This document shows, in pieces, positions 1 to 64,000 of a stretch of DNA of 64,000 bases. Position numbers and translations under genes: made by a program. The notes under the pieces were generated by a model. It saw only the letters and a list, made by a program, of their open reading frames with translations. It did no database searches and was not told the origin of the DNA. The stretch's first letter is position 1. Each line of letters opens with the position of its first letter. The DNA is from a virus (taxonomy: Duplodnaviria > Heunggongvirae > Uroviricota > Caudoviricetes). The stretch is from the IMG/VR virus record IMGVR_UViG_3300031707_004017, one strand, 5' to 3'.

Positions 1-408
1 CGACGTGTTGTTTAAACAAAAAACATTAACATATTGATCTGCAATAACTACTGACTTTACGCGCAATACATTTGTTTTAAGTTGTACGACATCTACAATT
101 ATTGGATCTGCATTAGAATGTGGTTCGATCTCCACTAAATTAAGGACATTTGCCGGAGTAATTTCCCATAACCAAAACCTATCTGGATTAACTGAATTAT
201 CAGAATTGAGAGCTATCGAGAGATTGAAGTGAGAAATATTAATACGGACTCGCCTAGTCAGACTGCCCTCATATTCTTTGAGGAATAGATTTCCAAAAGA
301 GGAAAACATGGTCCACAGAGTCGATCCCACAATAACGCTACTCGGGATAGACTCTAATCCTAAGCTACTAATAGGATATTCTGTTCGATCTACTACAGGA
401 ATACTCAT
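1..408 (-). CDS. hypothetical protein, partial (ORF open to window start; first ATG at 408..406)
   Basis: Hand translation of minus strand from 408 to 1 gives 136 codons with no stop (MSIPVVDRTEYPISSLGLESIPSS...); continues past window edge; overlaps and supersedes the + strand ORF 278..571. Confidence 0.5.
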   Translation of the reverse strand, partial: MSIPVVDRTEYPISSLGLESIPSSVIVGSTLWTMFSSFGNLFLKEYEGSLTRRVRINISHFNLSIALNSDNSVNPDRFWLWEITPANVLNLVEIEPHSNADPIIVDVVQLKTNVLRVKSVVIADQYVNVFCLNNTS

Positions 409-417
409 ATTTTTCTG

Positions 418-612
418 TTATCTAAAAACGAGTGGAATACCTGTTGGTGTTCCAAATAAATCACCGAGTATTTTAAAATTTGAATTGTTTATTTCTTCAA
501 TGTTCGCCTTGATAACTTCTCTGTCAGGACTGTCTTTTTTAATTTCTGTTTCTGACAGATCAATCCTGTAATTAATCTTGGCAAGTTCACCAATAATCAT
601 GGGCTTGTCCAT
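418..612 (-). CDS. small hypothetical protein (64 aa)
   Basis: ORF track; lies immediately downstream of the 1092-aa gene and in the same frame as the 1..408 ORF, separated only by a TAA. Confidence 0.35.
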   Translation of the reverse strand: MDKPMIIGELAKINYRIDLSETEIKKDSPDREVIKANIEEINNSNFKILGDLFGTPTGIPLVFR

Positions 613-623
613 AGTTATCTCCC

Positions 624-3600
624 TTAGTTAAAAAGTGTGTACGTATATGTCAATGTCAAATTCTTTCCCGCGTCAGCAGCAGCAAACACAAAAACACCGT
701 TTGTTCCTGCATAGTAAGTACCAGTGGTAGGAACGGGTTGCTGTAAATAACATGTTCCTGAACCATTGTCAACTATATCGATAGCAGTACCCAGCAACGC
801 ATCTGCATAGGTCAATGCCAATTTTATTCTTGTTGCATCTACACGAATAGCATAATAGATTGCCTGATCAACTAAAAATCTAGGGAGATAACCAGACGGC
901 GAATATACCATACAGGGTGTGCCTGTAGCGATATCAACACCAACGGTCAGAATATCCGTTGTATAATCTGAAGAGAAAGCAACTTGAGAAGGTATGACAT
1001 GCCTTGTATATCTTGTTGCGCCCTCGTATACCTCCGTCAGAAAATCAATGGTATCGAGCTCCCTGAAATCAGGATCTGATGTTGCAGGAATATGATATGT
1101 GTAGGCAGCAGCGCCAGGAACAGAGACCGCAGCAGAATCAACTAATCTTGCTGAGCAGGCGTATTGCCTTGCTTTCATATTAACAGTTTGCAAATTATCC
1201 TTGAACTTATAGGGTCCATAGCAATAAGTGAATCTTTCCGACACTACAAACTGTGTATCCCATGGTTTCAAGGTCGCATTATTAAAAGCTACGGAAGTCC
1301 CATCAAGCAAAGTGTGCGTTCCTGTTTTTGGAATGTATCTCTCTCCTGAATTATCTTTTACCCAAGCTGCTCCATTCCACCCAAATTTGAATTGTGTACC
1401 TAATCTACTACCGATAGAACTTATGATTGGACCAGTCATACCTATAAATACACCATTGCCATTAACATCGATAGGAATAGCTCCAGATGCAAAGAAATAT
1501 GATGGATATTGTGTGGGAGTATAAACTGTATCTCCTCTATTAATATCTACAACAGATGATCCTATGTAATAGAGCTCAATATAGAACTTATATCCTCCAA
1601 CATAAACATGGATATTAGGCATTAAATAGCAGGTATCAGAAAGCTGTTGCATCTGGCAGTTAAGTTTGTAACTATAGTAAGTAACCCCAGCAATAGTATG
1701 CAATTGTGTTTTTGATCCAGTCCCTTTACCTGTAACAGTAACTGAATATTGATACCAAGCAGATGGAGATCGTATCACAATATTGTCGGTTCCTTTTCTT
1801 ATGCGTCCCCCATATTGGGCATCAGCTGCCACGTTTATTATGAACCAACCTATACCATCATCCATAACCCATACTGCTAAATGGATATCACTACTAGCAT
1901 CATAATCAGTACCATTAAGACCTGCCCGCAAGACTCTTCCATTGTAAACATCAATCTGTCCTGCTTGAATGTTACAGTCATTGGCAGACATTCCTTCCAA
2001 CGCATTTCCTGTTCCGGAAATATACTGTGTTGCAGTAAGTGCTCCTGCATCTATTTTGGACAAGCCGGTAGTATGTCCTGACCACAATTTACCTGTTACC
2101 GGATCAAGTGCCAAATCTTGAATGTTGGTATCAATAATACCAGCAACAGTTATCAATGCAGGTGCTACTGTTGGATTCGTCGTATCATATTTATAAATCC
2201 CATCACTAGTTCCTATGTAGATGTCTGTTCCTATTGCGACCATTTTGCAAAATACTGTCGAAGAAGTACCGAATTTTTTAAAAGATTTAGATGTCTCAAT
2301 ACTCCAGAAATACCACCGGCATATATTCAAAACATTGTTTACCCTGCTCTTTTGAACTGTCCAGAGATAATTTCCTATCTTGATCCATCCCTCTACCAAG
2401 TCAGGATTCGATGCCGACCAAACTGAACCACCCTCTCCTGTATCATAACTGTCATCATAAACTGCAGGCTGTACTTTATTATCAGCATCAATTGCCATGA
2501 CCATCTGCCTGAGAGCTCCGTTCAAGTACCAAGGTTCCAACTCCAACTGATACTTTCCGGTATTCCACCGTATAATGGTGTGCGTTCCTGTTCCTGCATC
2601 ATTGAGAGTTATTGGTGTCCCACCTTGAGATGTGGCTACCTTCATGCTCGTTCCACTCTTGTATACAATGTAATAGCTAGTATCAGCAAGTAGTGGACTA
2701 GGTAATGTATTTGTCGTTGTGAATCTAACCAACTCATCGACCAAATGATCCTGGCTGGAATTTGTAGTTAATGTATCAGTTGGCGGCCCAGAAACTGTAA
2801 ATGTATCATCAATAACATCACTAGCATCACCTGTCTTTGTTATCTTGATACGTGTGACAATCGGATATTTGTTAGTTGGAGTACCTGATGGAGTGACTGT
2901 ACCAAAGGATTCCGGTGGATATGAAGGATCACTGAATATCTGCCCTATTCGACTTTCAGGATGAACGAAAACACGAGAAAATGATGGAAGATTATCTTTC
3001 ACTTTGTTGTATCCGAAAGTTACGTCAAAGAATGTTGTTGGTGGAGAAGTTCCACCTTCCTTATACGACATTGGACCTCTAGGAAAAGCAATACATCCTA
3101 ATGGACCAGGTATATCAGCAACTACAAAATCGTAAGTATAATTCGCCGCAAAAACCGCCCCATAGTTTGTTATTTCAGAAGGCACGCAATTCGCTATGAT
3201 ATAAACTGACCTTGCCAAATTATTTTTATCTTCTGGTTCAATGAATGGAGTAACAGAAAAATACCTCCATGTACTAGCAGGATATGCATCACTGTATTTG
3301 CCTATCAATATGTCTAACGTAGTATTGTTGTTATAGGGACCATATATCAAAGCACCTTTGTTGATATAGTAGTCAATATACCTATTTGATGGAGAATTTA
3401 AATCATTCGTATTTGATGTATATGAAACATAAATCGTGTACTTAACATAAAGATATTGATTTGTGTTCTGTGTGATAGGTGTTGATAACTGAATAAAAGA
3501 AATCCAATTTAACTGACCTACAAACTGACGATAGAAATCAATACCGATTAACTGAATTGTTCTTGGAGAACCAACAGGTGGAGAAAAATTATGTTCTGAT

Positions 3601-3902
3601 CTACGAAAATTTAACGTCGTATCAAGAACCTCAGTAGTAACACCACTAGCGAGAATATTGAAATACGAAGTAGCACCGGCTCTTCTGTAGTCTCCTGATG
3701 ATGGCACAGTGTCTGACAAAAGAATATGAAAATATGGACCATAACCACTATTTGGTGCCTGAAATGTAAAAGCACTAGATAATTGTAGGAGTGGAATAAG
3801 CATGTAATCGTTTACAGTATTCCATTGTGATCCCTCTTGATCAACGTTTCCTGTATCCTTGTTGATAAGCTGCCAGTCGTACCGACCTTTTAATTTTAGC
3901 AT
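624..3902 (-). CDS. large virion structural protein (1092 aa), tail-fibre/baseplate-like, beta-rich G/T/S/N/Y composition
   Basis: Long ORF; SD AAGGGAGA upstream of ATG at 3902; composition and size typical of phage fibre/baseplate proteins; no catalytic motifs recognised. Confidence 0.75.
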   Translation of the reverse strand: MLKLKGRYDWQLINKDTGNVDQEGSQWNTVNDYMLIPLLQLSSAFTFQAPNSGYGPYFHILLSDTVPSSGDYRRAGATSYFNILASGVTTEVLDTTLNFRRSEHNFSPPVGSPRTIQLIGIDFYRQFVGQLNWISFIQLSTPITQNTNQYLYVKYTIYVSYTSNTNDLNSPSNRYIDYYINKGALIYGPYNNNTTLDILIGKYSDAYPASTWRYFSVTPFIEPEDKNNLARSVYIIANCVPSEITNYGAVFAANYTYDFVVADIPGPLGCIAFPRGPMSYKEGGTSPPTTFFDVTFGYNKVKDNLPSFSRVFVHPESRIGQIFSDPSYPPESFGTVTPSGTPTNKYPIVTRIKITKTGDASDVIDDTFTVSGPPTDTLTTNSSQDHLVDELVRFTTTNTLPSPLLADTSYYIVYKSGTSMKVATSQGGTPITLNDAGTGTHTIIRWNTGKYQLELEPWYLNGALRQMVMAIDADNKVQPAVYDDSYDTGEGGSVWSASNPDLVEGWIKIGNYLWTVQKSRVNNVLNICRWYFWSIETSKSFKKFGTSSTVFCKMVAIGTDIYIGTSDGIYKYDTTNPTVAPALITVAGIIDTNIQDLALDPVTGKLWSGHTTGLSKIDAGALTATQYISGTGNALEGMSANDCNIQAGQIDVYNGRVLRAGLNGTDYDASSDIHLAVWVMDDGIGWFIINVAADAQYGGRIRKGTDNIVIRSPSAWYQYSVTVTGKGTGSKTQLHTIAGVTYYSYKLNCQMQQLSDTCYLMPNIHVYVGGYKFYIELYYIGSSVVDINRGDTVYTPTQYPSYFFASGAIPIDVNGNGVFIGMTGPIISSIGSRLGTQFKFGWNGAAWVKDNSGERYIPKTGTHTLLDGTSVAFNNATLKPWDTQFVVSERFTYCYGPYKFKDNLQTVNMKARQYACSARLVDSAAVSVPGAAAYTYHIPATSDPDFRELDTIDFLTEVYEGATRYTRHVIPSQVAFSSDYTTDILTVGVDIATGTPCMVYSPSGYLPRFLVDQAIYYAIRVDATRIKLALTYADALLGTAIDIVDNGSGTCYLQQPVPTTGTYYAGTNGVFVFAAADAGKNLTLTYTYTLFN

Positions 3903-3912
3903 ATATTCTCCC

Positions 3913-6900
3913 TTACGATGAAACTGTGATTATTCCAACATATCCTGTACTAAGACCGGTATCCTTGCTATCAGATTCATAGTCTCGAATTGTTTCAAAT
4001 TCAGATGTTTTTTCAATTATTCCTTGGTATCCTTGACTAAGACCAGTATCTTTGTTGTCTGTTTTATAGTCTCGGATAGTTTCATATTCAAAAGTTTTTG
4101 AAATAATTCCTTCGTGTCCTGATCCCAACCCAACACTTGTTGGTCGTTCAATGATCTCATCAGTAATATGAGTTGGATCAGGAAATGTTTGTAACTCAAA
4201 TGGATCAAAAACTTTTAATATTCCATAATTTGCTGGTAACGTAGTATATGGCGTATTAATCAACTTATTATTCACCCTGACACCTACATAAAATGTATCA
4301 GTTCCATACGTCCATTGAAACCATCTATTTAAACTACTCAAATCAGCAAGTAAATCATATACTGCAATTGAAGTCACTAATACATAACTTCCACCTGTGT
4401 ATCTAAAAAATTCTACATAATATGGATAGTTAATATAAGACAAATAACTTCCAGTTAAATATGGTAAATACATGAATGGCTGATAAACTCCCAGTACTTT
4501 TCTATAACCTACTCCATAATAAGCAAATGGATACAGATCGACTCCCTGCGGAGCAGTAACAACTCCCTCGTATCCACTTCCCAGAGACACAGGCAATGAA
4601 CTTTGCGGATAGGGATTCATATTTATCTGGAGCATATTCGCACTAACAATAGTATGAGGTAGGTAACTTAATGTCAAAGGATCAGAAAAATCAATAATTC
4701 TTACAAATACAGCACTGTCTTTTAAATAAGATAAATAAATCTTACCAGTAACATCAATAAACGCTTTTGGTTGTTCCCCTACATTGAGCGTATATTCTTT
4801 ACTATCCCATACTCCCGGAGAGGTTTGTGATTTAACAGAAATATAATTTCCAACTTTTTCCCATCTTTCAAGCAATGTTATTTCACTACTTCCAGAATAA
4901 ACAAAAGCTAAAATTATTACATCTTTAACTAAATCTGAGTCCCATACATCTGTAATAGTGACTGTACCTGTATTAGATACATACAATAATTGATACGTGT
5001 CGTGCGTAGCATAAACATCAACAGCAGACCATGAAACAGATATTGCATTTATAGAACCTGAACCAGCAGGAACGTGAATTGTAAATGGCATGTCCCATGT
5101 TAAAAAAGCAGTTATTGGCGAATAATTAGTTAGACCAGATTTTAATTGTTTTTCATAAAAAACAACGCGTTTTCCATCGGGTTCAACAATTACAGCAGTG
5201 TTATAATTTTGACGTTCTGAATCAGTGTCAGATGTTAATGTGTTTAATGTTCTCTGAAAAATACTAGTAGTAATATAATTGCTTTTAATTTCTGTGTCTG
5301 TCGTTCCTCTAGATGAAATTAAAGTAACAGTAAATGCACCGAGCGCAGTATAAATATGACTTGGATTTTGCATTGTTGAATGAAGAGTACTGTCACCAAA
5401 ATCCCAATCCCAACTTGTCGGATTACCTACAGACAAATCTGCGAAATTGACTGTTAACGGCGCAGGTCCTATAATGGGCGTTGCTGAAAAATCTGCGACC
5501 ATATTAATAGTGATATAATCGACTTTTGTTTCAATGTCAGTCGATGTTAAATTTGATGCAATTAATATTATAGTATATATGCCTGCATTTTGATAATCAT
5601 GTGATGGATTTTGTGTTGTAGAATGAGGCGATCCATCACCAAAGTCCCAATCCCAAGATATCGGCATTCCTGTAGAAAGATCTGTAAAATTAACAAGGAG
5701 ACTTGCATCACCGGTCAATGGCACTGCTGAAAAATCTGCAGCAATAGCAGCTATTTGTTCTACACCGCATACAGCAAATGTAACAGGACTATTTTGATTG
5801 TTATATTCTGTTTTAATCCAGTCAGCAGATAAAGCCGATGCAAAAACTCGTGCTTCGTCTATTTTTCCAGAAAAGAAATCCGTCCATGAGCCTGGATAAT
5901 CTGCCCCTATCCCAAAGGGTCCAGAATCAGCTATAGGAGTTCCTGTTACAGATTGAGACCCTCGTTCAATTCCGTTGATATATAGTTTTACAGTAGAGCC
6001 ATTGTAAATAGCAGTTACATAAGACCATAACCCAGTAGGAACAGTCACAGATGAAGTTAATGAACTTGGTGACAAACCATTGTTAAATAAGACAATATAC
6101 CCCGAAGGATCTACATCAAAAATGTAATTATGTGTTCCAGAACCGTTTTGCCTTTTTGCTATAATAGTAGCGTATCCATAGCTACTTAGATTTATCCAAG
6201 CCGATAAAGTAAATGAGCCTGTTATGTCTTGCTTATCATCTGTATCAGTTCTGTAAGCATAACTACTGCCATTAAAATTATACCCATTTTCAATCTGTCC
6301 TATAGTAGAAGAAGCTCCGGCATTAGTCAGGCTGACGTTCTGTGTAGAAGAATCAGATAAACTCTGTAAGTGATAAATGCCTTTCGGTACTAAACTGTCC
6401 CATAAATCATAATCATTAGCTTTAGTAGATCCACCATATAGGCAGTAAATAATTTTATTAATAGCAGTACCGAGTGACGGGATTTGCACCCATGCCTCTA
6501 CCTTACTCGTTCCTGGATTGTATAAGACTATCTCTCTTTTCAATTCAGTCACACTATCTGTATCGAAAAATCTTATATCAAGACCAGTTGTATCTATAAC
6601 ATGAGCCCAGAAACCGGCAGGGATAGATGAGCAGAATTCAGAAAACAAATACACAAAATTGGAATTTGTACCTTGAACTTTAGTCTTATCTATTGTAATA
6701 GGAAATTTGTATATTCTTGTAACATCTTCTTCTGCACTACATAATGAAAACGTAGCAGGATCATTTTGATTGTTGTATTCAGTTTTTATCCAATCAGATA
6801 AAAAAGAGGACTTAAATATCCGAACGTCATCAATAAATCCAGTAAAATATTCAGCTGGGAAAGGATTTCTACCAATATTTAGATTATTTGCAAAACTAGT

Positions 6901-8352
6901 AAAATTGTCTGTTGTAGTGTCTGATGATCCGCCACCAGAATCCTCGACTCCATCAACATATATAAAAAGTTTATCTGTTACAACATTTCGAACTCCTACC
7001 ACTAAATGCCAATTACCATCAACAATATTTGTTAGACCTAGAGCTTGAGAGGAATTTCCACTATTATCTTTAATTATAAATCTTGCTACATTAGTGTCTG
7101 TAACATCGAGTATATAATAAGGACCTGCTGATGCCCCTCTTCGCATTATTTCAGTATATCCAGTGCTACTTGTTTTTATCCAAGCAGAAAGAACAAAACT
7201 ATCCGATGACAAAAAAGAGATATTAGCGCCCATATCAACATAAGCCGACCCATTCAACGAAATGGCCCTATTGATCTTACCTAAGCCAAATGTAGTGCCG
7301 TAATTGGTACCATTCACTAAACCTAAAGCACCATTATAACTGTCCTGAAAATGCCAATTCTCCTTTGCTGATAAATCAGACCATACCGTTGTATCATTAG
7401 ATCTTGTGACTCCACCGTACTGGCAGTAAATGACTTTATTAGCAGCAGTACCTAGTGATAGGATTTGTACCCATGCCTCAACTTTACTCGTTCCAGGATT
7501 ATATAGAACTATCTCTCTCTTCAATTCAGTTACACCATCCGTATCAAAAAATCGAATATCCAGCCCTGTAGTTGTATCAACAACATGTGACCAGAATCCG
7601 GAAGGAATAGAAGAGCAGAGTTCATTGAACAAGTACGAAAAATTAGTAAGATCATCTCCAAAATGTAACAATATCTTTGTGTAAGAATCACTGGAATATT
7701 TAGATGTTGGAGGAATAAATCCTGATGTCCAACGAGCTATTCCTTTTGAAAATCTAAATTCATCAATATTACCATTAAAAGAACCTAGAGTACCAGTATT
7801 CATGTTCCCAATAGTTACAGGATAAGTAGAATCTAGAGCAAAATATCCTGTTAAGGTGACAGATGCTTGATAAATACCATCGACGTATAAAGTAAAGACA
7901 TCCCCATATCTTACACAGGCCACATGATGCCAAATATTATCATTAACATTGTTAATTGAACTAAGTGTGGTGTGTGAGGGATACGATTTATAATCTGGAA
8001 ACCAATACAATTTACTACTAGAAACATAAAGAAGATGAGCTATGTTACCTGGATTGCCATCATTATCTCCTTGATAAAACAACATGCCAAAACCAACTTG
8101 TGTTGTTTTAAACCACAAATCAATGGTATAATCGCCTGTACCCGTAGCAAAATCTGCATGATCTGGTGTTAATATATAAGTTCCAGAGACTCCATCAAAA
8201 ACACCAGAGGCAGGAGCAAATTCATAATCTCCTGTACTCAGCTTGGCATTACCAGCGGCAGTCCAAACTTTGCCTGATACGTCAATAAAGCTCGTGCTAT
8301 TATTAACGCTTTGTACTTTGGTTTTATCGATTGTAATAGGAAATCTGTACAT
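3913..8352 (-). CDS. giant structural protein (1479 aa) with three LamG/ConA-like lectin modules and two PKD domains
   Basis: PKD signatures WDWDFGDGSPHSTTQNPSHDYQNAGIYTI and WDWDFGDSTLHSTMQNPSHIYTALGAFTV; LamG-like modules ending DDVRIFKSSFLSDWIKTEYNNQNDP / DEARVFASALSADWIKTEYNNQNSP; internal duplication (see repeat feature). Confidence 0.85.
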   Translation of the reverse strand: MYRFPITIDKTKVQSVNNSTSFIDVSGKVWTAAGNAKLSTGDYEFAPASGVFDGVSGTYILTPDHADFATGTGDYTIDLWFKTTQVGFGMLFYQGDNDGNPGNIAHLLYVSSSKLYWFPDYKSYPSHTTLSSINNVNDNIWHHVACVRYGDVFTLYVDGIYQASVTLTGYFALDSTYPVTIGNMNTGTLGSFNGNIDEFRFSKGIARWTSGFIPPTSKYSSDSYTKILLHFGDDLTNFSYLFNELCSSIPSGFWSHVVDTTTGLDIRFFDTDGVTELKREIVLYNPGTSKVEAWVQILSLGTAANKVIYCQYGGVTRSNDTTVWSDLSAKENWHFQDSYNGALGLVNGTNYGTTFGLGKINRAISLNGSAYVDMGANISFLSSDSFVLSAWIKTSSTGYTEIMRRGASAGPYYILDVTDTNVARFIIKDNSGNSSQALGLTNIVDGNWHLVVGVRNVVTDKLFIYVDGVEDSGGGSSDTTTDNFTSFANNLNIGRNPFPAEYFTGFIDDVRIFKSSFLSDWIKTEYNNQNDPATFSLCSAEEDVTRIYKFPITIDKTKVQGTNSNFVYLFSEFCSSIPAGFWAHVIDTTGLDIRFFDTDSVTELKREIVLYNPGTSKVEAWVQIPSLGTAINKIIYCLYGGSTKANDYDLWDSLVPKGIYHLQSLSDSSTQNVSLTNAGASSTIGQIENGYNFNGSSYAYRTDTDDKQDITGSFTLSAWINLSSYGYATIIAKRQNGSGTHNYIFDVDPSGYIVLFNNGLSPSSLTSSVTVPTGLWSYVTAIYNGSTVKLYINGIERGSQSVTGTPIADSGPFGIGADYPGSWTDFFSGKIDEARVFASALSADWIKTEYNNQNSPVTFAVCGVEQIAAIAADFSAVPLTGDASLLVNFTDLSTGMPISWDWDFGDGSPHSTTQNPSHDYQNAGIYTIILIASNLTSTDIETKVDYITINMVADFSATPIIGPAPLTVNFADLSVGNPTSWDWDFGDSTLHSTMQNPSHIYTALGAFTVTLISSRGTTDTEIKSNYITTSIFQRTLNTLTSDTDSERQNYNTAVIVEPDGKRVVFYEKQLKSGLTNYSPITAFLTWDMPFTIHVPAGSGSINAISVSWSAVDVYATHDTYQLLYVSNTGTVTITDVWDSDLVKDVIILAFVYSGSSEITLLERWEKVGNYISVKSQTSPGVWDSKEYTLNVGEQPKAFIDVTGKIYLSYLKDSAVFVRIIDFSDPLTLSYLPHTIVSANMLQINMNPYPQSSLPVSLGSGYEGVVTAPQGVDLYPFAYYGVGYRKVLGVYQPFMYLPYLTGSYLSYINYPYYVEFFRYTGGSYVLVTSIAVYDLLADLSSLNRWFQWTYGTDTFYVGVRVNNKLINTPYTTLPANYGILKVFDPFELQTFPDPTHITDEIIERPTSVGLGSGHEGIISKTFEYETIRDYKTDNKDTGLSQGYQGIIEKTSEFETIRDYESDSKDTGLSTGYVGIITVSS
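5740..7660. repeat. intragenic tandem duplication (~1 kb unit x2) inside the 1479-aa gene
   Basis: DNA at ~7440-7630 and ~6480-6670 is near-identical (e.g. ...cccatgcctc.actttactcgttcc.ggatt.tata.gactatctctct.ttcaattcagt.aca...); protein repeats YLF.E.CSSIP.GFW.HV.DTTGLDIRFFDTD.VTELKREIVLYNPGTSKVEAWVQI at aa ~237 and ~572; FPITIDKTKVQ at aa 4 and 556. Confidence 0.8.
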
Positions 8353-8390
8353 ATTATTTTCAATGATTCGTTAGAAATCTTAACTAGAAT

Positions 8391-10178
8391 TCAATTTGTT
8401 ACAATGTCGCTAATATCATACGCATCGACATCAATACTGGTACCCGCATCAATGTATACATCTGTTACAAAATTTAAATTTACATCATATTTTGATATCT
8501 TTTTCCTATCTACATTATACGTTAACAAATCACCATTATAATCTTCTTTAAGCCATCTAACAACCTTTGATATTTTATTAGAAGCGCCAACACTTTCATA
8601 CGATGAATTAACTTTTATAATTCGTTGACCATTATTAAGATACAAATATCCGTTAGAATGATAAACCATTCCATAATATATTTGTGGTAATTCACCTATA
8701 ATTGATCTATTTATAAACATTGAAAAATTTGCTGACTCAGTGGTCTCATAAACATCTAAACCGGCACCCACAACTAATATTTTATTTACATCAAATCCTC
8801 TACAAATAGCAATCGGTTGTCCCTTTAAACCACCTATAGTGTGTAAATTATCACTTGTTATAATATTAACCAAATTGAAATCTAATTTCTGAATTCTAGT
8901 ATAATCGTTATTAAACACGCCAACAACATAAAGACAATCGCCTGCTCCAGAATCATGAATCATTATTCTATAAGGCCGACCAATTGTTGTAACAGTACTA
9001 TATTCAGACACGTATAGTAAACTCGAATTAACCAACTTAATAATACGACTATTCAACGAGTCACAAATATAAACATTATTTGAATTAACAGTAATACCTT
9101 GTGGAAATTTTAACATTGTATTATCCGAGCCTGCTTCGCCATACAATCCGAATTCAATACCCGTGTATATAGCGGGTATAACATTTGATTGCAACTGCTT
9201 TACGACGTGTCTCTTTGTTCGTTGTGCTACATATAGCATATTGACTGTTGTAGATCCCCAAACAGACAAAGTATCGCCACCCACCTCACCTGCCATTACA
9301 AAGGCAACACCATTATAACCCAATATTCTTGATATACCAAGAGCTTCAGGATAAGGTGCAGAACTAACAATAGCAAATGGATCCGTCGATGGGTCAAGAA
9401 GTGATATTGTCCAAGGTCCATACCTTGGGGAGGTTGCATACAATAAAGTGCCATCAAACCACATTTGATTCGAACTAATCGATCTATAATCAGTACCAGG
9501 AGCTTTATGCCCATTCGATCGATCTATAAGTCCTAAATTACCAGTTCCGGGATATCGTGAAATAAATAAATGGCCATAACCACCTCGTAATCCATTATTA
9601 GAAGAGGGATACGAACTTCCATTACTTCCTAAAGCTGGTGGAGGGCCATCTGATACCGATTGATAATATAAATATGATAAATTACCATAATAAAACGCAT
9701 TTATGGCATATGGCTGCGGTAAAAGATTGGGGGTGTTTCCTCTAACATCTATAGATCTACTTCCTCGGTAAGTAAAAGAAGATCCATCGAATGTTAGTAA
9801 ATATGCAGTTCCGGTTCCAGGTCCGCCACCACCAGAAACAGCGGATAGAAATAATATTCTGTCGCCAGGATTAGTAACTGCAAAATAGTTGGCACTACCA
9901 ACTACAGAGCGGGCAATCGACCCAACCTCTGCAAATAAAGACCCGTTGAATGTATACGCCTTGAAATATGATCCCTCAATACGGAAGAGGTAACTCCCAT
10001 TATAAAAAATTGTTGAACCACCCGGAACTAGATATTCTGCAACAAGATTCAGTGTAGAACCCGTCCACTGATAAGCATGCATACCTGTGCTATCATTAAT
10101 AATAAGATAACCTGAATTATCTATTGTTGCATTACCGAAAGGAATAGATGTTGTGCTATATAATTTTAAAAAGGCCAT
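8391..10178 (-). CDS. NHL-repeat beta-propeller protein (595 aa), receptor-binding/fibre paralog 1 with extra N-terminal domain
   Basis: NHL-like motif YICDSLNSRIIKL; internal YVAQRTKRHVVKQL matches N-termini of the two downstream paralogs; conserved C-terminal DVYIDAGTSIDVDAYDISDIV; SD GAGGA. Confidence 0.8.
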   Translation of the reverse strand: MAFLKLYSTTSIPFGNATIDNSGYLIINDSTGMHAYQWTGSTLNLVAEYLVPGGSTIFYNGSYLFRIEGSYFKAYTFNGSLFAEVGSIARSVVGSANYFAVTNPGDRILFLSAVSGGGGPGTGTAYLLTFDGSSFTYRGSRSIDVRGNTPNLLPQPYAINAFYYGNLSYLYYQSVSDGPPPALGSNGSSYPSSNNGLRGGYGHLFISRYPGTGNLGLIDRSNGHKAPGTDYRSISSNQMWFDGTLLYATSPRYGPWTISLLDPSTDPFAIVSSAPYPEALGISRILGYNGVAFVMAGEVGGDTLSVWGSTTVNMLYVAQRTKRHVVKQLQSNVIPAIYTGIEFGLYGEAGSDNTMLKFPQGITVNSNNVYICDSLNSRIIKLVNSSLLYVSEYSTVTTIGRPYRIMIHDSGAGDCLYVVGVFNNDYTRIQKLDFNLVNIITSDNLHTIGGLKGQPIAICRGFDVNKILVVGAGLDVYETTESANFSMFINRSIIGELPQIYYGMVYHSNGYLYLNNGQRIIKVNSSYESVGASNKISKVVRWLKEDYNGDLLTYNVDRKKISKYDVNLNFVTDVYIDAGTSIDVDAYDISDIVTN

Positions 10179-10180
10179 TT

Positions 10181-10723
10181 TTAATCCTCAAAGTGAAACT
10201 CTGGAACCTCGTATCTCTTTTCTTCAAATTTTATTGGATTACCTTCTGAATCATAGAGCCTTTTACTACTAAGCATATAATGCTCATAGCTATTAGGATC
10301 AAATACCTTTTGCAATCCCTGATCAAAACCAACTTCCAGTATTTTCTTTATGGTATCACAACAATTATTAGACCCTATCATACAATCCATGCAGGTTTCA
10401 GTAAAATATGGGAAACCAGACTCCATCTCTGGTATGTACTTTAGATACACATCTGTATCCAGGTACAGTAGATTAGGAATTGAAACTGCTTTATTAAATC
10501 GTATGGGATCTGTTATATTCATAAATGTCGATGGGCCAAAATCCAGATCCTCCACAGGTGTATCAAAATATTTCTGAACATCAGAATTGGTCATTAATGT
10601 AAATGTATGACCACCAGCAGCTGCTAGTTCACGAGCCCTGCTTATACACTCTACCCTTTTATCCCGTGCAGGATCAGGATATGCTTTGATAAAAAGATCT
10701 ATCATTAAAACATTTAGATTCAT
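10181..10723 (-). CDS. hypothetical protein (180 aa)
   Basis: ORF between NHL paralogs; contains YLDTDVY (DxD-like) but no confident family assignment. Confidence 0.55.
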   Translation of the reverse strand: MNLNVLMIDLFIKAYPDPARDKRVECISRARELAAAGGHTFTLMTNSDVQKYFDTPVEDLDFGPSTFMNITDPIRFNKAVSIPNLLYLDTDVYLKYIPEMESGFPYFTETCMDCMIGSNNCCDTIKKILEVGFDQGLQKVFDPNSYEHYMLSSKRLYDSEGNPIKFEEKRYEVPEFHFED

Positions 10724-10802
10724 TTACTTTTTTAACCTTTTGTTGGTTCCTGTTTCTATTATCATTCATTTTTACTTATTTTATCATTATGCATAGTATT
10801 AT

Positions 10803-11699
10803 TTATACATTTGCTTCAACGAAGTCCATTATCTCATACGCATCAGTCGCTATAACACTACCACTATCAATATAAACGTCTTCTACAAAATTCAAATTCT
10901 CATCAAATCTCATTATTTTCTGATCATCGGCATTATAAATCAACATTGTCGCACTTTTGCCCTCTTTAAGACCATAAATCGTCTTTGATATAAAATCCGA
11001 ATCACCAATATTTATTAATGATGCTGTAGCCTTAATGATTCGTTCACCATTATTTACATAAAAATGCCCGTTAGTTGAATGCTTTATCATACCATTATAT
11101 CTGTTATTTGCAAATAATTCAGGATATAACGAATACTCGCCATAAATTGTCCTTGTAACAAAACTAGAAAAACTAGTAGTCTCAGTCGTCTCAAAAATAT
11201 TTAAATCAGCTCCTCCAACAAAAAATGTATCCGACGGAGAAACGATGCCACGACAAATCGTCACGGGTTTAAATGCTAAATCTTTTACAACACCTAAATT
11301 GCCACTGACTCTAACACTAGTAAGAACTGTTGTTAGTCGTTCGATTCTAATAGCGACACCATAAATCAATTCGACACCGACAACATATAAATCTCCATTA
11401 GCATCCCAATGAATCGCATACGGCGTTCCCACAGTCGACGACGTGTCGTATGACGTAAGATAAGCTAAATTAGAATCTAATTTGACAATCCGTCTATTTT
11501 GAGAATCGCAAACGTAAATACTTCCACCAGAATCTCTAGTAATACCCCACGGAAAATTTAATGTAGTAACTGTTAAACCAGGTATTCCCCACGTACCAAA
11601 TTCAATACCGACATCATATGTAGCGGGAGCTGATACAGAACTTAATCTCTTGACCACGTGTCGATTAGTACGTTGCGTCAAATAAATTTTTTCAGCCAT
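10803..11699 (-). CDS. NHL-repeat protein paralog 2 (298 aa)
   Basis: N-term MAEKIYLTQRTNRHVVKRL; YVCDSQNRRIVKL NHL motif; C-term DVYIDSGSVIATDAYEIMDFV shared with paralogs. Confidence 0.8.
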   Translation of the reverse strand: MAEKIYLTQRTNRHVVKRLSSVSAPATYDVGIEFGTWGIPGLTVTTLNFPWGITRDSGGSIYVCDSQNRRIVKLDSNLAYLTSYDTSSTVGTPYAIHWDANGDLYVVGVELIYGVAIRIERLTTVLTSVRVSGNLGVVKDLAFKPVTICRGIVSPSDTFFVGGADLNIFETTETTSFSSFVTRTIYGEYSLYPELFANNRYNGMIKHSTNGHFYVNNGERIIKATASLINIGDSDFISKTIYGLKEGKSATMLIYNADDQKIMRFDENLNFVEDVYIDSGSVIATDAYEIMDFVEANV

Positions 11700-11711
11700 A
11701 AAACCTCTTTG

Positions 11712-12575
11712 TTAAACTTCAATGAAATCTGCTATATCATAAGCATCAAGTTGGACTGTCGCTCCAGTGGTCCAATAAATATCAGCAATAAAATATAGAT
11801 GCTCATCATACCTGACTAATTTTTGGTTATCGTTCAAATAGATAAGTAATGATCCATCAAGACTTTCTTTTAAACCTGTTATAGTTTTTGCAACAACATT
11901 TGAATCACCAATATTAACAAAATCAGAACCCTGTAAATTTATTCGTAATATTTGTTTTCCATTATTAACATACAAATCGCCGTTTGAATGCTTTATAATA
12001 GAATTATATGTCGTTGTCGTAAATAATTTCGGCCACGTCGTTGTCTCACCGACAACTGCTATTGTAGTAAATGCAGAGAATGACGATGTTTCAATAGTTT
12101 GAAATAAATTAAGTGCAGATCCTGAGACGATAAAACTGCCAGCAGCAAATCCTTTACATATACCTGTAGGCCTAAACCACAAACTGCCTGTGCTATTTAA
12201 ATTACCACTAACCCTAACACTAGCAAATGCCGTCGTCAATCGCTCAATTCTAACAAATGCGTTATTATAAACACCCACTATATATAAATCTGTATCAAAT
12301 AAAATTGCACACGGACTACCAATCGTTGATCTTGTGCTATATTCGCTAATGTATGCTAATCCTGAACTTAATTTTATTATTCTTTGATTACTAAAATCAC
12401 AAACGTAAATATTATTCGACGTATCTTTCACAACACCTCGAGGATTAGACAAATGTGTATTATCCGTACCTTTAGTTTTAAACACACCAAAATGACCTAT
12501 ATAAGTCGCAGGTGATGATGAAGCACTTAAACTTTTTACAATGTGTCTTTTAGTCCTTTGCGTAAGATAAATCAT
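11712..12575 (-). CDS. NHL-repeat protein paralog 3 (287 aa)
   Basis: N-term MIYLTQRTKRHIVKSL; YVCDFSNQRIIKL; C-term DIYWTTGATVQLDAYDIADFIEV. Confidence 0.8.
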   Translation of the reverse strand: MIYLTQRTKRHIVKSLSASSSPATYIGHFGVFKTKGTDNTHLSNPRGVVKDTSNNIYVCDFSNQRIIKLSSGLAYISEYSTRSTIGSPCAILFDTDLYIVGVYNNAFVRIERLTTAFASVRVSGNLNSTGSLWFRPTGICKGFAAGSFIVSGSALNLFQTIETSSFSAFTTIAVVGETTTWPKLFTTTTYNSIIKHSNGDLYVNNGKQILRINLQGSDFVNIGDSNVVAKTITGLKESLDGSLLIYLNDNQKLVRYDEHLYFIADIYWTTGATVQLDAYDIADFIEV

Positions 12576-12656
12576 AATTGTCCTTTATAAGAAAAAAGCT
12601 CGCACTATGCGGCGATAATGCAAGCTTTTCTAAAAACTAAAAATATCTGTAAACTG

Positions 12657-13169
12657 TTACAATAAACCTTCGTCCATTAGCCTGTTCATAAAAGCTTCTC
12701 TATTAGTATACGTTTGAATGTCACCATCTTTATCGACAGTGTACTCTTCAAGAACAGGTTCGCCATCTTTTTCATCATAATTTGTTTTAATAGTGATGTA
12801 ACCATCATCTGTCTTGACAGAATCTTCTGTCAAATATTTTTTTGTCGATTGAATAATTGGTACAATTTGAAGAGCTGGTCCCGTCATCACATCAATCACC
12901 TCATCGACGACTTGCGCAATTTTACATTCGTCATCATCAGATGATTTTTTCTTTTCTGGTTTATAATGAGGTTGCGGCGACTTTTTCAACTTACCGCCCG
13001 GTCCCCACTTTGCACCTGGTTTCTGCTTAGCTAGCCACCATGACAAGGCCCACGGGTTTGTAATATTCTTATGTTTTTTCATAGCACGTGTTGTCCCAGA
13101 CCAATTTTTGGGCGACACTGCTTCTTTTAATATCAAATCTGCAATTTTATTAATATTTGATCCTAACAT
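12657..13169 (-). CDS. hypothetical Lys-rich protein (170 aa)
   Basis: ORF track only. Confidence 0.55.
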   Translation of the reverse strand: MLGSNINKIADLILKEAVSPKNWSGTTRAMKKHKNITNPWALSWWLAKQKPGAKWGPGGKLKKSPQPHYKPEKKKSSDDDECKIAQVVDEVIDVMTGPALQIVPIIQSTKKYLTEDSVKTDDGYITIKTNYDEKDGEPVLEEYTVDKDGDIQTYTNREAFMNRLMDEGLL

Positions 13170-14017
13170 GTCACCTCCTCTTTATTCATTGTATGATGAG
13201 ATTTATGATAATTTCTAGCTTTTTCTATGTATTCACTTAAATCTTTTTCCGTGATTATTTTAAATGTTAAATTGTTTTGTCTACAATATTCTTGTGCAGC
13301 TAAAAATTTTGCTTGATTTTCTTTACTAGCTACTCTGCTTAATGGTTTAATTTCTTCTAAAACACTTCCTACTAAAATATCAGGATAATACCATCGATTT
13401 TGTTCATTTATTGTATATTTAATTCTAATGCTATGCCTTTTAGTATAACATTGCTTTAAATCATCTAATTGCATAAATCTAGCTAATTCGTAAGAACTAT
13501 CATAAAAATGTCCGTAATAACATCCTTGAAAAAATCCTGTATATGGTTTCCATGTGCCGTCAATAAAAGATTTGAATAACCCATCTGAAATGTGTTGTAT
13601 TCTTTCTTCGCTAAATTGTGGCTTTGCTTTTAAAGTCTCACTAATTTGTCTTTTTGTTTCTTCAGTGTGTTTTACACCAGGTCTTCCTGTTAACGTTTCA
13701 CTTATTCTTTGTCTATTTTTCTCGTCTGACATTCTTAATTTTGCAGCGCAAGACAAACTACAAGTTTTATCATCTCGTTTACTATAAGTTGAAAACCATT
13801 CTTTACACCATGGACATTGCTTTTTATGTAATATTCTTGTTCTTTGACTGTCACCTACTTTTTTATTTCGTTCTTCAGTATAAAGTTTCTTTTTATACTC
13901 TGGATCAGACATTCGTGAATTTGCACCGCAGGAATTGCTACAAAATTTACGTTTTCTATATCGCCACGTCAAAAATGGTTTATTGCACCATTGACAATTT
14001 ATTTGAATTTTACTCAT
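13163..14017 (-). CDS. triple zinc-ribbon protein with C-terminal PD-(D/E)XK nuclease-like motif
   Basis: Three repeats of CxWCxKxF...KFCSxSCxAxxRMSD; C-terminal YYPDILVGSVLEEIKP fits PD...(D/E)xK. Confidence 0.6.
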   Translation of the reverse strand: MSKIQINCQWCNKPFLTWRYRKRKFCSNSCGANSRMSDPEYKKKLYTEERNKKVGDSQRTRILHKKQCPWCKEWFSTYSKRDDKTCSLSCAAKLRMSDEKNRQRISETLTGRPGVKHTEETKRQISETLKAKPQFSEERIQHISDGLFKSFIDGTWKPYTGFFQGCYYGHFYDSSYELARFMQLDDLKQCYTKRHSIRIKYTINEQNRWYYPDILVGSVLEEIKPLSRVASKENQAKFLAAQEYCRQNNLTFKIITEKDLSEYIEKARNYHKSHHTMNKEEVTC

Positions 14018-14182
14018 AAGACGCTAACACTTCATTAATAATATCTTCATCTTTTATTCGATTTTTAAATTGGTCTTTAACTAACTGCCGGTCTTTCTTG
14101 GGTAAATGAACGAACTGATGTTCGAGTTGATCCATCACTCCATAATCAATTCGTTCTATTAATGGTCGTAAGACATTCATAA

Positions 14183-14905
14183 TTAATATACATTAAATTT
14201 AGGATCATATCCGCTTGTCAAACCTTCTACTGTACGATTATACATCGGTGATGAAACACCGACAGAATTTGTGATAAGTGAGCTCGGCATTCTTGCTTGT
14301 GTTGATGCTACCCATGCTGATCCACTCCACACGTAGTCTCTGTTTTGACTTTTTACCCAAACAATTTCACCTGTGACTGGTAATGATTCAACCCAAGCTG
14401 CAGCTTGCCATACATACTTACGATTTACCGTCCAACCATTAGCTGTTGCCGGCGCAATGTAGCTGTCACCATTTGCACCAAACTGTGATACGACCATCGT
14501 CATCGTTCCAGTAATCGCTGACAAATTTAGAAGTGAAACAACAACGAGTTTATTTGTGTTCGCAGTGATAGTTATTGTATGTGTGACATTTGAATACACG
14601 GCTGATGCAACATTTACTGCATCAGCAGCCGCAATAGCCGCAGCGAGATTTGTCAACGTCGTATCTTTATTTACGGCATACGCAGTAGTTGCAGCATTAC
14701 CATTAATCTTCAACGACACTGCACCTACAGTATATGTGCCTGCATTATCCGTAATCACTGTCACTGTAGAAACCGGTGCGACCATGCTTTTAATGACAGG
14801 TCCGATTATAGGATCGCCAGTTACAAATTTCGGATCGCTGAAATTCGGCGTCTCAATTTTTGACGAAGTACCAGAAACTGAAACAATTGTCGGTCCTGTT
14901 ACCAT
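14183..14905 (-). CDS. virion-associated protein paralog A (240 aa)
   Basis: Shares C-terminal module with next gene: NGWTVNRKYVWQAAAWVESLPVTGEIVWVKSQNRDYVWSGSAWVAS vs GNWTINNVERYHSAAWVSTAPVTGQTVWVENLGKNYVWSGTAWVAS; SD AGGAGGA. Confidence 0.7.
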   Translation of the reverse strand: MVTGPTIVSVSGTSSKIETPNFSDPKFVTGDPIIGPVIKSMVAPVSTVTVITDNAGTYTVGAVSLKINGNAATTAYAVNKDTTLTNLAAAIAAADAVNVASAVYSNVTHTITITANTNKLVVVSLLNLSAITGTMTMVVSQFGANGDSYIAPATANGWTVNRKYVWQAAAWVESLPVTGEIVWVKSQNRDYVWSGSAWVASTQARMPSSLITNSVGVSSPMYNRTVEGLTSGYDPKFNVY

Positions 14906-14935
14906 AATATCCTCCTATTAAGTTAATGTTAGCGA

Positions 14936-15391
14936 TTAATAAACACTGAAATGTTTATCATAACCACCAGTATTGTGACCCTCTCTAGAACGATTTGCAG
15001 CAGTTGACGAAACACCAGCAGTCATCAAAAACGTACTGCTTGCAATTTTCATTGATGCAGATGCGACCCATGCAGTTCCAGACCATACGTAATTTTTACC
15101 GAGATTTTCGACCCAAACAGTTTGACCTGTTACGGGTGCTGTGCTGACCCAAGCAGCTGAATGATACCGTTCGACGTTATTAATTGTCCAGTTACCTGCA
15201 GTCGCTGTTGCGATATATGTTACACCTTCATAACCACCTGTACCGTTCGCCCAAGGCTGAGCTGCGAGAAAACCTTTTGCCAACGACCCGACATTGATTT
15301 CGCTCATTGCGAACTTCGGATCATTATTTGTTATTCCGACTTTTGACGATACACCGGCAGAAAGAACTACTGTTTGACTAGATACTGACAT
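14936..15391 (-). CDS. virion-associated protein paralog B (151 aa)
   Basis: Paralogous C-terminal module (see above). Confidence 0.7.
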   Translation of the reverse strand: MSVSSQTVVLSAGVSSKVGITNNDPKFAMSEINVGSLAKGFLAAQPWANGTGGYEGVTYIATATAGNWTINNVERYHSAAWVSTAPVTGQTVWVENLGKNYVWSGTAWVASASMKIASSTFLMTAGVSSTAANRSREGHNTGGYDKHFSVY

Positions 15392-15478
15392 ATTAGCCTC
15401 CTGTGTTAACCATTATATAACAACTGTTATTTTGAATTTCTTGATTTATTTAATGTATATAAATTTTAAATTTATTGT

Positions 15479-16702
15479 TTAATTTTGCGTCATCATTTCA
15501 ACAACTTTTGTTTTATAAGATTCAGAATCTAGTTGTAATTGACCTTCATCTATTGATTTTTTCAAATCCAAAACTGTAGGCATTACTTTTTTAAGATCCA
15601 GGTCTTTTATAATGTCAATGGCATCATCAAAATTACCATTCAACAAATTTTTCCCAATTTCTCGAGATTTACTTTTAATCGCCATTTTATATTCTTCTGC
15701 AAATTGCTGTTTTATCTCATTAACTTTTTCAAAGAATTTATGAATTTTTTCTTTGCTATATTCGGGACGTTCAACAACAAATAGTTTATCATCAACACTT
15801 GGCAAATGATTCCATTTTACATAACCAACTGCTGAACTTAATGATCTAATCTTTGATTGTGCATTTTGAATCAGACTAAAAGCTTCAACAGTTGCACCTG
15901 ACGATACTTTATCATTAAGTACATCATTAAAAGTAGGAATAGAAAAATTCCTGACTTTATCAATATTTTCATTTATCATATCAGTATAATAGTCATAAAT
16001 AGGTTTTGCAGTTCTTGTAATTATTTTATTTTCAACTGCACGAACTTTATCACGTCGATCACTAGATGATCTTATTTGTCTAAGTTCTTGCCGTTTAGGA
16101 TCAACTTTTATCGCAAATACAGTGTATGGTTTATCTGGTAGCTTTTCAACAATTGTCGACATTCTTATATCAGGCTCTCTATCAGTATATGAACCTCGAC
16201 GGTGACTATATCGTTCTTTTATTTTGTACAAATACGTATCTTTCATTTTACCGTCTGGTTCAATAATCATTTTATTTTTATCATCAAGCACAGGCACTCT
16301 ACAATTAAATTTATCATCTCGATATGTGCGTCTTATGTAAAAAGCTGGCTTTTTACTTGTGATAGGGCCACCACTTTCAAATCCGACAATCAGTGCAACA
16401 TCAGCATCATCAAATGATTCTTTTAACATTCTAGGTCTTATCATGTCAGACAATTGTATTGCTTCAGAATTGCTACCTGCACCATCAAGAATACTTTGTT
16501 TTCTCCAATTCTTCGGTAAAGATCGTAAAATATACTTCATTTGATCAGAGACTTCACTTAGTGGCCTGACAGTCTGTCGCAATTTTGTTTTTCTATGAGT
16601 TTTGAGATAATCATTTTGTTGTTGTGGAGTGAGTTTTTTCCACCAATCTGGATCAATAGCAAATTTTAAGAACTCATTATGAATTAATGCTAAATACTTC
16701 AT
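15479..16702 (-). CDS. hypothetical protein (407 aa) sharing N-terminal domain with 34606..35790
   Basis: N-termini MKYLALIHNEFLKFAIDPDWWKKLTPQQQNDYLKTHRKTKL vs MKYIAQIQVEFLKIARKWSDLSDEEQRGYLKRHPKSKRKL. Confidence 0.65.
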   Translation of the reverse strand: MKYLALIHNEFLKFAIDPDWWKKLTPQQQNDYLKTHRKTKLRQTVRPLSEVSDQMKYILRSLPKNWRKQSILDGAGSNSEAIQLSDMIRPRMLKESFDDADVALIVGFESGGPITSKKPAFYIRRTYRDDKFNCRVPVLDDKNKMIIEPDGKMKDTYLYKIKERYSHRRGSYTDREPDIRMSTIVEKLPDKPYTVFAIKVDPKRQELRQIRSSSDRRDKVRAVENKIITRTAKPIYDYYTDMINENIDKVRNFSIPTFNDVLNDKVSSGATVEAFSLIQNAQSKIRSLSSAVGYVKWNHLPSVDDKLFVVERPEYSKEKIHKFFEKVNEIKQQFAEEYKMAIKSKSREIGKNLLNGNFDDAIDIIKDLDLKKVMPTVLDLKKSIDEGQLQLDSESYKTKVVEMMTQN

Positions 16703-16773
16703 GTTATCTCCTGCACATTATTTCGAACAATTATTGCAAACTTATCTATAAAGTATCATAATATCAACACAAA

Positions 16774-16808
16774 ATAAAAAAAGCTAGACGTTTCCGTCTA
16801 GCTTTTAC
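16774..16808 (-). terminator. rho-independent terminator hairpin (bidirectional-capable)
   Basis: aaaaaaAGCTAGACGtttcCGTCTAGCTtttt: perfect 9-bp stem, 4-nt loop, A/T runs on both sides, directly downstream of vWA gene stop. Confidence 0.6.
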
Positions 16809-16828
16809 AGTGTATAGTTCTTCTATAA

Positions 16829-17548
16829 TTACATCGAATATTGTACGATTCTTGATTTTGATAACGTGAGATCATCTCTATTAATATTAAGCATTTCACA
16901 AATTTTATCAACATCATATTTATTAGACAGCATATTCAATACTTTAGAATCGAGGTTAATGTTATCAAATTCAGTTTTCAATGTGCTTAATATAGCGTCC
17001 ATAGCATCATCATTCTCAATCAACATTCCGCCTGTAAAATTAGCAATAGTTTTAAAATTTAATCTAGCATTGTCGTCAGTACTTAATAGTATTGAATAAA
17101 CTACGACTTTCTTTTGTTGCATGACTGCTACTGCTTTTCCCCATGTTTGCCCACACGTGCAACAATTTTCGTCCGGTATCATTCCGTGAGCCGGTGCGTC
17201 TCCTATCAAAAATGCTATTTTTCTACTATCATCTCGCCACTTCATGCTAGCAGCACCATCAATTATGCCATCAATGACTGCTTCAGCATTATCACCACCG
17301 CCATCAACAGAGATCTCTTTTATTTTGTCCGTAATTTCATTAACATCCATCAAATCAAATGTTATAGTAACAAATGGATCTCCTTGTGATGGATGATCAC
17401 GATATAAACTTAAACCTACTTTTAAATCAACCTCAAATTTTTCAATTAAATCTGATAAAATTGATTGCATTTTATCTTTAGCGCTTTGTATAAAACCCGA
17501 CATTGAACCTGTTATATCTACAATAAATAATAAATCTACTTTACTCAT
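16829..17548 (-). CDS. von Willebrand factor A (vWA) domain protein
   Basis: MIDAS motif DITGSMS near N-terminus, FLIGDAPAHG; SD GGAGGTG 7 nt upstream. Confidence 0.8.
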   Translation of the reverse strand: MSKVDLLFIVDITGSMSGFIQSAKDKMQSILSDLIEKFEVDLKVGLSLYRDHPSQGDPFVTITFDLMDVNEITDKIKEISVDGGGDNAEAVIDGIIDGAASMKWRDDSRKIAFLIGDAPAHGMIPDENCCTCGQTWGKAVAVMQQKKVVVYSILLSTDDNARLNFKTIANFTGGMLIENDDAMDAILSTLKTEFDNINLDSKVLNMLSNKYDVDKICEMLNINRDDLTLSKSRIVQYSM

Positions 17549-18777
17549 TTTACACCTCCGATTGGTAGATTTTCAAGATATCCATTAGTCGCGCCTGATA
17601 AATCTCGTAAACCATCTTCAACATATCGTTCGAACTGCTCACGAAATACAAAATAAATTCTCATAATACTTGCCGGTTTGTTTTGCCATTCATCGATCGA
17701 ATGTCTGTCGCCAATTACATCTTGAGATATTTTAGCACCTGCACCTATTCCAACTTCAGCATTCATTAATCGCATTGAAACATGTGTAGCATTCGTCACT
17801 ACAGATTCATTCATTATAGAATCTTCATAAAACACGGGCGCAGGCGCGGCCAAACAAACATTAATCGCAAAATCATTTGAATCAGTTGATTTAGTAGTTG
17901 ATTTAGTGTATTCTTCAATCTTCAAACTAGATGTAAAACTTTCAGGTGAAACATATGAATGTCTTCTAACTACACCTCTAAATCCTGTACATCCCTGACA
18001 TCCAGTTATACCTCTATAATCAGACATTGATAAAGAGCTAGAATCAGACATTGAAGAGTCACTAAGTCTACCTCTAGAATCAGACATTGATAAAGAATCA
18101 CGAAGTGTTGTTTGTCTAAATATTTTTGGAAATTTATTTTTCAATCTATTACCATTCTCGTAATCTGTCTTACAATCTTTCAATTGATAAAAACAAAAAC
18201 CAAAAGCGGGAACTGTATCTTCTTTACCAATTACAAGTTCAGGTATTGATTTTGTCATATCTTCAGTAAAATAAAATTGTCGAACAGTTCCGTCAGCCGA
18301 CTTAAATCCATCCCAATAAAATGGCATCGGATCTGCTATATAATTTTGTTCCGGCCATTTAAAATTGCACTCTGGACATAATCGACCATGTAAAAATTTG
18401 ACATTATGTATTGGACAACGTTCTTTATATTGTTCAAGACATAAACCATTAATTCTAGCGCCCGTTATAGGATTCATTCCCTTTACTGATGGTAAAATTG
18501 AAATATTGTTATTATTCATCGTCCAGTTAAACCACAACGCCCAATCAGCCTCAATCGGACAGACATATGATCCTTGACCGCCAATCCAAAAATTAGGTCG
18601 ATTTTTCAAATAATCTACCGGTAAACACGGTATAGGAATGCCGGGCGGCAATGATGAATTGTCATCATCTTTCTTTTTATCAGACCGCATTATTGCCGCG
18701 TAAAATCCATTTGATTCCATAACACGATGCATATTACTAGTCATTGAAAATCCTAAAATATTTCTTGATGATAACAT
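17545..18777 (-). CDS. hypothetical protein (410 aa) with Ser-rich tandem repeat
   Basis: ORF; SLSMSDSRGRLSDSSMSDSSSLSMSDYRG encoded by tandem DNA repeats near 18040-18110; 4-bp overlap with vWA gene. Confidence 0.65.
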   Translation of the reverse strand: MLSSRNILGFSMTSNMHRVMESNGFYAAIMRSDKKKDDDNSSLPPGIPIPCLPVDYLKNRPNFWIGGQGSYVCPIEADWALWFNWTMNNNNISILPSVKGMNPITGARINGLCLEQYKERCPIHNVKFLHGRLCPECNFKWPEQNYIADPMPFYWDGFKSADGTVRQFYFTEDMTKSIPELVIGKEDTVPAFGFCFYQLKDCKTDYENGNRLKNKFPKIFRQTTLRDSLSMSDSRGRLSDSSMSDSSSLSMSDYRGITGCQGCTGFRGVVRRHSYVSPESFTSSLKIEEYTKSTTKSTDSNDFAINVCLAAPAPVFYEDSIMNESVVTNATHVSMRLMNAEVGIGAGAKISQDVIGDRHSIDEWQNKPASIMRIYFVFREQFERYVEDGLRDLSGATNGYLENLPIGGVK

Positions 18778-18820
18778 AGCAAGCCTCTTCTATTAAAGGG
18801 AGGCAACATCCTCCCTTTGA

Positions 18821-19789
18821 TTAATATTGCGTATGAACTACTCGGAAAGGATCACCGTTTTTTGTTTTTGATAGTCGGCGCTTTAAAGTTGGCAGTTTAT
18901 CTTCTTCTTTTAACTCCGTATATGTCAGATACAATTTTGGATAAAGCGCCACCAAATTATCAAATGACTGTTGCAAATAAGATCTTAAATTACTCGGCTC
19001 TATTTTGTGACTTTCAGAAATTAACCGTAAGAAAATATATTTATCCTTGTTTGTATCAAAGTCGAGCCATTTTAAACCACATTCTTCACAATATCCATCA
19101 ACTAAAAGAATGTTTGAATGAACTGGACATTCGTATAAAACATTCATTGGATAATCGCCGACCTTGTAAACGGGTTTAATAGAAGAGTCCACAGCATATG
19201 TATTCGGCATTTCACGGTGTCGAGCTTGCCGCAACAGAATAAGAGACATATCAATGTCAACAGTGTCATTATCTTTAAAAATGATAACTGGTCGTCCCTT
19301 AGATCTTTTAAGCAGTTCACATTCAACTTCTGAAGAACAATCTTTATTATATTTGGCAAGTAGTTCAAAATCTGACCATTGACCTATTGGTTTGTTTTGT
19401 TGAATACTTGACAATAGCATTTTAAGCGTCACTGCATCATTAGTCGTAGTATATGAATCAGACATATTAGTAATCTGTAAATCATCTATCGGTACCTCAG
19501 TTTGTTTGAATGGATCACGACCTTGTAATATTAATGTGGCAACTTTTACTCGCGGTCCCGGCACAGAATGACCCTTACTTTTTAACGCGACATCAAGCTC
19601 TGCAACATTGACATTTGACTCAAGAATTTTAATACTTAAATCAGAATCATCAATAACACCGACATCATGTAGTGCACTAGTGATTGTTGCCTCAGCGTCA
19701 ACAAGCTCATCTAAATTATTTTTTAAAAACGGTTGAATTACAATTGCGGCTTCTTTAATGCGAGATACAATCGTAGGTTTTGTAAACAT
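18821..19789 (-). CDS. hypothetical protein (322 aa)
   Basis: ORF track only. Confidence 0.65.
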   Translation of the reverse strand: MFTKPTIVSRIKEAAIVIQPFLKNNLDELVDAEATITSALHDVGVIDDSDLSIKILESNVNVAELDVALKSKGHSVPGPRVKVATLILQGRDPFKQTEVPIDDLQITNMSDSYTTTNDAVTLKMLLSSIQQNKPIGQWSDFELLAKYNKDCSSEVECELLKRSKGRPVIIFKDNDTVDIDMSLILLRQARHREMPNTYAVDSSIKPVYKVGDYPMNVLYECPVHSNILLVDGYCEECGLKWLDFDTNKDKYIFLRLISESHKIEPSNLRSYLQQSFDNLVALYPKLYLTYTELKEEDKLPTLKRRLSKTKNGDPFRVVHTQY

Positions 19790-20014
19790 GATCGACTCCC
19801 TTTTGTTTTGTGAACTTTAATTCAGTTCGTGCCATACTTATTTAGTATGACGTTTAATACTTTGTGACCTTTATTTTCGGTCACATTTCCCTAATTAAAT
19901 TTAATCTCGTTTATCTCCTTTCTTGTTTAATTTCTATCTCCAAATTATAATTTACGGATTTTATCAATCAATTTACAATTCACAATCTGAGCAATTTCAA
20001 AAACTGTTGATAAT

Positions 20015-20749
20015 TTAATTTGAAGAAGACTTTAATGAAGAAATAGACTTGACTTTCAAGCGCTTATCACTGACAATCGAGAAGTATGAGAACAAATCAC
20101 CGACAGTTAAATTGTATTGATCATTCTGCTGCGACTGTCTGATTTCATGCAATAACCATCGCCGTAATTCAGTCGCTACTTTATTTCCTATTTCAATATA
20201 GGCGTCAAATATTGGTACGTACCTGCTATGAACTTTTATTGGAAACGTCTTGCATTTGCTTAAATCTAATAATTTTAATTTAGTAATTATAATGCAAGCT
20301 TTAATAAACATGTCATCGTGTGTAAACTGACTAACATATTGTTTTCGTTTAGCATTGGTTATTTTAGCATTCGAAGATACTATTGTTTCAATCGAATTAA
20401 ATGATCGTACTTTTTCAAAAACCATTTTACCAAAAATGAAATAAACATCATCCATCGTTAATAGTTTAGAACCATTAATAACATAGTCTAATAATAACGC
20501 CGTGATATTTATTGCTAAGAGCTGCTTATCAATTTGAAATGATGGTAAGACTTTTTTAATGTAATGATTCAGTTCTACTGTTAAAAACTTAACAGCAATT
20601 TTCGGTTCTTCTACATTCATCGATCGTAATAATTGTGAATATTTAGCCATTCTATAAGCCAACAATATCTGCCGTAATGAATTTTTGTTTTTAATAAGCG
20701 ATGTAATCCACGAAATAAATGAATCGTTATTAAAAGTATATGATGACAT
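20015..20749 (-). CDS. hypothetical protein (244 aa)
   Basis: ORF track only. Confidence 0.6.
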   Translation of the reverse strand: MSSYTFNNDSFISWITSLIKNKNSLRQILLAYRMAKYSQLLRSMNVEEPKIAVKFLTVELNHYIKKVLPSFQIDKQLLAINITALLLDYVINGSKLLTMDDVYFIFGKMVFEKVRSFNSIETIVSSNAKITNAKRKQYVSQFTHDDMFIKACIIITKLKLLDLSKCKTFPIKVHSRYVPIFDAYIEIGNKVATELRRWLLHEIRQSQQNDQYNLTVGDLFSYFSIVSDKRLKVKSISSLKSSSN

Positions 20750-20751
20750 AA

Positions 20752-21153
20752 TTAGAAAAATTTAAACGGTTTTAAAATAGTATCTAAATTAATTTTTGTT
20801 TTTGGCTGTTTTACAACCTCGTGCGTGTCATTATTTAAATCATTATTCACGATGAAATCGTACTTATTAATCGTAATCGCAGTCGAGATAAAAGATTTCG
20901 TTTTGTCATTATATCTCACTATAAGCGAATCATTATCATCAAAAGTAAGAATGATTTCATCAAAACCTTTAACTGTGTGCAATGTTTCTAAATGTCCAGG
21001 ATCGCTATCATAATCATTCATAGTAAATATAATAGGTCGTAATTCAGTAACCGCACCTTTAAATAATAAGATTTGTTTGGGATTATTAATTAAATTACGT
21101 TCACATTCTTCTTTAGTTTTAAAGTTTATAGGTTTTAAAACAATCTTCTTCAT
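20752..21153 (-). CDS. hypothetical protein (133 aa)
   Basis: ORF track only. Confidence 0.55.
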   Translation of the reverse strand: MKKIVLKPINFKTKEECERNLINNPKQILLFKGAVTELRPIIFTMNDYDSDPGHLETLHTVKGFDEIILTFDDNDSLIVRYNDKTKSFISTAITINKYDFIVNNDLNNDTHEVVKQPKTKINLDTILKPFKFF

Positions 21154-21184
21154 TAAAATTCTCTCTTGAAATTCTACTCAAATG

Positions 21185-21694
21185 TTATTGCAAATCATAC
21201 ACATATACATCTATACCGCTATCGTGTGAATGTGTCTCAATTAATGGTTCAATTTTATTCCAATCACCGCCAGCTAAACCGCAACCAATTCGTGGCATAT
21301 GAATCGTCAAACCTTTTGCCGTTGCAAATTTAAATGACTTAATTAAAGCTATATTTAGCATGTCGTATTGCAAATAAGTTTTTGTATTTAAATGCTGTTT
21401 GCGATAACCTTGCTGGGCGATCATATTTGCCACCCATATTTCTTTACCTTGTATTAAAGATACAGGTATAAATTGAACATTACCTAAAGCAAATACTTTA
21501 TCATAATTCTCTTGAACTATTCTATCAATCCTACCTTTTCGCCAATCTCGATAAGCTATTTCAGGATTTGTCCACTTATCAGATAATGCCAGCACAAATC
21601 CCGCACCCCAGGCGCCTTTATCGTTGCAAACGTGACATATAAGTGATTTATCTTTGACAGGTGTCGTCGCATCACCGACTAAATAATGTATCAT
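21185..21694 (-). CDS. macro-domain (ADP-ribose binding/hydrolase) protein, tentative
   Basis: LICHVCNDKGAWGAGFVLAL resembles macro VNAAN..GGGV segment; TIHMPRIGCGLAGGDW resembles IAFPxIGTGxxGG. Confidence 0.5.
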   Translation of the reverse strand: MIHYLVGDATTPVKDKSLICHVCNDKGAWGAGFVLALSDKWTNPEIAYRDWRKGRIDRIVQENYDKVFALGNVQFIPVSLIQGKEIWVANMIAQQGYRKQHLNTKTYLQYDMLNIALIKSFKFATAKGLTIHMPRIGCGLAGGDWNKIEPLIETHSHDSGIDVYVYDLQ

Positions 21695-21751
21695 AATTAT
21701 TCCTTTACAAAGAAAAAGCAGACATTAAAACAATGCCTGCTTTCCTTTGAT

Positions 21752-22564
21752 TTACTGAAAGAATGAATTGCTGGGTCCGATTTGAGTTTGACTTTTCCGT
21801 ATAATTGATTGACTTACGAGACCCATAGCTTTTCGAACTTCACTTGGCGAATTCTTCGCAGTCAACACGTTCGGAAAACCAATTAAACTAGCAATGGCTT
21901 CAAACTTTGCTTTGCGCCGCTGATCGTCATTTTGGTCATTATCAAAACCAACGTAAACCAAATAAAACATTTCTGATGTATGACAATCATCAGCCAATTT
22001 TTTGACCAAATCAGGCGCTTTATAATTCTGTGAATCATTGTCTTCACCGTCAGAAAAGGCCGCTATGATACACTTCGTCTGAATGCCGCCGTCCTTCAAT
22101 GTTTTAGCATAAGCCCTGATGCCTATTATAGCATCAACGACTGCATCGTAAAACCGTGTCGAATCACCTCTAGCCACATATTGGCTCCCGATTTTACCAA
22201 CGTCTGCTACCTTTTTGAAATCATAAAGAATTTTTTGAGCTGTTGAAAACGTTCTTGCACTAACAAGCATTGACCCTGCTTGTTTTGTCGCCTTCATTGC
22301 GTTGATGACAAGTTCATCATACGCTTCACGAACAACCATTTCATTAGATTTCATTGAAAAAGAATCATCCAAAAGAATCGATGATAATGTCACGCTATCT
22401 GTTTCAAGATCATCGACAGCCACACCTGTACAACCTAAGATGTTCGTATCATTTAAACCATTAATCATGATATTAGCAGCATCTGCGTTTATATCTCCGT
22501 CCTGCACTGCATTAGCAAACAAACTCTTGATACTGCCAACATTAACGGGATTCGTTGAACTCAT
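21752..22564 (-). CDS. vWA domain protein, TerY-like
   Basis: LLDDSFSM MIDAS motif, AAFSDGEDNDS; followed downstream by kinase and PP2C. Confidence 0.75.
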   Translation of the reverse strand: MSSTNPVNVGSIKSLFANAVQDGDINADAANIMINGLNDTNILGCTGVAVDDLETDSVTLSSILLDDSFSMKSNEMVVREAYDELVINAMKATKQAGSMLVSARTFSTAQKILYDFKKVADVGKIGSQYVARGDSTRFYDAVVDAIIGIRAYAKTLKDGGIQTKCIIAAFSDGEDNDSQNYKAPDLVKKLADDCHTSEMFYLVYVGFDNDQNDDQRRKAKFEAIASLIGFPNVLTAKNSPSEVRKAMGLVSQSIIRKSQTQIGPSNSFFQ

Positions 22565-22577
22565 GTCTATCTCCTTG

Positions 22578-23537
22578 TTATAGTTTTAAATCAGTGCTTT
22601 TTACGATGTTAATGCCAGACGATCTAAATTTATCAAACTCCGCTAGAGTTATAGCTTCAAAATCAATTGCCGGATGTTTAACTGAACTCATGCAATCTTC
22701 AAGAACATAAATCTTCTTAAGAATTGCTTTGTCAGTGTTTATAAAGAAATTATGAATTTGTATAATTGATGCAAGAACACAGTGACTTTTTGCTTCGCCG
22801 GCAATTATAACTTTATCATACTTCATAAGCATATTTAAAAAGTCAGTATTAAACCCGCCTTGCTTATGCGTAGGTATCTTGACTTCCGGACTCAAGATAC
22901 CATACATTTCTGTTTGAGGAATTTGACCCTTTTGTAAAAAATTCAACTGCGACTTTCTTGCGAATGCATGAAATGCTAAAACTTCAAACAGCGCCGGATC
23001 CATAGCTTGCCCAAGAGTGCCAAGGAGCGTATGGTACGTCCATATACAAAGCGGCTTATTTGCTTGCTGTAATAATTTTTCTGTGTAATCAATGCTAGCT
23101 ATTGGATCGATCGTCGGTCGAATTTCACCATCGTTAATACTCTTCGTTAATGCATGTCTATTTTTCGGTGTGTCCTTATACACTTCTGTAAAATATGCCG
23201 GTTTTTCACCTGTCTGTAATTGCCACCATGACCGAAAGAAAATCTGGAACAATAAATGCGAATCCAAAGATCCAAAAATCGCAGTTATTTTTTCCAAATT
23301 ATTAAAGATGAAATCAACGACTCGTCGAATGTCGTCCAATGATCCAGGCACAGATAATGAACCATTTTCGTGACAAAAATCAATTTGCATATCAATAAGT
23401 AGCAATGCCACTCTTGACCCCGCCTTGTCATTCGCAGATGCCGGTATTTGTAGCCCATCAGCCTCTTTCTCGACATCAGCAAGCCTCGGCAAATACAATG
23501 TTCCGACCTTATTTGAATCATAAAACGATGGCTTCAT
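22578..23537 (-). CDS. isochorismatase-family cysteine hydrolase, nicotinamidase (PncA)-like
   Basis: RVALLLIDMQIDFC (cf. PncA ..D.QNDFC) and downstream GEAKSHCVLAS putative nucleophile Cys; N-terminal extension of ~40 aa. Confidence 0.6.
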   Translation of the reverse strand: MKPSFYDSNKVGTLYLPRLADVEKEADGLQIPASANDKAGSRVALLLIDMQIDFCHENGSLSVPGSLDDIRRVVDFIFNNLEKITAIFGSLDSHLLFQIFFRSWWQLQTGEKPAYFTEVYKDTPKNRHALTKSINDGEIRPTIDPIASIDYTEKLLQQANKPLCIWTYHTLLGTLGQAMDPALFEVLAFHAFARKSQLNFLQKGQIPQTEMYGILSPEVKIPTHKQGGFNTDFLNMLMKYDKVIIAGEAKSHCVLASIIQIHNFFINTDKAILKKIYVLEDCMSSVKHPAIDFEAITLAEFDKFRSSGINIVKSTDLKL

Positions 23538-23547
23538 CTCGACCTCC

Positions 23548-25425
23548 TTATTTTGATTGTGTAAGTGTTAAATAGCAAATTTTATTTGTAGAAATTGCTA
23601 ATAAGCCTTGCTTATAAATCTGCAAACTTTGATCGCTATTAACAAATTCAGCCGTCGATGACTTTAATGACAATGAACCATGCCGCTCAATAACAATACC
23701 TGCATCAGTGGGATGAATTATAGCCGATCCAACTAACTGTTTACCATGAATATTTTTTAACAAATCAGAATTGATAGATTCTTCAGTTTTTTTCTCAAGT
23801 ATTTTTGCTTTATCGTTAATTATATGCCAGTGTGAATAAGTACGACCATTATATAAACTTTTTCGTAAAAGTATTACGTTGTCAATTGACATGCACACAT
23901 CAATATCAATGATTTGACCTTTAAGTTCATCCATTTCAATTTCATACCGACCAATCGCAGAAAATACGAAATATTTATGTTGATTAAATATCTGGAACAT
24001 ACCTAAACCAAAATCATTTTTGCCGACCTGCAACCACGTTTGATTTTCCATCGCAGCCGTGACTTCTTCTTCAATGACTTGCCCATTAGTATATTGTCCC
24101 TTCATAATCATATTAGTTGTTAATCGATACAAATAATTACTACTACAAGAAAACACTGGTTCATTATGAAAACTCAACGTGGTCAACTTTGCTATTAAAA
24201 CAACATTGCTGTCTTTTACATCCATAATAAGTAAATCACTATCTTGATTGATCACTAAACAAGACGGTAAAAAATAATCGTACTTAAATTGTGGTTCAAT
24301 CCCTTTCCACAAAAGAAATGACTGCTTAAATTTTTCAGTAATTGAAACGAACCTTGTCTCGCCATCCTCATAACTTATTATGATAATTTTATCATTGATA
24401 ACTTTTGAAAATAAAATTACGCCTTTAGTTTCGTATATCATAATGATATCACATTTTTCTCTATCTATATGTTTTGGTGATATAATACTAGTTAAATCTA
24501 CGACTTGTTGTGGCGCAGTTTTTTGACACTGTGGACATTTCGATCTTGTCTTAGAGAAATAAGTATTACAAGAAGCACATTTATTAAATGTCCCTATTAG
24601 TTCTTGCAAAGACTGCACCGGTAAATTGCTTCTCTCACCCTTACAAAAAATGTTCGAAAAATAATGCAACAAATCGTCGCTTAACGTTTCAGGATGCAAT
24701 GCTATTTTTGGATATACGACTTCTTTTTCTAAAACCCAAACTTTTTTCTGAGCTCGTCGTATCATAGTATTGAACGTCTTATGAGTCCCACCATAAGGAT
24801 GCACAAACAACAAGCTTTTAAAAAGCATGACAGCAAAAGCGTACCAATCAGACTCTATCGTAAAAGACGGCTTTCTTGTTAAATCTACACCGTATAATGT
24901 CGGATCAATAAATGAATCTGTGCCTACAAAACACGGATACCGACCAAATTGAAACGAATCCACATCGATGTAATAAACTGATGAATCATTTTCGACAAAT
25001 AATTTATTGACATCGTTCAAATCGCCGACAATGACATTACTACTATTAATAGCGTCAAGCAGCAATTTAGAGTTAGAAAAGATTTGTATTACGTCATTAG
25101 TCGTAATTTGATGTTGATTTCGATATTTAATATTAGATAAATCGATAAACGACACAGTCCTTGGTGCTATAGCCATCGCAAAACCATTAATTTTACCCGC
25201 TGTATCGGTCACGACATCTATCGGCGCTAAAACATTCGGCGGTAAACTAAAGCCGCACTTTAAAAAAGCTTGCAACTTTTGCGCTCGCTCAAGAGTTGGA
25301 TCATGATAAATTTTAAATGCAATATTGTTATTATATTTAACAACATTAGCCTCGCCACCACTGCCAAGCACATGTTTCGTATCAATGTCAATTATTTTGT
25401 TCTGGTAAACTATTCGCATTTTCAA
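23548..25425 (-). CDS. protein kinase-like protein with Zn-ribbon (625 aa)
   Basis: Gly-rich loop LGSGGEANVV, AFKIY lysine, VIVGDLNDVNKL catalytic-loop-like, IDVDSFQFG DFG-like; CASCNTYFSKTRSKCPQCQK zinc ribbon. Confidence 0.6.
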   Translation of the reverse strand: MKMRIVYQNKIIDIDTKHVLGSGGEANVVKYNNNIAFKIYHDPTLERAQKLQAFLKCGFSLPPNVLAPIDVVTDTAGKINGFAMAIAPRTVSFIDLSNIKYRNQHQITTNDVIQIFSNSKLLLDAINSSNVIVGDLNDVNKLFVENDSSVYYIDVDSFQFGRYPCFVGTDSFIDPTLYGVDLTRKPSFTIESDWYAFAVMLFKSLLFVHPYGGTHKTFNTMIRRAQKKVWVLEKEVVYPKIALHPETLSDDLLHYFSNIFCKGERSNLPVQSLQELIGTFNKCASCNTYFSKTRSKCPQCQKTAPQQVVDLTSIISPKHIDREKCDIIMIYETKGVILFSKVINDKIIIISYEDGETRFVSITEKFKQSFLLWKGIEPQFKYDYFLPSCLVINQDSDLLIMDVKDSNVVLIAKLTTLSFHNEPVFSCSSNYLYRLTTNMIMKGQYTNGQVIEEEVTAAMENQTWLQVGKNDFGLGMFQIFNQHKYFVFSAIGRYEIEMDELKGQIIDIDVCMSIDNVILLRKSLYNGRTYSHWHIINDKAKILEKKTEESINSDLLKNIHGKQLVGSAIIHPTDAGIVIERHGSLSLKSSTAEFVNSDQSLQIYKQGLLAISTNKICYLTLTQSK

Positions 25426-26200
25426 TCACCTTTTCAAAAACGATGCAAGATGCATCATCATAAAATATTTTTCTGTCTGACCAAACGTTAAATTTCCTCT
25501 GCAATCCGCGTTTCTTAGTCCCGTAAAGTTCGCTCGTTAATTGTCGCTCGACTAAAGGTATTAAACCATCAGAACCAATGGCAATCTTATTTACAACTTT
25601 TATATCATACATTGATATTTGTAAGCCTTGTAACTTTGTCGGTTGATTTACTAACGCTTGTCTTGGAACATTGTCATACATTAAATAATGCGGGCCACCG
25701 TCTTGATGAATTATTGTCGCATTGTCATCAATAATTATCACGCCATCTCCGCAATGACCAATAATAATATAATCGCTCAAAACAATACCGAAAATAAACG
25801 TCGTCAATAAATATTCATCGATAAATTTAATTTGGTCTTGAATGTCGTCAATTCGCAGACCACGTAATAAATCATTAATAAATTTATAGCTTGTTGGTTC
25901 AATGATTCCTTTAACGACATTACTAATGATCTGTTGAGACGTATTAGCTGTGAACGCATCAACGTCTTCTTTAAACGGTGAATAATAATCGTCCAACGCC
26001 CCTAAAGATAAATTATTAAGAATAAGATTACCAAATAAACACGCACCAACCTCAGTAAATTGTCCACTGCCACAACCGTCACAAATTATACCATAAACAT
26101 GTTGTTTATCTATTAATGTCGCACAAAAATCTTGTTTATTTGTTTTAAACAATACATGATCGCGACCAATTATCATAGCCTTGTTAACGTTCCACATCAT
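25388..26200 (-). CDS. PP2C-family Ser/Thr protein phosphatase
   Basis: ICDGCGSG, IIIGHCGDGVIII, IAIGSDGL metal-binding Asp motifs; overlaps kinase gene by 38 nt (translational coupling). Confidence 0.65.
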   Translation of the reverse strand: MMWNVNKAMIIGRDHVLFKTNKQDFCATLIDKQHVYGIICDGCGSGQFTEVGACLFGNLILNNLSLGALDDYYSPFKEDVDAFTANTSQQIISNVVKGIIEPTSYKFINDLLRGLRIDDIQDQIKFIDEYLLTTFIFGIVLSDYIIIGHCGDGVIIIDDNATIIHQDGGPHYLMYDNVPRQALVNQPTKLQGLQISMYDIKVVNKIAIGSDGLIPLVERQLTSELYGTKKRGLQRKFNVWSDRKIFYDDASCIVFEKVIENANSLPEQNN

Positions 26201-26862
26201 TTAATTATTTCTCCCGTTTTATACGACCAAAATAATAAATCTAGCTCATCAAAATCTAATTCGTATCGTTTTGCAAAATCTTTCATAATGAGTTCAACTT
26301 TGCAATATTCTTTTTTATTACATGGTTTTTGCACGTTACAACCTAATAAATTAAGCATCGAAATTATGTGCTTATCAAGAATCGCAAAGCCCTTGAACCC
26401 GATGTTTCTAAGAAAATGACTACTTTCTTTGTAACCAATACCACATAAAAATTTAGCAAGAAATTCGCGTAAAGCAAGACCATCGTATTGATCAAATATT
26501 TTTCGTACATCAAGATCACAATAACCTTTTAAAAAATGTCGTGTTCTAACAATGTAATTAGCCCTTGACCTCGGAAATCTATACACGCCTTTTAAGCACG
26601 TCGATATATCTTTTTCATTGCCTAAAAACAACGTGTCGTCATCTATAACACTAACAGCTTTCATCGCCATTTTAGCGCTAGCGTTAGCTGTCAAAATACA
26701 AAAGATTAATTCTTGAAATAATTGTTTAGATGAACCTTTACCTATAACTTGAAATTCATTCAATCGTTTTTGAATCGCAGATTCTACACTAACATAATAC
26801 TGCCTCAAGTCATTAACTGTAGCAATTGTCACGGCATTATCGACTTTAATAATTTCAATCAT
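26197..26862 (-). CDS. ogg: 8-oxoguanine DNA glycosylase/AP lyase, archaeal Ogg2-type (HhH-GPD)
   Basis: LFQELIFCILTANASAKMAMKA and GIGYKESSHFLRNIGFKGFAILDKHI (HhH with catalytic Lys and Asp). Confidence 0.75.
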   Translation of the reverse strand: MIEIIKVDNAVTIATVNDLRQYYVSVESAIQKRLNEFQVIGKGSSKQLFQELIFCILTANASAKMAMKAVSVIDDDTLFLGNEKDISTCLKGVYRFPRSRANYIVRTRHFLKGYCDLDVRKIFDQYDGLALREFLAKFLCGIGYKESSHFLRNIGFKGFAILDKHIISMLNLLGCNVQKPCNKKEYCKVELIMKDFAKRYELDFDELDLLFWSYKTGEIIK

Positions 26863-27743
26863 TTACTTATCGGCCAATGTCGTTTAAAATTTATTTTTTT
26901 AAACAGCGCTGTCCGTGAAATACTTATCGGCCAATGTCGTTTAAAATTTGCCTTTAAATATCGTTGAACAACCGGATGATCTTTTAAGCGATCTCGTTGT
27001 TCAGTTATAGCATCAATATTTGTTAAGTAATTATTTTCCGTCATAATCCAGCATTTTAATATTTTATCAACATCATCATAAGTCGGAGCGCCTAATTGAT
27101 CTAAATCGCTATTGCTTACTCCTAATCCGTCAGTTGGAACAGCTTCAATACATAATTTAAGAGATTCAATTTGTTTCTCGTCTAGCAACATATTTTTTAA
27201 TATAAATTTAGAAATTTCATAAACTTCAGTTTTCCAAAGATGTTGAATCATACCATAATCGCCCCAATCACCCATGATTGTACTAAATCCTAGTAAAAAC
27301 TCCGTATAATTATCCGTGCTAAGAACCATACCTTTATTTTGAGCCGCAAGATCATACAATTTAATCATTCGCATTCGAGCTTTCAAATTACCTAATCGAA
27401 TCTTAAAAGCTACATCACTATGATCAGCTGTATCATAGTCATCTACTATTATAGGAGCAATTTGACGATAAGTATGTGATAAATCAATTTCTTTAAAATC
27501 ATGGCAAAAAGCTACTCCTGTCAAAGCTGCCCGCTGTATTTCGACTTCTGAATTTGTCGCAATAGGTATGCTACGACCTATAAGCGAAATATGTAAACAA
27601 TCGCAAACTGGTCGTGCTAATGCTGCGCAAAGCGTGCTATCAATTCCGCCAGAAATACCGATAATAAGACTTTGAAGTTTATGCTCAATTATATAGTCTT
27701 CAAGTTCTTGCCGAATATTCTTGACAACATCTTTGCAATTCAT
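26859..27743 (-). CDS. nadE: NH3-dependent NAD+ synthetase
   Basis: PP-loop IGISGGIDSTLCAAL ~35 aa from N-terminus; length 294 aa. Confidence 0.85.
   Translation of the reverse strand: MNCKDVVKNIRQELEDYIIEHKLQSLIIGISGGIDSTLCAALARPVCDCLHISLIGRSIPIATNSEVEIQRAALTGVAFCHDFKEIDLSHTYRQIAPIIVDDYDTADHSDVAFKIRLGNLKARMRMIKLYDLAAQNKGMVLSTDNYTEFLLGFSTIMGDWGDYGMIQHLWKTEVYEISKFILKNMLLDEKQIESLKLCIEAVPTDGLGVSNSDLDQLGAPTYDDVDKILKCWIMTENNYLTNIDAITEQRDRLKDHPVVQRYLKANFKRHWPISISRTALFKKINFKRHWPISK
26864..26977. repeat. imperfect 57-bp tandem duplication (2 copies) at nadE 3' end / ogg start
   Basis: acttatcggccaatgtcgtttaaaattt at 26864-26891 and 26921-26948; encodes FKKINFKRHWPIS twice at NadE C-terminus. Confidence 0.7.
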
Positions 27744-27866
27744 AAAATCCTCCTATAAAGATAATTAATTAATCAATATGTTTTACGATGATTTGATCGT
27801 AATCACAATGATTCACAAAGTAAATAATTGTCTTATTATTTCTTAAATAAGTAATAGGAGATTGAA

Positions 27867-28613
27867 ATGTCGTTATATAACAATGCTAATGAATTATTAC
27901 ATGACGCTGTTGAAAAAGGCTTAATCAATCTTTTACAACCACGTGTAAAAATCGGTAACATAGAAATACAATTAAATAATAGCGTCATAAATGTATTGAA
28001 CCTTAATAAATGGATGGAATTCCTCAACTATGTGATTCAAAATTCTGATAATGAAGATGAGATAAACTATGCAACTCAGATATTAGAATCATTCAAGCAA
28101 CAATGTAACATTCAAACAGTCGAAAATGATAAATCATTAATTTCGACCGACGATGTTATAAAACTATCAACTGAACTTAATAATTGCAATACAGTCGATG
28201 ATATTTTTAAATTAATAGGTATCCAACCTCTTGTTAATCGTGTTCCGGAAAAGCTCTACAAGCGCATCGATGCCACAACAATCGCCAAAAGCGCAGAACT
28301 CAATGCAGTTGTACAAGCGGCCGTCAATAATAAAATACCGCTACATGTTGATAAAATATCACCACCATCGCTGACTATTCCAAATACTATTAAGTGGAAA
28401 CGACCTATAAAAATCGACAACAAATGTCGCTATTATGCTCATAATACATCATGGTACATTGAACGTCAAGATGCGTATAACCAATATGGTGGATTAAATT
28501 ATTACTACTCTCTATTTTCGCCCACATCAAAAGAGCGTGCTCGCTTTGACACTCTTAAAGATGCGAAGAAAAATTCTTTAATCGTCATTAAAAGTTTAGT
28601 TGATAATCGATAA
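27867..28613 (+). CDS. hypothetical protein (248 aa) carrying a GC-rich patch shared with gene at 48.6 kb
   Basis: SD GGAGA; segment NRVPEKLYKRIDATTIAKSAELNAVVQAAVNN shared with 48530..48883 product. Confidence 0.65.
   Translation: MSLYNNANELLHDAVEKGLINLLQPRVKIGNIEIQLNNSVINVLNLNKWMEFLNYVIQNSDNEDEINYATQILESFKQQCNIQTVENDKSLISTDDVIKLSTELNNCNTVDDIFKLIGIQPLVNRVPEKLYKRIDATTIAKSAELNAVVQAAVNNKIPLHVDKISPPSLTIPNTIKWKRPIKIDNKCRYYAHNTSWYIERQDAYNQYGGLNYYYSLFSPTSKERARFDTLKDAKKNSLIVIKSLVDNR
28238..28330. repeat. ~90-bp segment near-identical (inverted) to 48590..48680
   Basis: cgtgttccggaaaagctctacaagcgcatcgatgcc...atcgccaaaagcgcagaactcaatg present here and as reverse complement at ~48.6 kb. Confidence 0.8.
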
Positions 28614-28621
28614 TCTAGCAT

Positions 28622-28921
28622 TTGGAGGTACGTGTGTTTGAAGTGCAGAATAATATTAATTATAAAGTCTTCATTAACGCACAGAAAAAAGCAATTGAAG
28701 TGTCAAAATGGATAGAAGGTGAACGTATTAAATCTGATCCCGGCACGCGCTATATACTATTTTGGATACATGCATACGCAAAAGATTTTAAACAAGCATG
28801 GAACAGATCAAGATGCAAAAAATGTAAAAATGAATATTGCAGATATAAAAATGTTTCTAAATGTAACGATTTTTCACCTGATCCAGAACTACAACATGTT
28901 AACAAAGAAACTAATAATTGA
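28622..28921 (+). CDS. small Cys-rich protein (99 aa)
   Basis: RCKKCKNEYCRYKNVSKC; overlaps HPr start. Confidence 0.4.
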   Translation: MEVRVFEVQNNINYKVFINAQKKAIEVSKWIEGERIKSDPGTRYILFWIHAYAKDFKQAWNRSRCKKCKNEYCRYKNVSKCNDFSPDPELQHVNKETNN

Positions 28922-29165
28922 AAATGATCGAGGACTGCATGCTAGACCGTCTGCACTAATTGTTGAAAAAATATTGCCATTTAAATGTAATGTCAAAATC
29001 ACTTGCAACAAAGTCGAAGCAGATGCAAAAAGCGTATTGTCTTTATTATCATTAATTGCTCAAAAAGGATTTGAAGTTGAAATTGTCATTGATGGAGAAA
29101 ATGAAATAGAAGCAATGAAAGTAATGATTGATTTATTTCATAGCAAATTTAAAGAAGCCTACTAG
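28896..29165 (+). CDS. ptsH: phosphocarrier protein HPr (PTS)
   Basis: MLTKKLIIENDRGLHARPSALIV...ADAKSVLSLLSL: His15 in GLHARP and Ser46 in KS(V/I)L both at canonical positions; 89 aa; start chosen inside ORF 28719..29165 at in-frame Met 60. Confidence 0.85.
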   Translation: MLTKKLIIENDRGLHARPSALIVEKILPFKCNVKITCNKVEADAKSVLSLLSLIAQKGFEVEIVIDGENEIEAMKVMIDLFHSKFKEAY

Positions 29166-29688
29166 ATTTAAGTCTAATAAATAAAACTGACACAAGCGGA
29201 TCTTTCACTGTGGGTATTATATCACTTTCAAACCACATACACTTAGCTTTCTTTTCTAATTCTGATCCATCACCGGTCGCATTTTGCATTTCGAAATCTG
29301 TCAAATTTATTGAATACAAATAATAAACAGTATCAGATGATTTTGTCGCAAAACAAGTGCCAAGACTTAATAAATATTTAGATTGGACTTCGTATCCTGC
29401 TTCTTCTTTCAATTCTAAAATAGCAGTGTCTCTTGGATCGCCACCTTCATAACCACCAGTTATAGAACTTATTACTGGTTTAAATCCCCAACAAGGTGTC
29501 ACTTCATTTCGCAATAAATATTCTATTTTGTAATTTGAAAATCTATATGGCAATATTGAAATTATTTTACCATCACATCGCGTCTCATGAGAAAAAACAT
29601 AACCCTCAACCCCTTCTTCGGGCGCTACTAAATTTTTAAGTGATAACCATTTATTAAAAAATAATGTTTGGACATTCATAATCAACAA
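29149..29688 (-). CDS. Nudix-like hydrolase (diverged Nudix box)
   Basis: GGYEGGDPRDTAILELKEEAGYEV approximates Gx5Ex7REUxEExGU (R replaced by L). Confidence 0.5.
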   Translation of the reverse strand: MLIMNVQTLFFNKWLSLKNLVAPEEGVEGYVFSHETRCDGKIISILPYRFSNYKIEYLLRNEVTPCWGFKPVISSITGGYEGGDPRDTAILELKEEAGYEVQSKYLLSLGTCFATKSSDTVYYLYSINLTDFEMQNATGDGSELEKKAKCMWFESDIIPTVKDPLVSVLFIRLKSSRLL

Positions 29689-30014
29689 AAAGCCTCATCT
29701 AAATTATTAAGAAAAGCCTGCTCGTCTTTATAAATGCTAAGTACGCTTGTCAATCCGGTTAATTTAAATGTGTTTAAGATGTCTTCTTTTAACCCATAGA
29801 TACATATGTTTAATTTTGAATCTGCTTCAACTAAATAGCTAATCGCTGTACTGTCGACTGTGCTCACTTCAGACATGTCGAGTGCAATATTTGACCAACC
29901 TTCACCCATTAATTTCTTTATTCGTATTAATAAATGACTGATATTTGTCGCAAGTAACATGCCACTAACTTCTAATAGTATATACGTACTATTGTTACTT
30001 TCACGAATATCCAT
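29682..30014 (-). CDS. STAS-domain anti-sigma factor antagonist (SpoIIAA/RsbV-like)
   Basis: LDMSEVSTVDSTAISYL (cf. DLSGVSFMDSSGLGVL) and GLKEDILNTFKLTGLTSVLSIY. Confidence 0.7.
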   Translation of the reverse strand: MDIRESNNSTYILLEVSGMLLATNISHLLIRIKKLMGEGWSNIALDMSEVSTVDSTAISYLVEADSKLNICIYGLKEDILNTFKLTGLTSVLSIYKDEQAFLNNLDEAFC

Positions 30015-30083
30015 ATTTAATCCCTAAAAAGATGGATTAAAATAATCCCATCCGGCATTAAAACCTGCGCCAAATTGTTGACC

Positions 30084-31724
30084 TCAAATATTAACGATTT
30101 TATTTCGTTTACTGATGATTAACGATGCTTGTTCACTACTTTCTGAGCCCAAAGCATTTGTAGCAACACATATGTAATAACCAACTAAATCATTGTTTAT
30201 ATTGCTCAATGTTAATGTTGTCGTCGTGACACCGCTCATCCTACTATTGTTCTGTAATGCTACTAAATTCGAACTATGACCGTGCGACTTGTACCATTGA
30301 TATGTCATCGCCGGATAACCTGCAAAAACGACATTAAATATCACAGTCTGTCCCTTTTCAGCAGCCTGATCTGCAGGTTGCGTGATTACGATTGGTCCTG
30401 AACTTACAATTAATGCTACAGTATCACTTGCGACAGTAGCAATACTATTGCTAACATCGACCCTATAAGATCCCATATCAGCAGCTGACGCTCTTGATAT
30501 TGCATATGTACTTGATGTTGCTCCACTAATAGGTGCACCGTTTTTAAACCATTGATAAGTCGGTATTGGATCACCGACAGCGACGACAATAAATGATACA
30601 TCTTCACCGGCATATACAGTCGCAGGTATCGGTTGGACTTCAATATGAGGAGCACTATTTATTATTAAAATAGCATCATCACTAGTTACAGATCCATAAT
30701 CATTTGATACAACTACAGTATATGTGGCTTGGTCACTTTTAACAGTATGTGCTATTTCGAACTCTGATGATGTTGCTCCACTGATATTGTGCCCGTTTTT
30801 CTTCCATTGATATAATAATGGTGGTGTACCATCAGCAGTAACACTAATTTCAGCAGGATCATCAATTTCAAGTGTTTGAAATGGTTCAGGCTGAACATCA
30901 ATGTTAGGAGCACGTGTTGGTGCAGCTGCTGACTGATAGGCACCTATATCAGTAGTAGTTCCCGAACGAGTCACACCGTTATAAGATGTTGTAGAGACAT
31001 AAGGATTAGCAGATGGACCTATACCTGCATCAAGACAAGGGCTACTTGCCTGTAAAGAAAAGTCCGTACCAAGTGTTGTAAAGAGAGGATCTGACAAAAC
31101 ATCATGTGCTCCACCAGAATATCCAGAATAATTGGTTGCTACATTATATACGCAATTGTAATCGAATGTCCCACCACGTTCAGGGTGCAATACATTGATG
31201 CCAACAGTTCCTGTTGCATTTGATCCATAAACGATATTATTAATAACAAAGTAGTCTCCCGGAGAATTTGGAGGACTTACTGAAATTCCAGTTGTTGAAC
31301 TTACTGTACCAACACTATGTATTATGTTATTTATCGCTTTAATTGCCGTTCCTACTTTAAAAAACATTCCATATTTTGGAGTATTTGTCAAGATACAATT
31401 TTCGACTTTTGAATTATTTCCAGTACAATAAACAACACCCAAATTAGTGTAATCAGTTCCAGGATACTCTATTTCACACCCTGAAATTACACCATTTTGT
31501 CCCAATAGTTGTAGCCCTTTATCTATGTTATTAATAACAATAAACATGATATTTTGTATTACTAATCCGGAAGCAGTAGCACCTAAACTTATTATAGTAG
31601 AAGTAATAGAATGGCTACATCTTATTGTCGGTTTGTTTGTGTTTCCTGCCCATGACCTTATCGTTATGTTAGAAATAAGTACGTTTAAGCTGAATTCCTC
31701 CATAACGATTCCATTATCCACCAC
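30084..31724 (-). CDS. beta-helix + triple Ig-like domain receptor-binding/fibre protein, main ORF (N-terminus lost to frameshift)
   Basis: Three I-set-like repeats (YQWKKNGHNISGATSSEFEI..., YQWFKNGAPISGATSSTYAI..., YQWYKSHGHSSNLVALQ...); beta-helix-like N-terminal part. Confidence 0.8.
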   Translation of the reverse strand: MVDNGIVMEEFSLNVLISNITIRSWAGNTNKPTIRCSHSITSTIISLGATASGLVIQNIMFIVINNIDKGLQLLGQNGVISGCEIEYPGTDYTNLGVVYCTGNNSKVENCILTNTPKYGMFFKVGTAIKAINNIIHSVGTVSSTTGISVSPPNSPGDYFVINNIVYGSNATGTVGINVLHPERGGTFDYNCVYNVATNYSGYSGGAHDVLSDPLFTTLGTDFSLQASSPCLDAGIGPSANPYVSTTSYNGVTRSGTTTDIGAYQSAAAPTRAPNIDVQPEPFQTLEIDDPAEISVTADGTPPLLYQWKKNGHNISGATSSEFEIAHTVKSDQATYTVVVSNDYGSVTSDDAILIINSAPHIEVQPIPATVYAGEDVSFIVVAVGDPIPTYQWFKNGAPISGATSSTYAISRASAADMGSYRVDVSNSIATVASDTVALIVSSGPIVITQPADQAAEKGQTVIFNVVFAGYPAMTYQWYKSHGHSSNLVALQNNSRMSGVTTTTLTLSNINNDLVGYYICVATNALGSESSEQASLIISKRNKIVNI

Positions 31725-31744
31725 ATCAATAAAATCTCCCGGAT

Positions 31745-31846
31745 TTAATGACGATAGATCATAGGCGTTTTTAAGAGTATGGTATCCGGTGTCGGTGTCA
31801 ATCCATCCTCAACACTTGATCCGGCATTAACATAAATTGTAGACAT
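31745..31846 (-). pseudogene. N-terminal fragment of the same fibre gene, separated by a frameshift at a T5/A5 run (31768-31772)
   Basis: ATG at 31846 with SD AAGGAG; MSTIYVNAGSSVEDGLTPTPDTILLKT then shifting frame gives NAYDLSSLNPGDFIDVVDNGIVMEEF continuous with the 546-aa ORF; typical beta-helix N-terminus. Confidence 0.6.
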
Positions 31847-31966
31847 TGTTCAAACTCCTTTGCTCCTATTCAGACAGTAAAATTAATTTAATGATTATAT
31901 TTATCTGAAAATTATTAAGCTATTAGAATCTAATAAATCATTGATTTTTAAATTGACTATATTAGT

Positions 31967-32461
31967 ATGAACGACGACCTATTACATCGTTTTTTAAGAG
32001 CGACTTATAGACTCCATCGACTTATCAAAATTGAAGCACCGCCTGCAATAATTGACAAAGAAAAAGAAATCATTAAGAATTACCATCTAAAGCTTTTATC
32101 AATCGGTATTAATTCTACAACGTACCTTGAATCAGTAAACGGACAAATTGAATATCTCATAACTTGTGCAGATGAAGATCAACTTAATAATATCTCTATT
32201 AGATGTGGTCAATGTACACATTATTGCTTATTCAATACTTATATTTGCGAAATTTATAAAGAAAATCGTCCTGTAATTTGTGAAAAATTTGACGATTCAA
32301 ACATGGACATCACTCAGCGTTTAGCTCAATTAGCTTGTGGTCGCTGTTGTAGTTGTGAATACGTAACACAAATAAATAATGAAATTTGCAGCGAATTTAA
32401 TTGTTCTAAAAAACTAAGTTTAATAGCTATACAATGTAATCAATTTAAAGGCCCTAAATGA
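31967..32461 (+). CDS. Cys-rich zinc-binding protein (164 aa)
   Basis: CGQCTHYC...CEIY, CGRCCSCEY motifs. Confidence 0.5.
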   Translation: MNDDLLHRFLRATYRLHRLIKIEAPPAIIDKEKEIIKNYHLKLLSIGINSTTYLESVNGQIEYLITCADEDQLNNISIRCGQCTHYCLFNTYICEIYKENRPVICEKFDDSNMDITQRLAQLACGRCCSCEYVTQINNEICSEFNCSKKLSLIAIQCNQFKGPK

Positions 32462-32712
32462 ATAATGAGCTTTGTTCAACAATTATATCACTTGAAAACG
32501 AAATTAGTGACCTTAAATCAATTGATGTCAGTGTCACTGAACAGCAAAAACAGCTTAAATTATTACATAAACAACTTAAGCGAGAAACTAAATGTAGCTG
32601 CGGTCAAAAACTCATAAAATTTATGCATAATTGTCCTTCATCAAATAACTACCCTGAAATTTTCGGCTGTCCTCGATGTGATGATAATTGTGCATTTTGT
32701 AAAGAAAGCTAA
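32458..32712 (+). CDS. small Cys-rich protein (84 aa)
   Basis: CSCGQK...CPRCDDNCAFC. Confidence 0.45.
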   Translation: MNNELCSTIISLENEISDLKSIDVSVTEQQKQLKLLHKQLKRETKCSCGQKLIKFMHNCPSSNNYPEIFGCPRCDDNCAFCKES

Positions 32713-32713
32713 C

Positions 32714-32932
32714 ATGAGTAATGGTCTAAATTATCTCAAAGCTCATCCCAAAAATTTTCATGAATTCCAAAAAAATTTAAGTAATAATATGTGTGTAACG
32801 TGTGGTAACATACCCTTAAAAGATTGCGATAAAACTTTTGGAATATGTAATAATTGTAAAAATCAAATAACGCTTACTCCTAAACAATGCGACGACTTAT
32901 GGTTTCTCATAGCAAATCATAAAAATAAATAA
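32714..32932 (+). CDS. small Cys-rich protein (start moved to MSNGLNY)
   Basis: CVTCGN...CNNCKNQ. Confidence 0.45.
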   Translation: MSNGLNYLKAHPKNFHEFQKNLSNNMCVTCGNIPLKDCDKTFGICNNCKNQITLTPKQCDDLWFLIANHKNK

Positions 32933-32939
32933 TAAACTT

Positions 32940-33149
32940 ATGAAAAAAAAATATACTTGTCAACATTGTAATAAATTTTATTCATCTATTATTTGGTGGT
33001 TTCGTCATATCAATAATTGTAAAGACTCATACACTTGCAATCGATGTAAGAAGCCATTCACGTCATTAAATCGATGGCTTCAACACTTGCACACCTGCAC
33101 ACTTAGAGTTAAACCTAAATTAACTACAATATCTGAAACCATACAATAA
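32940..33149 (+). CDS. tandem C2H2/C2HC-type zinc-finger protein (69 aa)
   Basis: YTCQHCNKFYSSIIWWFRHINNC and YTCNRCKKPFTSLNRWLQHLHTC. Confidence 0.5.
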   Translation: MKKKYTCQHCNKFYSSIIWWFRHINNCKDSYTCNRCKKPFTSLNRWLQHLHTCTLRVKPKLTTISETIQ

Positions 33150-33150
33150 C

Positions 33151-33663
33151 ATGATGATATCTAATTTATTACGTGTTAAAAAATCTAAAGATTCGCCAAT
33201 TGTAAAACAAACGAACCCAAGCTATCCTGTATTCTCAATTACCAAAAACGGTCAAATAATCTCTTATATTCGTGAACGCACTATCACTCCTGAAATTTAT
33301 TCAGGCGACCAAAATGAAATATTTTACAAACTTCTAAATACAGCATCATTGACAATACATGACTATTACGTCATTAAATCACTTGACGATTTATCTATTC
33401 CTGTCAAAGAATTAACACGATACGATCTCAAACCTGAACGACTGTTAGTCCCAGAAAATTTAACAATTGATGATACCATCGATGTCTCTTTCATATGTGA
33501 TACTAGTTTACCACTTAAAACAACGTTAACCGTAATAAAATGGTCAAAACTAACGACGACATTATATTTGTTCGCATCAAATTGCGGCACAATTCAACAA
33601 TTAACAAGCGGTTGCCGTATAACATTACGACCTGAAACAATTATAAAAATACACTTAAAATAG
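33151..33663 (+). CDS. hypothetical protein (170 aa)
   Basis: ORF track only. Confidence 0.55.
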   Translation: MMISNLLRVKKSKDSPIVKQTNPSYPVFSITKNGQIISYIRERTITPEIYSGDQNEIFYKLLNTASLTIHDYYVIKSLDDLSIPVKELTRYDLKPERLLVPENLTIDDTIDVSFICDTSLPLKTTLTVIKWSKLTTTLYLFASNCGTIQQLTSGCRITLRPETIIKIHLK

Positions 33664-33674
33664 AAAAAAATTCA

Positions 33675-33947
33675 ATGCGCGGAACAAAAGATTGCTGGAA
33701 CATAATATGTGCATGCTGGACCCGTGAACCAGAAACGTCTAATTGTATGGCAGAAGATCTTGAACCGCAAGATTGTAAACTAGCAGACATTGACCTCCGT
33801 ATTGCACTTACAATATCAAACACATCAAGCACCATAATAGCTATTAAAAGTATTTGTGAATCTATTGATCCTCATGAACTCGACATTGACACTTTACGTA
33901 AAGCTATCAATAAAATCTATGCAACATTATTTGAACATAATTTATAA
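33675..33947 (+). CDS. hypothetical protein (90 aa)
   Basis: ORF track only. Confidence 0.4.
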   Translation: MRGTKDCWNIICACWTREPETSNCMAEDLEPQDCKLADIDLRIALTISNTSSTIIAIKSICESIDPHELDIDTLRKAINKIYATLFEHNL

Positions 33948-34253
33948 CTGTAAGCACGATAGTTTATATTTTATCTGTGTGCTTACTATTGCTTGTTTAA
34001 TGATTATAATTGGTACAAAAATAATAGAAAAAATTAATGATAAAAAAAATAAAAAGACTCACTAACCGGCTAAACGAACTTTATAAACTATCGATTATGT
34101 AGCAGGAACACAGATCATGAACATCGTCTTTGCAATTCTACTTTTTCTCATATTTTGTGTGTTGCTTATTATTTCATATAATCTAGTAGCACTAAACAAC
34201 AATTTTGTTAAAATTACTCAACACATAATTCAAAAAATTATAAGGAGAAAGTT

Positions 34254-34523
34254 ATGAAATACAAAGTTATTACAAGAGATTGGAAAGGTACTTATGGAGA
34301 TAGTCCAAAGGGATGGGTGCTATTTGCAGGAGAAGATAAAATAAGCACAGGCAAAGATTGCTTTGTCACCATATTCTCAAAAGGTAAAAGCACGAAAAAG
34401 ATGTCTGGTCAAGAAATTTACGATATACATGAATGCTTACTACGCGGAGAAGATGTAGAAGGTTACGATCTAGATGCAAAAGAGGATAACATTTTAATAG
34501 AGACAGCGGCTGCGGGAAAATAA
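34254..34523 (+). CDS. hypothetical protein (89 aa)
   Basis: Strong SD AAGGAGAAAGTT before ATG. Confidence 0.6.
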   Translation: MKYKVITRDWKGTYGDSPKGWVLFAGEDKISTGKDCFVTIFSKGKSTKKMSGQEIYDIHECLLRGEDVEGYDLDAKEDNILIETAAAGK

Positions 34524-34605
34524 ACTGCACATCTTACAACAGTGTCATGCTAAAATAAAACACAAATGAGTCTAAGAAGTTATGAGTTAATGCCATTTCA
34601 TTCAG

Positions 34606-35790
34606 TTAAATAACTTTACTGTCTACAATCTCTCCGCGCCTCATCATCTCTCTCAATTCGTCCTTCGAATACTTCATCTTACCTTGCTCATCAAAATACT
34701 TTCTATATTCGCCCTCTAACTCTCTCATCCGCTCCCTTCCTCGCTCAATTCGATCCTTAAAAAACTTTCTTACTCCCGCAACACTCTTACTCATATTCTC
34801 GTCATCGTCTGCGACTACATGTGTCCTACCCCACTCGCTAGTCCGTATCCACTCACGTATACTATCATCACTCATACTCAAAAAAGGCTCATCATGCTCT
34901 AACAGCCTTTGAGCATTCTTATAATCACTACTGACTTGCCTCACTATACTAACTACTCTCTTAACTCTACGTTCGTCATCTCTCTTCTTTCGCTCATCTA
35001 ACCGCACATTCCTGCGTCGTTCTTTCTCAGCTCTAGCTTCATCAGACACTCTCTTCCTCACTTCTTCCCTTGGCACTTCTTGCGAACTCAAATTTATTAT
35101 ATATCGATAATGATACTCTTGTATATTATATCCACCTGCTCCAATTGCTCGAGCATGAAAGTCCCAGTCCCTCTTCTTATCATCTACTAACTTTCCCTCA
35201 AACTCAAAACCCTTTGACCCTTGCCTCACTCTACCAGACACATTAACAAAATCAGCTGTCACATATTTCGCTATCGCCTGCTTCAACTTCATCAAATTAT
35301 TCTCCCTGATCCCTTGCTTCACTCTCTCTACATACAAATCTCTCTTTTTCCTATTAATCCTAAACTCGCTCAATTTAACATTTTGAAACGGCCATACACT
35401 CGGTACGTCGTACACTCGAAATAACAACTCAGTCTCCATTGACTCTTTACCAAATATATTACTCACTCCATCATATAACGACCCTCGCACATTCAAATTT
35501 CGATCGTCGCTCTTACTGCCCTCAATCCTCTTCACACTTCCATTTATCTCTCTCTCGGCCTGATCACACAACCTCTCGATCATCGGCTCACATATGTCGA
35601 CAATCTTTTGCTGAACGCTTGTCATCTCTTTATCTTTACTACTTTCATCTCTATCGCTAATCGTACCAGTTAACTTCCTCTTTGACTTAGGATGCCGTTT
35701 CAAATATCCTCGTTGCTCCTCGTCAGATAAATCGCTCCACTTACGAGCTATCTTCAAAAACTCGACTTGTATTTGAGCTATATACTTCAT
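34606..35790 (-). CDS. hypothetical protein (394 aa), Arg/Glu-rich C-terminal half; paralogous N-terminus to 15479..16702
   Basis: Shared N-terminal domain (see 15479..16702). Confidence 0.65.
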   Translation of the reverse strand: MKYIAQIQVEFLKIARKWSDLSDEEQRGYLKRHPKSKRKLTGTISDRDESSKDKEMTSVQQKIVDICEPMIERLCDQAEREINGSVKRIEGSKSDDRNLNVRGSLYDGVSNIFGKESMETELLFRVYDVPSVWPFQNVKLSEFRINRKKRDLYVERVKQGIRENNLMKLKQAIAKYVTADFVNVSGRVRQGSKGFEFEGKLVDDKKRDWDFHARAIGAGGYNIQEYHYRYIINLSSQEVPREEVRKRVSDEARAEKERRRNVRLDERKKRDDERRVKRVVSIVRQVSSDYKNAQRLLEHDEPFLSMSDDSIREWIRTSEWGRTHVVADDDENMSKSVAGVRKFFKDRIERGRERMRELEGEYRKYFDEQGKMKYSKDELREMMRRGEIVDSKVI

Positions 35791-35926
35791 ATCACTCCTC
35801 GACTCTTAATTGTAAACAAAACCTATATAAAATACTTCAATTATCAAATATTAAGAACAATCATGAATGACACATTCAATGATTTTTAACTTGACTATAA
35901 TAATGCGTCATAACAAAGGAATCATT

Positions 35927-36631
35927 ATGTTTGAGAGAGACAATCGACATGATACTGCTATTTTGAAATGTCTTCACACTGCACTCAAAGCCCTAATACC
36001 TTATCAAAGAAATACTCTTGCTACTATTGAAGTAGCTGATATTGGATGCGGCTTTACTATGCCATATCTCAATATGGCTCTTAATAGTCTCAATGAGATA
36101 CCAAAACCTTTCAATTTTTATCTTGTTGATCCGGCTTTGAAAGATCATATAAAAGAAGCTCAAGAAGAAGTAAATAAAATACAAACACTCTATCCCGAAG
36201 TATGCAATTTGAAAATATGCCCCTACACATCACAAAAATTACTTGACGAACACTTATTCAAACAACTCGATATTGTAATCATGATTCAATCGGCATCTCT
36301 TTTCTCAGATAAAGACTTCGGCACACTCTTACAAGATCTTCGACACTCTAAACCCCTTTTATGCATCGTCGTCGAACTTAATGATAAAGTCACTTTACCA
36401 ATTTATAAAGACATCAAACTTCATAAAAGATCGGTTGAAAAATATATGTACATGGCTGCTAAAGAAGGTTTTGACCATGTTGTCACTGAGATTCAAAACG
36501 CTCATGGCGAACCCGACGGACAACTCATGGCAGGAATGGCATTTAAATGGTCCGATAGATACATGTCTCTCGACAATCTTTTTCCTATTGCCGGAGTAAA
36601 ACCAGAAATTTCTGAACAAACAGGATGCTAA
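35927..36631 (+). CDS. class I SAM-dependent methyltransferase-like protein
   Basis: Motif I-like VADIGCGFT; start moved to MFERD (SD AAAGGA) inside ORF 35867..36631. Confidence 0.5.
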   Translation: MFERDNRHDTAILKCLHTALKALIPYQRNTLATIEVADIGCGFTMPYLNMALNSLNEIPKPFNFYLVDPALKDHIKEAQEEVNKIQTLYPEVCNLKICPYTSQKLLDEHLFKQLDIVIMIQSASLFSDKDFGTLLQDLRHSKPLLCIVVELNDKVTLPIYKDIKLHKRSVEKYMYMAAKEGFDHVVTEIQNAHGEPDGQLMAGMAFKWSDRYMSLDNLFPIAGVKPEISEQTGC

Positions 36632-36683
36632 AAAATCACTTCAACTCTCGACTTGATTACAAATCTTAACAAAAGTAGACTCA

Positions 36684-37575
36684 ATGATTTCATTAATTAT
36701 CTGGTCATTTATCGGTCTATTCCTATTCATTACATTATGCAATAGCATTGTATTTGTGAAACAGCAATCACTAGTAGTATTAGAACGCCTTGGCAAATTT
36801 AAAAGGATCGCTACTGCCGGAATGTCGTTCAAAGCACCATTCATAGACAACAAAGCTGGAACAGTCGAACTGCGCATCCAACAACTCGATGTTAAAGTTG
36901 AAACAAAAACTCTTGATAATGTATTCGCAACAGTCTTAGTATCTGTACAATACTTCATTGATGAAAAGAGCGCCTACAATGCTTTTTACAAATTACGTGA
37001 ACCTCACAAACAAATTACTTCTTACGTCTTCGATGTAGTACGAGCAAAAGTACCATCTCTCAATTTAGATGATGTATTTGCTAAAAGATGAAATTGCAAA
37101 CGCTGTAAAAAGCGAATTAACAGAAACAATGGACGATTTTGGCTACGGCATTACAAAAGCACTCATCACAGACATTGACCCTGATTCAAAAGTCAAAGAC
37201 GCAATGAACGAAATCAACGCTGCTCAAAGGTTACGAATGGCCGCAACAGAAAAAGGTGAAGCAGAAAGAATCTTAAAAGTAAAACAAGCAGAAGCAGAAG
37301 CACAAAGCAAAGCACTACAAGGCAAAGGCATCGCAGACCAAAGAAAAGCTATAGACGGACTAAAATCATCTGTAAATGACTTCAAACTGGCCGTAGAAGG
37401 CAGCTCGTCCCAAGACGTAATGAACCTCGTCCTAATAACACAATACTTCGACATGCTCAAAGAAGTCGGAATCGGAAGCAAAGCGATCTTAATTCCCTAT
37501 TCAGCAGGCGGAGCTAAAACAACAGCTGACGAAATCAGAAACGCTCTTATGATTGCATCAGAAACAATAAAATAA
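36684..37575 (+). pseudogene. SPFH/band-7 (stomatin/HflK-like) gene split by frameshift at A4 run ~37084-37087
   Basis: ORF1 ...VVLERLGKF...LNLDDVFAKR* and ORF2 (+1 frame) DEIANAVKSELTETMDDFGYGITKALITDIDPDSKVKDAMNEINAAQRLRMAA together reconstruct one SPFH domain; N-terminal TM helix. Confidence 0.65.
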
Positions 37576-38589
37576 ACAATTACGTAACATCGACGACGAA
37601 CATTGCACTCTCACTCAACGACTTTCAACTTGATTTAAACAATGTCACAAATAATTGATGATAACACTCTAAAATGTCAATTTTCTTTTGAATCATAAGA
37701 AGATCTCAATGTTTCGTAAGTACACGTTTACATGGATGGTTACTACATTGGTTAGGTTTTATTGTTTGCCGAATAATGATCCTCCATAAAATATGGTAGA
37801 AAATTGTCACATCTTACAATCTACCGTTGCGCAACCGTTGTGCGAAAGAATTTTTTCTTTTTGGATCCTAAACGGTATAGGAGCGCTCAATGGATATCGT
37901 TGAATTTTTCAATCCCTACAGTGTAGAACATCTCAAAGCCTATGAACATTTATCTACATGGAAAATGGCCCACAGACTTCATACTGAAAAATTTGGAATA
38001 TTCGAGAGAATGTCTGGCAGGTCGGGATAGTAAATAAAATGGCAAATGCTTGGCTCGAACAAGCTAAAGCAGGACATATTTTTGGCATGCCTCATTTTGA
38101 TCAATAACTAGACTCACACACAAAAAAACTAATCTCTTCTCTACCCAAAAAATGAGAACTAAAGAACAACCCTTTCTTAATTGGACATACACTTGTGATA
38201 TTTGCAAAGACAATATCATTATAGTATCCACCAATGATAGGATCTGTTAGATTACCTGAAAAGGTTGGGAAGAACTCACGTTTTGTATCTATTTTAGCAC
38301 ATGTTTGTCCTAAACAAGAATGCAAAGAAAAAGCAAAAATTGCTTTTCCAGATTATTATTATGAAGAACAACAAATTATCGTTTCTAATTGATTCCAGAT
38401 CAAACACAAATTGAAAAAATGATAGACGCCCTGGATAGGACAGAGATAAATGAGAATATCTCTTTAGAGTATTTCTCAATGATCGTAGCAGGATGTCTGA
38501 TGACAAAAATGAAAAGATCGATTGGATAGATTTACAAGGACATAGCTCACAATTGGTTAGAGCGCTACGCTGTCACTAATCTCCCCACC

Positions 38590-38820
38590 ACACCCTATAA
38601 AACAAACTACACAAATACACTGCGCGTGCTCGCGAAGAAAAACTCTACATCGGCCCTAACTATACTGCGCGTGCTCGCTGAGACTCTATCGCGTACTTAT
38701 AACTGCGCGAGCTTGCGGGAAGAACATCAACCTGACTAAGAAAACCTCTACTATTTACTCTCTCTCTCTACCACTCTATAAAACAAAACACATGCATGTA
38801 CCGCGCGGGCTCGCGGGAAG
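38590..38820. promoter_or_regulatory. iteron-like array of GC boxes (A)CTGCGCG(T/A)GCT(C/T)GCG, four copies, two preceded by CTATAAAACAAA..ACACA
   Basis: tgcgcgtgctcgcg 38621-38634, ctgcgcgtgctcgctg 38665-38680, ctgcgcgagcttgcggg 38703-38719, accgcgcgggctcgcggg 38800-38817; no long ORF. Confidence 0.5.
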
Positions 38821-39450
38821 GGACCTCAAAACGATGTTAACTAGGCTCGAGCACCACCACACGGTACACCATACTTCTATAATTTGCAACAATCGCACGA
38901 TTTACGCGCGTATACTTTCTCATGGGTCGATTGCCGTTTGTGAAGGCTCACAAAGTCGCTCACTTTTTTTCGCACTTTACGAGACTGATGAAGACTGTTT
39001 TCGTGATTCGCGAATGAAGTCACACAAATTTTTACTCGTCTACGGAGCAAGTATCGGCCTGCAATTGCCGTCTGTAAATAGCGCATTCTGTGTCGTGGTA
39101 GACGCGATGGTGTGCTGTGCGACAGTGATTTCAGCGAGCCTTTTGTTGTCTAGTATTGGTCGAGAAAAAAATCAAGAACAGTCTGTGAGATTAGTGTGAC
39201 GGAGTAAAGTGTAGTGAGATAAAGCAGTCTAGAACAGTGGACGCGAGATAGTGAAGTAGAGATGTTTAGTTTCGAATTCGGCTCGATTTTAGTGCTATAA
39301 GAAAAGATTGCTAGTGTCATTTGTAAATTAAGTAAGGAGTGGCGAGTGATAGCGATTGTGATAATTCAGTTAGCGGACTGAGTATATAGCGTGAACAGCA
39401 GTTTATGGTCAGATACCATTTTGAGTCGTCGTTAGAAGATTTCTCGCTCT

Positions 39451-39483
39451 ATCGCGCATAAAGATCTTGACGAGTGAAATTTC
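39451..39483. repeat. degenerate copy of boundary repeat (atcgcgcataaagatcttgacgagtgaaattt)
   Basis: Aligns with 39981..40017. Confidence 0.5.
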
Positions 39484-39712
39484 TTTATTCTTCAAAGGGT
39501 TGAGTCGGTTTTGATGTCGCATTTGAAGATGAATGAAGATGATAGACAAAAAATAGCCACCTTTGTGGGGTGACTATTTTAGAATGAGTTAGTTGTTGAA
39601 TTGAGAATTATTCATCGTTCACAAAGTTTCTATTCTTGACTTCTCGATCCATGAAATAATTTCTGAATGTGTCCTTTTACATTTTCTTCAAAATTGCTTT
39701 TCTCATCATCAG

Positions 39713-39970
39713 TTATTGGTCTTCATCTTCTTCATCAGGATCATTAATTGATGCATCATAATCTACATTTGAAATTTCACCATTCGCATCCATTACAAGC
39801 ATTGCATCTCCGCCACCAAAACCAAACGAACCTTCTATCTCGCCATAACGATCCAGGTTGTGCATGGAGTAGTGAGCAAGTTTTCCTTGTAGGAGACTAA
39901 CAGCCACATTTTGGGAGTTCGCGACCTTTCCCCCTTCGCCCTCGATCACCTCGTTGGAAGTATTTCTCAC
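39713..39970 (-). CDS. small acidic protein (85 aa)
   Basis: ORF track; DPDEEDEDQ tail. Confidence 0.35.
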   Translation of the reverse strand: MRNTSNEVIEGEGGKVANSQNVAVSLLQGKLAHYSMHNLDRYGEIEGSFGFGGGDAMLVMDANGEISNVDYDASINDPDEEDEDQ

Positions 39971-40020
39971 TCTATAATATATCGCGCGCGTAAAGGATTT
40001 TGACGAACGAAATTGTTATC
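39970..40020. repeat. left boundary inverted repeat
   Basis: tataatatatcgcgcgcgtaaaggattttgacgaacgaaattgtt = reverse complement of 57834..57870 with 1-2 mismatches. Confidence 0.75.
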
Positions 40021-40171
40021 CCTTTGCTCGTTCTGTTAAGATCTCGCGGATGACGCCGATGAGGTCCGAGGGTAAGACTAAGTGATCGTTAGATAGCAGC
40101 GACGAGTAGATTTCGATATCGTTTTGTCCGTCGTCGATGTGTTTAATGATTTCTTCTCGTAGTGTCATTTT

Positions 40172-40582
40172 TTATCCTTTGTTTAAGATAGAATATTCGT
40201 GGTCTTCTATGACTCGCACATAGCCATGTTGTTCGACCATAGTAATGGAGCCTTCGTCCCACACATTTGTGATGCCTGTTGCTTTGAGCGACTCTGAGAC
40301 TCGGAGAGCGTGTTGTTCTTTACACTGTTCTCGATATCGTCGTTGTAATTCTTCGATTGTCAAGTCGCTCGTCGAGTTACAGGGTTGGCCAGGTAAGATT
40401 CCGAGGATCGATCGAGTATCGAGTTGTTTCGTGAGTGGTAATTGATTTTCAAAAATACCAGTAACCCTGCATTTCGGTTCATTTTTGTAATGCACACAAA
40501 CTACATGATCACCCTTTTTTACATGATCACTCTTTTTTAGCTTCATAACATATCTCCTAGATCGTGAACGTGTTCCAGACAT
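40172..40582 (-). CDS. hypothetical protein (136 aa)
   Basis: ORF track. Confidence 0.5.
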   Translation of the reverse strand: MSGTRSRSRRYVMKLKKSDHVKKGDHVVCVHYKNEPKCRVTGIFENQLPLTKQLDTRSILGILPGQPCNSTSDLTIEELQRRYREQCKEQHALRVSESLKATGITNVWDEGSITMVEQHGYVRVIEDHEYSILNKG

Positions 40583-40815
40583 TTTAGAGCGAAAGTTTCA
40601 GTTTCGTCTTTAGTGAGCGAATATTCAGTGCCTTTTTCGTCTTTCACTGACACGATGTCGACGTCTTCGGGTAAGTCAGGTTCCATTTGTAAGCCGAATT
40701 CCCTAGAACCGCGTTCAGCCGGGGTGTAATCAAATTCGATTTCGACATCGATTTCGTGTTCTTCGCCGTCGATATCACGGAGAATGTGACAATTTTTTAA
40801 GAATAATTTTGACAT
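40543..40815 (-). CDS. hypothetical protein (start at MSKLFLKN, SD AAGGAGAAAAC)
   Basis: Internal Met with strong SD inside ORF 40543..40872. Confidence 0.5.
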   Translation of the reverse strand: MSKLFLKNCHILRDIDGEEHEIDVEIEFDYTPAERGSREFGLQMEPDLPEDVDIVSVKDEKGTEYSLTKDETETFALKCLEHVHDLGDML

Positions 40816-40840
40816 GTTTTCTCCTTGATGACCGGTCCAG

Positions 40841-41062
40841 TTAAACTCCGTAGACGCTTTTGTTGTACACATGCGTGTCGCCGAAACTATCGATCGCGTT
40901 GAGATTCCAGACTTTCATTTCATTAAGGGTTTCTTCTTCGATGGGAGAGAGCACATTGTGTTTTTGGCAAGTCTCCAATGCGCGCTGAATAGCCATCAAT
41001 TTGCCGAGGGTCAAGTTCACTGCAAATGCGTTTTTACCTTTTTTCAACCTTGTTAATATCAT
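40841..41062 (-). CDS. hypothetical protein (start at MILTRLKK, SD AAGGAGGAT)
   Basis: Internal Met with strong SD inside ORF 40841..41122; preceded by conserved upstream element. Confidence 0.5.
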   Translation of the reverse strand: MILTRLKKGKNAFAVNLTLGKLMAIQRALETCQKHNVLSPIEEETLNEMKVWNLNAIDSFGDTHVYNKSVYGV

Positions 41063-41094
41063 ATCCTCCTTCTTAGTGATATAATCATGTAAAA

Positions 41095-41215
41095 TGTGCG
41101 TGCGGGCCCAAAATGTGGCCACAACATTTGGCGTAGTTTCTTGAAGTCATAGACTTCTCAGATTAGGGTAAAAAAAGGAAGGTATAAAACCATAGACCGA
41201 TGGGTTTTCTTTAAT
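41095..41215. promoter_or_regulatory. conserved upstream element copy 1 (GTGCG..CAAAATGTGGCC ... TAGACTTCTCAGATTAGG ... GGTATAAAACCAT)
   Basis: Shared blocks with 47797..47975 and 50974..51090; divergent intergenic region. Confidence 0.55.
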
Positions 41216-41346
41216 CTGAAGCCATTCTATAGGTTGACCTAAGCATTTTAATGTCTTTTAAAGTATTAGAAATCAACTACTTAGACGGTCATATTTTGGG
41301 ACGGTTTGTGCATACAGCATGATTATAATATTAACAAGGAGGACCC

Positions 41347-42192
41347 ATGGAGCAGAACCAGATCACATTAACAGTAACCGAATCCGAACGGCAACTTATT
41401 GAGGCCGAACGGAAACGCAAAGAAGCCGAAGCAGCTGAAATGGCTGCCCGGAAAAAAGTTAGTGATGCAAAGAAGATCGAAGCAATAGCCGTGCAAGCTC
41501 GCACCTTCACCGAGCAAAAAGGTCGCGAAAAAATCGCTTATCGGCAAATGTTCGACAATCTCAATTACGAAGCACCGAACTGCTACTCGCTGAAAGTCGA
41601 ACCAAAGACCCGTAAGTTCACCGCCGAGAATTATCGCTGCCAAGAGGATGGTGGTCCGGAAATCCTGGCATCACAGGATGTCGCTTACGAATCTTTCAAC
41701 ATCGTCCACATCGCACATCCCGAATTCGAAATCGTTGTTGAGTTCCACGATGGCGAATGGCGATATCGGATTCATTGCGGCCTCGGCTACCCGACTTCTG
41801 AGAAATTCTACAAGAAAGCTTCGACAGTCGCCGAGAAAATCCATGATCATTTCGAACAGAAGCGCCGGATATCTGACCTCCAAAAGCGGACGCTTTCTTT
41901 GCAAGATCAACTGGTCGAAGTCCTTAAAGCAAAATATCCGGATGCTGCGAAAATCGAAAAAGGTTCACATTGGGAAAGTGGCTATTCTTACCGTCGCGGT
42001 CGTCGATTTCCAGATGGCGGCCACGATGTGCAAGTCGTCATTGTAACTTTTCCCAATAGTTTCAAAGTCATTTACACGCCCGGCACAGATTCTAACGGCC
42101 AACTCAAGGCAAACTTCCGGTCGATGAATCTCGAAGCAATCGACGTAAACGCGATGATCGACTTTTGCAAGACGGCACCGAAAAAAGCATAA
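41347..42192 (+). CDS. hypothetical protein (281 aa)
   Basis: SD AGGAGGA; no family recognised. Confidence 0.65.
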   Translation: MEQNQITLTVTESERQLIEAERKRKEAEAAEMAARKKVSDAKKIEAIAVQARTFTEQKGREKIAYRQMFDNLNYEAPNCYSLKVEPKTRKFTAENYRCQEDGGPEILASQDVAYESFNIVHIAHPEFEIVVEFHDGEWRYRIHCGLGYPTSEKFYKKASTVAEKIHDHFEQKRRISDLQKRTLSLQDQLVEVLKAKYPDAAKIEKGSHWESGYSYRRGRRFPDGGHDVQVVIVTFPNSFKVIYTPGTDSNGQLKANFRSMNLEAIDVNAMIDFCKTAPKKA

Positions 42193-42223
42193 GCATTTTT
42201 TAACTCTCAAAAAGGAGCGAGTC

Positions 42224-42505
42224 ATGAGTAACTTACTGGCGAGGATCAAAGAAACTGCGGTCGAAGTCCTACCCGATTCGGACCGCTACAAAGTACGCTT
42301 CAAAGTCCGCTCACAGTCGTCGAACCAATTGTACTTGGTCTCTTACGACAATGCTCCCGGTGCGCAGTACTGGACGTGTTCGTGCCGCGGAAATATTCGT
42401 CACGGTCAGTGCAAGCATCTGAGTGCTTGCGGGCTCAAGGGTCGCGCTTACGGACGGCAAAGCCTTTCACAGTACATCAACGGAGGAGTTTTGTCACATG
42501 CGTAA
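42224..42505 (+). CDS. SWIM zinc-finger protein
   Basis: YWTCSCRGNIRHGQCKHLSACG = CxC..x..CxH SWIM signature. Confidence 0.6.
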   Translation: MSNLLARIKETAVEVLPDSDRYKVRFKVRSQSSNQLYLVSYDNAPGAQYWTCSCRGNIRHGQCKHLSACGLKGRAYGRQSLSQYINGGVLSHA

Positions 42506-42652
42506 AAACATTTGGACGTCACAATCGCAGTATGGAACTTATCCGGACGAAGCAAAACCCGTCAGTAAATCTACGGCCTACCGGTGGTTCAAAGAAGACA
42601 GGGTGAAAACGCGTCGGTCACAGTCGATGCAAAAAGTGGAGGTCGCAAATTC

Positions 42653-42904
42653 ATGAATGCGCGCCAGATCAAGAAACTCATGTTAAATGAACTGGACATT
42701 CCCAGACACAAGATCGAGTATGTAATCTCTCGTCCAGTCCTCGTCCAGGGTTTATGGGGTTGCTTGGCTGCATACGGCGTCGAACACGATCGAGAAAATC
42801 ATGAATTGCTGGTCGAAATCGTGCAAGACAAGTTAAATGAACCGGATATTGAAAGAGAGTGGAGTGAACTCGAATATGAAACGTTTGTAAAATGGGGGTC
42901 GTAA
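42653..42904 (+). CDS. hypothetical protein (start MNARQIKK, SD GGAGG)
   Basis: Internal Met with SD inside ORF 42584..42904. Confidence 0.45.
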   Translation: MNARQIKKLMLNELDIPRHKIEYVISRPVLVQGLWGCLAAYGVEHDRENHELLVEIVQDKLNEPDIEREWSELEYETFVKWGS

Positions 42905-44025
42905 AAATGCCTAAGAAAAGCTTTTGGACATCGCAATCGCGTTACGGCACTTACGAGGGCGAGAAGGGAAATCCTGGACAATGGTCATCATCATTCGGCT
43001 TCACCTTCGAAAACTCCAACTCGGTGAAATCGATCATGGGAATGACTGCTTATTCGATACTCGACCTCAAACCCTCAGCCAGCGACGATGCCGTGCGCAA
43101 TGCCTTTCGTAAACTAGCAAAACGCTATCATCCCGATAAGGGTGGCAATCGAAACAAGTTTGAAGAAATCACGACTGCTTACGAGACCATTAAAAACATG
43201 CGAGGCACGTCGAACCATACTCGCTCATCGAGGGCCCAAAATATGCACGGCCCGACAGTCCAATCGGAGCTTATTGTCCCACAACTGCTCACTGAGATCG
43301 AAGAGTCTGAATTAGCGACGTATTTATCCGATGATAATTTCGCATGCCAAGAGAAAAAAGACGGCAAGCATTTGACGTTACAGATACTCGACGGCCAATT
43401 TATCGTGCGAAATAAAAAAGGAATCGCATCGAGTTGTATGCCGGAATTTGAACCTGCAATACGGTCAGTCGGCCTTGATTTGCTCATCGATGGCGAACAA
43501 ATCGGTACCACATTTTGGGCGTGGGACGTGCTCGAATATGCAGGACAAGATCTTCGTAGTGAGTCGTATTATTCGAGGTATCTTAAATTGTCTGGAATAA
43601 ATTTCGGACCCGAGATTCAAGTGCTTAAGTTAGTGACAGGGACAGATGCAAAAACTCGATTCTACAACGAGCTAAAAAATGCGAACAAAGAAGGAATCGT
43701 ATTCAAGAAACTAGTGGGGATATTTAGTCCGGGAAAAGGTTTAGACCAATTGAAATTCAAATTTTATACAGAGTGTTCTGTGATAGTAGCTGCAGGTCGT
43801 CCGGGAAAAGCGAGCATCGGAATGGAATTGATTGGTCAAAACGGACGCGAATTCGTGGGATATTGTTCATGTAATCGTCACCCACCGATTGGAAGCGTCG
43901 TAGAAATCAAATATTTGTATGCATATCCGGGCGGTTGCCTTTATCAGTCTAGTTTCAAAGAACCGCGTGATGATGTCTCAGTCGATGAATGTACGATTTC
44001 GCAATTGAAATATAAACCGCTTTGA
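42892..44025 (+). CDS. DnaJ J-domain fused to minimal ATP-dependent ligase-type nucleotidyltransferase
   Basis: J domain YSILDLKPSASDDAVRNAFRKLAKRYHPDKGG (HPD); ligase motifs I KKDGKH, III LLIDGEQ, IIIa FWAWDVL, IV EGIVFKK, V LKFKF. Confidence 0.75.
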   Translation: MGVVKMPKKSFWTSQSRYGTYEGEKGNPGQWSSSFGFTFENSNSVKSIMGMTAYSILDLKPSASDDAVRNAFRKLAKRYHPDKGGNRNKFEEITTAYETIKNMRGTSNHTRSSRAQNMHGPTVQSELIVPQLLTEIEESELATYLSDDNFACQEKKDGKHLTLQILDGQFIVRNKKGIASSCMPEFEPAIRSVGLDLLIDGEQIGTTFWAWDVLEYAGQDLRSESYYSRYLKLSGINFGPEIQVLKLVTGTDAKTRFYNELKNANKEGIVFKKLVGIFSPGKGLDQLKFKFYTECSVIVAAGRPGKASIGMELIGQNGREFVGYCSCNRHPPIGSVVEIKYLYAYPGGCLYQSSFKEPRDDVSVDECTISQLKYKPL

Positions 44026-44056
44026 AAAGAGAATTCTATTATAGAGAAGGTGCAAC

Positions 44057-44272
44057 ATGACTATTGACGAAGCGATAAAGACCGCCAAACGAGAAGTCAA
44101 AGATTTGAATGCTCAAGCTTATTTGCATGGCATTCCCAAGTCGATAGAGTTGTTCGGATTAGAAGGTTTCAAAACTCAAATTTTATATACACTTAGTAAC
44201 ATGGCTTCGTGGCGAGGTGAAACTGCTCGCAAAGTCAAAACTACGATGCGAACTTGGATCAAATCGAATTAA
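44057..44272 (+). CDS. hypothetical protein (71 aa)
   Basis: ORF with SD-like GAGAAGGTG. Confidence 0.45.
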   Translation: MTIDEAIKTAKREVKDLNAQAYLHGIPKSIELFGLEGFKTQILYTLSNMASWRGETARKVKTTMRTWIKSN

Positions 44273-44726
44273 TCGGGAATTAGCTTTCCGTTCTCAGTCT
44301 CGTGGAAACATCCTTCATAATAAGCGTCTAGAAATCGACGCACTTTCCGAGCGACTTTATCGTAAAGCGAGTGTTGGTGTTCAGTCCGTAAAGCCGCAGG
44401 ATTTGAAGCATTGTTGTAAAGTCGAATTGCTTGAAAAAATTTCTTATCGCTCCGGCAAAGTAGATCGAACATAAGCCCTCCCCAAATGTGGCTGTTAATT
44501 CACACCGGAACTGGGTAAACAATTTTTAAGAGATTTCATACTTGGCACGACATTTGACACATATCACACAGTCGCAATAAACGATAAACTTGTGCTGGCA
44601 TGGCACCATAGCGCGGTAGGTGTCTGTTGAGCGAGTACTGCGGACTTCAGAGTTTCCCATGCTTCTTCACCACAATCACCATACACATACGGACATCCTT
44701 TGTTATCAATGTATTCAACTGCTTCT

Positions 44727-45098
44727 TTAATATTCATGGCAACCTCCTATCATAGATTTAATTTGTAGAGAATTCTTTAATGCTTGAATTTCTTGTTCGG
44801 GATTATATATTAATTTTGTTTTGTTACGTAACCATTTAATAATGAGATTATTGAGTTCTTTATCTTTTACAAAACCGTTTTTAGGAATTATGATAGTCGT
44901 GTAACCGACTTCATGTTTTTCAGCTCGACGCAATAGACAAATTAAATCAATCTCGTTAGCTTCACAAAGCTTGAACCATAAGTCGTCTTTTGGGCAACCG
45001 AATTCGTGTTTTAATTCGTGAATGAGACAACGAATAAATTCTTTGAGAAATTTTATCATAATGTTCTTTTGAAAAGAGTAAGAGTTAGAATATAGCAT
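44727..45098 (-). CDS. small HExxH-motif protein (putative Zn metallopeptidase-like)
   Basis: CLIHELKHEFG. Confidence 0.4.
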   Translation of the reverse strand: MLYSNSYSFQKNIMIKFLKEFIRCLIHELKHEFGCPKDDLWFKLCEANEIDLICLLRRAEKHEVGYTTIIIPKNGFVKDKELNNLIIKWLRNKTKLIYNPEQEIQALKNSLQIKSMIGGCHEY

Positions 45099-45157
45099 CT
45101 ACGAATAGGAGGCGTGGACATCTACATTCGCTCTTACTCTTAACTTTTGCACAGTAT

Positions 45158-45535
45158 TTACCGACCTGCCCGAAGTTTACACCAACAATCGTGACACTGT
45201 AACTTACCAGATACTATATCTACATGCTCAATAAAGCCAACAGGTTTGTGACAATCGGTGCAAATTTCGGAATGTGATTGTTGTACAAGCGCTCGAACTG
45301 TTTCCCTCAGTTGCTGCATTTCGTACACTATGGCACCATTGTGTGCCTCCCTTTCAGTGTGAGCGAAGTATTCCGGAAATACTTGGTTTAGTTCATAGTC
45401 TTCGCCAGCAAGGTGATGAATTATAGCCGCGCGGAACTGACCAATCTCATTCCTCTCTTTAGCGTTCTGATCTTTATCCTTTTCTTTACCAAGAAGACTC
45501 AATAATCGTTTTTGCAATTTTCTATTCTCCATCAC
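45158..45535 (-). CDS. hypothetical protein (125 aa)
   Basis: ORF track. Confidence 0.5.
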   Translation of the reverse strand: MMENRKLQKRLLSLLGKEKDKDQNAKERNEIGQFRAAIIHHLAGEDYELNQVFPEYFAHTEREAHNGAIVYEMQQLRETVRALVQQSHSEICTDCHKPVGFIEHVDIVSGKLQCHDCWCKLRAGR

Positions 45536-45579
45536 TTCTTCCTTTGGTGGTCACGATTTGATCAAATACCTTGTCAAGT

Positions 45580-46503
45580 TCATGAATTCATGTCAAAAAG
45601 TGACCGTTGTGCCGGTATTATATTATGTGACAAGTGCGTTTCGGGTTCCGATCCGTCATACTGACTATATGGATTGTTCGCAGAAATGCGAACGACTTTT
45701 CCAGTGGGATTTACTGTACATCCGCGTTGCAATGATGTCACTTTCGTCGATACGACTTTCGTCGGTGCTGCTGCCCAATCAACGTCGTCTTCTTTGGGTT
45801 TGATTTCGCCTTTCCGAATAAATTTGTTTTTTGCTAAATCGAATTCAAGCAGCTCGAATTCATAAATTGTACCGAAGCTCACTTGAGGGAAAAGTCCAAA
45901 ATCGCTTTTGATGTCTAGTGCTTTCTTAAGCAAGCTTTTCGTCGATGCGAAGAATATCATATTGTGGCAATAACCTATTGCTAACGGTCGATTGTCGTCG
46001 GTCCAAAAATAAATCTTCTTTATCGTCTTATTGTAAAGAACTATTGTCGCGCTACCATTCATATTTTTGATGGCATTCTTAATGCCCTGTCGTTGGATAT
46101 ACGAAAGGATAACTTCTGAGTCGACATCTTCGCTCGTATATTTATAATTAGCGATTTTCGGCATGCGGACTGTTCCGTTATGGATTATGATCCAATCTTT
46201 GGATTCAAATGGGTGAGCATTGATGTCTTTTGTTCGACTCTCGGGAGTGGTGTTAGACGAAGCTGCACGATCATGACCTAGCACAAATCGTTCATTAGCG
46301 AGTTCAGCGATGACTCGACCTCGCTTGACGAATTCTGTTGCCGTAATTGCTTCTTTTACGATACCGAGATTGGGTGCGTAATAACCTGTAGCATCGGTCC
46401 CACGAATCTGAGTCTCTATGAGACCTTTTTCGAAGATTTTAACGAGATCAAGATTGGTTTCTGTCTTAATGGTCGGTTTTATCCAACCAAATATTCCACA
46501 CAT
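45580..46503 (-). CDS. class II glutamine amidotransferase (Ntn hydrolase) domain protein, stand-alone
   Basis: MCGIFGW N-terminal Cys nucleophile, RGTDATGY, GHDRAASSNT...NAHPF, IIHNGTV: full GATase-2 motif set; no fused synthetase domain. Confidence 0.8.
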   Translation of the reverse strand: MCGIFGWIKPTIKTETNLDLVKIFEKGLIETQIRGTDATGYYAPNLGIVKEAITATEFVKRGRVIAELANERFVLGHDRAASSNTTPESRTKDINAHPFESKDWIIIHNGTVRMPKIANYKYTSEDVDSEVILSYIQRQGIKNAIKNMNGSATIVLYNKTIKKIYFWTDDNRPLAIGYCHNMIFFASTKSLLKKALDIKSDFGLFPQVSFGTIYEFELLEFDLAKNKFIRKGEIKPKEDDVDWAAAPTKVVSTKVTSLQRGCTVNPTGKVVRISANNPYSQYDGSEPETHLSHNIIPAQRSLFDMNS

Positions 46504-46560
46504 CCGCGCCTCCTATATATTTAATCAAACTATTTTGCATAGATGGACCATTCTCATTGC

Positions 46561-47229
46561 TTATTCTTCAGAGTCACAACGAACTGTTGCAGTCCCGTCC
46601 AACCGTAATTTCATCTGCTTCACAGGATTCGCTGCTCGAATTAGTTTGAGCATTTTCTTTTTATCTGAATTTTCCCAGACTTGTTTCCAATACTTAGGCA
46701 TTGACTTCTTCAACACGTTCATCATCTTTTCCGTTATCGGCTTACCGGTCAAAAACCATTTGGCAAAGCTGCACAAAATGTGACCGTCGTGGCCAGTAAA
46801 ACCGACATTGTTTCGAATCGTCGTCATTTCGGTCTGTTGTTCAGCAATTGTTTGGTGGTTGAAAATAAGCACAAGCGCTTTCGTAATCCACCGGGGATCA
46901 GTGCGGAGCTTTTTCTTAATGAACTCCTTGATTTCATCTTGTTTGATCGTGTGGAAGAGGTCCCAATATTCTTCCCAATCTTTCATGAAATTGAACGCGT
47001 CATCGATATTATCTTGCCATGATGACTGCTCTGATAAAGCGATAAAGTCAGCACCAACACCGTGCTTTTCTTGATATTTCGTCAACGGCATGTTGACCGT
47101 TATACGCGGTTGGTCGAAGACTAATTCCGCCCTTAAAAAGGCCGCATACTGTCTGAGTTCATCGATAGTTTTCATGATAACCAGGTTTCTATGCATTAAG
47201 TACAGATCTCGCGTTTGCATGCCGCTCAA
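46561..47229 (-). CDS. hypothetical protein (222 aa)
   Basis: ORF track. Confidence 0.55.
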   Translation of the reverse strand: MSGMQTRDLYLMHRNLVIMKTIDELRQYAAFLRAELVFDQPRITVNMPLTKYQEKHGVGADFIALSEQSSWQDNIDDAFNFMKDWEEYWDLFHTIKQDEIKEFIKKKLRTDPRWITKALVLIFNHQTIAEQQTEMTTIRNNVGFTGHDGHILCSFAKWFLTGKPITEKMMNVLKKSMPKYWKQVWENSDKKKMLKLIRAANPVKQMKLRLDGTATVRCDSEE

Positions 47230-47554
47230 TATATGACTGTTGACAATTCATTTCTTCGGCGACTTTTTTGTCGTATTCAATCTTGAGAGAAGCCAGTCGG
47301 TTTGGATGGTTCGCGATTTTCTGTGTGCATTCTTCGACTTCTCGCAGCGCTGAATATCTTGAGTCAGCGTAGACCGAGTAGCCGCCGGATGATTGTCCCC
47401 GACTGAGCGGGTCCGGAGGTTCTCTCACCAGCGTAAAATGTGCGCTGGAATATTTGATCCGAATCTCTGCTAGTTGCCGTTTAACAGCTTCTTTGTCCCA
47501 GCTGTAGATGCCGGTGAAGCTGAGTCCTTGTTCGTGTGCCTTTTGTTTTGTCAT
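47189..47554 (-). CDS. hypothetical protein (121 aa)
   Basis: ORF track. Confidence 0.5.
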   Translation of the reverse strand: MTKQKAHEQGLSFTGIYSWDKEAVKRQLAEIRIKYSSAHFTLVREPPDPLSRGQSSGGYSVYADSRYSALREVEECTQKIANHPNRLASLKIEYDKKVAEEMNCQQSYIERHANARSVLNA

Positions 47555-47754
47555 AAGTCACCACTTTCCAAGCAACCGCGCTCGTACAATGACATCGTCT
47601 CTTCAATTTGGGCCTGTTCGTCCAGATTTACATCGGCCAATCGCTGCTCCATCAAGTCCTTTGCCGTATCAAGGACATCGATCTGCTCTGGAGTATAGCA
47701 ATGGTCAAACGACGTTGAACCCTTCCTCGCAAAATCATCGGCTAAATGCATCAT
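47551..47754 (-). CDS. hypothetical protein (67 aa)
   Basis: SD AAGAAGGAGGATAAG before ATG; downstream of conserved element. Confidence 0.45.
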   Translation of the reverse strand: MMHLADDFARKGSTSFDHCYTPEQIDVLDTAKDLMEQRLADVNLDEQAQIEETMSLYERGCLESGDL

Positions 47755-47796
47755 TTTCTTATCCTCCTTCTTAATAATATAATCAAGTAATCTGCA

Positions 47797-47975
47797 TGTG
47801 CGAGCTCAAAATATGACCGTTTAAGTAGTTGATTTCTATAGACTTATAAAACTTACTATTCAAACACATAGAATATCGTCAAACGACAACGGACATATTT
47901 TGAGCAGTCAATGATTTCAGAGCCTTATGAGATTATCTCAGATTAGGTTTATGACAAGAGGTATAAAACCATTAC
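47797..47975. promoter_or_regulatory. conserved upstream element copy 2 (includes AAGTAGTTGATTTCTATAGACTTATA at 47823..47848)
   Basis: 26-nt block identical to 50999..51024; shares GGTATAAAACCAT and TCAGATTAGG with copy 1. Confidence 0.6.
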
Positions 47976-48029
47976 TAAAGATTTTAAACTAATCGGAGTG
48001 CTTTAGATACGTTTTAAATTCGATGGGGG

Positions 48030-48479
48030 TTAAACGGTCTTATTTTGAACTTGCAAGTCAGTACGCTCTTTACGTGCCTTACACCAGTCGCCGCTCACAA
48101 TTCGTTCGTAATGTCCGTTTTGGAAATGTTTTCCACCAATATAAACCCAAACTCGTTTTCCAGATTTCGTCGTCGCTTTCTTCCTTAAAAACAAATCGTT
48201 CGTATGATCGTATCTCAAATGATATCCTTCAAAATGGTCGAGAGTGCCAATGACATGACTGTAAGTAGTCTCATAAACTTCACCAACAACCCGGTCTTTA
48301 TTCGATTGAGAAAAACTGATATAAGGATAAGCCCAGTTAGCACTAAAAAGCTTGCCTCGAATTGAATCATAGCAGATGAATGTTGCGCCGCTTAAAAGAT
48401 TAGAACGACTGTCAGCTTTCCTAAGAGTACCATAAACGAAGATTAAGACTTTGTCATTTTTTTTCATCGAGGACCTCAT
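48030..48479 (-). CDS. gamma-glutamyl cyclotransferase-like (AIG2/GGCT fold) protein
   Basis: VLIFVYGTLRK N-terminal YGTL motif and downstream GEVYE catalytic-Glu context. Confidence 0.65.
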   Translation of the reverse strand: MRSSMKKNDKVLIFVYGTLRKADSRSNLLSGATFICYDSIRGKLFSANWAYPYISFSQSNKDRVVGEVYETTYSHVIGTLDHFEGYHLRYDHTNDLFLRKKATTKSGKRVWVYIGGKHFQNGHYERIVSGDWCKARKERTDLQVQNKTV

Positions 48480-48480
48480 A

Positions 48481-48511
48481 AAAAAGGGCTAAAATATATA
48501 GCCCCTTTTTG
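48481..48511. terminator. hairpin terminator between convergent-orientation minus genes
   Basis: aaaaAGGGCTaaaatatatAGCCCCttttt. Confidence 0.45.
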
Positions 48512-48529
48512 AACACCTTTTCTGGAGAA

Positions 48530-48883
48530 TTAAGCTGCCGCAACTTCTGTCTTGCGAGTCCGCTTTGCCTTGGAAATGTCGCCCATAACATTATTGATGG
48601 CCGCTGTAACAGCAGCCTGCACAGCTACATTGAGTTCTGCGCTTTTGGCGATTGCGGCATCGATGCGCTTGTAGAGCTTTTCCGGAACACGATTGATCTT
48701 TAGGCCTTTGACGGCGAGCTTGACTGCTTTCTTCGTCATCGACCGAGCGCGTTTGAGAGTGCGATTGAGTTTTGCGACTTTGATGACCAGCCGTTTTTTG
48801 GCTTTTTTCGCTTTGGAATGCCGCTTTTTCTTGCGATCGATTTTCAGAGATTTCGGCTTCCGTTCACGTTTTCCTGTTGCCAT
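48530..48883 (-). CDS. highly basic Lys/Arg-rich small protein (117 aa), possible nucleic-acid-binding
   Basis: KRERKPKSLKIDRKKKRHSKAKKAKKR...; contains the segment shared with 27867..28613. Confidence 0.5.
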   Translation of the reverse strand: MATGKRERKPKSLKIDRKKKRHSKAKKAKKRLVIKVAKLNRTLKRARSMTKKAVKLAVKGLKINRVPEKLYKRIDAAIAKSAELNVAVQAAVTAAINNVMGDISKAKRTRKTEVAAA

Positions 48884-48949
48884 TCATACACCTCCTTGAG
48901 TTATAGATTAAAGACAGATTTAAATAGCAGTGAAAGCTCTGTCGTGTGA

Positions 48950-49372
48950 TCAATCACCGCTGGATGCTTCGTCCTGTCGCTGATGAGCCTCTTCACGAGC
49001 GACATCGAGAATACTGAATTTCACCGATGAAGCGCCGATGGCCTTGAAAAACTTCGTCAATTGTTCTTGCACCTTTTTGGTCCCGTTCTTGCCGTGGCGA
49101 ACCGCATGGGACAGAAGGATGTTTGATTGCGCCTTGATGCCGATCCAATTCATACCGATCTTCGACAAGAACTTCGACTTTTCGACCAACTTGAGAGCGG
49201 CAATCGATGGTTCGCTGACATGTATGATGTTGGACGGCGCATGGCGCCACTCGGCCAATCCACGAATCGACAACGTCGAAACATCGACGCGTTTCGTGTC
49301 CGGGAAATTTACGGTACCGGTGAGGTTGAGACCCTCATCATCCGTATTGAATTGAAGCGTTACTTCCTGCAT
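48950..49372 (-). CDS. hypothetical protein (140 aa)
   Basis: ORF track. Confidence 0.5.
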   Translation of the reverse strand: MQEVTLQFNTDDEGLNLTGTVNFPDTKRVDVSTLSIRGLAEWRHAPSNIIHVSEPSIAALKLVEKSKFLSKIGMNWIGIKAQSNILLSHAVRHGKNGTKKVQEQLTKFFKAIGASSVKFSILDVAREEAHQRQDEASSGD

Positions 49373-49435
49373 GTTTGCCTCCTATTGGTTATGTATGTGT
49401 AATCAGTTAATCTGTGATTTTTGGTCCATTTTTTC

Positions 49436-50695
49436 TTAAGCTTCTACTTCTCTACGCATTTTTTTACGCACGCACGTTTCGAAGATTCTCGCGATATCTT
49501 CTGACATATTGGGATTCGACGCTCTCGAGTTGTAAAACACTGAATTGTTTAATGGATTCGATTGCACGCGTGAATCTTGGCTTGTAGTCGACACCAAATT
49601 CCTACGATGGATTTCGATGAAGCGCGCCCGGTATTGACTGCTTCGAGGAATTTTCAAAAATGGCCGCAATTCTTTACTGAAATAAATCGTGTTCGGTCTT
49701 AATCGGATATCCCGTGAAAGCTGTAATTGCCACGGTGTGTAATCGCCAAGGGGATAGATTCGAACTTCTGATACTGCAAACCGGCAGACTTTGAAAACTG
49801 TCTCCTGTTCGAATTCGTTCTCCCGATGAATTATCTTTAACTGGCAAATCTGTAATTGAATCCTCTCCGATCCCCGACGACTGCGACGGCTAGTTGCAGT
49901 CACATCCGATTGGATTAAATTGGGATTAGGATTAGTCCACAATTCTATACAATTAGGATTGTCCAATCGGTATGTTTTCGAAAATACGATTCGCTTGAAA
50001 TTCGCGATCTGAGTCGCATAATAGGATTGTTCCGGTCCTGATTCCGGTACGAGCATCGCATATTCGCGCTTCCTCGCGACTCGTTTCGCAGTAATGAGGT
50101 GATCGAACGCAGTCGGTTTTACTTGCCACATCTTAGCGATCTGGTATGCGATTGCCAGCACCGATTCTGCTAAGACGGGATCAGTGATCCACGACGGCGG
50201 CGTCCGATATTCGAAACCATGAGGTTGCATTCGCACATCGCCCGGTTTTCCATAAGATTGTCCGCTCCTTTTCGCACCGGGCACTTTTTTCAATCGTAAA
50301 CCTAGAAAATAATCGAGAGTCGTGATTAGTCGGCCTTGATGATTGTTACCAAAATTTGTTTGCCGACGGCGTCGACCATGATCATGGCTACTCCAAAAAG
50401 AATCCCAAGACATTCCAAAATGGATGTGCCCACCAGTAGCCTCGTGATATTGTTCACCGCCGCCGCATACAATCTTTATCTGGGGATGATGAGTTTTTAC
50501 ATGATGGAAAAGGTGCCTGAGGTTTTCGACCACTTGAGTAGGCGTTCCCGGCGCTGGCCGCATCTCACCGACACGGTTACCGTGATCCGACCCAACTTCA
50601 CCATACCGACTCTGATAACTGATATTACATAAAATACTTCGATTTTCTGGACCGACCACCATAAATTCAGGATCACATCCCAATGTCAATGGCAT
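49436..50695 (-). CDS. glutamine synthetase-fold amidoligase (GCS2/Amidoligase_2-like)
   Basis: N-terminal strand TLGCDPEFMVV (metal-binding acidic pair), GEMRPAP, and TGGHIHFGMS (GS-like HxH motif). Confidence 0.6.
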   Translation of the reverse strand: MPLTLGCDPEFMVVGPENRSILCNISYQSRYGEVGSDHGNRVGEMRPAPGTPTQVVENLRHLFHHVKTHHPQIKIVCGGGEQYHEATGGHIHFGMSWDSFWSSHDHGRRRRQTNFGNNHQGRLITTLDYFLGLRLKKVPGAKRSGQSYGKPGDVRMQPHGFEYRTPPSWITDPVLAESVLAIAYQIAKMWQVKPTAFDHLITAKRVARKREYAMLVPESGPEQSYYATQIANFKRIVFSKTYRLDNPNCIELWTNPNPNLIQSDVTATSRRSRRGSERIQLQICQLKIIHRENEFEQETVFKVCRFAVSEVRIYPLGDYTPWQLQLSRDIRLRPNTIYFSKELRPFLKIPRSSQYRARFIEIHRRNLVSTTSQDSRVQSNPLNNSVFYNSRASNPNMSEDIARIFETCVRKKMRREVEA

Positions 50696-50762
50696 ATATC
50701 CTCCATGAGCGGTATAAGTGCCTATACAATAATCATGTCACTGATGAAAAACGAACCTAAAA

Positions 50763-50924
50763 TTCAATTGCCTTGTATTTACCGTGACCGGGATACTGCC
50801 TTTTTGCTTCTTGAATTGCTTCGGATTTCGTTCCTACTACCCAATAACCGACTGTAAAATCTCCCTGGTCCTTATCTGAAATACGAACGTTATAAGCCTT
50901 TTCTGTCTTCTTACGGTTCATTTT
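50763..50924 (-). CDS. small protein (54 aa, MNRKKTEKAYNVRISDKDQGDF...), below ORF-track cutoff
   Basis: Perfect SD AAGGAGGATAAAAAAATG; immediately downstream of conserved element copy 3. Confidence 0.45.
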
Positions 50925-50973
50925 TTTATCCTCCTTCTTACCTTCTTATTACTATAATCACTATTGTAGAGCA

Positions 50974-51090
50974 ATGTGCGCCCAAAATGTGGTCATCTAA
51001 GTAGTTGATTTCTATAGACTTATAGAGACCTATGATCGATTGTACCAACGTATCAGATTAATTCAGATAATGAATTTAGCCTAAGTTAAT
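50974..51090. promoter_or_regulatory. conserved upstream element copy 3 (GTGCGCCCAAAATGTGGTC...AAGTAGTTGATTTCTATAGACTTATA...TCAGATTAAT)
   Basis: See copies 1 and 2; inverted partial copy CATATTTTGAGCTCGCAC at ~51172. Confidence 0.6.
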
Positions 51091-51299
51091 GGTAATATAC
51101 CTTCTTAAAATTTACCTCTATCGCTATTTCAAAATTGACGTAGATAAAAGCGATGTCTCATTAATTGACTGCCATATTTTGAGCTCGCACGCACATTCTA
51201 CTTGATTATTATACTAACATGAAAATCTTTCTTAATGCATAGAACAATGGACCAAGATTCAAAGATAATGTGATTATAATCTTAACTTAGAGGTATCTA

Positions 51300-51497
51300 A
51301 TGCCTAAGCTGGTTGACAAAACTGTAAAATTAGAGTTAGTCGGGCTAGATGGAAACGCTTTCTCTCTTATGGGGGCATTTCAGAAAGAAGCTCACAAACA
51401 AGGATGGACAAAAACAGAAATTGATGTCGTCCTTGATGAATGCATGAAAAATGACTATGATCATTTGCTCTGTATCTTGAGTGATCATTGTGAATAA
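51300..51497 (+). CDS. hypothetical protein (65 aa)
   Basis: ORF track. Confidence 0.4.
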   Translation: MPKLVDKTVKLELVGLDGNAFSLMGAFQKEAHKQGWTKTEIDVVLDECMKNDYDHLLCILSDHCE

Positions 51498-51520
51498 CAA
51501 CTTCAACAAAGGGGCCTTTT

Positions 51521-52126
51521 ATGGCAAAAAAAGCAGCAACTGTCGTCGTTGATCTCGACATCAAACTGGCTTCTGGAAAATCCAAAGCAGCGAAACCCGA
51601 CCAACTTTTGATCGATGACACGAAACACCAAGCAATTGTCGACAAATGCATCGAGCTTGATCACGCAATCGAAAATCTCAAAGCTGAGCTCGGGACCCAC
51701 GAAAGCCAAATCATCCACATCGCAGCTTGCGGTCGTGAAAATGAATTCAACGCCGGTAATTTCGTTAAAACCGTCAATGTCGCTGGTTCCACCCATAAGC
51801 TTCAGATCCAGTTCAAAGATTCTTATTCGAAAATGGAATCTTCCATGGAAGAGCCGCTCAAGACCGTTTTTGGTTCCAATTATCCGGTCATGTTCCGGCA
51901 CAACGTCATCGATTCTCTCCGGGACGAAAAGAAAGCCGATCTCAAATCGATACTCGGCACTCGCTGGGCAGAATTCTTCGCGACTGAAGAGAATATCCAG
52001 CCGTCGAAAGATTTCCAGCAGACGTATTTCATGCTGCGGAAGAATTTGAAGCAGCAGCAGACAGATTCGATCCAGAAGATTTTGGACGCTTGTCAGGCAA
52101 AACCGTCAGTCAAGTATCCTAAATAA
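51521..52126 (+). CDS. hypothetical protein (201 aa)
   Basis: SD AAAGGGG; no family recognised. Confidence 0.6.
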   Translation: MAKKAATVVVDLDIKLASGKSKAAKPDQLLIDDTKHQAIVDKCIELDHAIENLKAELGTHESQIIHIAACGRENEFNAGNFVKTVNVAGSTHKLQIQFKDSYSKMESSMEEPLKTVFGSNYPVMFRHNVIDSLRDEKKADLKSILGTRWAEFFATEENIQPSKDFQQTYFMLRKNLKQQQTDSIQKILDACQAKPSVKYPK

Positions 52127-52185
52127 ATGCACCTGGCTTTCGGTTGAGAGCACAAACAGTTTATAAACGTAAACTAGGAGGCAAT

Positions 52186-52566
52186 ATGCCGAAGACTCTC
52201 GTGAAAAAAGATGACATCAAGAATGACCCAAAACTGGCAATTATCAAAGCTTTTCGACTGGCAAACAAACGAGCTGGTGAAGCTAAACAGGCGGGCGAAG
52301 AAGCACTGCCACAATATGAGCTCGCATGCGGCAAGCTCAAAGAGCTGGCTGAGCTGGCAGAAGCGAACGGCTTTCATATTTGGGTCAACACGGACGGTCG
52401 TACCGGCCACACCTATGAAAAAGATTACAAACCGACCGACGAGACCCTGAACGATTGGGAAGAGCACCAGCGAGAACTAGCATCGATGGAATCAACAATG
52501 CACGACATCTTATCAGATGCTCTGGCTCATCATGTGCTGACTACGCCACCAAACAGGAACAATTAA
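52186..52566 (+). CDS. hypothetical protein (start MPKTLVKK, SD AGGAGG)
   Basis: Internal Met with strong SD inside ORF 52144..52566. Confidence 0.55.
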   Translation: MPKTLVKKDDIKNDPKLAIIKAFRLANKRAGEAKQAGEEALPQYELACGKLKELAELAEANGFHIWVNTDGRTGHTYEKDYKPTDETLNDWEEHQRELASMESTMHDILSDALAHHVLTTPPNRNN

Positions 52567-52581
52567 AAATGCCGTCGAAAA

Positions 52582-52821
52582 GTGGTACAAATGACAGCTA
52601 AAGATTTACAATTAATACTTAGTCTTGTAAACGCAAATGGTGGTTCGACTTTTAAACGAGCATGGAAAAATATTTGCATTTACATCAAAAAAGTTCAAAA
52701 ACCTTCACGTTACAAACCAATTATACCATTATCATGTGTTGGATGTGTTGGTGGCGGGTCTCGTTGCTATACATGTGTTCGTAATGTAAAAGAAGATAGA
52801 TATTATAAACATGACGACTAA
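52582..52821 (+). CDS. small Cys-rich protein (79 aa)
   Basis: CVGCVGGGSRCYTCVRN. Confidence 0.4.
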   Translation: MVQMTAKDLQLILSLVNANGGSTFKRAWKNICIYIKKVQKPSRYKPIIPLSCVGCVGGGSRCYTCVRNVKEDRYYKHDD

Positions 52822-53428
52822 CCAGATACAATACTTTTATCCACCCAAACCGACTCGAATCTGGCCCGATTCACCGCTCGTCGTGAGCTTTGCCGACTCT
52901 TTAGACTGGATTGCTGAAATCAAACTCAACGGCTGGCGCATCTTGCTTTTCATACTCGCCGATTCGATTCAAATCTACAACAGCAATGGCTCCGTCATCG
53001 ACATCGACCACGAAATTTTTCGGCCACATTTTGAGCGCTTTCCTGCCAACACAGTCTTCGACGGCGAGCTCCTCGATAAACGGACGAAGACACTCAAAAA
53101 TGTCATGGTATTCTGGGACACGTGCTTTTATAACGGCCTCGATGTCCGTCGAAAACCACTCAAAGAACGCAAGCAGTATTTAAAGTTCCCTATTGCACCT
53201 TTAACATTTGTCCAAAAACCAACAGCCCAAATCTTTAAAAGTCAACAATTCAACGACGATTTCCTCAACCTATATAACCAAACTATCACTCGTAACGATC
53301 CCCTCGAAGAAGGCATCGTCATCAAAAATCTATCGTCAACTTACAAACACAATCCAAAACGAAGTATTGACATTCTAGACTGGTTCAAAATCAAAAAAAT
53401 CGACGACCATGCGCTTGTTAACCGGTAA
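52811..53428 (+). CDS. minimal ligase/nucleotidyltransferase-like protein with atypical motif I (KLNGWR), paralog of 42892..44025 C-terminal domain
   Basis: I EIKLNGWR (N in place of D), III VFDGELL, IIIa VMVFWDTCFY, IV EGIVIKN, V DWFKIKK; FWDTCFYNGLDVRRK aligns with FWAWDVLEYAGQDLRSE. Confidence 0.6.
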   Translation: MTTNQIQYFYPPKPTRIWPDSPLVVSFADSLDWIAEIKLNGWRILLFILADSIQIYNSNGSVIDIDHEIFRPHFERFPANTVFDGELLDKRTKTLKNVMVFWDTCFYNGLDVRRKPLKERKQYLKFPIAPLTFVQKPTAQIFKSQQFNDDFLNLYNQTITRNDPLEEGIVIKNLSSTYKHNPKRSIDILDWFKIKKIDDHALVNR

Positions 53429-53538
53429 AACTTCGATTATCAAAGAAAAATGGTAAATCTATGACTGCGAACATGATTATAATATAAATAAACGAAGGGA
53501 GGATTGCGGAAAAAGATATCATTAACGAGGAAACTATT

Positions 53539-53985
53539 ATGAACAAACACATAACAACAGATGTTTTAAATAAAATTAGCGAATTAGAAGCTAAAATAGA
53601 TGAGCTCGAATCTGCCAACGATAATATATCGCAACAGACTGCCATCTTATCTGAACTGCTCAAGATCATGATAGAGATTCCAAACGGCAAACAGATTTAT
53701 AACCGAGCCATTAACCGGTGCAAACTAAATTATCTCAAAAACAGTGTCTTACCCAGGAGAGAACAACAACTCTTAGAATTCGAACGAGAACAAATGCCCA
53801 ATCCACTTCGAAAATTCTTCGTAAAAAAAGAAGTCAAACTATTACGATCTGTAGCACGTGCAATTAAACATAGAGAATACTTTGAACACCGGGCCAAAGG
53901 CAAGATCAATACTCTACTAAATAACATTTTTTCAATGACTCTACGCCATTCAACACGATTAAAAGCTATAACAAACCAATCTTAA
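53539..53985 (+). CDS. hypothetical coiled-coil protein (148 aa)
   Basis: SD GAGGAAACTATTATG. Confidence 0.55.
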   Translation: MNKHITTDVLNKISELEAKIDELESANDNISQQTAILSELLKIMIEIPNGKQIYNRAINRCKLNYLKNSVLPRREQQLLEFEREQMPNPLRKFFVKKEVKLLRSVARAIKHREYFEHRAKGKINTLLNNIFSMTLRHSTRLKAITNQS

Positions 53986-54002
53986 TAGGAGGTTATAATC
54001 TA

Positions 54003-54758
54003 ATGCCTGAACTCAATGATGTCATCACCAAACCGACTGACGACACTCCAAAAGTCGTCGATGCAACTGTCGTAGAACCAAATGAGGCTCCAGAGTCGAC
54101 ACTCGCACCGGCAGAAACAGCATCGACTTCGCCAGCAGAAACACCTCTTCCCAAGAAAGAGAAGAAAGCGAAGAAATCCAAAGAGAAAGTCGAAAAATCC
54201 GAAGCCAATGTCGAGCAAAAACTTCGCCGGCCACCTTTGGAACAAGTTGTAACCGATTTCGAAAATTACTTGACGACACTCTCTATCGAAAACAACAAGA
54301 TCATCAAACTCGGCTACAAATGCGGCAAAATCATCTTCGGCCTTGCCAATCCCGAAGGCAAAGACTTCCGCGTCGTAGCTTACAAGGCGCGTAAGAAATC
54401 CAAATCAGTAGCCGGAAAATCTCGATGTATCTTCTACTTCGGCCTCTCCAAGGAAACCAGCAAAACTATCAAAGACCTCAAAGGCGTCAAAGTATCGAAA
54501 TTCGGAAAATGCTCAGTCCAATCCGACAAGCCCTTGGAGCTCATCCTGGACAAAGTCACCTTCACAGAAATCTTTAACCAGGACGTCGACAAAGTCTTAG
54601 CAACTCTCAAACAACTCGCCGATACAGCCATCGAACACAAAACGGAACAATACGCAGAAAAACAGGCCAAACTCAAAGAGAAAGAAGTGGCCAAGTCAAA
54701 AGAAAACAAAGAAAGTAAGGAGGACAAAAACAAAAAAGCTAAAAAGACTAAAGAGTAA
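54003..54758 (+). CDS. Lys-rich protein (251 aa) with KKEKKAKKSKEK / KEDKNKKAKKTKE tails
   Basis: SD AGGAGG; charged low-complexity termini. Confidence 0.6.
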   Translation: MPELNDVITKPTDDTPKVVDATVVEPNEAPESTLAPAETASTSPAETPLPKKEKKAKKSKEKVEKSEANVEQKLRRPPLEQVVTDFENYLTTLSIENNKIIKLGYKCGKIIFGLANPEGKDFRVVAYKARKKSKSVAGKSRCIFYFGLSKETSKTIKDLKGVKVSKFGKCSVQSDKPLELILDKVTFTEIFNQDVDKVLATLKQLADTAIEHKTEQYAEKQAKLKEKEVAKSKENKESKEDKNKKAKKTKE

Positions 54759-54906
54759 AAAGACTTAAGAGCGATGAATTAAAAAGACTTAAGAGTAGGA
54801 CGCCTTCGAGGCCTTGTAATTATACCTCATTTAAAACGGCGTTAAGGGATTTAGGGAAAACCTATCCGATTTAAAAATTTAGATTACATAATCTAAAAAG
54901 TTAATC

Positions 54907-54945
54907 GAAAAGCCGTAGTAACTGATCATTACTTAACGGCTTTTC
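54907..54945. terminator. imperfect hairpin terminator between convergent genes
   Basis: gAAAAGCCGtagtaactgatcattacttaaCGGCTTTTc. Confidence 0.35.
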
Positions 54946-54947
54946 TC

Positions 54948-55199
54948 TTATTCAGTCGGCTTTGTTATTGACTCTGAAACATGTTGCCCCACTTTCGCTC
55001 CCAACACTATCAACAACACCATCACGCTATTTGACGGGAAATCTACATAACCTGCATTATGCAACATACTAATCACATTCTGAGCTACATATATCCCTAA
55101 TATTACAACAACTGTAGTAATTGTTGCTACTCTGATTGTTGATATCCCGCCATCTTTTCCCTCGACCATTTCTTTCAATGCGTTTATCATATTTACCAC
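54948..55199 (-). CDS. small two-TM membrane protein (holin-like, speculative)
   Basis: Hydrophobic stretches VATITTVVVILGIYVAQNVI and SVMVLLIVLGAKVG; SD AAGGAGGTGG. Confidence 0.5.
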   Translation of the reverse strand: MVNMINALKEMVEGKDGGISTIRVATITTVVVILGIYVAQNVISMLHNAGYVDFPSNSVMVLLIVLGAKVGQHVSESITKPTE

Positions 55200-55229
55200 C
55201 TCCTTTAATTTAACCGTTTAATAAATGCA

Positions 55230-55330
55230 GTATTCAAAATGTGGCTGTCTTCATTCTATCAACCAAAATACATGCTTACGCGCGCGGCCGTTAAATCTCT
55301 TGTAATTAGACTCTATAGACTCTTTAAATG
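55230..55330. promoter_or_regulatory. partial fourth copy of upstream element (CAAAATGTGGCTG ... TAGACTCTATAGACTC)
   Basis: Motif blocks shared with copies 1-3; upstream of 54948..55199. Confidence 0.45.
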
Positions 55331-55601
55331 GCTTCGCTATTTCTCTATGTTTTCTATTCTTAACAAGCAATAGAGAACGCGCGCTCGCACGCGTTAAACT
55401 CATAAGTCATCTATTCTAAACGAAATTCATTCTTAAATCTTCTCAATATAAAATCCTTCTATTTACCTTTTACTTTATCTTCCTTAAACTCTCGACACCC
55501 TTCCTATATTCTCTTAACTTTTACCAACTTTTTATATACTAAATTATCAATGTCTACGTGTTTCAATATGATTATTATTAATGAGTGGTAAAGGAGTTTT
55601 T

Positions 55602-56522
55602 ATGACTACGATATTGACATTGCCTGAACATGAACAAAATACAGTCCTCTACTATTTGTGTAAGATCGATAAGGATGTTACATGCAACGAAAAATATTAT
55701 GACTGGTTCTTAAACCGCACGTCTCCCACTGAAGTTCCCTGGGATCACAATTATCGTGGTGAGATTTCGGCCACTGACCATGAATTTTTCAACAACCACA
55801 AATCAGTCATCCAGAGCTTGCATAGCACGCTCTCATTCGTGAACAATAACAATCCGGTCTATTACCTCTTACAGAAAATCAATCCCACACCAAAAGAACT
55901 AAAAGACCTCTCACTCTTAGCTTGCTCGACTAATCGCATACTCAATGCTATCTTAGACTATGTGCATGACCACTATTACCAACATTACTATTTTGGTCTC
56001 TTTCCCGTCCAACTCAAAACGATCGAATACTTTAAAAAAACGTTCAACATCACACTAACAAAATCGTTCAAAGACATCATCTTCTTCTCTAACTTTTTAA
56101 CACACAATGCCCGACAACAATCGACCCAAAAAAATCGTCGAATCTCTAGATTCGATATTTACAATTTCATACTCATAGAAATAGAAGAAAGCAGCGACGA
56201 CGTTCTACCAGACGTCTATAAATTAAATATTGAAATAGACGCTCTCATCAAAAATCCACTACACCAAGTACAATACTCGACAGCTGCTCAACTCTACTAC
56301 CTCAAACAAATAGCTACTAAACTCAACTTCTTCGATGCTATCCAAATTATTCCTCCAAACGACATACAAGAATACGAAAGAGATACGGTCATTGAAAATA
56401 TTATCGATAACTTACCGACTGATTTACCTGTCTTACCACCACCAACTATCCGTTACCTCCACCAATTAGCTATCAAATTTGGCCTCTACGACGGTGCTGA
56501 CTTTATCAAAACTCACATCTGA
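55602..56522 (+). CDS. hypothetical protein (start MTTILTL, SD AAAGGAG)
   Basis: Internal Met with SD inside ORF 55581..56522. Confidence 0.55.
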   Translation: MTTILTLPEHEQNTVLYYLCKIDKDVTCNEKYYDWFLNRTSPTEVPWDHNYRGEISATDHEFFNNHKSVIQSLHSTLSFVNNNNPVYYLLQKINPTPKELKDLSLLACSTNRILNAILDYVHDHYYQHYYFGLFPVQLKTIEYFKKTFNITLTKSFKDIIFFSNFLTHNARQQSTQKNRRISRFDIYNFILIEIEESSDDVLPDVYKLNIEIDALIKNPLHQVQYSTAAQLYYLKQIATKLNFFDAIQIIPPNDIQEYERDTVIENIIDNLPTDLPVLPPPTIRYLHQLAIKFGLYDGADFIKTHI

Positions 56523-57803
56523 AAAGAAAAAACATGCTATTCGACATCAATAGAGCACGAATTACCAGCCATTGCGTCGGCAATGTAGCTTCACCCGGTT
56601 GCGTAGACGTTGCACGCAATAAGCCGATTGAAAGGATTTTATATGTCGCTTGCCAATGAGTTCAATGAGTGGTATCGTAAAAGTGTTTTTACTACATCTA
56701 AGGGCGGGAATACTCGGTTTAATAAGTTGGTCAAGCGACTGGAATCTTTGGAGTCGCGGCCTACAGTTCGCCCGCAGCGGGCCGCACAGGCAAAGGGTAA
56801 AATTACATTGCCTGCTTGTTAAGCCGAAACGGGCAATGATGCTATGTATCGAATGAATAGTTCCGATTACCATACTTTAGTGTATGTTAAATGGCTCGAA
56901 ACTAAAGTAGAAAAATTTACTAACAGCGCCATGCCAAAATGCTCGTGTGGCAAAGAGGGCTATGCTGCGCTTTGTAAGTCCTGTTATGGTGATTGGCTTC
57001 AGTGTAGTGCATAGCAGCACTTCGGCATTGCTCAACCGTGGATTTATTCACGGAGGTTGTAAATCGCCATTAATTTTTGTGAGATACTCACATCTGAAAA
57101 AACAATACTAATTCGACATCAATGGAACAAACTACGATTTTAGGAGCTTAAAATGAAGCCATATCTTATTCAGCGCGGTACTTTTAGAACGATTCCAGAT
57201 CAGGAAATTGCTGGTCTGGATTCCCATTTATATCCAGGTGCTGCCGTGTACCAAAAGAGATTACCTAATGAGGATCCTGCGAGAGCAGATTGACCTTAAT
57301 ACTCGACAATAAACCTCTCTCAATTTCACATTTTTACCTCTCTACTCTCTTATAACATTCTCACAAAGTAAACTAAACTCCTTCTCTCTCAACGCTTTAC
57401 ATTTTTACCTCTCTACTCAATCTATCGGTCATCGCAGTTCTATCACTCACTCAAACACCTATTACTACTCGTAAACACCGACTATCTTTTGTACTCATCT
57501 TATCGTGACTTCTAAAACACGAAAACATTATCGGCCACACTAGCGCGAGATAGCCTCTAAATTTATATTACCCTCTGCTCGAGTTTTACTCGTGCTAATG
57601 GTAATCTTACCCAAGCCACCTCTAATTACACATTTGTAAACTGCTCGCAGAATCTAACCTTAAAAACAATATTGCCCTCTCACAACTATCTCAAAATGTG
57701 GCTGTATCTAACACTCACTCAAATCTCATAATCACGCTTAACATCTTAACGGCCCTCACTTGTCTCTAATAAATTATCACAAGTAAACCACTCGTATCAA
57801 GTT

Positions 57804-57870
57804 CCTTTACGCGCGCGATATAATGGGGACATGAACAATTTCGTTCGTCAAGATCCTTTACGCGCGCGAT
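57804..57870. repeat. right boundary inverted repeat (two direct copies of CCTTTACGCGCGCGAT plus GAACAATTTCGTTCGTCAAGATCC)
   Basis: Reverse complement matches 39970..40020. Confidence 0.75.
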
Positions 57871-58013
57871 TTTAAAAGCCGTCAAGTTTTTACAAGCAGA
57901 CGAGTGAAAGTTACCAAGAAGCACCAGCCGCGGGTCGTGAGCGCGTGTGCCTCGGGCCGTGAGAAATTTGTCGAGGGCCTACATCTCGAATACCTACCAC
58001 ATTGCTGATTAAT

Positions 58014-58040
58014 TTCGGCAGTAGCGCGGACGTTGGCCAG
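58014..58040. repeat. left flanking direct repeat of the 11-bp array (ttcggcagtagcgcggacgttggccag)
   Basis: Matches 58478..58505 (ttcggcagtaacgcagacattgggccgg). Confidence 0.6.
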
Positions 58041-58370
58041 ATATTGGCCAGATATTGGCCAGATATTGGCCAGATATTGGCCAGATATTAGCCAGATATT
58101 GGCCAGATATTGGCCAGATATTAGCCAGATATTAGCCAGATATTAGCCAGATATTAGCCAGATATTGGCCAGATATTGGCCAGATATTAGCCAGATATTA
58201 GCCAGATATTAGCCAGATATTGGCCAGATATTAGCCAGATATTAGCCAGATATTAGCCAGATATTAGCCAGATATTGGCCAGATATTAGCCGGATATTGG
58301 CCAGACATTAGCCAGATATTAGCCAGATATTGGCTGGACGTTAGCTGGATATTGGCCGGATATTGGGCGG
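58037..58370. repeat. 11-bp tandem repeat array CCAGATATT(G/A)G, ~24 exact-length copies plus ~6 degenerate
   Basis: Read directly: ccagatattgg ccagatattgg ... ccagatattag ...; unit length equals one helical turn; no spacers. Confidence 0.9.
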
Positions 58371-58477
58371 CCTTTACTTCATCATGCCACCTTAAGGAGC
58401 TGCTCGGTTACCTTGTACTGTTTCTGTATCCAGAAGGCTTTGAGCCGAGATTTGGCAATAATGCGCATGCCGATCAA

Positions 58478-58505
58478 CTTCGGCAGTAACGCAGACATTG
58501 GGCCG
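58478..58505. repeat. right flanking direct repeat of the array
   Basis: See 58014..58040; followed by degenerate units gagcggacgttagcc. Confidence 0.6.
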
Positions 58506-58897
58506 GACATTGAGCGGACGTTAGCCAAAACTCCATGGAAGTCTTTTTTGGTCATTTACATCGTTCATGTCGTTAGTGTGTAGTTTAAATTGGTTATAAA
58601 TTTGATCTTTGATGAGTTATAATGAGTTATGATCAAAATGATGTTTATATGAGTTAGTGAGTTTAGTATAGGGTTTGTTAAGTGAGTAGTGTAGTTTGGG
58701 AGAGTGGTAGGTGGGAGTGTGTGATAGAGAGATTATAGTGATATTTATACTAGTATTTGTTTGTTAAGAATGAATTTTTTAAAGATCTTTTTTGGTAATG
58801 CTATGTTTGAATTTTAGTAGTGAGATTAAAGAGTAGGAAAAAAATAGCTACTTTGTTAGAGAGTAGCTATTTTGTTATTGTGTTTTGAGTGATATTA

Positions 58898-59347
58898 TTA
58901 TTCGTCGCTGAGTTCTTCTTTGTAGTCGTCGTATTCGTTTAGTATTTGTTGTGCGTGTGGTCTTTGATTGTTTTTGTCCAGAATTTTTGGAATTTTGGGT
59001 GGTTGATGAGTGCTTTTGTTTCGTCTGTTGAGATTGTTTTCTGCTAGAGTTTGTAAATTTTGTTGTTCAGAGACTTCAAGTGCATCGTTGAAAGTTTTGT
59101 ATAGTTGTAGTTGTTTTTGTTAGCGAGGTATGAGATTTTTGAATGTTGATTTGGGTACGGGTTTTGCGTCGCCGACTTCGTAGAAGAAGTTGTCTATACC
59201 AGAAGCGCCGGGTTCGCCTTCAATGCCTGATGTTTCGTCTTCAATGTATTGATCGACTTTAGATTCAAAGTCAGTTGGAGTAGGTTTTTTGGGTGTTGGT
59301 GTTGATTTTTCACCAGTGATGTCTTCAATTAGTTTTTCAATTTGCAT
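58898..59347 (-). pseudogene. 149-codon reading frame interrupted by a single in-frame TAA at 59120..59122
   Basis: ORF 59120..59347 (75 aa) followed in the same frame by 73 further sense codons (QKQLQLYKTFNDALEVSEQQNLQTLAENNLNRRNKSTHQPPKIPKILDKNNQRPHAQQILNEYDDYKEELSDE) with no Met at all, ending at TAA 58898..58900. Confidence 0.5.
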
Positions 59348-59370
59348 GCTAGAGTCATAGATGTCATTGT

Positions 59371-59655
59371 TTAATTTCTTGTATTGCGGGGGTTATCACT
59401 GTTCATGTTATCACGTTTGATGATGTTTTTTGCATGAGATTGAGTTGTGTTGATTAATTCGTCGATTTGTTTTGATTTGTTAGGGTATTGTTTTTTGAGG
59501 TGTTTGGATTGTTCGTTAGCGTAGTTTGAGTTCCAGTTTCCATACAGTATACGTATAGATAAAGTAATAATCAATTTGCGGGTATGTGAGAGAGCGTGTT
59601 TTAGTATGCCGCAACCGATGTCTACCCTGACAACGTTGGGTATGACATGTTTCAT
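59371..59655 (-). CDS. hypothetical protein (94 aa)
   Basis: ORF track. Confidence 0.3.
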   Translation of the reverse strand: MKHVIPNVVRVDIGCGILKHALSHTRKLIITLSIRILYGNWNSNYANEQSKHLKKQYPNKSKQIDELINTTQSHAKNIIKRDNMNSDNPRNTRN

Positions 59656-59729
59656 CGTACAATAACCCTACTGGTGAGTAGGTCGTTGTCTATTAGAAGA
59701 TTTTAGAATATGTATTGATTGTATTTTCA

Positions 59730-59822
59730 CCTCATACATGGAGTGGGTTTTAACAGGCAATTTATGTTGACAGATTGCTTTACAAGTAGACATACGTAAT
59801 TTCTCTATAAGTTTTCATTAGA
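59730..59822. repeat. rearranged partial duplicate of the 5' end of gene 62830..63186
   Basis: ggcaatttatgttgacagattgctttacaagtagacatacgtaatttctctataagttttcatta (59757..59820) ~95% identical to 63047..63120; adjacent 24-nt piece inverted relative to 62970..62994; encodes MKTYREITY then frameshift. Confidence 0.7.
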
Positions 59823-59877
59823 TTTGTATGGTTCGTAGCGTTTGACCTATCGCACTTGATTGTCTGCTATGTTGAAC

Positions 59878-60105
59878 TTATGCTGTGCCTGTTCCGTGAC
59901 ACGCCGTGCATGTGTTAGGTAGATCATCGCTATTATGTGAACCAATGCCTGACCCGCGACAGATAGGGCATGGCATAATTAGCTTGTTGTGCGTAGTGCC
60001 CAATACAGCTGTATTTAGAGTTTGCCACGCCTCTTGACATTCGAAAAGTCGGTATCCATCATACACCAATTTTCGCAACACCTCTAAAGCATCGTCGTTC
60101 GTCAT
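59878..60105 (-). CDS. small Cys-rich protein, EAWQTL family
   Basis: ECQEAWQTLNTAVLGTTHNKLIMPCPICRGSG. Confidence 0.5.
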   Translation of the reverse strand: MTNDDALEVLRKLVYDGYRLFECQEAWQTLNTAVLGTTHNKLIMPCPICRGSGIGSHNSDDLPNTCTACHGTGTA

Positions 60106-60474
60106 GGCAAACTCCTATTATAAAGGATCTTTTCAAAATCTTTTTTGCTATTTTAACATTTTTTTTACTAAATATTCATTGTCAGATGATAAATTGTGTT
60201 TGACGCCGTTAATCTTTTTGCAATATGCTTTAAATCGATTTTCTGATAAATTGCAAAGTTCTTTAATTGATAGTATTTTCATGTTTTTTGCCCTTTCTGT
60301 TTTTGTTGCCACTCTATTTTTTTCATTTAAAGTTGGCAGATGTCTTACATAGTTAGACGACCGATGGAACGTTGCGGAAAGTTTCCTTTTACCCACAAGT
60401 GGACTGATCGCCCACTGTCTCCCGCCAATTCAAAGAGCGAAAACTTGCACACAACGTCCAACAAACGTGCGCCG

Positions 60475-60960
60475 CTACATTAAAACGATACCGCTACGAT
60501 GCTTAGACTGACAACCGTTAGGACACTCCATGTCACGACCGCAAGCAGGGCATGGCGTACTTTGTTTGTTGGTTGTCTGTTGAGCGAGTGCGGCAGTTTT
60601 CAGAGTTTGCCAAGCCTCATCACCTATCGGGCCTAATATTCTTAACATAGCAGACTTTTCAATAAAATCAATAGCTTCTTGTGGTGTCATGGCAAACTCC
60701 TTGCCATTGCACTTAGGGTAAATGTCAACCTTGCGTTGTTGCGCGGCCCGCTGCGGGCGAACAGTGCGGCCCGTTTCCTTAATGTTAAGGCAGCAGCGCA
60801 TCAACCGCCGCGTTAAATAACCTAATTCCCGCGTATCCATACTATCCACAAAATCATCACCACATTGCAAATTCATATATGACATGTTATTTGGCCGTTG
60901 ACCAATAACAACCAGACGATAATTAGAACAATCAAACCGATATTGTCTTTGCGCTGCCAT
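60475..60960 (-). CDS. small Cys-rich protein, EAWQTL family paralog (161 aa)
   Basis: GDEAWQTLKTAALAQQTTNKQSTPCPACGRDMECPNGC. Confidence 0.5.
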   Translation of the reverse strand: MAAQRQYRFDCSNYRLVVIGQRPNNMSYMNLQCGDDFVDSMDTRELGYLTRRLMRCCLNIKETGRTVRPQRAAQQRKVDIYPKCNGKEFAMTPQEAIDFIEKSAMLRILGPIGDEAWQTLKTAALAQQTTNKQSTPCPACGRDMECPNGCQSKHRSGIVLM

Positions 60961-61055
60961 GTAATAATATCCTTTCTTTAGGGCCGCATTGCGTGCAACG
61001 TCCGTGCTATGCTGAAGTAAAAACCTATAATAAATATAATCCTACCGTGCTGTTT

Positions 61056-61238
61056 TTATTTTAGCATAGCACTGTTGGTTGCTGTTGACTGTCGCCTCTT
61101 TAGTGTTTGTGGGCGTTGCTTGTCCACGTAGAAATGATTACACACTTTAATAGGCTCAACTTGTTCTGATAGCCACCTACCTTTTGAGGCTGCACGACAT
61201 TTATTAGAAGATTGACAATGATTGCACTGACAAACCAT
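61056..61238 (-). CDS. small Cys-rich protein (60 aa)
   Basis: SD AAGGAGA; MVCQCNHCQSSNKC. Confidence 0.45.
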   Translation of the reverse strand: MVCQCNHCQSSNKCRAASKGRWLSEQVEPIKVCNHFYVDKQRPQTLKRRQSTATNSAMLK

Positions 61239-61607
61239 AATTTCTCCTTGTTTTAGCGCCCACCTCTTAACTTTATTTCTCCTTATTTTATGTTGTAAAG
61301 TCTTCCGTTTATCTCAATCTTCACATCCTTTACTGATAAATCTCTCATCGCTTTCTCGTAGTTTGAAACATATTTTTGTAGTAGTGGCCCTGTTGAGAGT
61401 ATAAGGCCAAGAAAAATACCTATGGTTACATATTATTCCTCCGTCGCTATTTTTATCATCGGGGAATAGTGTCTTTAAATACCTATACAATAAGTCTCCC
61501 GCATTACCGAATCTATTACTATTAGTCGTTTCATTTGTTTTTTGTCTATTTCTTCTATTGGTCTGTATTAATTTTTTTCATGAATTTCACGTAATGTGTT
61601 TCTCCGA

Positions 61608-61901
61608 TCATGGGGATGCAGTTTTTATCCATCCCAGTTCGATATGCCATGGATTCGTCGTACATTTTTTAGGTAATAGTTTATTAGCTATCTCTTGGCA
61701 GCATTCCAGGCAAACTGATACGCTATCGTGACCGCCTTGATTGTAGCCGCTTAAAAATTTCGTATGACCGTGATGTTCACAGGATCCTTCTATGATCATT
61801 CCTGTCCCTTCTCCCATGTCTAAAGGTTTGTTTTCTATGAAAATTTCTTCATAGATCTCATCCCTGATTGAGTGTTTTCGTGGTCTGATTTCTATTATCA
61901 T
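61608..61901 (-). CDS. hypothetical His/Cys-rich protein (97 aa)
   Basis: GSCEHHGH...VCLECCQEIA possible metal site. Confidence 0.4.
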   Translation of the reverse strand: MIIEIRPRKHSIRDEIYEEIFIENKPLDMGEGTGMIIEGSCEHHGHTKFLSGYNQGGHDSVSVCLECCQEIANKLLPKKCTTNPWHIELGWIKTASP

Positions 61902-61913
61902 GAAGATCCTTTG

Positions 61914-62477
61914 TTAAGAAAGGCTTTTTGTATCGATTGATTTCCATACGAAAGCGTCTTGACTATATGATCTTGCTATATTCCTATTAGACATGACGTT
62001 TAGGACTATGCCGAGATTGAACTGTATCTTTATTTCTTTTCTATCAATAGAGATAAATTGTAAGTCCCCGTAGCTCACGATAAGATACCCGGATTTATTT
62101 AGTCTTTTTACTAATGTAGAAGCCATATCTTTGGCACGCTCATGGATTCTATTATACACGACTGCCCATAAGATATCACGTGTATTTTTATGCGCTTGTA
62201 ATCCAGGTAACACCATAGACACTGTGTAGCGTGGTATTTTCATTATGCCGTAATCTCCGCCTATATAGAATCCTTGTTTTTTTGAGTTTCTGTATTTTGG
62301 GTGAATTTCGACCCACACTCCTTTATCTGATTCAGGGAAAATAGTAGACCTTTTGTTTTTAGGTCTGTAGTAGAAAAGTACAGGTCCGGGAGTGTCATAG
62401 TAACAACCATCGGAGTTCACAAGATCTGTGTGATATGCTACTATTTTGTGAGTTGCTCTTTTTTTAAGATTCATCAT
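61914..62477 (-). CDS. hypothetical protein (187 aa)
   Basis: ORF track. Confidence 0.5.
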   Translation of the reverse strand: MMNLKKRATHKIVAYHTDLVNSDGCYYDTPGPVLFYYRPKNKRSTIFPESDKGVWVEIHPKYRNSKKQGFYIGGDYGIMKIPRYTVSMVLPGLQAHKNTRDILWAVVYNRIHERAKDMASTLVKRLNKSGYLIVSYGDLQFISIDRKEIKIQFNLGIVLNVMSNRNIARSYSQDAFVWKSIDTKSLS

Positions 62478-62521
62478 AAAGTTACTCCTAAAAGTTTCCT
62501 GAAATAAAGTACTGGTAATTA

Positions 62522-62806
62522 TCAGTCTATATCGAGTACTTCTTTAATGAAGCTCTGTCCCACTGGCGACCCCAGCCATTGGACCACCGTAGCCGCGACC
62601 ATACGGTCTCGCGGCCTCACCTCACCCTTTGGACAGTTGGAATCCACCGCCAGCATATAATCTAGAGTACCACGACCATCTAATTTTTTAGTAGAAGCAC
62701 TCACGTTCTGACGCTCCCATGCTTGCGCAAACTTCTTCTCCATGGGATTTTGCTTGAAACGATATTGATGCAGACCTTTGTTAAACATGGTGTATATAGC
62801 CTCCAC
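62522..62806 (-). CDS. hypothetical protein (94 aa)
   Basis: ORF track. Confidence 0.4.
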   Translation of the reverse strand: MEAIYTMFNKGLHQYRFKQNPMEKKFAQAWERQNVSASTKKLDGRGTLDYMLAVDSNCPKGEVRPRDRMVAATVVQWLGSPVGQSFIKEVLDID

Positions 62807-62829
62807 ACGTTGTTGCCTCTTTTATTTAT

Positions 62830-63186
62830 TTACGGAGAAACAAGTATATATGACGCTGTTTTTTCGTCCCATCGCAACGATAACCCTGCTGGTGGATTAG
62901 GATTACTACAGCATTTTTTATTAGGATAATATATTCTTTTGCAATTTCTACACCTTGGTTTATTAGATGTCAAAACCCACTCCATGCATGAGGTGAAAGT
63001 GCAATCAACGCATATTCCAAAATCTTTGCCTAATGGACAACGATCTACTGGCAATTTATGTTGACAGACTGCTTTACAAGTAGACATTGCATACGTAATT
63101 TCTCTATAAGTTTTCATTATTAGATTTTCCAAAAAATATGGATGTTCCCTCTGTATCTTCATCCCTACCAGAAAAGTGCATATCAT
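62830..63186 (-). CDS. Cys-rich zinc-binding protein (118 aa)
   Basis: CKAVCQHKLPVDRCPLGKDFGICVDCTFTSC...CRNCKRIYYPNKKCC. Confidence 0.5.
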   Translation of the reverse strand: MICTFLVGMKIQREHPYFLENLIMKTYREITYAMSTCKAVCQHKLPVDRCPLGKDFGICVDCTFTSCMEWVLTSNKPRCRNCKRIYYPNKKCCSNPNPPAGLSLRWDEKTASYILVSP

Positions 63187-63380
63187 ATTTTTTCTTTGCT
63201 GTTTTTATTCCTTTTCATAATAGTCACTATTTGAGGTAATAACCTTTCATGCATTCAGAGGCGATGTCAAATTTTGGATGCCTGCTTAGTGCAGCATCAT
63301 TAAATACTCGTGTGCCGGTCATGCTGCCAGCCTGTATATATTATTAATAGCGTTATGCATTGATTTCCTTTCAATATCAT

Positions 63381-64000
63381 TTACAATTGATAGTTTGAAA
63401 TTGTATTGGTCGCATACTTGTCACATACTTTTATGCATAATTCTTTAATTTTTTTGATATCAGGTGATTTTTTAAGTGTGCTAGTTTTATATAATTCTTC
63501 AGCTTTTTTGTCCATTTTGTCTGAATATTCTTTAATCTGTTCATAAGACCAGGCTCCATCTCGAATAGCTTTTAATTCATCAGCATCTATCTCAGTCCTG
63601 TCTACGTTGACTTTACCGGTTTCTAATATCTCTTGACACATACGAATGAGACGGACCAAATGCATCGCATGCTTGCAGTCATACCCAAATTTAGCCTCAA
63701 TTTCTGCTCTAGCTTTATTGCGTGTCTTTTTCCATTGAGCATATCTGTCCCATTCATGCTGAGCATGATAGTACTGTAACTCTTTGGTTGCTTCTTCAAT
63801 ATATTCGTCTTTAATATAGGACGGTCCTAAAGCTTTTAAAGTATTAGCTTGTGATTTTATACCGACCTGGAGATACTCTAGGGCTAACGCTCTACGGTCA
63901 TCTTTAACATATTGACTAAATAGAGGCATGATATAATTAGAGTATATGTCATCGAGTGAATCAAGAAAATTTTCTTTTTCTTCTTCGATGATGAAATCCC
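63381..64000 (-). CDS. partial CDS (open past window end); C-terminal region resembles KNTase-type predicted nucleotidyltransferase helical domain
   Basis: Reading frame continues upstream of listed Met with no stop to position 64000 (DFIIEEEKENFLDSLDDIYSNYIMPLF...); CKHAMHLVRLIRMCQEILETGKV motif. Confidence 0.45.
   Translation of the reverse strand, partial: DFIIEEEKENFLDSLDDIYSNYIMPLFSQYVKDDRRALALEYLQVGIKSQANTLKALGPSYIKDEYIEEATKELQYYHAQHEWDRYAQWKKTRNKARAEIEAKFGYDCKHAMHLVRLIRMCQEILETGKVNVDRTEIDADELKAIRDGAWSYEQIKEYSDKMDKKAEELYKTSTLKKSPDIKKIKELCIKVCDKYATNTISNYQL

Follow-up and report, generated by a model that had tools for sequence, protein, structure and literature searches.

The locus described here lies in a window of 64,000 nucleotides (the whole stretch of DNA that was analysed) from a large tailed phage, at the junction where a plus-strand operon, ending at 57293, converges with a minus-strand operon, ending at 58897. 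Between these two gene blocks, a GC-rich non-coding island carries a long tandem array and is bordered on either side by a tract of strongly asymmetric strand composition (Table 1). The earlier note on this DNA placed the array in a gene-free stretch of about 2 kb; such a stretch exists, but it shrinks to ~1.6 kb (57294-58896) when small ORFs and the extended minus-strand gene are counted. One gene caller leaves 2.6 kb empty around the array. The ENA annotation of the last gene of the right operon covers 59120-59347 only, and the possible 57-aa ORF within the island is uncalled in the ENA contig and has no family match.

All neighbours of the array are orphans. Searches within ~10 kb gave no Pfam, PHROG, NCBIfam or PDB signal for DNA binding, replication, partition or packaging, and PDB sequence searches of the neighbours returned no match. 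Signals for an initiator, for ParA, ParB, ParM, ParR or TubZ and for a terminase are absent from every neighbour (Pfam, PHROG and NCBIfam, ~10 kb), and recognisable origin, partition or packaging genes are lacking near the array. No relative of the 313-aa neighbour was found, and its structure prediction, with a pLDDT of 35, is unusable as a model; the COOH-NH2 ligase has no relative among viral contigs.

Table 1. Coordinates of the features at the array locus, in order along the window.
Feature	Position	Strand	Remarks
Left G-free, C/T/A-rich non-coding tract	57294..57795	+	rut-like in the plus sense; no ORF in any frame
23-nt direct repeat, two copies, TT(C/T)ACATTTTTACCTCTCTACTC	57325..57418	+	family D6; 96% identical; copies 71 bp apart
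Two promoter-like boxes (TCCTTTACGCGCGCGAT, then TATAAT or TTTTAA)	57795..57870	+	oriented towards the array
GC-rich unique part of the core	57871..58002		23% AT at 57921-57960; RNA of neither strand folds significantly, z = 0.31 and 1.74
Leader copy 1, TGCTGATTAATTTCGGCAGTAGCGCGGACGTTGG	58003..58036	+	family D3; 6-N6-6 inverted repeat; runs straight into the array
11-bp tandem array	58036..58365	+	30 units GCCAGATATT(G/A), no indels
Spacer from array to second leader, 102 bp	58366..58467		RNA of neither strand folds significantly, z = -0.09 and -0.41
Possible ORF, 57 aa	58382..58555	-	overlaps the mini-array and ends at the array edge; reality uncertain
Leader copy 2 with three degenerate units (GCAGACATTGG, GCCGGACATTGA, GCGGACGTTAG)	58468..58524	+	proposed seed or proto-array
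Right tract, C-free on the plus strand	58560..58896	-	rut-like in the minus sense, the direction of the right operon
Putative bidirectional hairpin terminator, AAAAAAATAGCTACT...AGTAGCTATTTTGTT	58838..58876		inverted repeat I2; from the terminator scan
Last gene of the right operon, acidic protein	58897..59347	-	frame broken by one TAA, 59120-59122

The array and the GC-rich core

The array of about 30 copies that had been reported at 58037-58370 is confirmed, with slightly shifted limits. TRF delimits it at 58036-58364, with a period of 11, 29.9 copies, 92% matches, 0% indels and the consensus GCCAGATATTA. Anchored counting gives 30 units, 25 of which read exactly GCCAGATATTG or GCCAGATATTA, the last ones being degenerate. 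The order of the G and A variants along the array (GGGGAGGAAAAGGAAAGAAAAGAxxAGxxx) reveals a grouping into blocks of ~5-6 units each. The window contains 29 matches to the 12-mer of the array at one mismatch or fewer, where 0.38 would be expected; none of 100 shuffles reaches this count, and no other array of comparable TRF score exists within the 64 kb. The centre of the array is homogenised and its right edge degenerate. The edge units GCTGGACGTTA and GCCGGATATTG resemble those of a separate three-unit mini-array downstream, with which the right-edge units share a common GGAC(G/A)TT type; the centre carries the transition-derived AGATATT, and the central unit differs from the mini-array units by GC-to-AT transitions only.

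The unit is bounded by CCA and TGG (CCA-N5-TGG). Its G variant gives rise to a palindrome, TGGCCA, at 11-bp intervals; the A variant, present in 14 of the 25 perfect units, destroys it. The copies had been described as lying on one face of the helix. This is true of neighbouring copies, which are in phase, but not of the whole array in relaxed B-DNA. The helical repeat of B-DNA is ~10.5 bp per turn, so that with an 11-bp period each unit is offset from the one before it by ~17 degrees, which adds up to ~1.4 turns across the 30 units. The predicted intrinsic curvature of the array is unremarkable under a wedge model, though this is weak evidence. Scans for the unit as a dispersed operator gave no signal (its 9-mers occur 12 times outside the array, with ~10 expected), nor was any restriction-site avoidance seen for it. 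The array as a coding sequence, or as a case of stop-codon recoding, was rejected on account of stops in all frames and of long late genes that are intact under the standard code; the 11-bp period is also not divisible by three.

The ~27-bp direct repeats previously noted at 58014 and 58478 are real, but they are longer (34 nt) and do not bracket the array tightly. The two leader copies (58003-58036 and 58468-58501) are 82% identical. The second starts 100 bp beyond the array, contains the perfect 6-N6-6 inverted repeat TGCCGATCAACTTCGGCA and precedes its own three degenerate units at 58491-58524. Upstream of the array, the GC-rich unique part of the core holds a GC island of a type also found in a second locus of the window, described below. 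The second of the two promoter-like boxes forms part of a 37-nt element with a counterpart of 97% identity at 39981-40017, on the minus strand. This counterpart occupies a 45-bp gap immediately before a gene of its own strand. Within the window, a CGCG pentamer class is concentrated in three non-coding zones.

The length of the array differs between assemblies, as the earlier note had anticipated. In an independent 100-kb ENA contig, assembled with MEGAHIT and 100% identical across 18 kb of flanking sequence (0 mismatches), the array counts 24 units against the 30 of the window; the block AGGAAA is missing there, a clean six-unit (66-bp) difference inside the array. Both genomes are short-read metagenome assemblies, in which a 330-bp perfect repeat is not reliably sizable, and the difference of 24 versus 30 could therefore be partly an assembly effect. 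The array shows the features of a variable-number tandem repeat, namely units of constant period, a copy-number difference (between two short-read assemblies) and a homogenised centre with a degenerate edge and seed.

Strand-asymmetric flanks and recurrence of the module

The strand-composition switch, with a plus strand almost devoid of G on the left of the array and almost devoid of C on the right, is borne out by per-100-bp base counts. The left operon reads into the left tract in the plus sense; G makes up mostly 3-9% of the plus strand per 100 bp there, rising to 15% at 57500-57599, and CTC words are enriched. The 23-nt repeat of this tract is absent elsewhere in the window, with 0 occurrences expected by chance. 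In the right tract, plus-strand C amounts to 2-4% at 58600-58900 and to 6-17% from there to ~59600; since it is C-free on the plus strand, this tract is G-free in the minus sense. Only two such strand-asymmetric blocks exist in the 64 kb at a threshold of ≤5% over 200 bp.

Both tracts lie directly downstream of the converging operons, and their composition can be compared with that of Rho-dependent terminators, for which at least 78 nt of untranslated RNA, a C/G ratio above 1 and a C every 11-13 nt have been used as criteria (RhoTermPredict, PMC6407284). The two tracts possess each of these properties, with values far above those thresholds; they hold no ORFs and contain chains of seven Cs with 11-13 nt spacing. 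In 78-nt windows, C/G reaches 26 at the left tract (57286-57427, plus sense) and 33 at the right tract (58572-58800, minus sense). Together with a value of 24 at 55394-55559 (plus), these are the three highest ratios on both strands of the window, where only 0.2% of 78-nt windows have a ratio of at least 10. However, the depletion of G down to 3% goes far beyond that of known rut sites, which counts against this comparison. The associated pause site, a GC-rich hairpin within ~150 nt downstream, has a candidate on the right, where the perfect hairpin TGCCGA-N6-TCGGCA at 58470-58487 lies no more than 150 nt from the tract; on the left, GC-rich boxes are found downstream, with no clear hairpin. 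The hairpin terminator predicted within the right tract sits just past the stop of the minus-strand gene.

Several other explanations of the flanks were considered and rejected. As a degenerate inverted repeat, they align with a score of 28 against a shuffle mean of 23.6 +/- 2.7; as paralogous arms, they share only one 27-nt GC-rich element by tblastx; as a long RNA stem, they would pair at -139.5 kcal/mol, equal to composition-matched shuffles (z -1.5, -0.4 and +0.7). G-depletion as a general rule of 3'-UTRs was likewise dismissed, the mean G content downstream of genes in the phage being 17%. The tracts share composition and CTC words and not sequence, and composition is therefore what is kept.

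The same layout of G-free tract, GC-rich core and C-free tract recurs at 38.5-39.7 kb of the window (the sister locus), where there is no array and a similar hairpin lies at 39552-39590. It is found again, with the same polarity and with no array, in the related contig L020, which was reached via the remote homologue P0002 and is the only syntenic relative found; its core is 74% identical over 103 nt, and its synteny is with the sister locus, not with the array locus. On the evidence of these sequences, the array is dispensable for the three-part module. The logic of tracts receiving incoming transcripts fits five of the six tracts examined, because the left tract of L020 lies upstream of a minus-strand gene.

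Neither megablast nor blastn searches of phage and plasmid sequences returned a homologous locus. Two units in tandem, sought as an exact match, are absent from the viral contigs scanned; in 596 Gb of genomes, and likewise in JGI metagenomes, the matches are confined to unrelated arrays of 2-7 copies, as chance alone could produce. For the 17-nt box and the conserved core motifs, scanning yielded one chance hit or none. Contigs sharing the RlaP-like, 187-aa and 161-aa proteins have only single gene cassettes in common with the window, and neither the array nor skewed blocks were found in them. Since no homologous array was found anywhere searched, we can only infer its function.

Interpretation of the locus

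We tentatively favour, at somewhat less than even probability, the interpretation of the array as a length-variable minisatellite, born by slippage and situated in the GC-rich core of a regulatory or termination module that recurs in this phage lineage. It can be hypothesised that replication slippage or unequal recombination created the array out of a short seed module and may still be altering it. This seed would have consisted of a 34-nt leader with a small inverted repeat and a few 11-12-nt units, an unexpanded copy of which would still lie 100 bp downstream. The surrounding non-coding module (G-free tract, GC-rich core, C-free tract) has its place at the junction where plus-strand and minus-strand operons converge. 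Incoming transcripts would there meet long untranslated C-rich, nearly G-free flanks, which may act as Rho-utilisation-like tracts of an extreme kind; behind them, the GC-rich core, which contains small hairpins, would provide a pausing zone. The flanks would thereby stop converging transcription and insulate the core, which holds two promoter-like boxes. Under this proposal, the individual unit would probably have no sequence-specific function. The earlier note had named the lack of a skew extremum and an array absent or variable in close relatives as pointing to neutral satellite DNA, and on these signs the locus leans towards satellite DNA. Against the minisatellite, the indel-free 11-bp period, the partial dyad symmetry and the inverted-repeat leader have the look of a cooperative binding array, and a stretch of 330 bp without use is seldom seen in a phage genome.

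Alternatively, though we regard this as rather unlikely, the array could be a helically phased platform on which a DNA-binding protein of the phage or its host assembles cooperatively, each 11-bp unit taking up one monomer or dimer. Such a platform would form a filament or wrapped complex, serving as a centromere-like site, as a silencer or insulator, or as a titration sink, and the terminator-like flanks would stop transcription from sweeping the protein off. The period of exactly 11 bp over 30 units without indels, the recurring TGGCCA and CCA...TGG symmetry, the same 6-N6-6 inverted-repeat leader before each array and a core that appears to be transcriptionally insulated are all consistent with it. 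Precedents exist in the 11-bp iterons of R1 parC, each of which binds one ParR dimer (PMC2241845), and in the Apl/Cox-type proteins, which use direct repeats one helical turn apart (PMC7498355). However, no gene for a binding protein or a partition ATPase is recognisable nearby, more than half of the perfect units carry the variant that breaks the palindrome, two genomes that are otherwise identical differ by 20% in copy number, neither the sister locus nor the relative has an array, single sites are lacking elsewhere in the genome, the predicted curvature is unremarkable, and 30 copies are at least three times those of known centromere arrays. A broader version, in our view distinctly improbable, would see in the three-part module, which is invariant under reverse complement, a previously undescribed phage cis-element with strand-signal arms and a core array that nucleates a nucleoprotein complex. 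Possible roles of the arms would then include obligatory insulators that load Rho, or tracks for a helicase or an R-loop; the complex formed on the 30 units of the core might serve as an origin, act like a centromere or organise the architecture of the genome.

The earlier note had proposed an origin, a packaging site, a partition site or a junction of the genome termini; these proposals find no support in a locus with a local skew notch, an internal array and no recognisable cognate genes nearby. As a replication origin, the repeats would be initiator or architectural sites, the boxes would provide a transcript that primes or activates, and the arms would be unwinding or helicase-loading zones. 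The cumulative GC skew does have a local minimum at 57810, with an origin-like polarity (C>G on the left and G>C on the right of the plus strand), the AT-richest 40-bp windows (75-85% AT) lie beside the core at 58.72-58.80 kb, two tandem promoter-like boxes are aimed into the core, and the second locus has the 37-nt element too; phages with two origins are known, such as SPP1 with oriL and oriR. Yet GC skew follows gene orientation, and the notch is created by the two blocks themselves. The switch at 57.8 kb is not the global extremum, the cumulative minimum over 71 kb (about half of the genome, of at least 130 kb) being at 69695, or 69.7 kb. In spite of the AT-rich stretch, no initiator gene is found nearby, nor any helicase, primase or polymerase gene; an 11-bp unit in 30 copies is atypical for iterons, the gene junction is convergent and not divergent, and the conserved sister module has no array. 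An origin is, in our estimate, very unlikely. The same low probability is given to the transcription of the array, from the boxes upstream, as a ~1-kb non-coding RNA running from ~57830 to the hairpin at 58841-58873, with the 30 repeats as a sponge or scaffold on which an RNA-binding factor would act. The boxes are upstream of the array and in the same orientation, one of them with a perfect TATAAT, the homologous box at 39981 is found immediately before a gene on its own strand, a plus-strand terminator-like hairpin closes the unit, and for Borg elements it has been suggested that tandem repeats between genes act as regulatory RNAs (PMC9879509). But the boxes are putative promoters, with -35 regions that match sigma-70 poorly. 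A structured RNA was rejected: Rfam gives no match at the gathering score in the 64 kb (a single chance-level hit, E = 0.58), and folding of the unique core sequences does not exceed that of shuffles (z 0.31, -0.09, 1.74 and -0.41). A CsrA-type sponge is unlikely because the amplified unit has AGA where the ancestral units have GGA. Finally, the array might mark the physical genome ends or a pac site, the termini having been joined by assembly across a terminal repeat. Among T7-like phages, repeat arrays next to terminal repeats are known, the genes on both sides face the locus, and the ends of two Logan contigs, at 58062 and 59477, are close by. This is nevertheless extremely improbable: the array is internal both in the 100-kb MEGAHIT contig and in the assembly of the window itself, the break at 58062 is the one expected for k=31 on entering the repeat, none of the large ORFs scanned in the window was recognisable as a terminase, and the genome, of at least 130 kb, has its contig breaks elsewhere.

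If the minisatellite interpretation is true, the array would be ordinary, a fast-evolving repeat that might serve as a strain marker and that warns of mis-sizing in short-read assemblies. Its setting would be of more interest than the array, given that G is nearly excluded over several hundred transcript bases, in a mirror-image arrangement around GC-rich cores that is repeated within the genome and in a relative. The lineage of large phages to which it belongs may then rely heavily on host Rho, or on a similar factor with a preference for unstructured RNA as its loading site, to partition early transcription. Should the array turn out to bind a protein instead, no helically phased iteron array known from a phage would come close to it in size.

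Comparison with known systems

One system with the same unit length is the type II partition site parC of plasmid R1. Its par promoter lies between two sets of five iterons, parR and parM are immediate neighbours, and the bound iterons form a higher-order complex (PMC2241845). The array likewise consists of exact 11-bp direct repeats in two clusters with a spacer, but it has 30 + 3 units, a variable copy number, no predicted curvature and no recognisable gene for a centromere-binding protein or a motor (ribbon-helix-helix ParR, actin-like ParM), with no Pfam, PHROG or NCBIfam match to these within ~10 kb. No promoter was identified by the scan between the 30-unit and the 3-unit clusters.

Another likeness is found in the tandem repeats of Borg elements (PMC9879509). 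These are also near-perfect, non-coding head-to-tail units of a length not divisible by three, with partial or seed-like flanking copies and with a copy number that varies within or among near-identical genomes, and each is unique to one locus and absent from relatives. They differ in belonging to an archaeal element and not to a tailed phage, and in being pervasive, whereas there is a single large array here; the present unit is not A-enriched, and the array lies inside a specific conserved three-part module. The PeSL cassettes of T4-type phages, mobile units of promoter and stem-loop, are described as short, conserved regulatory motifs that recur between small orphan early-type genes where the genome is plastic (PMC2839356, PMC4122927). 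Their counterpart here would be the 37-nt box at 57834 and 39981 together with the GC islands, the neighbours behaving as shuffled cassettes. The motifs are different, with few copies in 64 kb here, and PeSLs are not known to go with tandem arrays or G-free tracts.

The flanks can be compared with rut sites. Both are untranslated, C-rich and G-poor in the RNA, with regularly spaced Cs, and lie downstream of operon ends, the RNA being expected to be unstructured; GC-rich sequence follows the tracts here, with a candidate hairpin on the right. The tracts described here measure 340-500 nt against ~80, their C/G ratios are 26-33 while few E. coli sites reach 3, and they form a mirror-image pair around a GC-rich core. 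We know of no more extreme natural arrangement of rut-like tracts. The flanks look like unusually extreme Rho-type termination zones, and it can be surmised from their composition and position that they would depend on Rho.

Array, leader repeats and the non-coding span

The 11-bp tandem array described in the earlier note is borne out by TRF (58036-58364, period 11, 29.9 copies, 92% matches, no indels). A count anchored in unique sequence on both sides finds 30 units, and 25 of these read exactly GCCAGATATTG or GCCAGATATTA; unit matches in the window number 29 against 0.38 expected, and chance cannot produce such an array. The direct repeats reported to flank it are real, but longer than the ~27 bp claimed: a 34-nt leader occurs twice with 82% identity, each copy enclosing a 6-N6-6 inverted repeat (TGCYGAT...TTCGGCA), and is followed by the 30 units after copy 1 and by three degenerate 11-12-mers after copy 2. 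The array lies within an island of ~50% GC in a genome of 37% GC. The surrounding gene-free stretch exists, but instead of ~2 kb only 57294-58896 is truly non-coding, small plus-strand ORFs reaching 57293 on the left and a minus-strand gene (59120-59347) extending in frame past a single TAA to 58897 on the right. This gene consists of a 75-aa acidic ORF, the TAA and then 73 stop-free in-frame codons ending ...NEYDDYKEELSDE; the part after the TAA lacks a separate start codon and is identical in both assemblies, and the TAA would either be read through or stem from a nonsense mutation of very recent date. The placement of every copy on one face of the helix holds only locally, because B-DNA has ~10.5 bp per turn and an 11-bp period drifts by ~17 degrees per unit over the array. 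A wedge model predicts nothing unusual in the curvature of the array.

Coordinates of features at the array locus, elsewhere in the window and in related contigs
Feature	Coordinates	Strand
Array	58036-58365	+
Leader, copies 1 and 2	58003-58036; 58468-58501	
GC island	57.83-58.56 kb	
Left tract (G-free on plus strand)	57294-57795	
Right tract (C-free on plus strand)	58560-58896	
Third almost G-free tract	55394-55559	+
37-nt element, ACAATTTCGTTCGTCAA(G/A)ATCCTTTACGCGCGCGAT, with -10-like (TATAAT-like) hexamer	57834-57870; 39981-40017	+; -
Weaker copies of 37-nt element	57795-57819; ~39445-39475	+; -
27-nt element, core GTTCGCCCGCAGCGGGCCGC	56762-56788; 60740-60766	+; -
Interrupted gene (TAA at 59120-59122)	58897-59347	-
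Sister locus	38.5-39.7 kb	
135-aa ORF in sister locus	38792-39199	
Homologous gap, contig L020	4106-4790	
394-aa orphan gene	34606-35790	-
Base-modification-type cluster	45580-50695	-
87-bp tandem repeat	3941-4121	
187-aa gene	61914-62477	-
Match to 187-aa gene, contig L022	10007-10540	
Unit array, Alteromonadaceae MAG (L007)	3585-3661	
Unit array, Acidobacteriota MAG (L008)	3478-3537	

Composition switch and the recurrent module

Left of the array the plus strand is almost G-free, as had been noted (G 3-9% over most of 57300-57800, 15% at 57500-57599); on the right it is indeed almost C-free (C 2-4% at 58600-58900). These are the sole extreme blocks (threshold, <=5% over 200 bp) in the 64 kb, and they have in common their composition together with CTC-type words on whichever strand lacks G. 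As inverted repeats of one another they align no better than shuffles, the duplex energy of specific-register RNA pairing equals that of composition-matched shuffles, and paralogy of the gene arms was rejected. The switch is not a global skew extremum: over the 71 kb of assembled sequence used for skew, the notch at 57810 is local and the minimum lies at 69695. GC skew follows gene strand, and the cumulative AT skew peak inside the array reflects the plus-to-minus gene switch, which identifies the locus as a place where transcription converges.

Each tract directly follows an operon that reads into it, and reverse complementation leaves the layout unchanged, the strand entering the core 5'-to-3' being G-free either way. 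Published rut criteria comprise 78 nt with C/G > 1 and a C every 11-13 nt, followed by a GC-rich pause hairpin (PMC6407284). The three top C/G windows of the 64 kb, on either strand, fall in the right tract read as minus strand (33), the left tract read as plus strand (26) and the third tract, likewise plus (24), and C/G >=10 is found in just 0.2% of windows. The left and right tracts contain full chains of regularly spaced Cs, and a perfect TGCCGA-N6-TCGGCA hairpin occurs within 150 nt after the right one. The sister locus and the L020 gap have the same polarity in weaker form (C/G 2-9). G-depletion was not found as a general feature downstream of genes in the phage, and of six tracts, that on the left in L020 is sited upstream, not downstream, of a gene. 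Judged by composition and spacing, the arms are most likely extreme Rho-utilisation-like tracts, which, provided that the host has Rho, would halt transcription arriving from both sides and shield the GC-rich core from it. The third tract, with C/G up to 24, follows CGCG-rich islands at 55279 and 55378 and leads into a 313-aa orphan gene, in which a clear AAGGAG Shine-Dalgarno goes with the second ATG. Elsewhere, the plus strand has 9% G and 32% C over 1.1 kb (34551-35680), so that the coding strand of the 394-aa orphan is unusually G-rich and C-poor; L020 holds a homologue of part of this gene.

The gene-poor sister locus repeats this layout: a G-poor tract bearing four GC islands (ACTGCGCGTGCTCGC...) is joined by a core rich in GC and by a C-poor tract, and its hairpin (AAAAATAGC...GCTATTTT) is similar to that of the array locus. 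The two loci, 18 kb apart, have in common the 37-nt element (97% identical); the copy at 39981 immediately precedes a gene on its own strand, the two at 57795-57870 point into the array, and the element may serve as a box for protein binding or as a promoter that depends on an activator. GCGCG-type pentamers cluster in both zones, and again in another one at 55.3 kb. L020, a 17-kb contig reached via the remote homologue P0002 and the sole syntenic relative found, has the homologous gap, again made up of these three parts; the GC-island motif is conserved in it and its core shows 74% identity over 103 nt, ACTTCTATAATTTGCAACA among them. Because the 135-aa ORF of the window is not conserved there, this core is probably non-coding. 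Neither the sister locus nor L020 contains a tandem array, so what is conserved is the module, and the array has been added to one core in this lineage. The unusual feature is the arms, which are almost free of G, stand in mirror image around GC-rich cores and are conserved in a relative; the array itself is of modest interest. The 27-nt element, GC-rich and partly palindromic, occurs in identical form to the left and to the right of the array, each time within an ORF and in opposite orientations; TVRPQRAAQ is the peptide encoded at both places.

Copy number and origin of the array

Copy-number variation had been predicted and is borne out between the assemblies: the independent ENA contig is without six whole units (24 against 30), with identity at all ~18,000 flanking positions. 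The G/A variant code reads GGGGAGGAAAAGGAAAGAAAAGAxxAGxxx in the window and GGGGAGGAAAGAAAAGAxxAGxxx in the ENA contig. Units at the right edge (GCTGGACGTTA, GCCGGATATTG) are similar to the units in the mini-array (GCGGACGTTAG, GCCGGACATTGA), from which the central amplified unit differs by GC-to-AT transitions only. Such a pattern would be expected if one decayed seed variant had expanded via slippage or unequal exchange, and the blocks of G/A variants and the clean six-unit indel fit the same picture. We propose that a short seed, the leader with its units, would have been expanded in this way, and the array looks young and dispensable. Our preferred reading, put at a little under even chances, is that of a slippage-generated, length-variable 11-bp minisatellite seeded by leader and units; the GC-rich core in which it would sit belongs to a recurrent module, for regulation or termination, at a point where operons converge. 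Elsewhere in the genome the unit shows no excess over chance. Tandem dimers in public data (three bacterial MAGs with 2.5-7 intergenic copies, three metagenome contigs with ~2.5 copies) are unrelated to the phage array, their count being compatible with chance because 11-bp micro-arrays are so numerous. The Alteromonadaceae MAG has seven intergenic copies ~10 nt upstream of a YggL-like gene, and the Acidobacteriota MAG 5.5 copies between anti-sigma-like and ECF sigma-like genes; these are probably coincidence, a recurrent motif being less likely.

Phage setting and functional alternatives

The window belongs to a highly divergent tailed phage. A few structural ORFs match baseplate, tail and Hoc-like PHROGs, DNA comparison with deposited phages left the window unmatched, and a tRNA search of the window found none. 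A genome size of at least 130 kb follows from the 100,367-bp and 30,006-bp contigs of one ENA sample, which the window bridges. The base-modification-type cluster encodes a glutamine amidotransferase (GATase), a GGACT-like protein and a COOH-NH2 ligase, a combination linked with DNA base hypermodification in phages, and the phage DNA may be modified. The 87-bp repeat (2.1 copies, 78% matches) lies within a 1479-aa baseplate-like gene. The 187-aa gene is 86% identical in DNA to its match in an otherwise unrelated 31.8-kb phage contig (L022), with further homologues (48-81% protein identity) on several other contigs in a different context every time, and behaves like a shuffled gene cassette. 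In a 183-kb relative (L011, 9398-13448), only 2.3 kb separate the RlaP-like gene pair and the homologue of window gene 26859-27743; in the window the pair (63.4-64.5 kb) and the gene at 26.9-27.7 kb are ~36 kb apart with both non-coding loci between them, so the segment is plastic or rearranged.

Functions as origin, pac site, centromere or terminus are unsupported. An origin is improbable, with no global skew extremum, no initiator or replication gene nearby, and an 11-bp unit and 30 copies atypical of iterons. Equally improbable is a non-coding RNA with repeats, driven by the two upstream boxes; an Rfam search of the 64 kb gave nothing at gathering score. Termini or a pac site are the least probable, as the array is internal in the independent 100-kb contig. 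One Logan contig ends 27 nt into the array, where a k=31 assembler must break; another (L003 from SRR9617949, 100% identical to the window) ends at 59477 with no repeat to explain the break, low coverage or population variation being possible. A phased protein-binding platform, foremost among these alternatives, is less likely than the minisatellite reading. The ORFs within ~10 kb are all orphans in Pfam, PHROGs and NCBIfam, the two largest neighbours have no match among PDB sequences, and the largest yielded one remote homologue in an exhaustive HMMER search and an unusable AlphaFold model. For a centromere, no ParR-, ParM-, ParA-, ParB- or TubZ-like gene was found. The parC site of plasmid R1 has two sets of five 11-bp iterons around the par promoter, each bound by one ParR dimer (PMC2241845). 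Although the phage array, unlike parC, has no recognisable ParR/ParM-like gene among its neighbours within ~10 kb, the two are alike in their 11-bp repeat unit.
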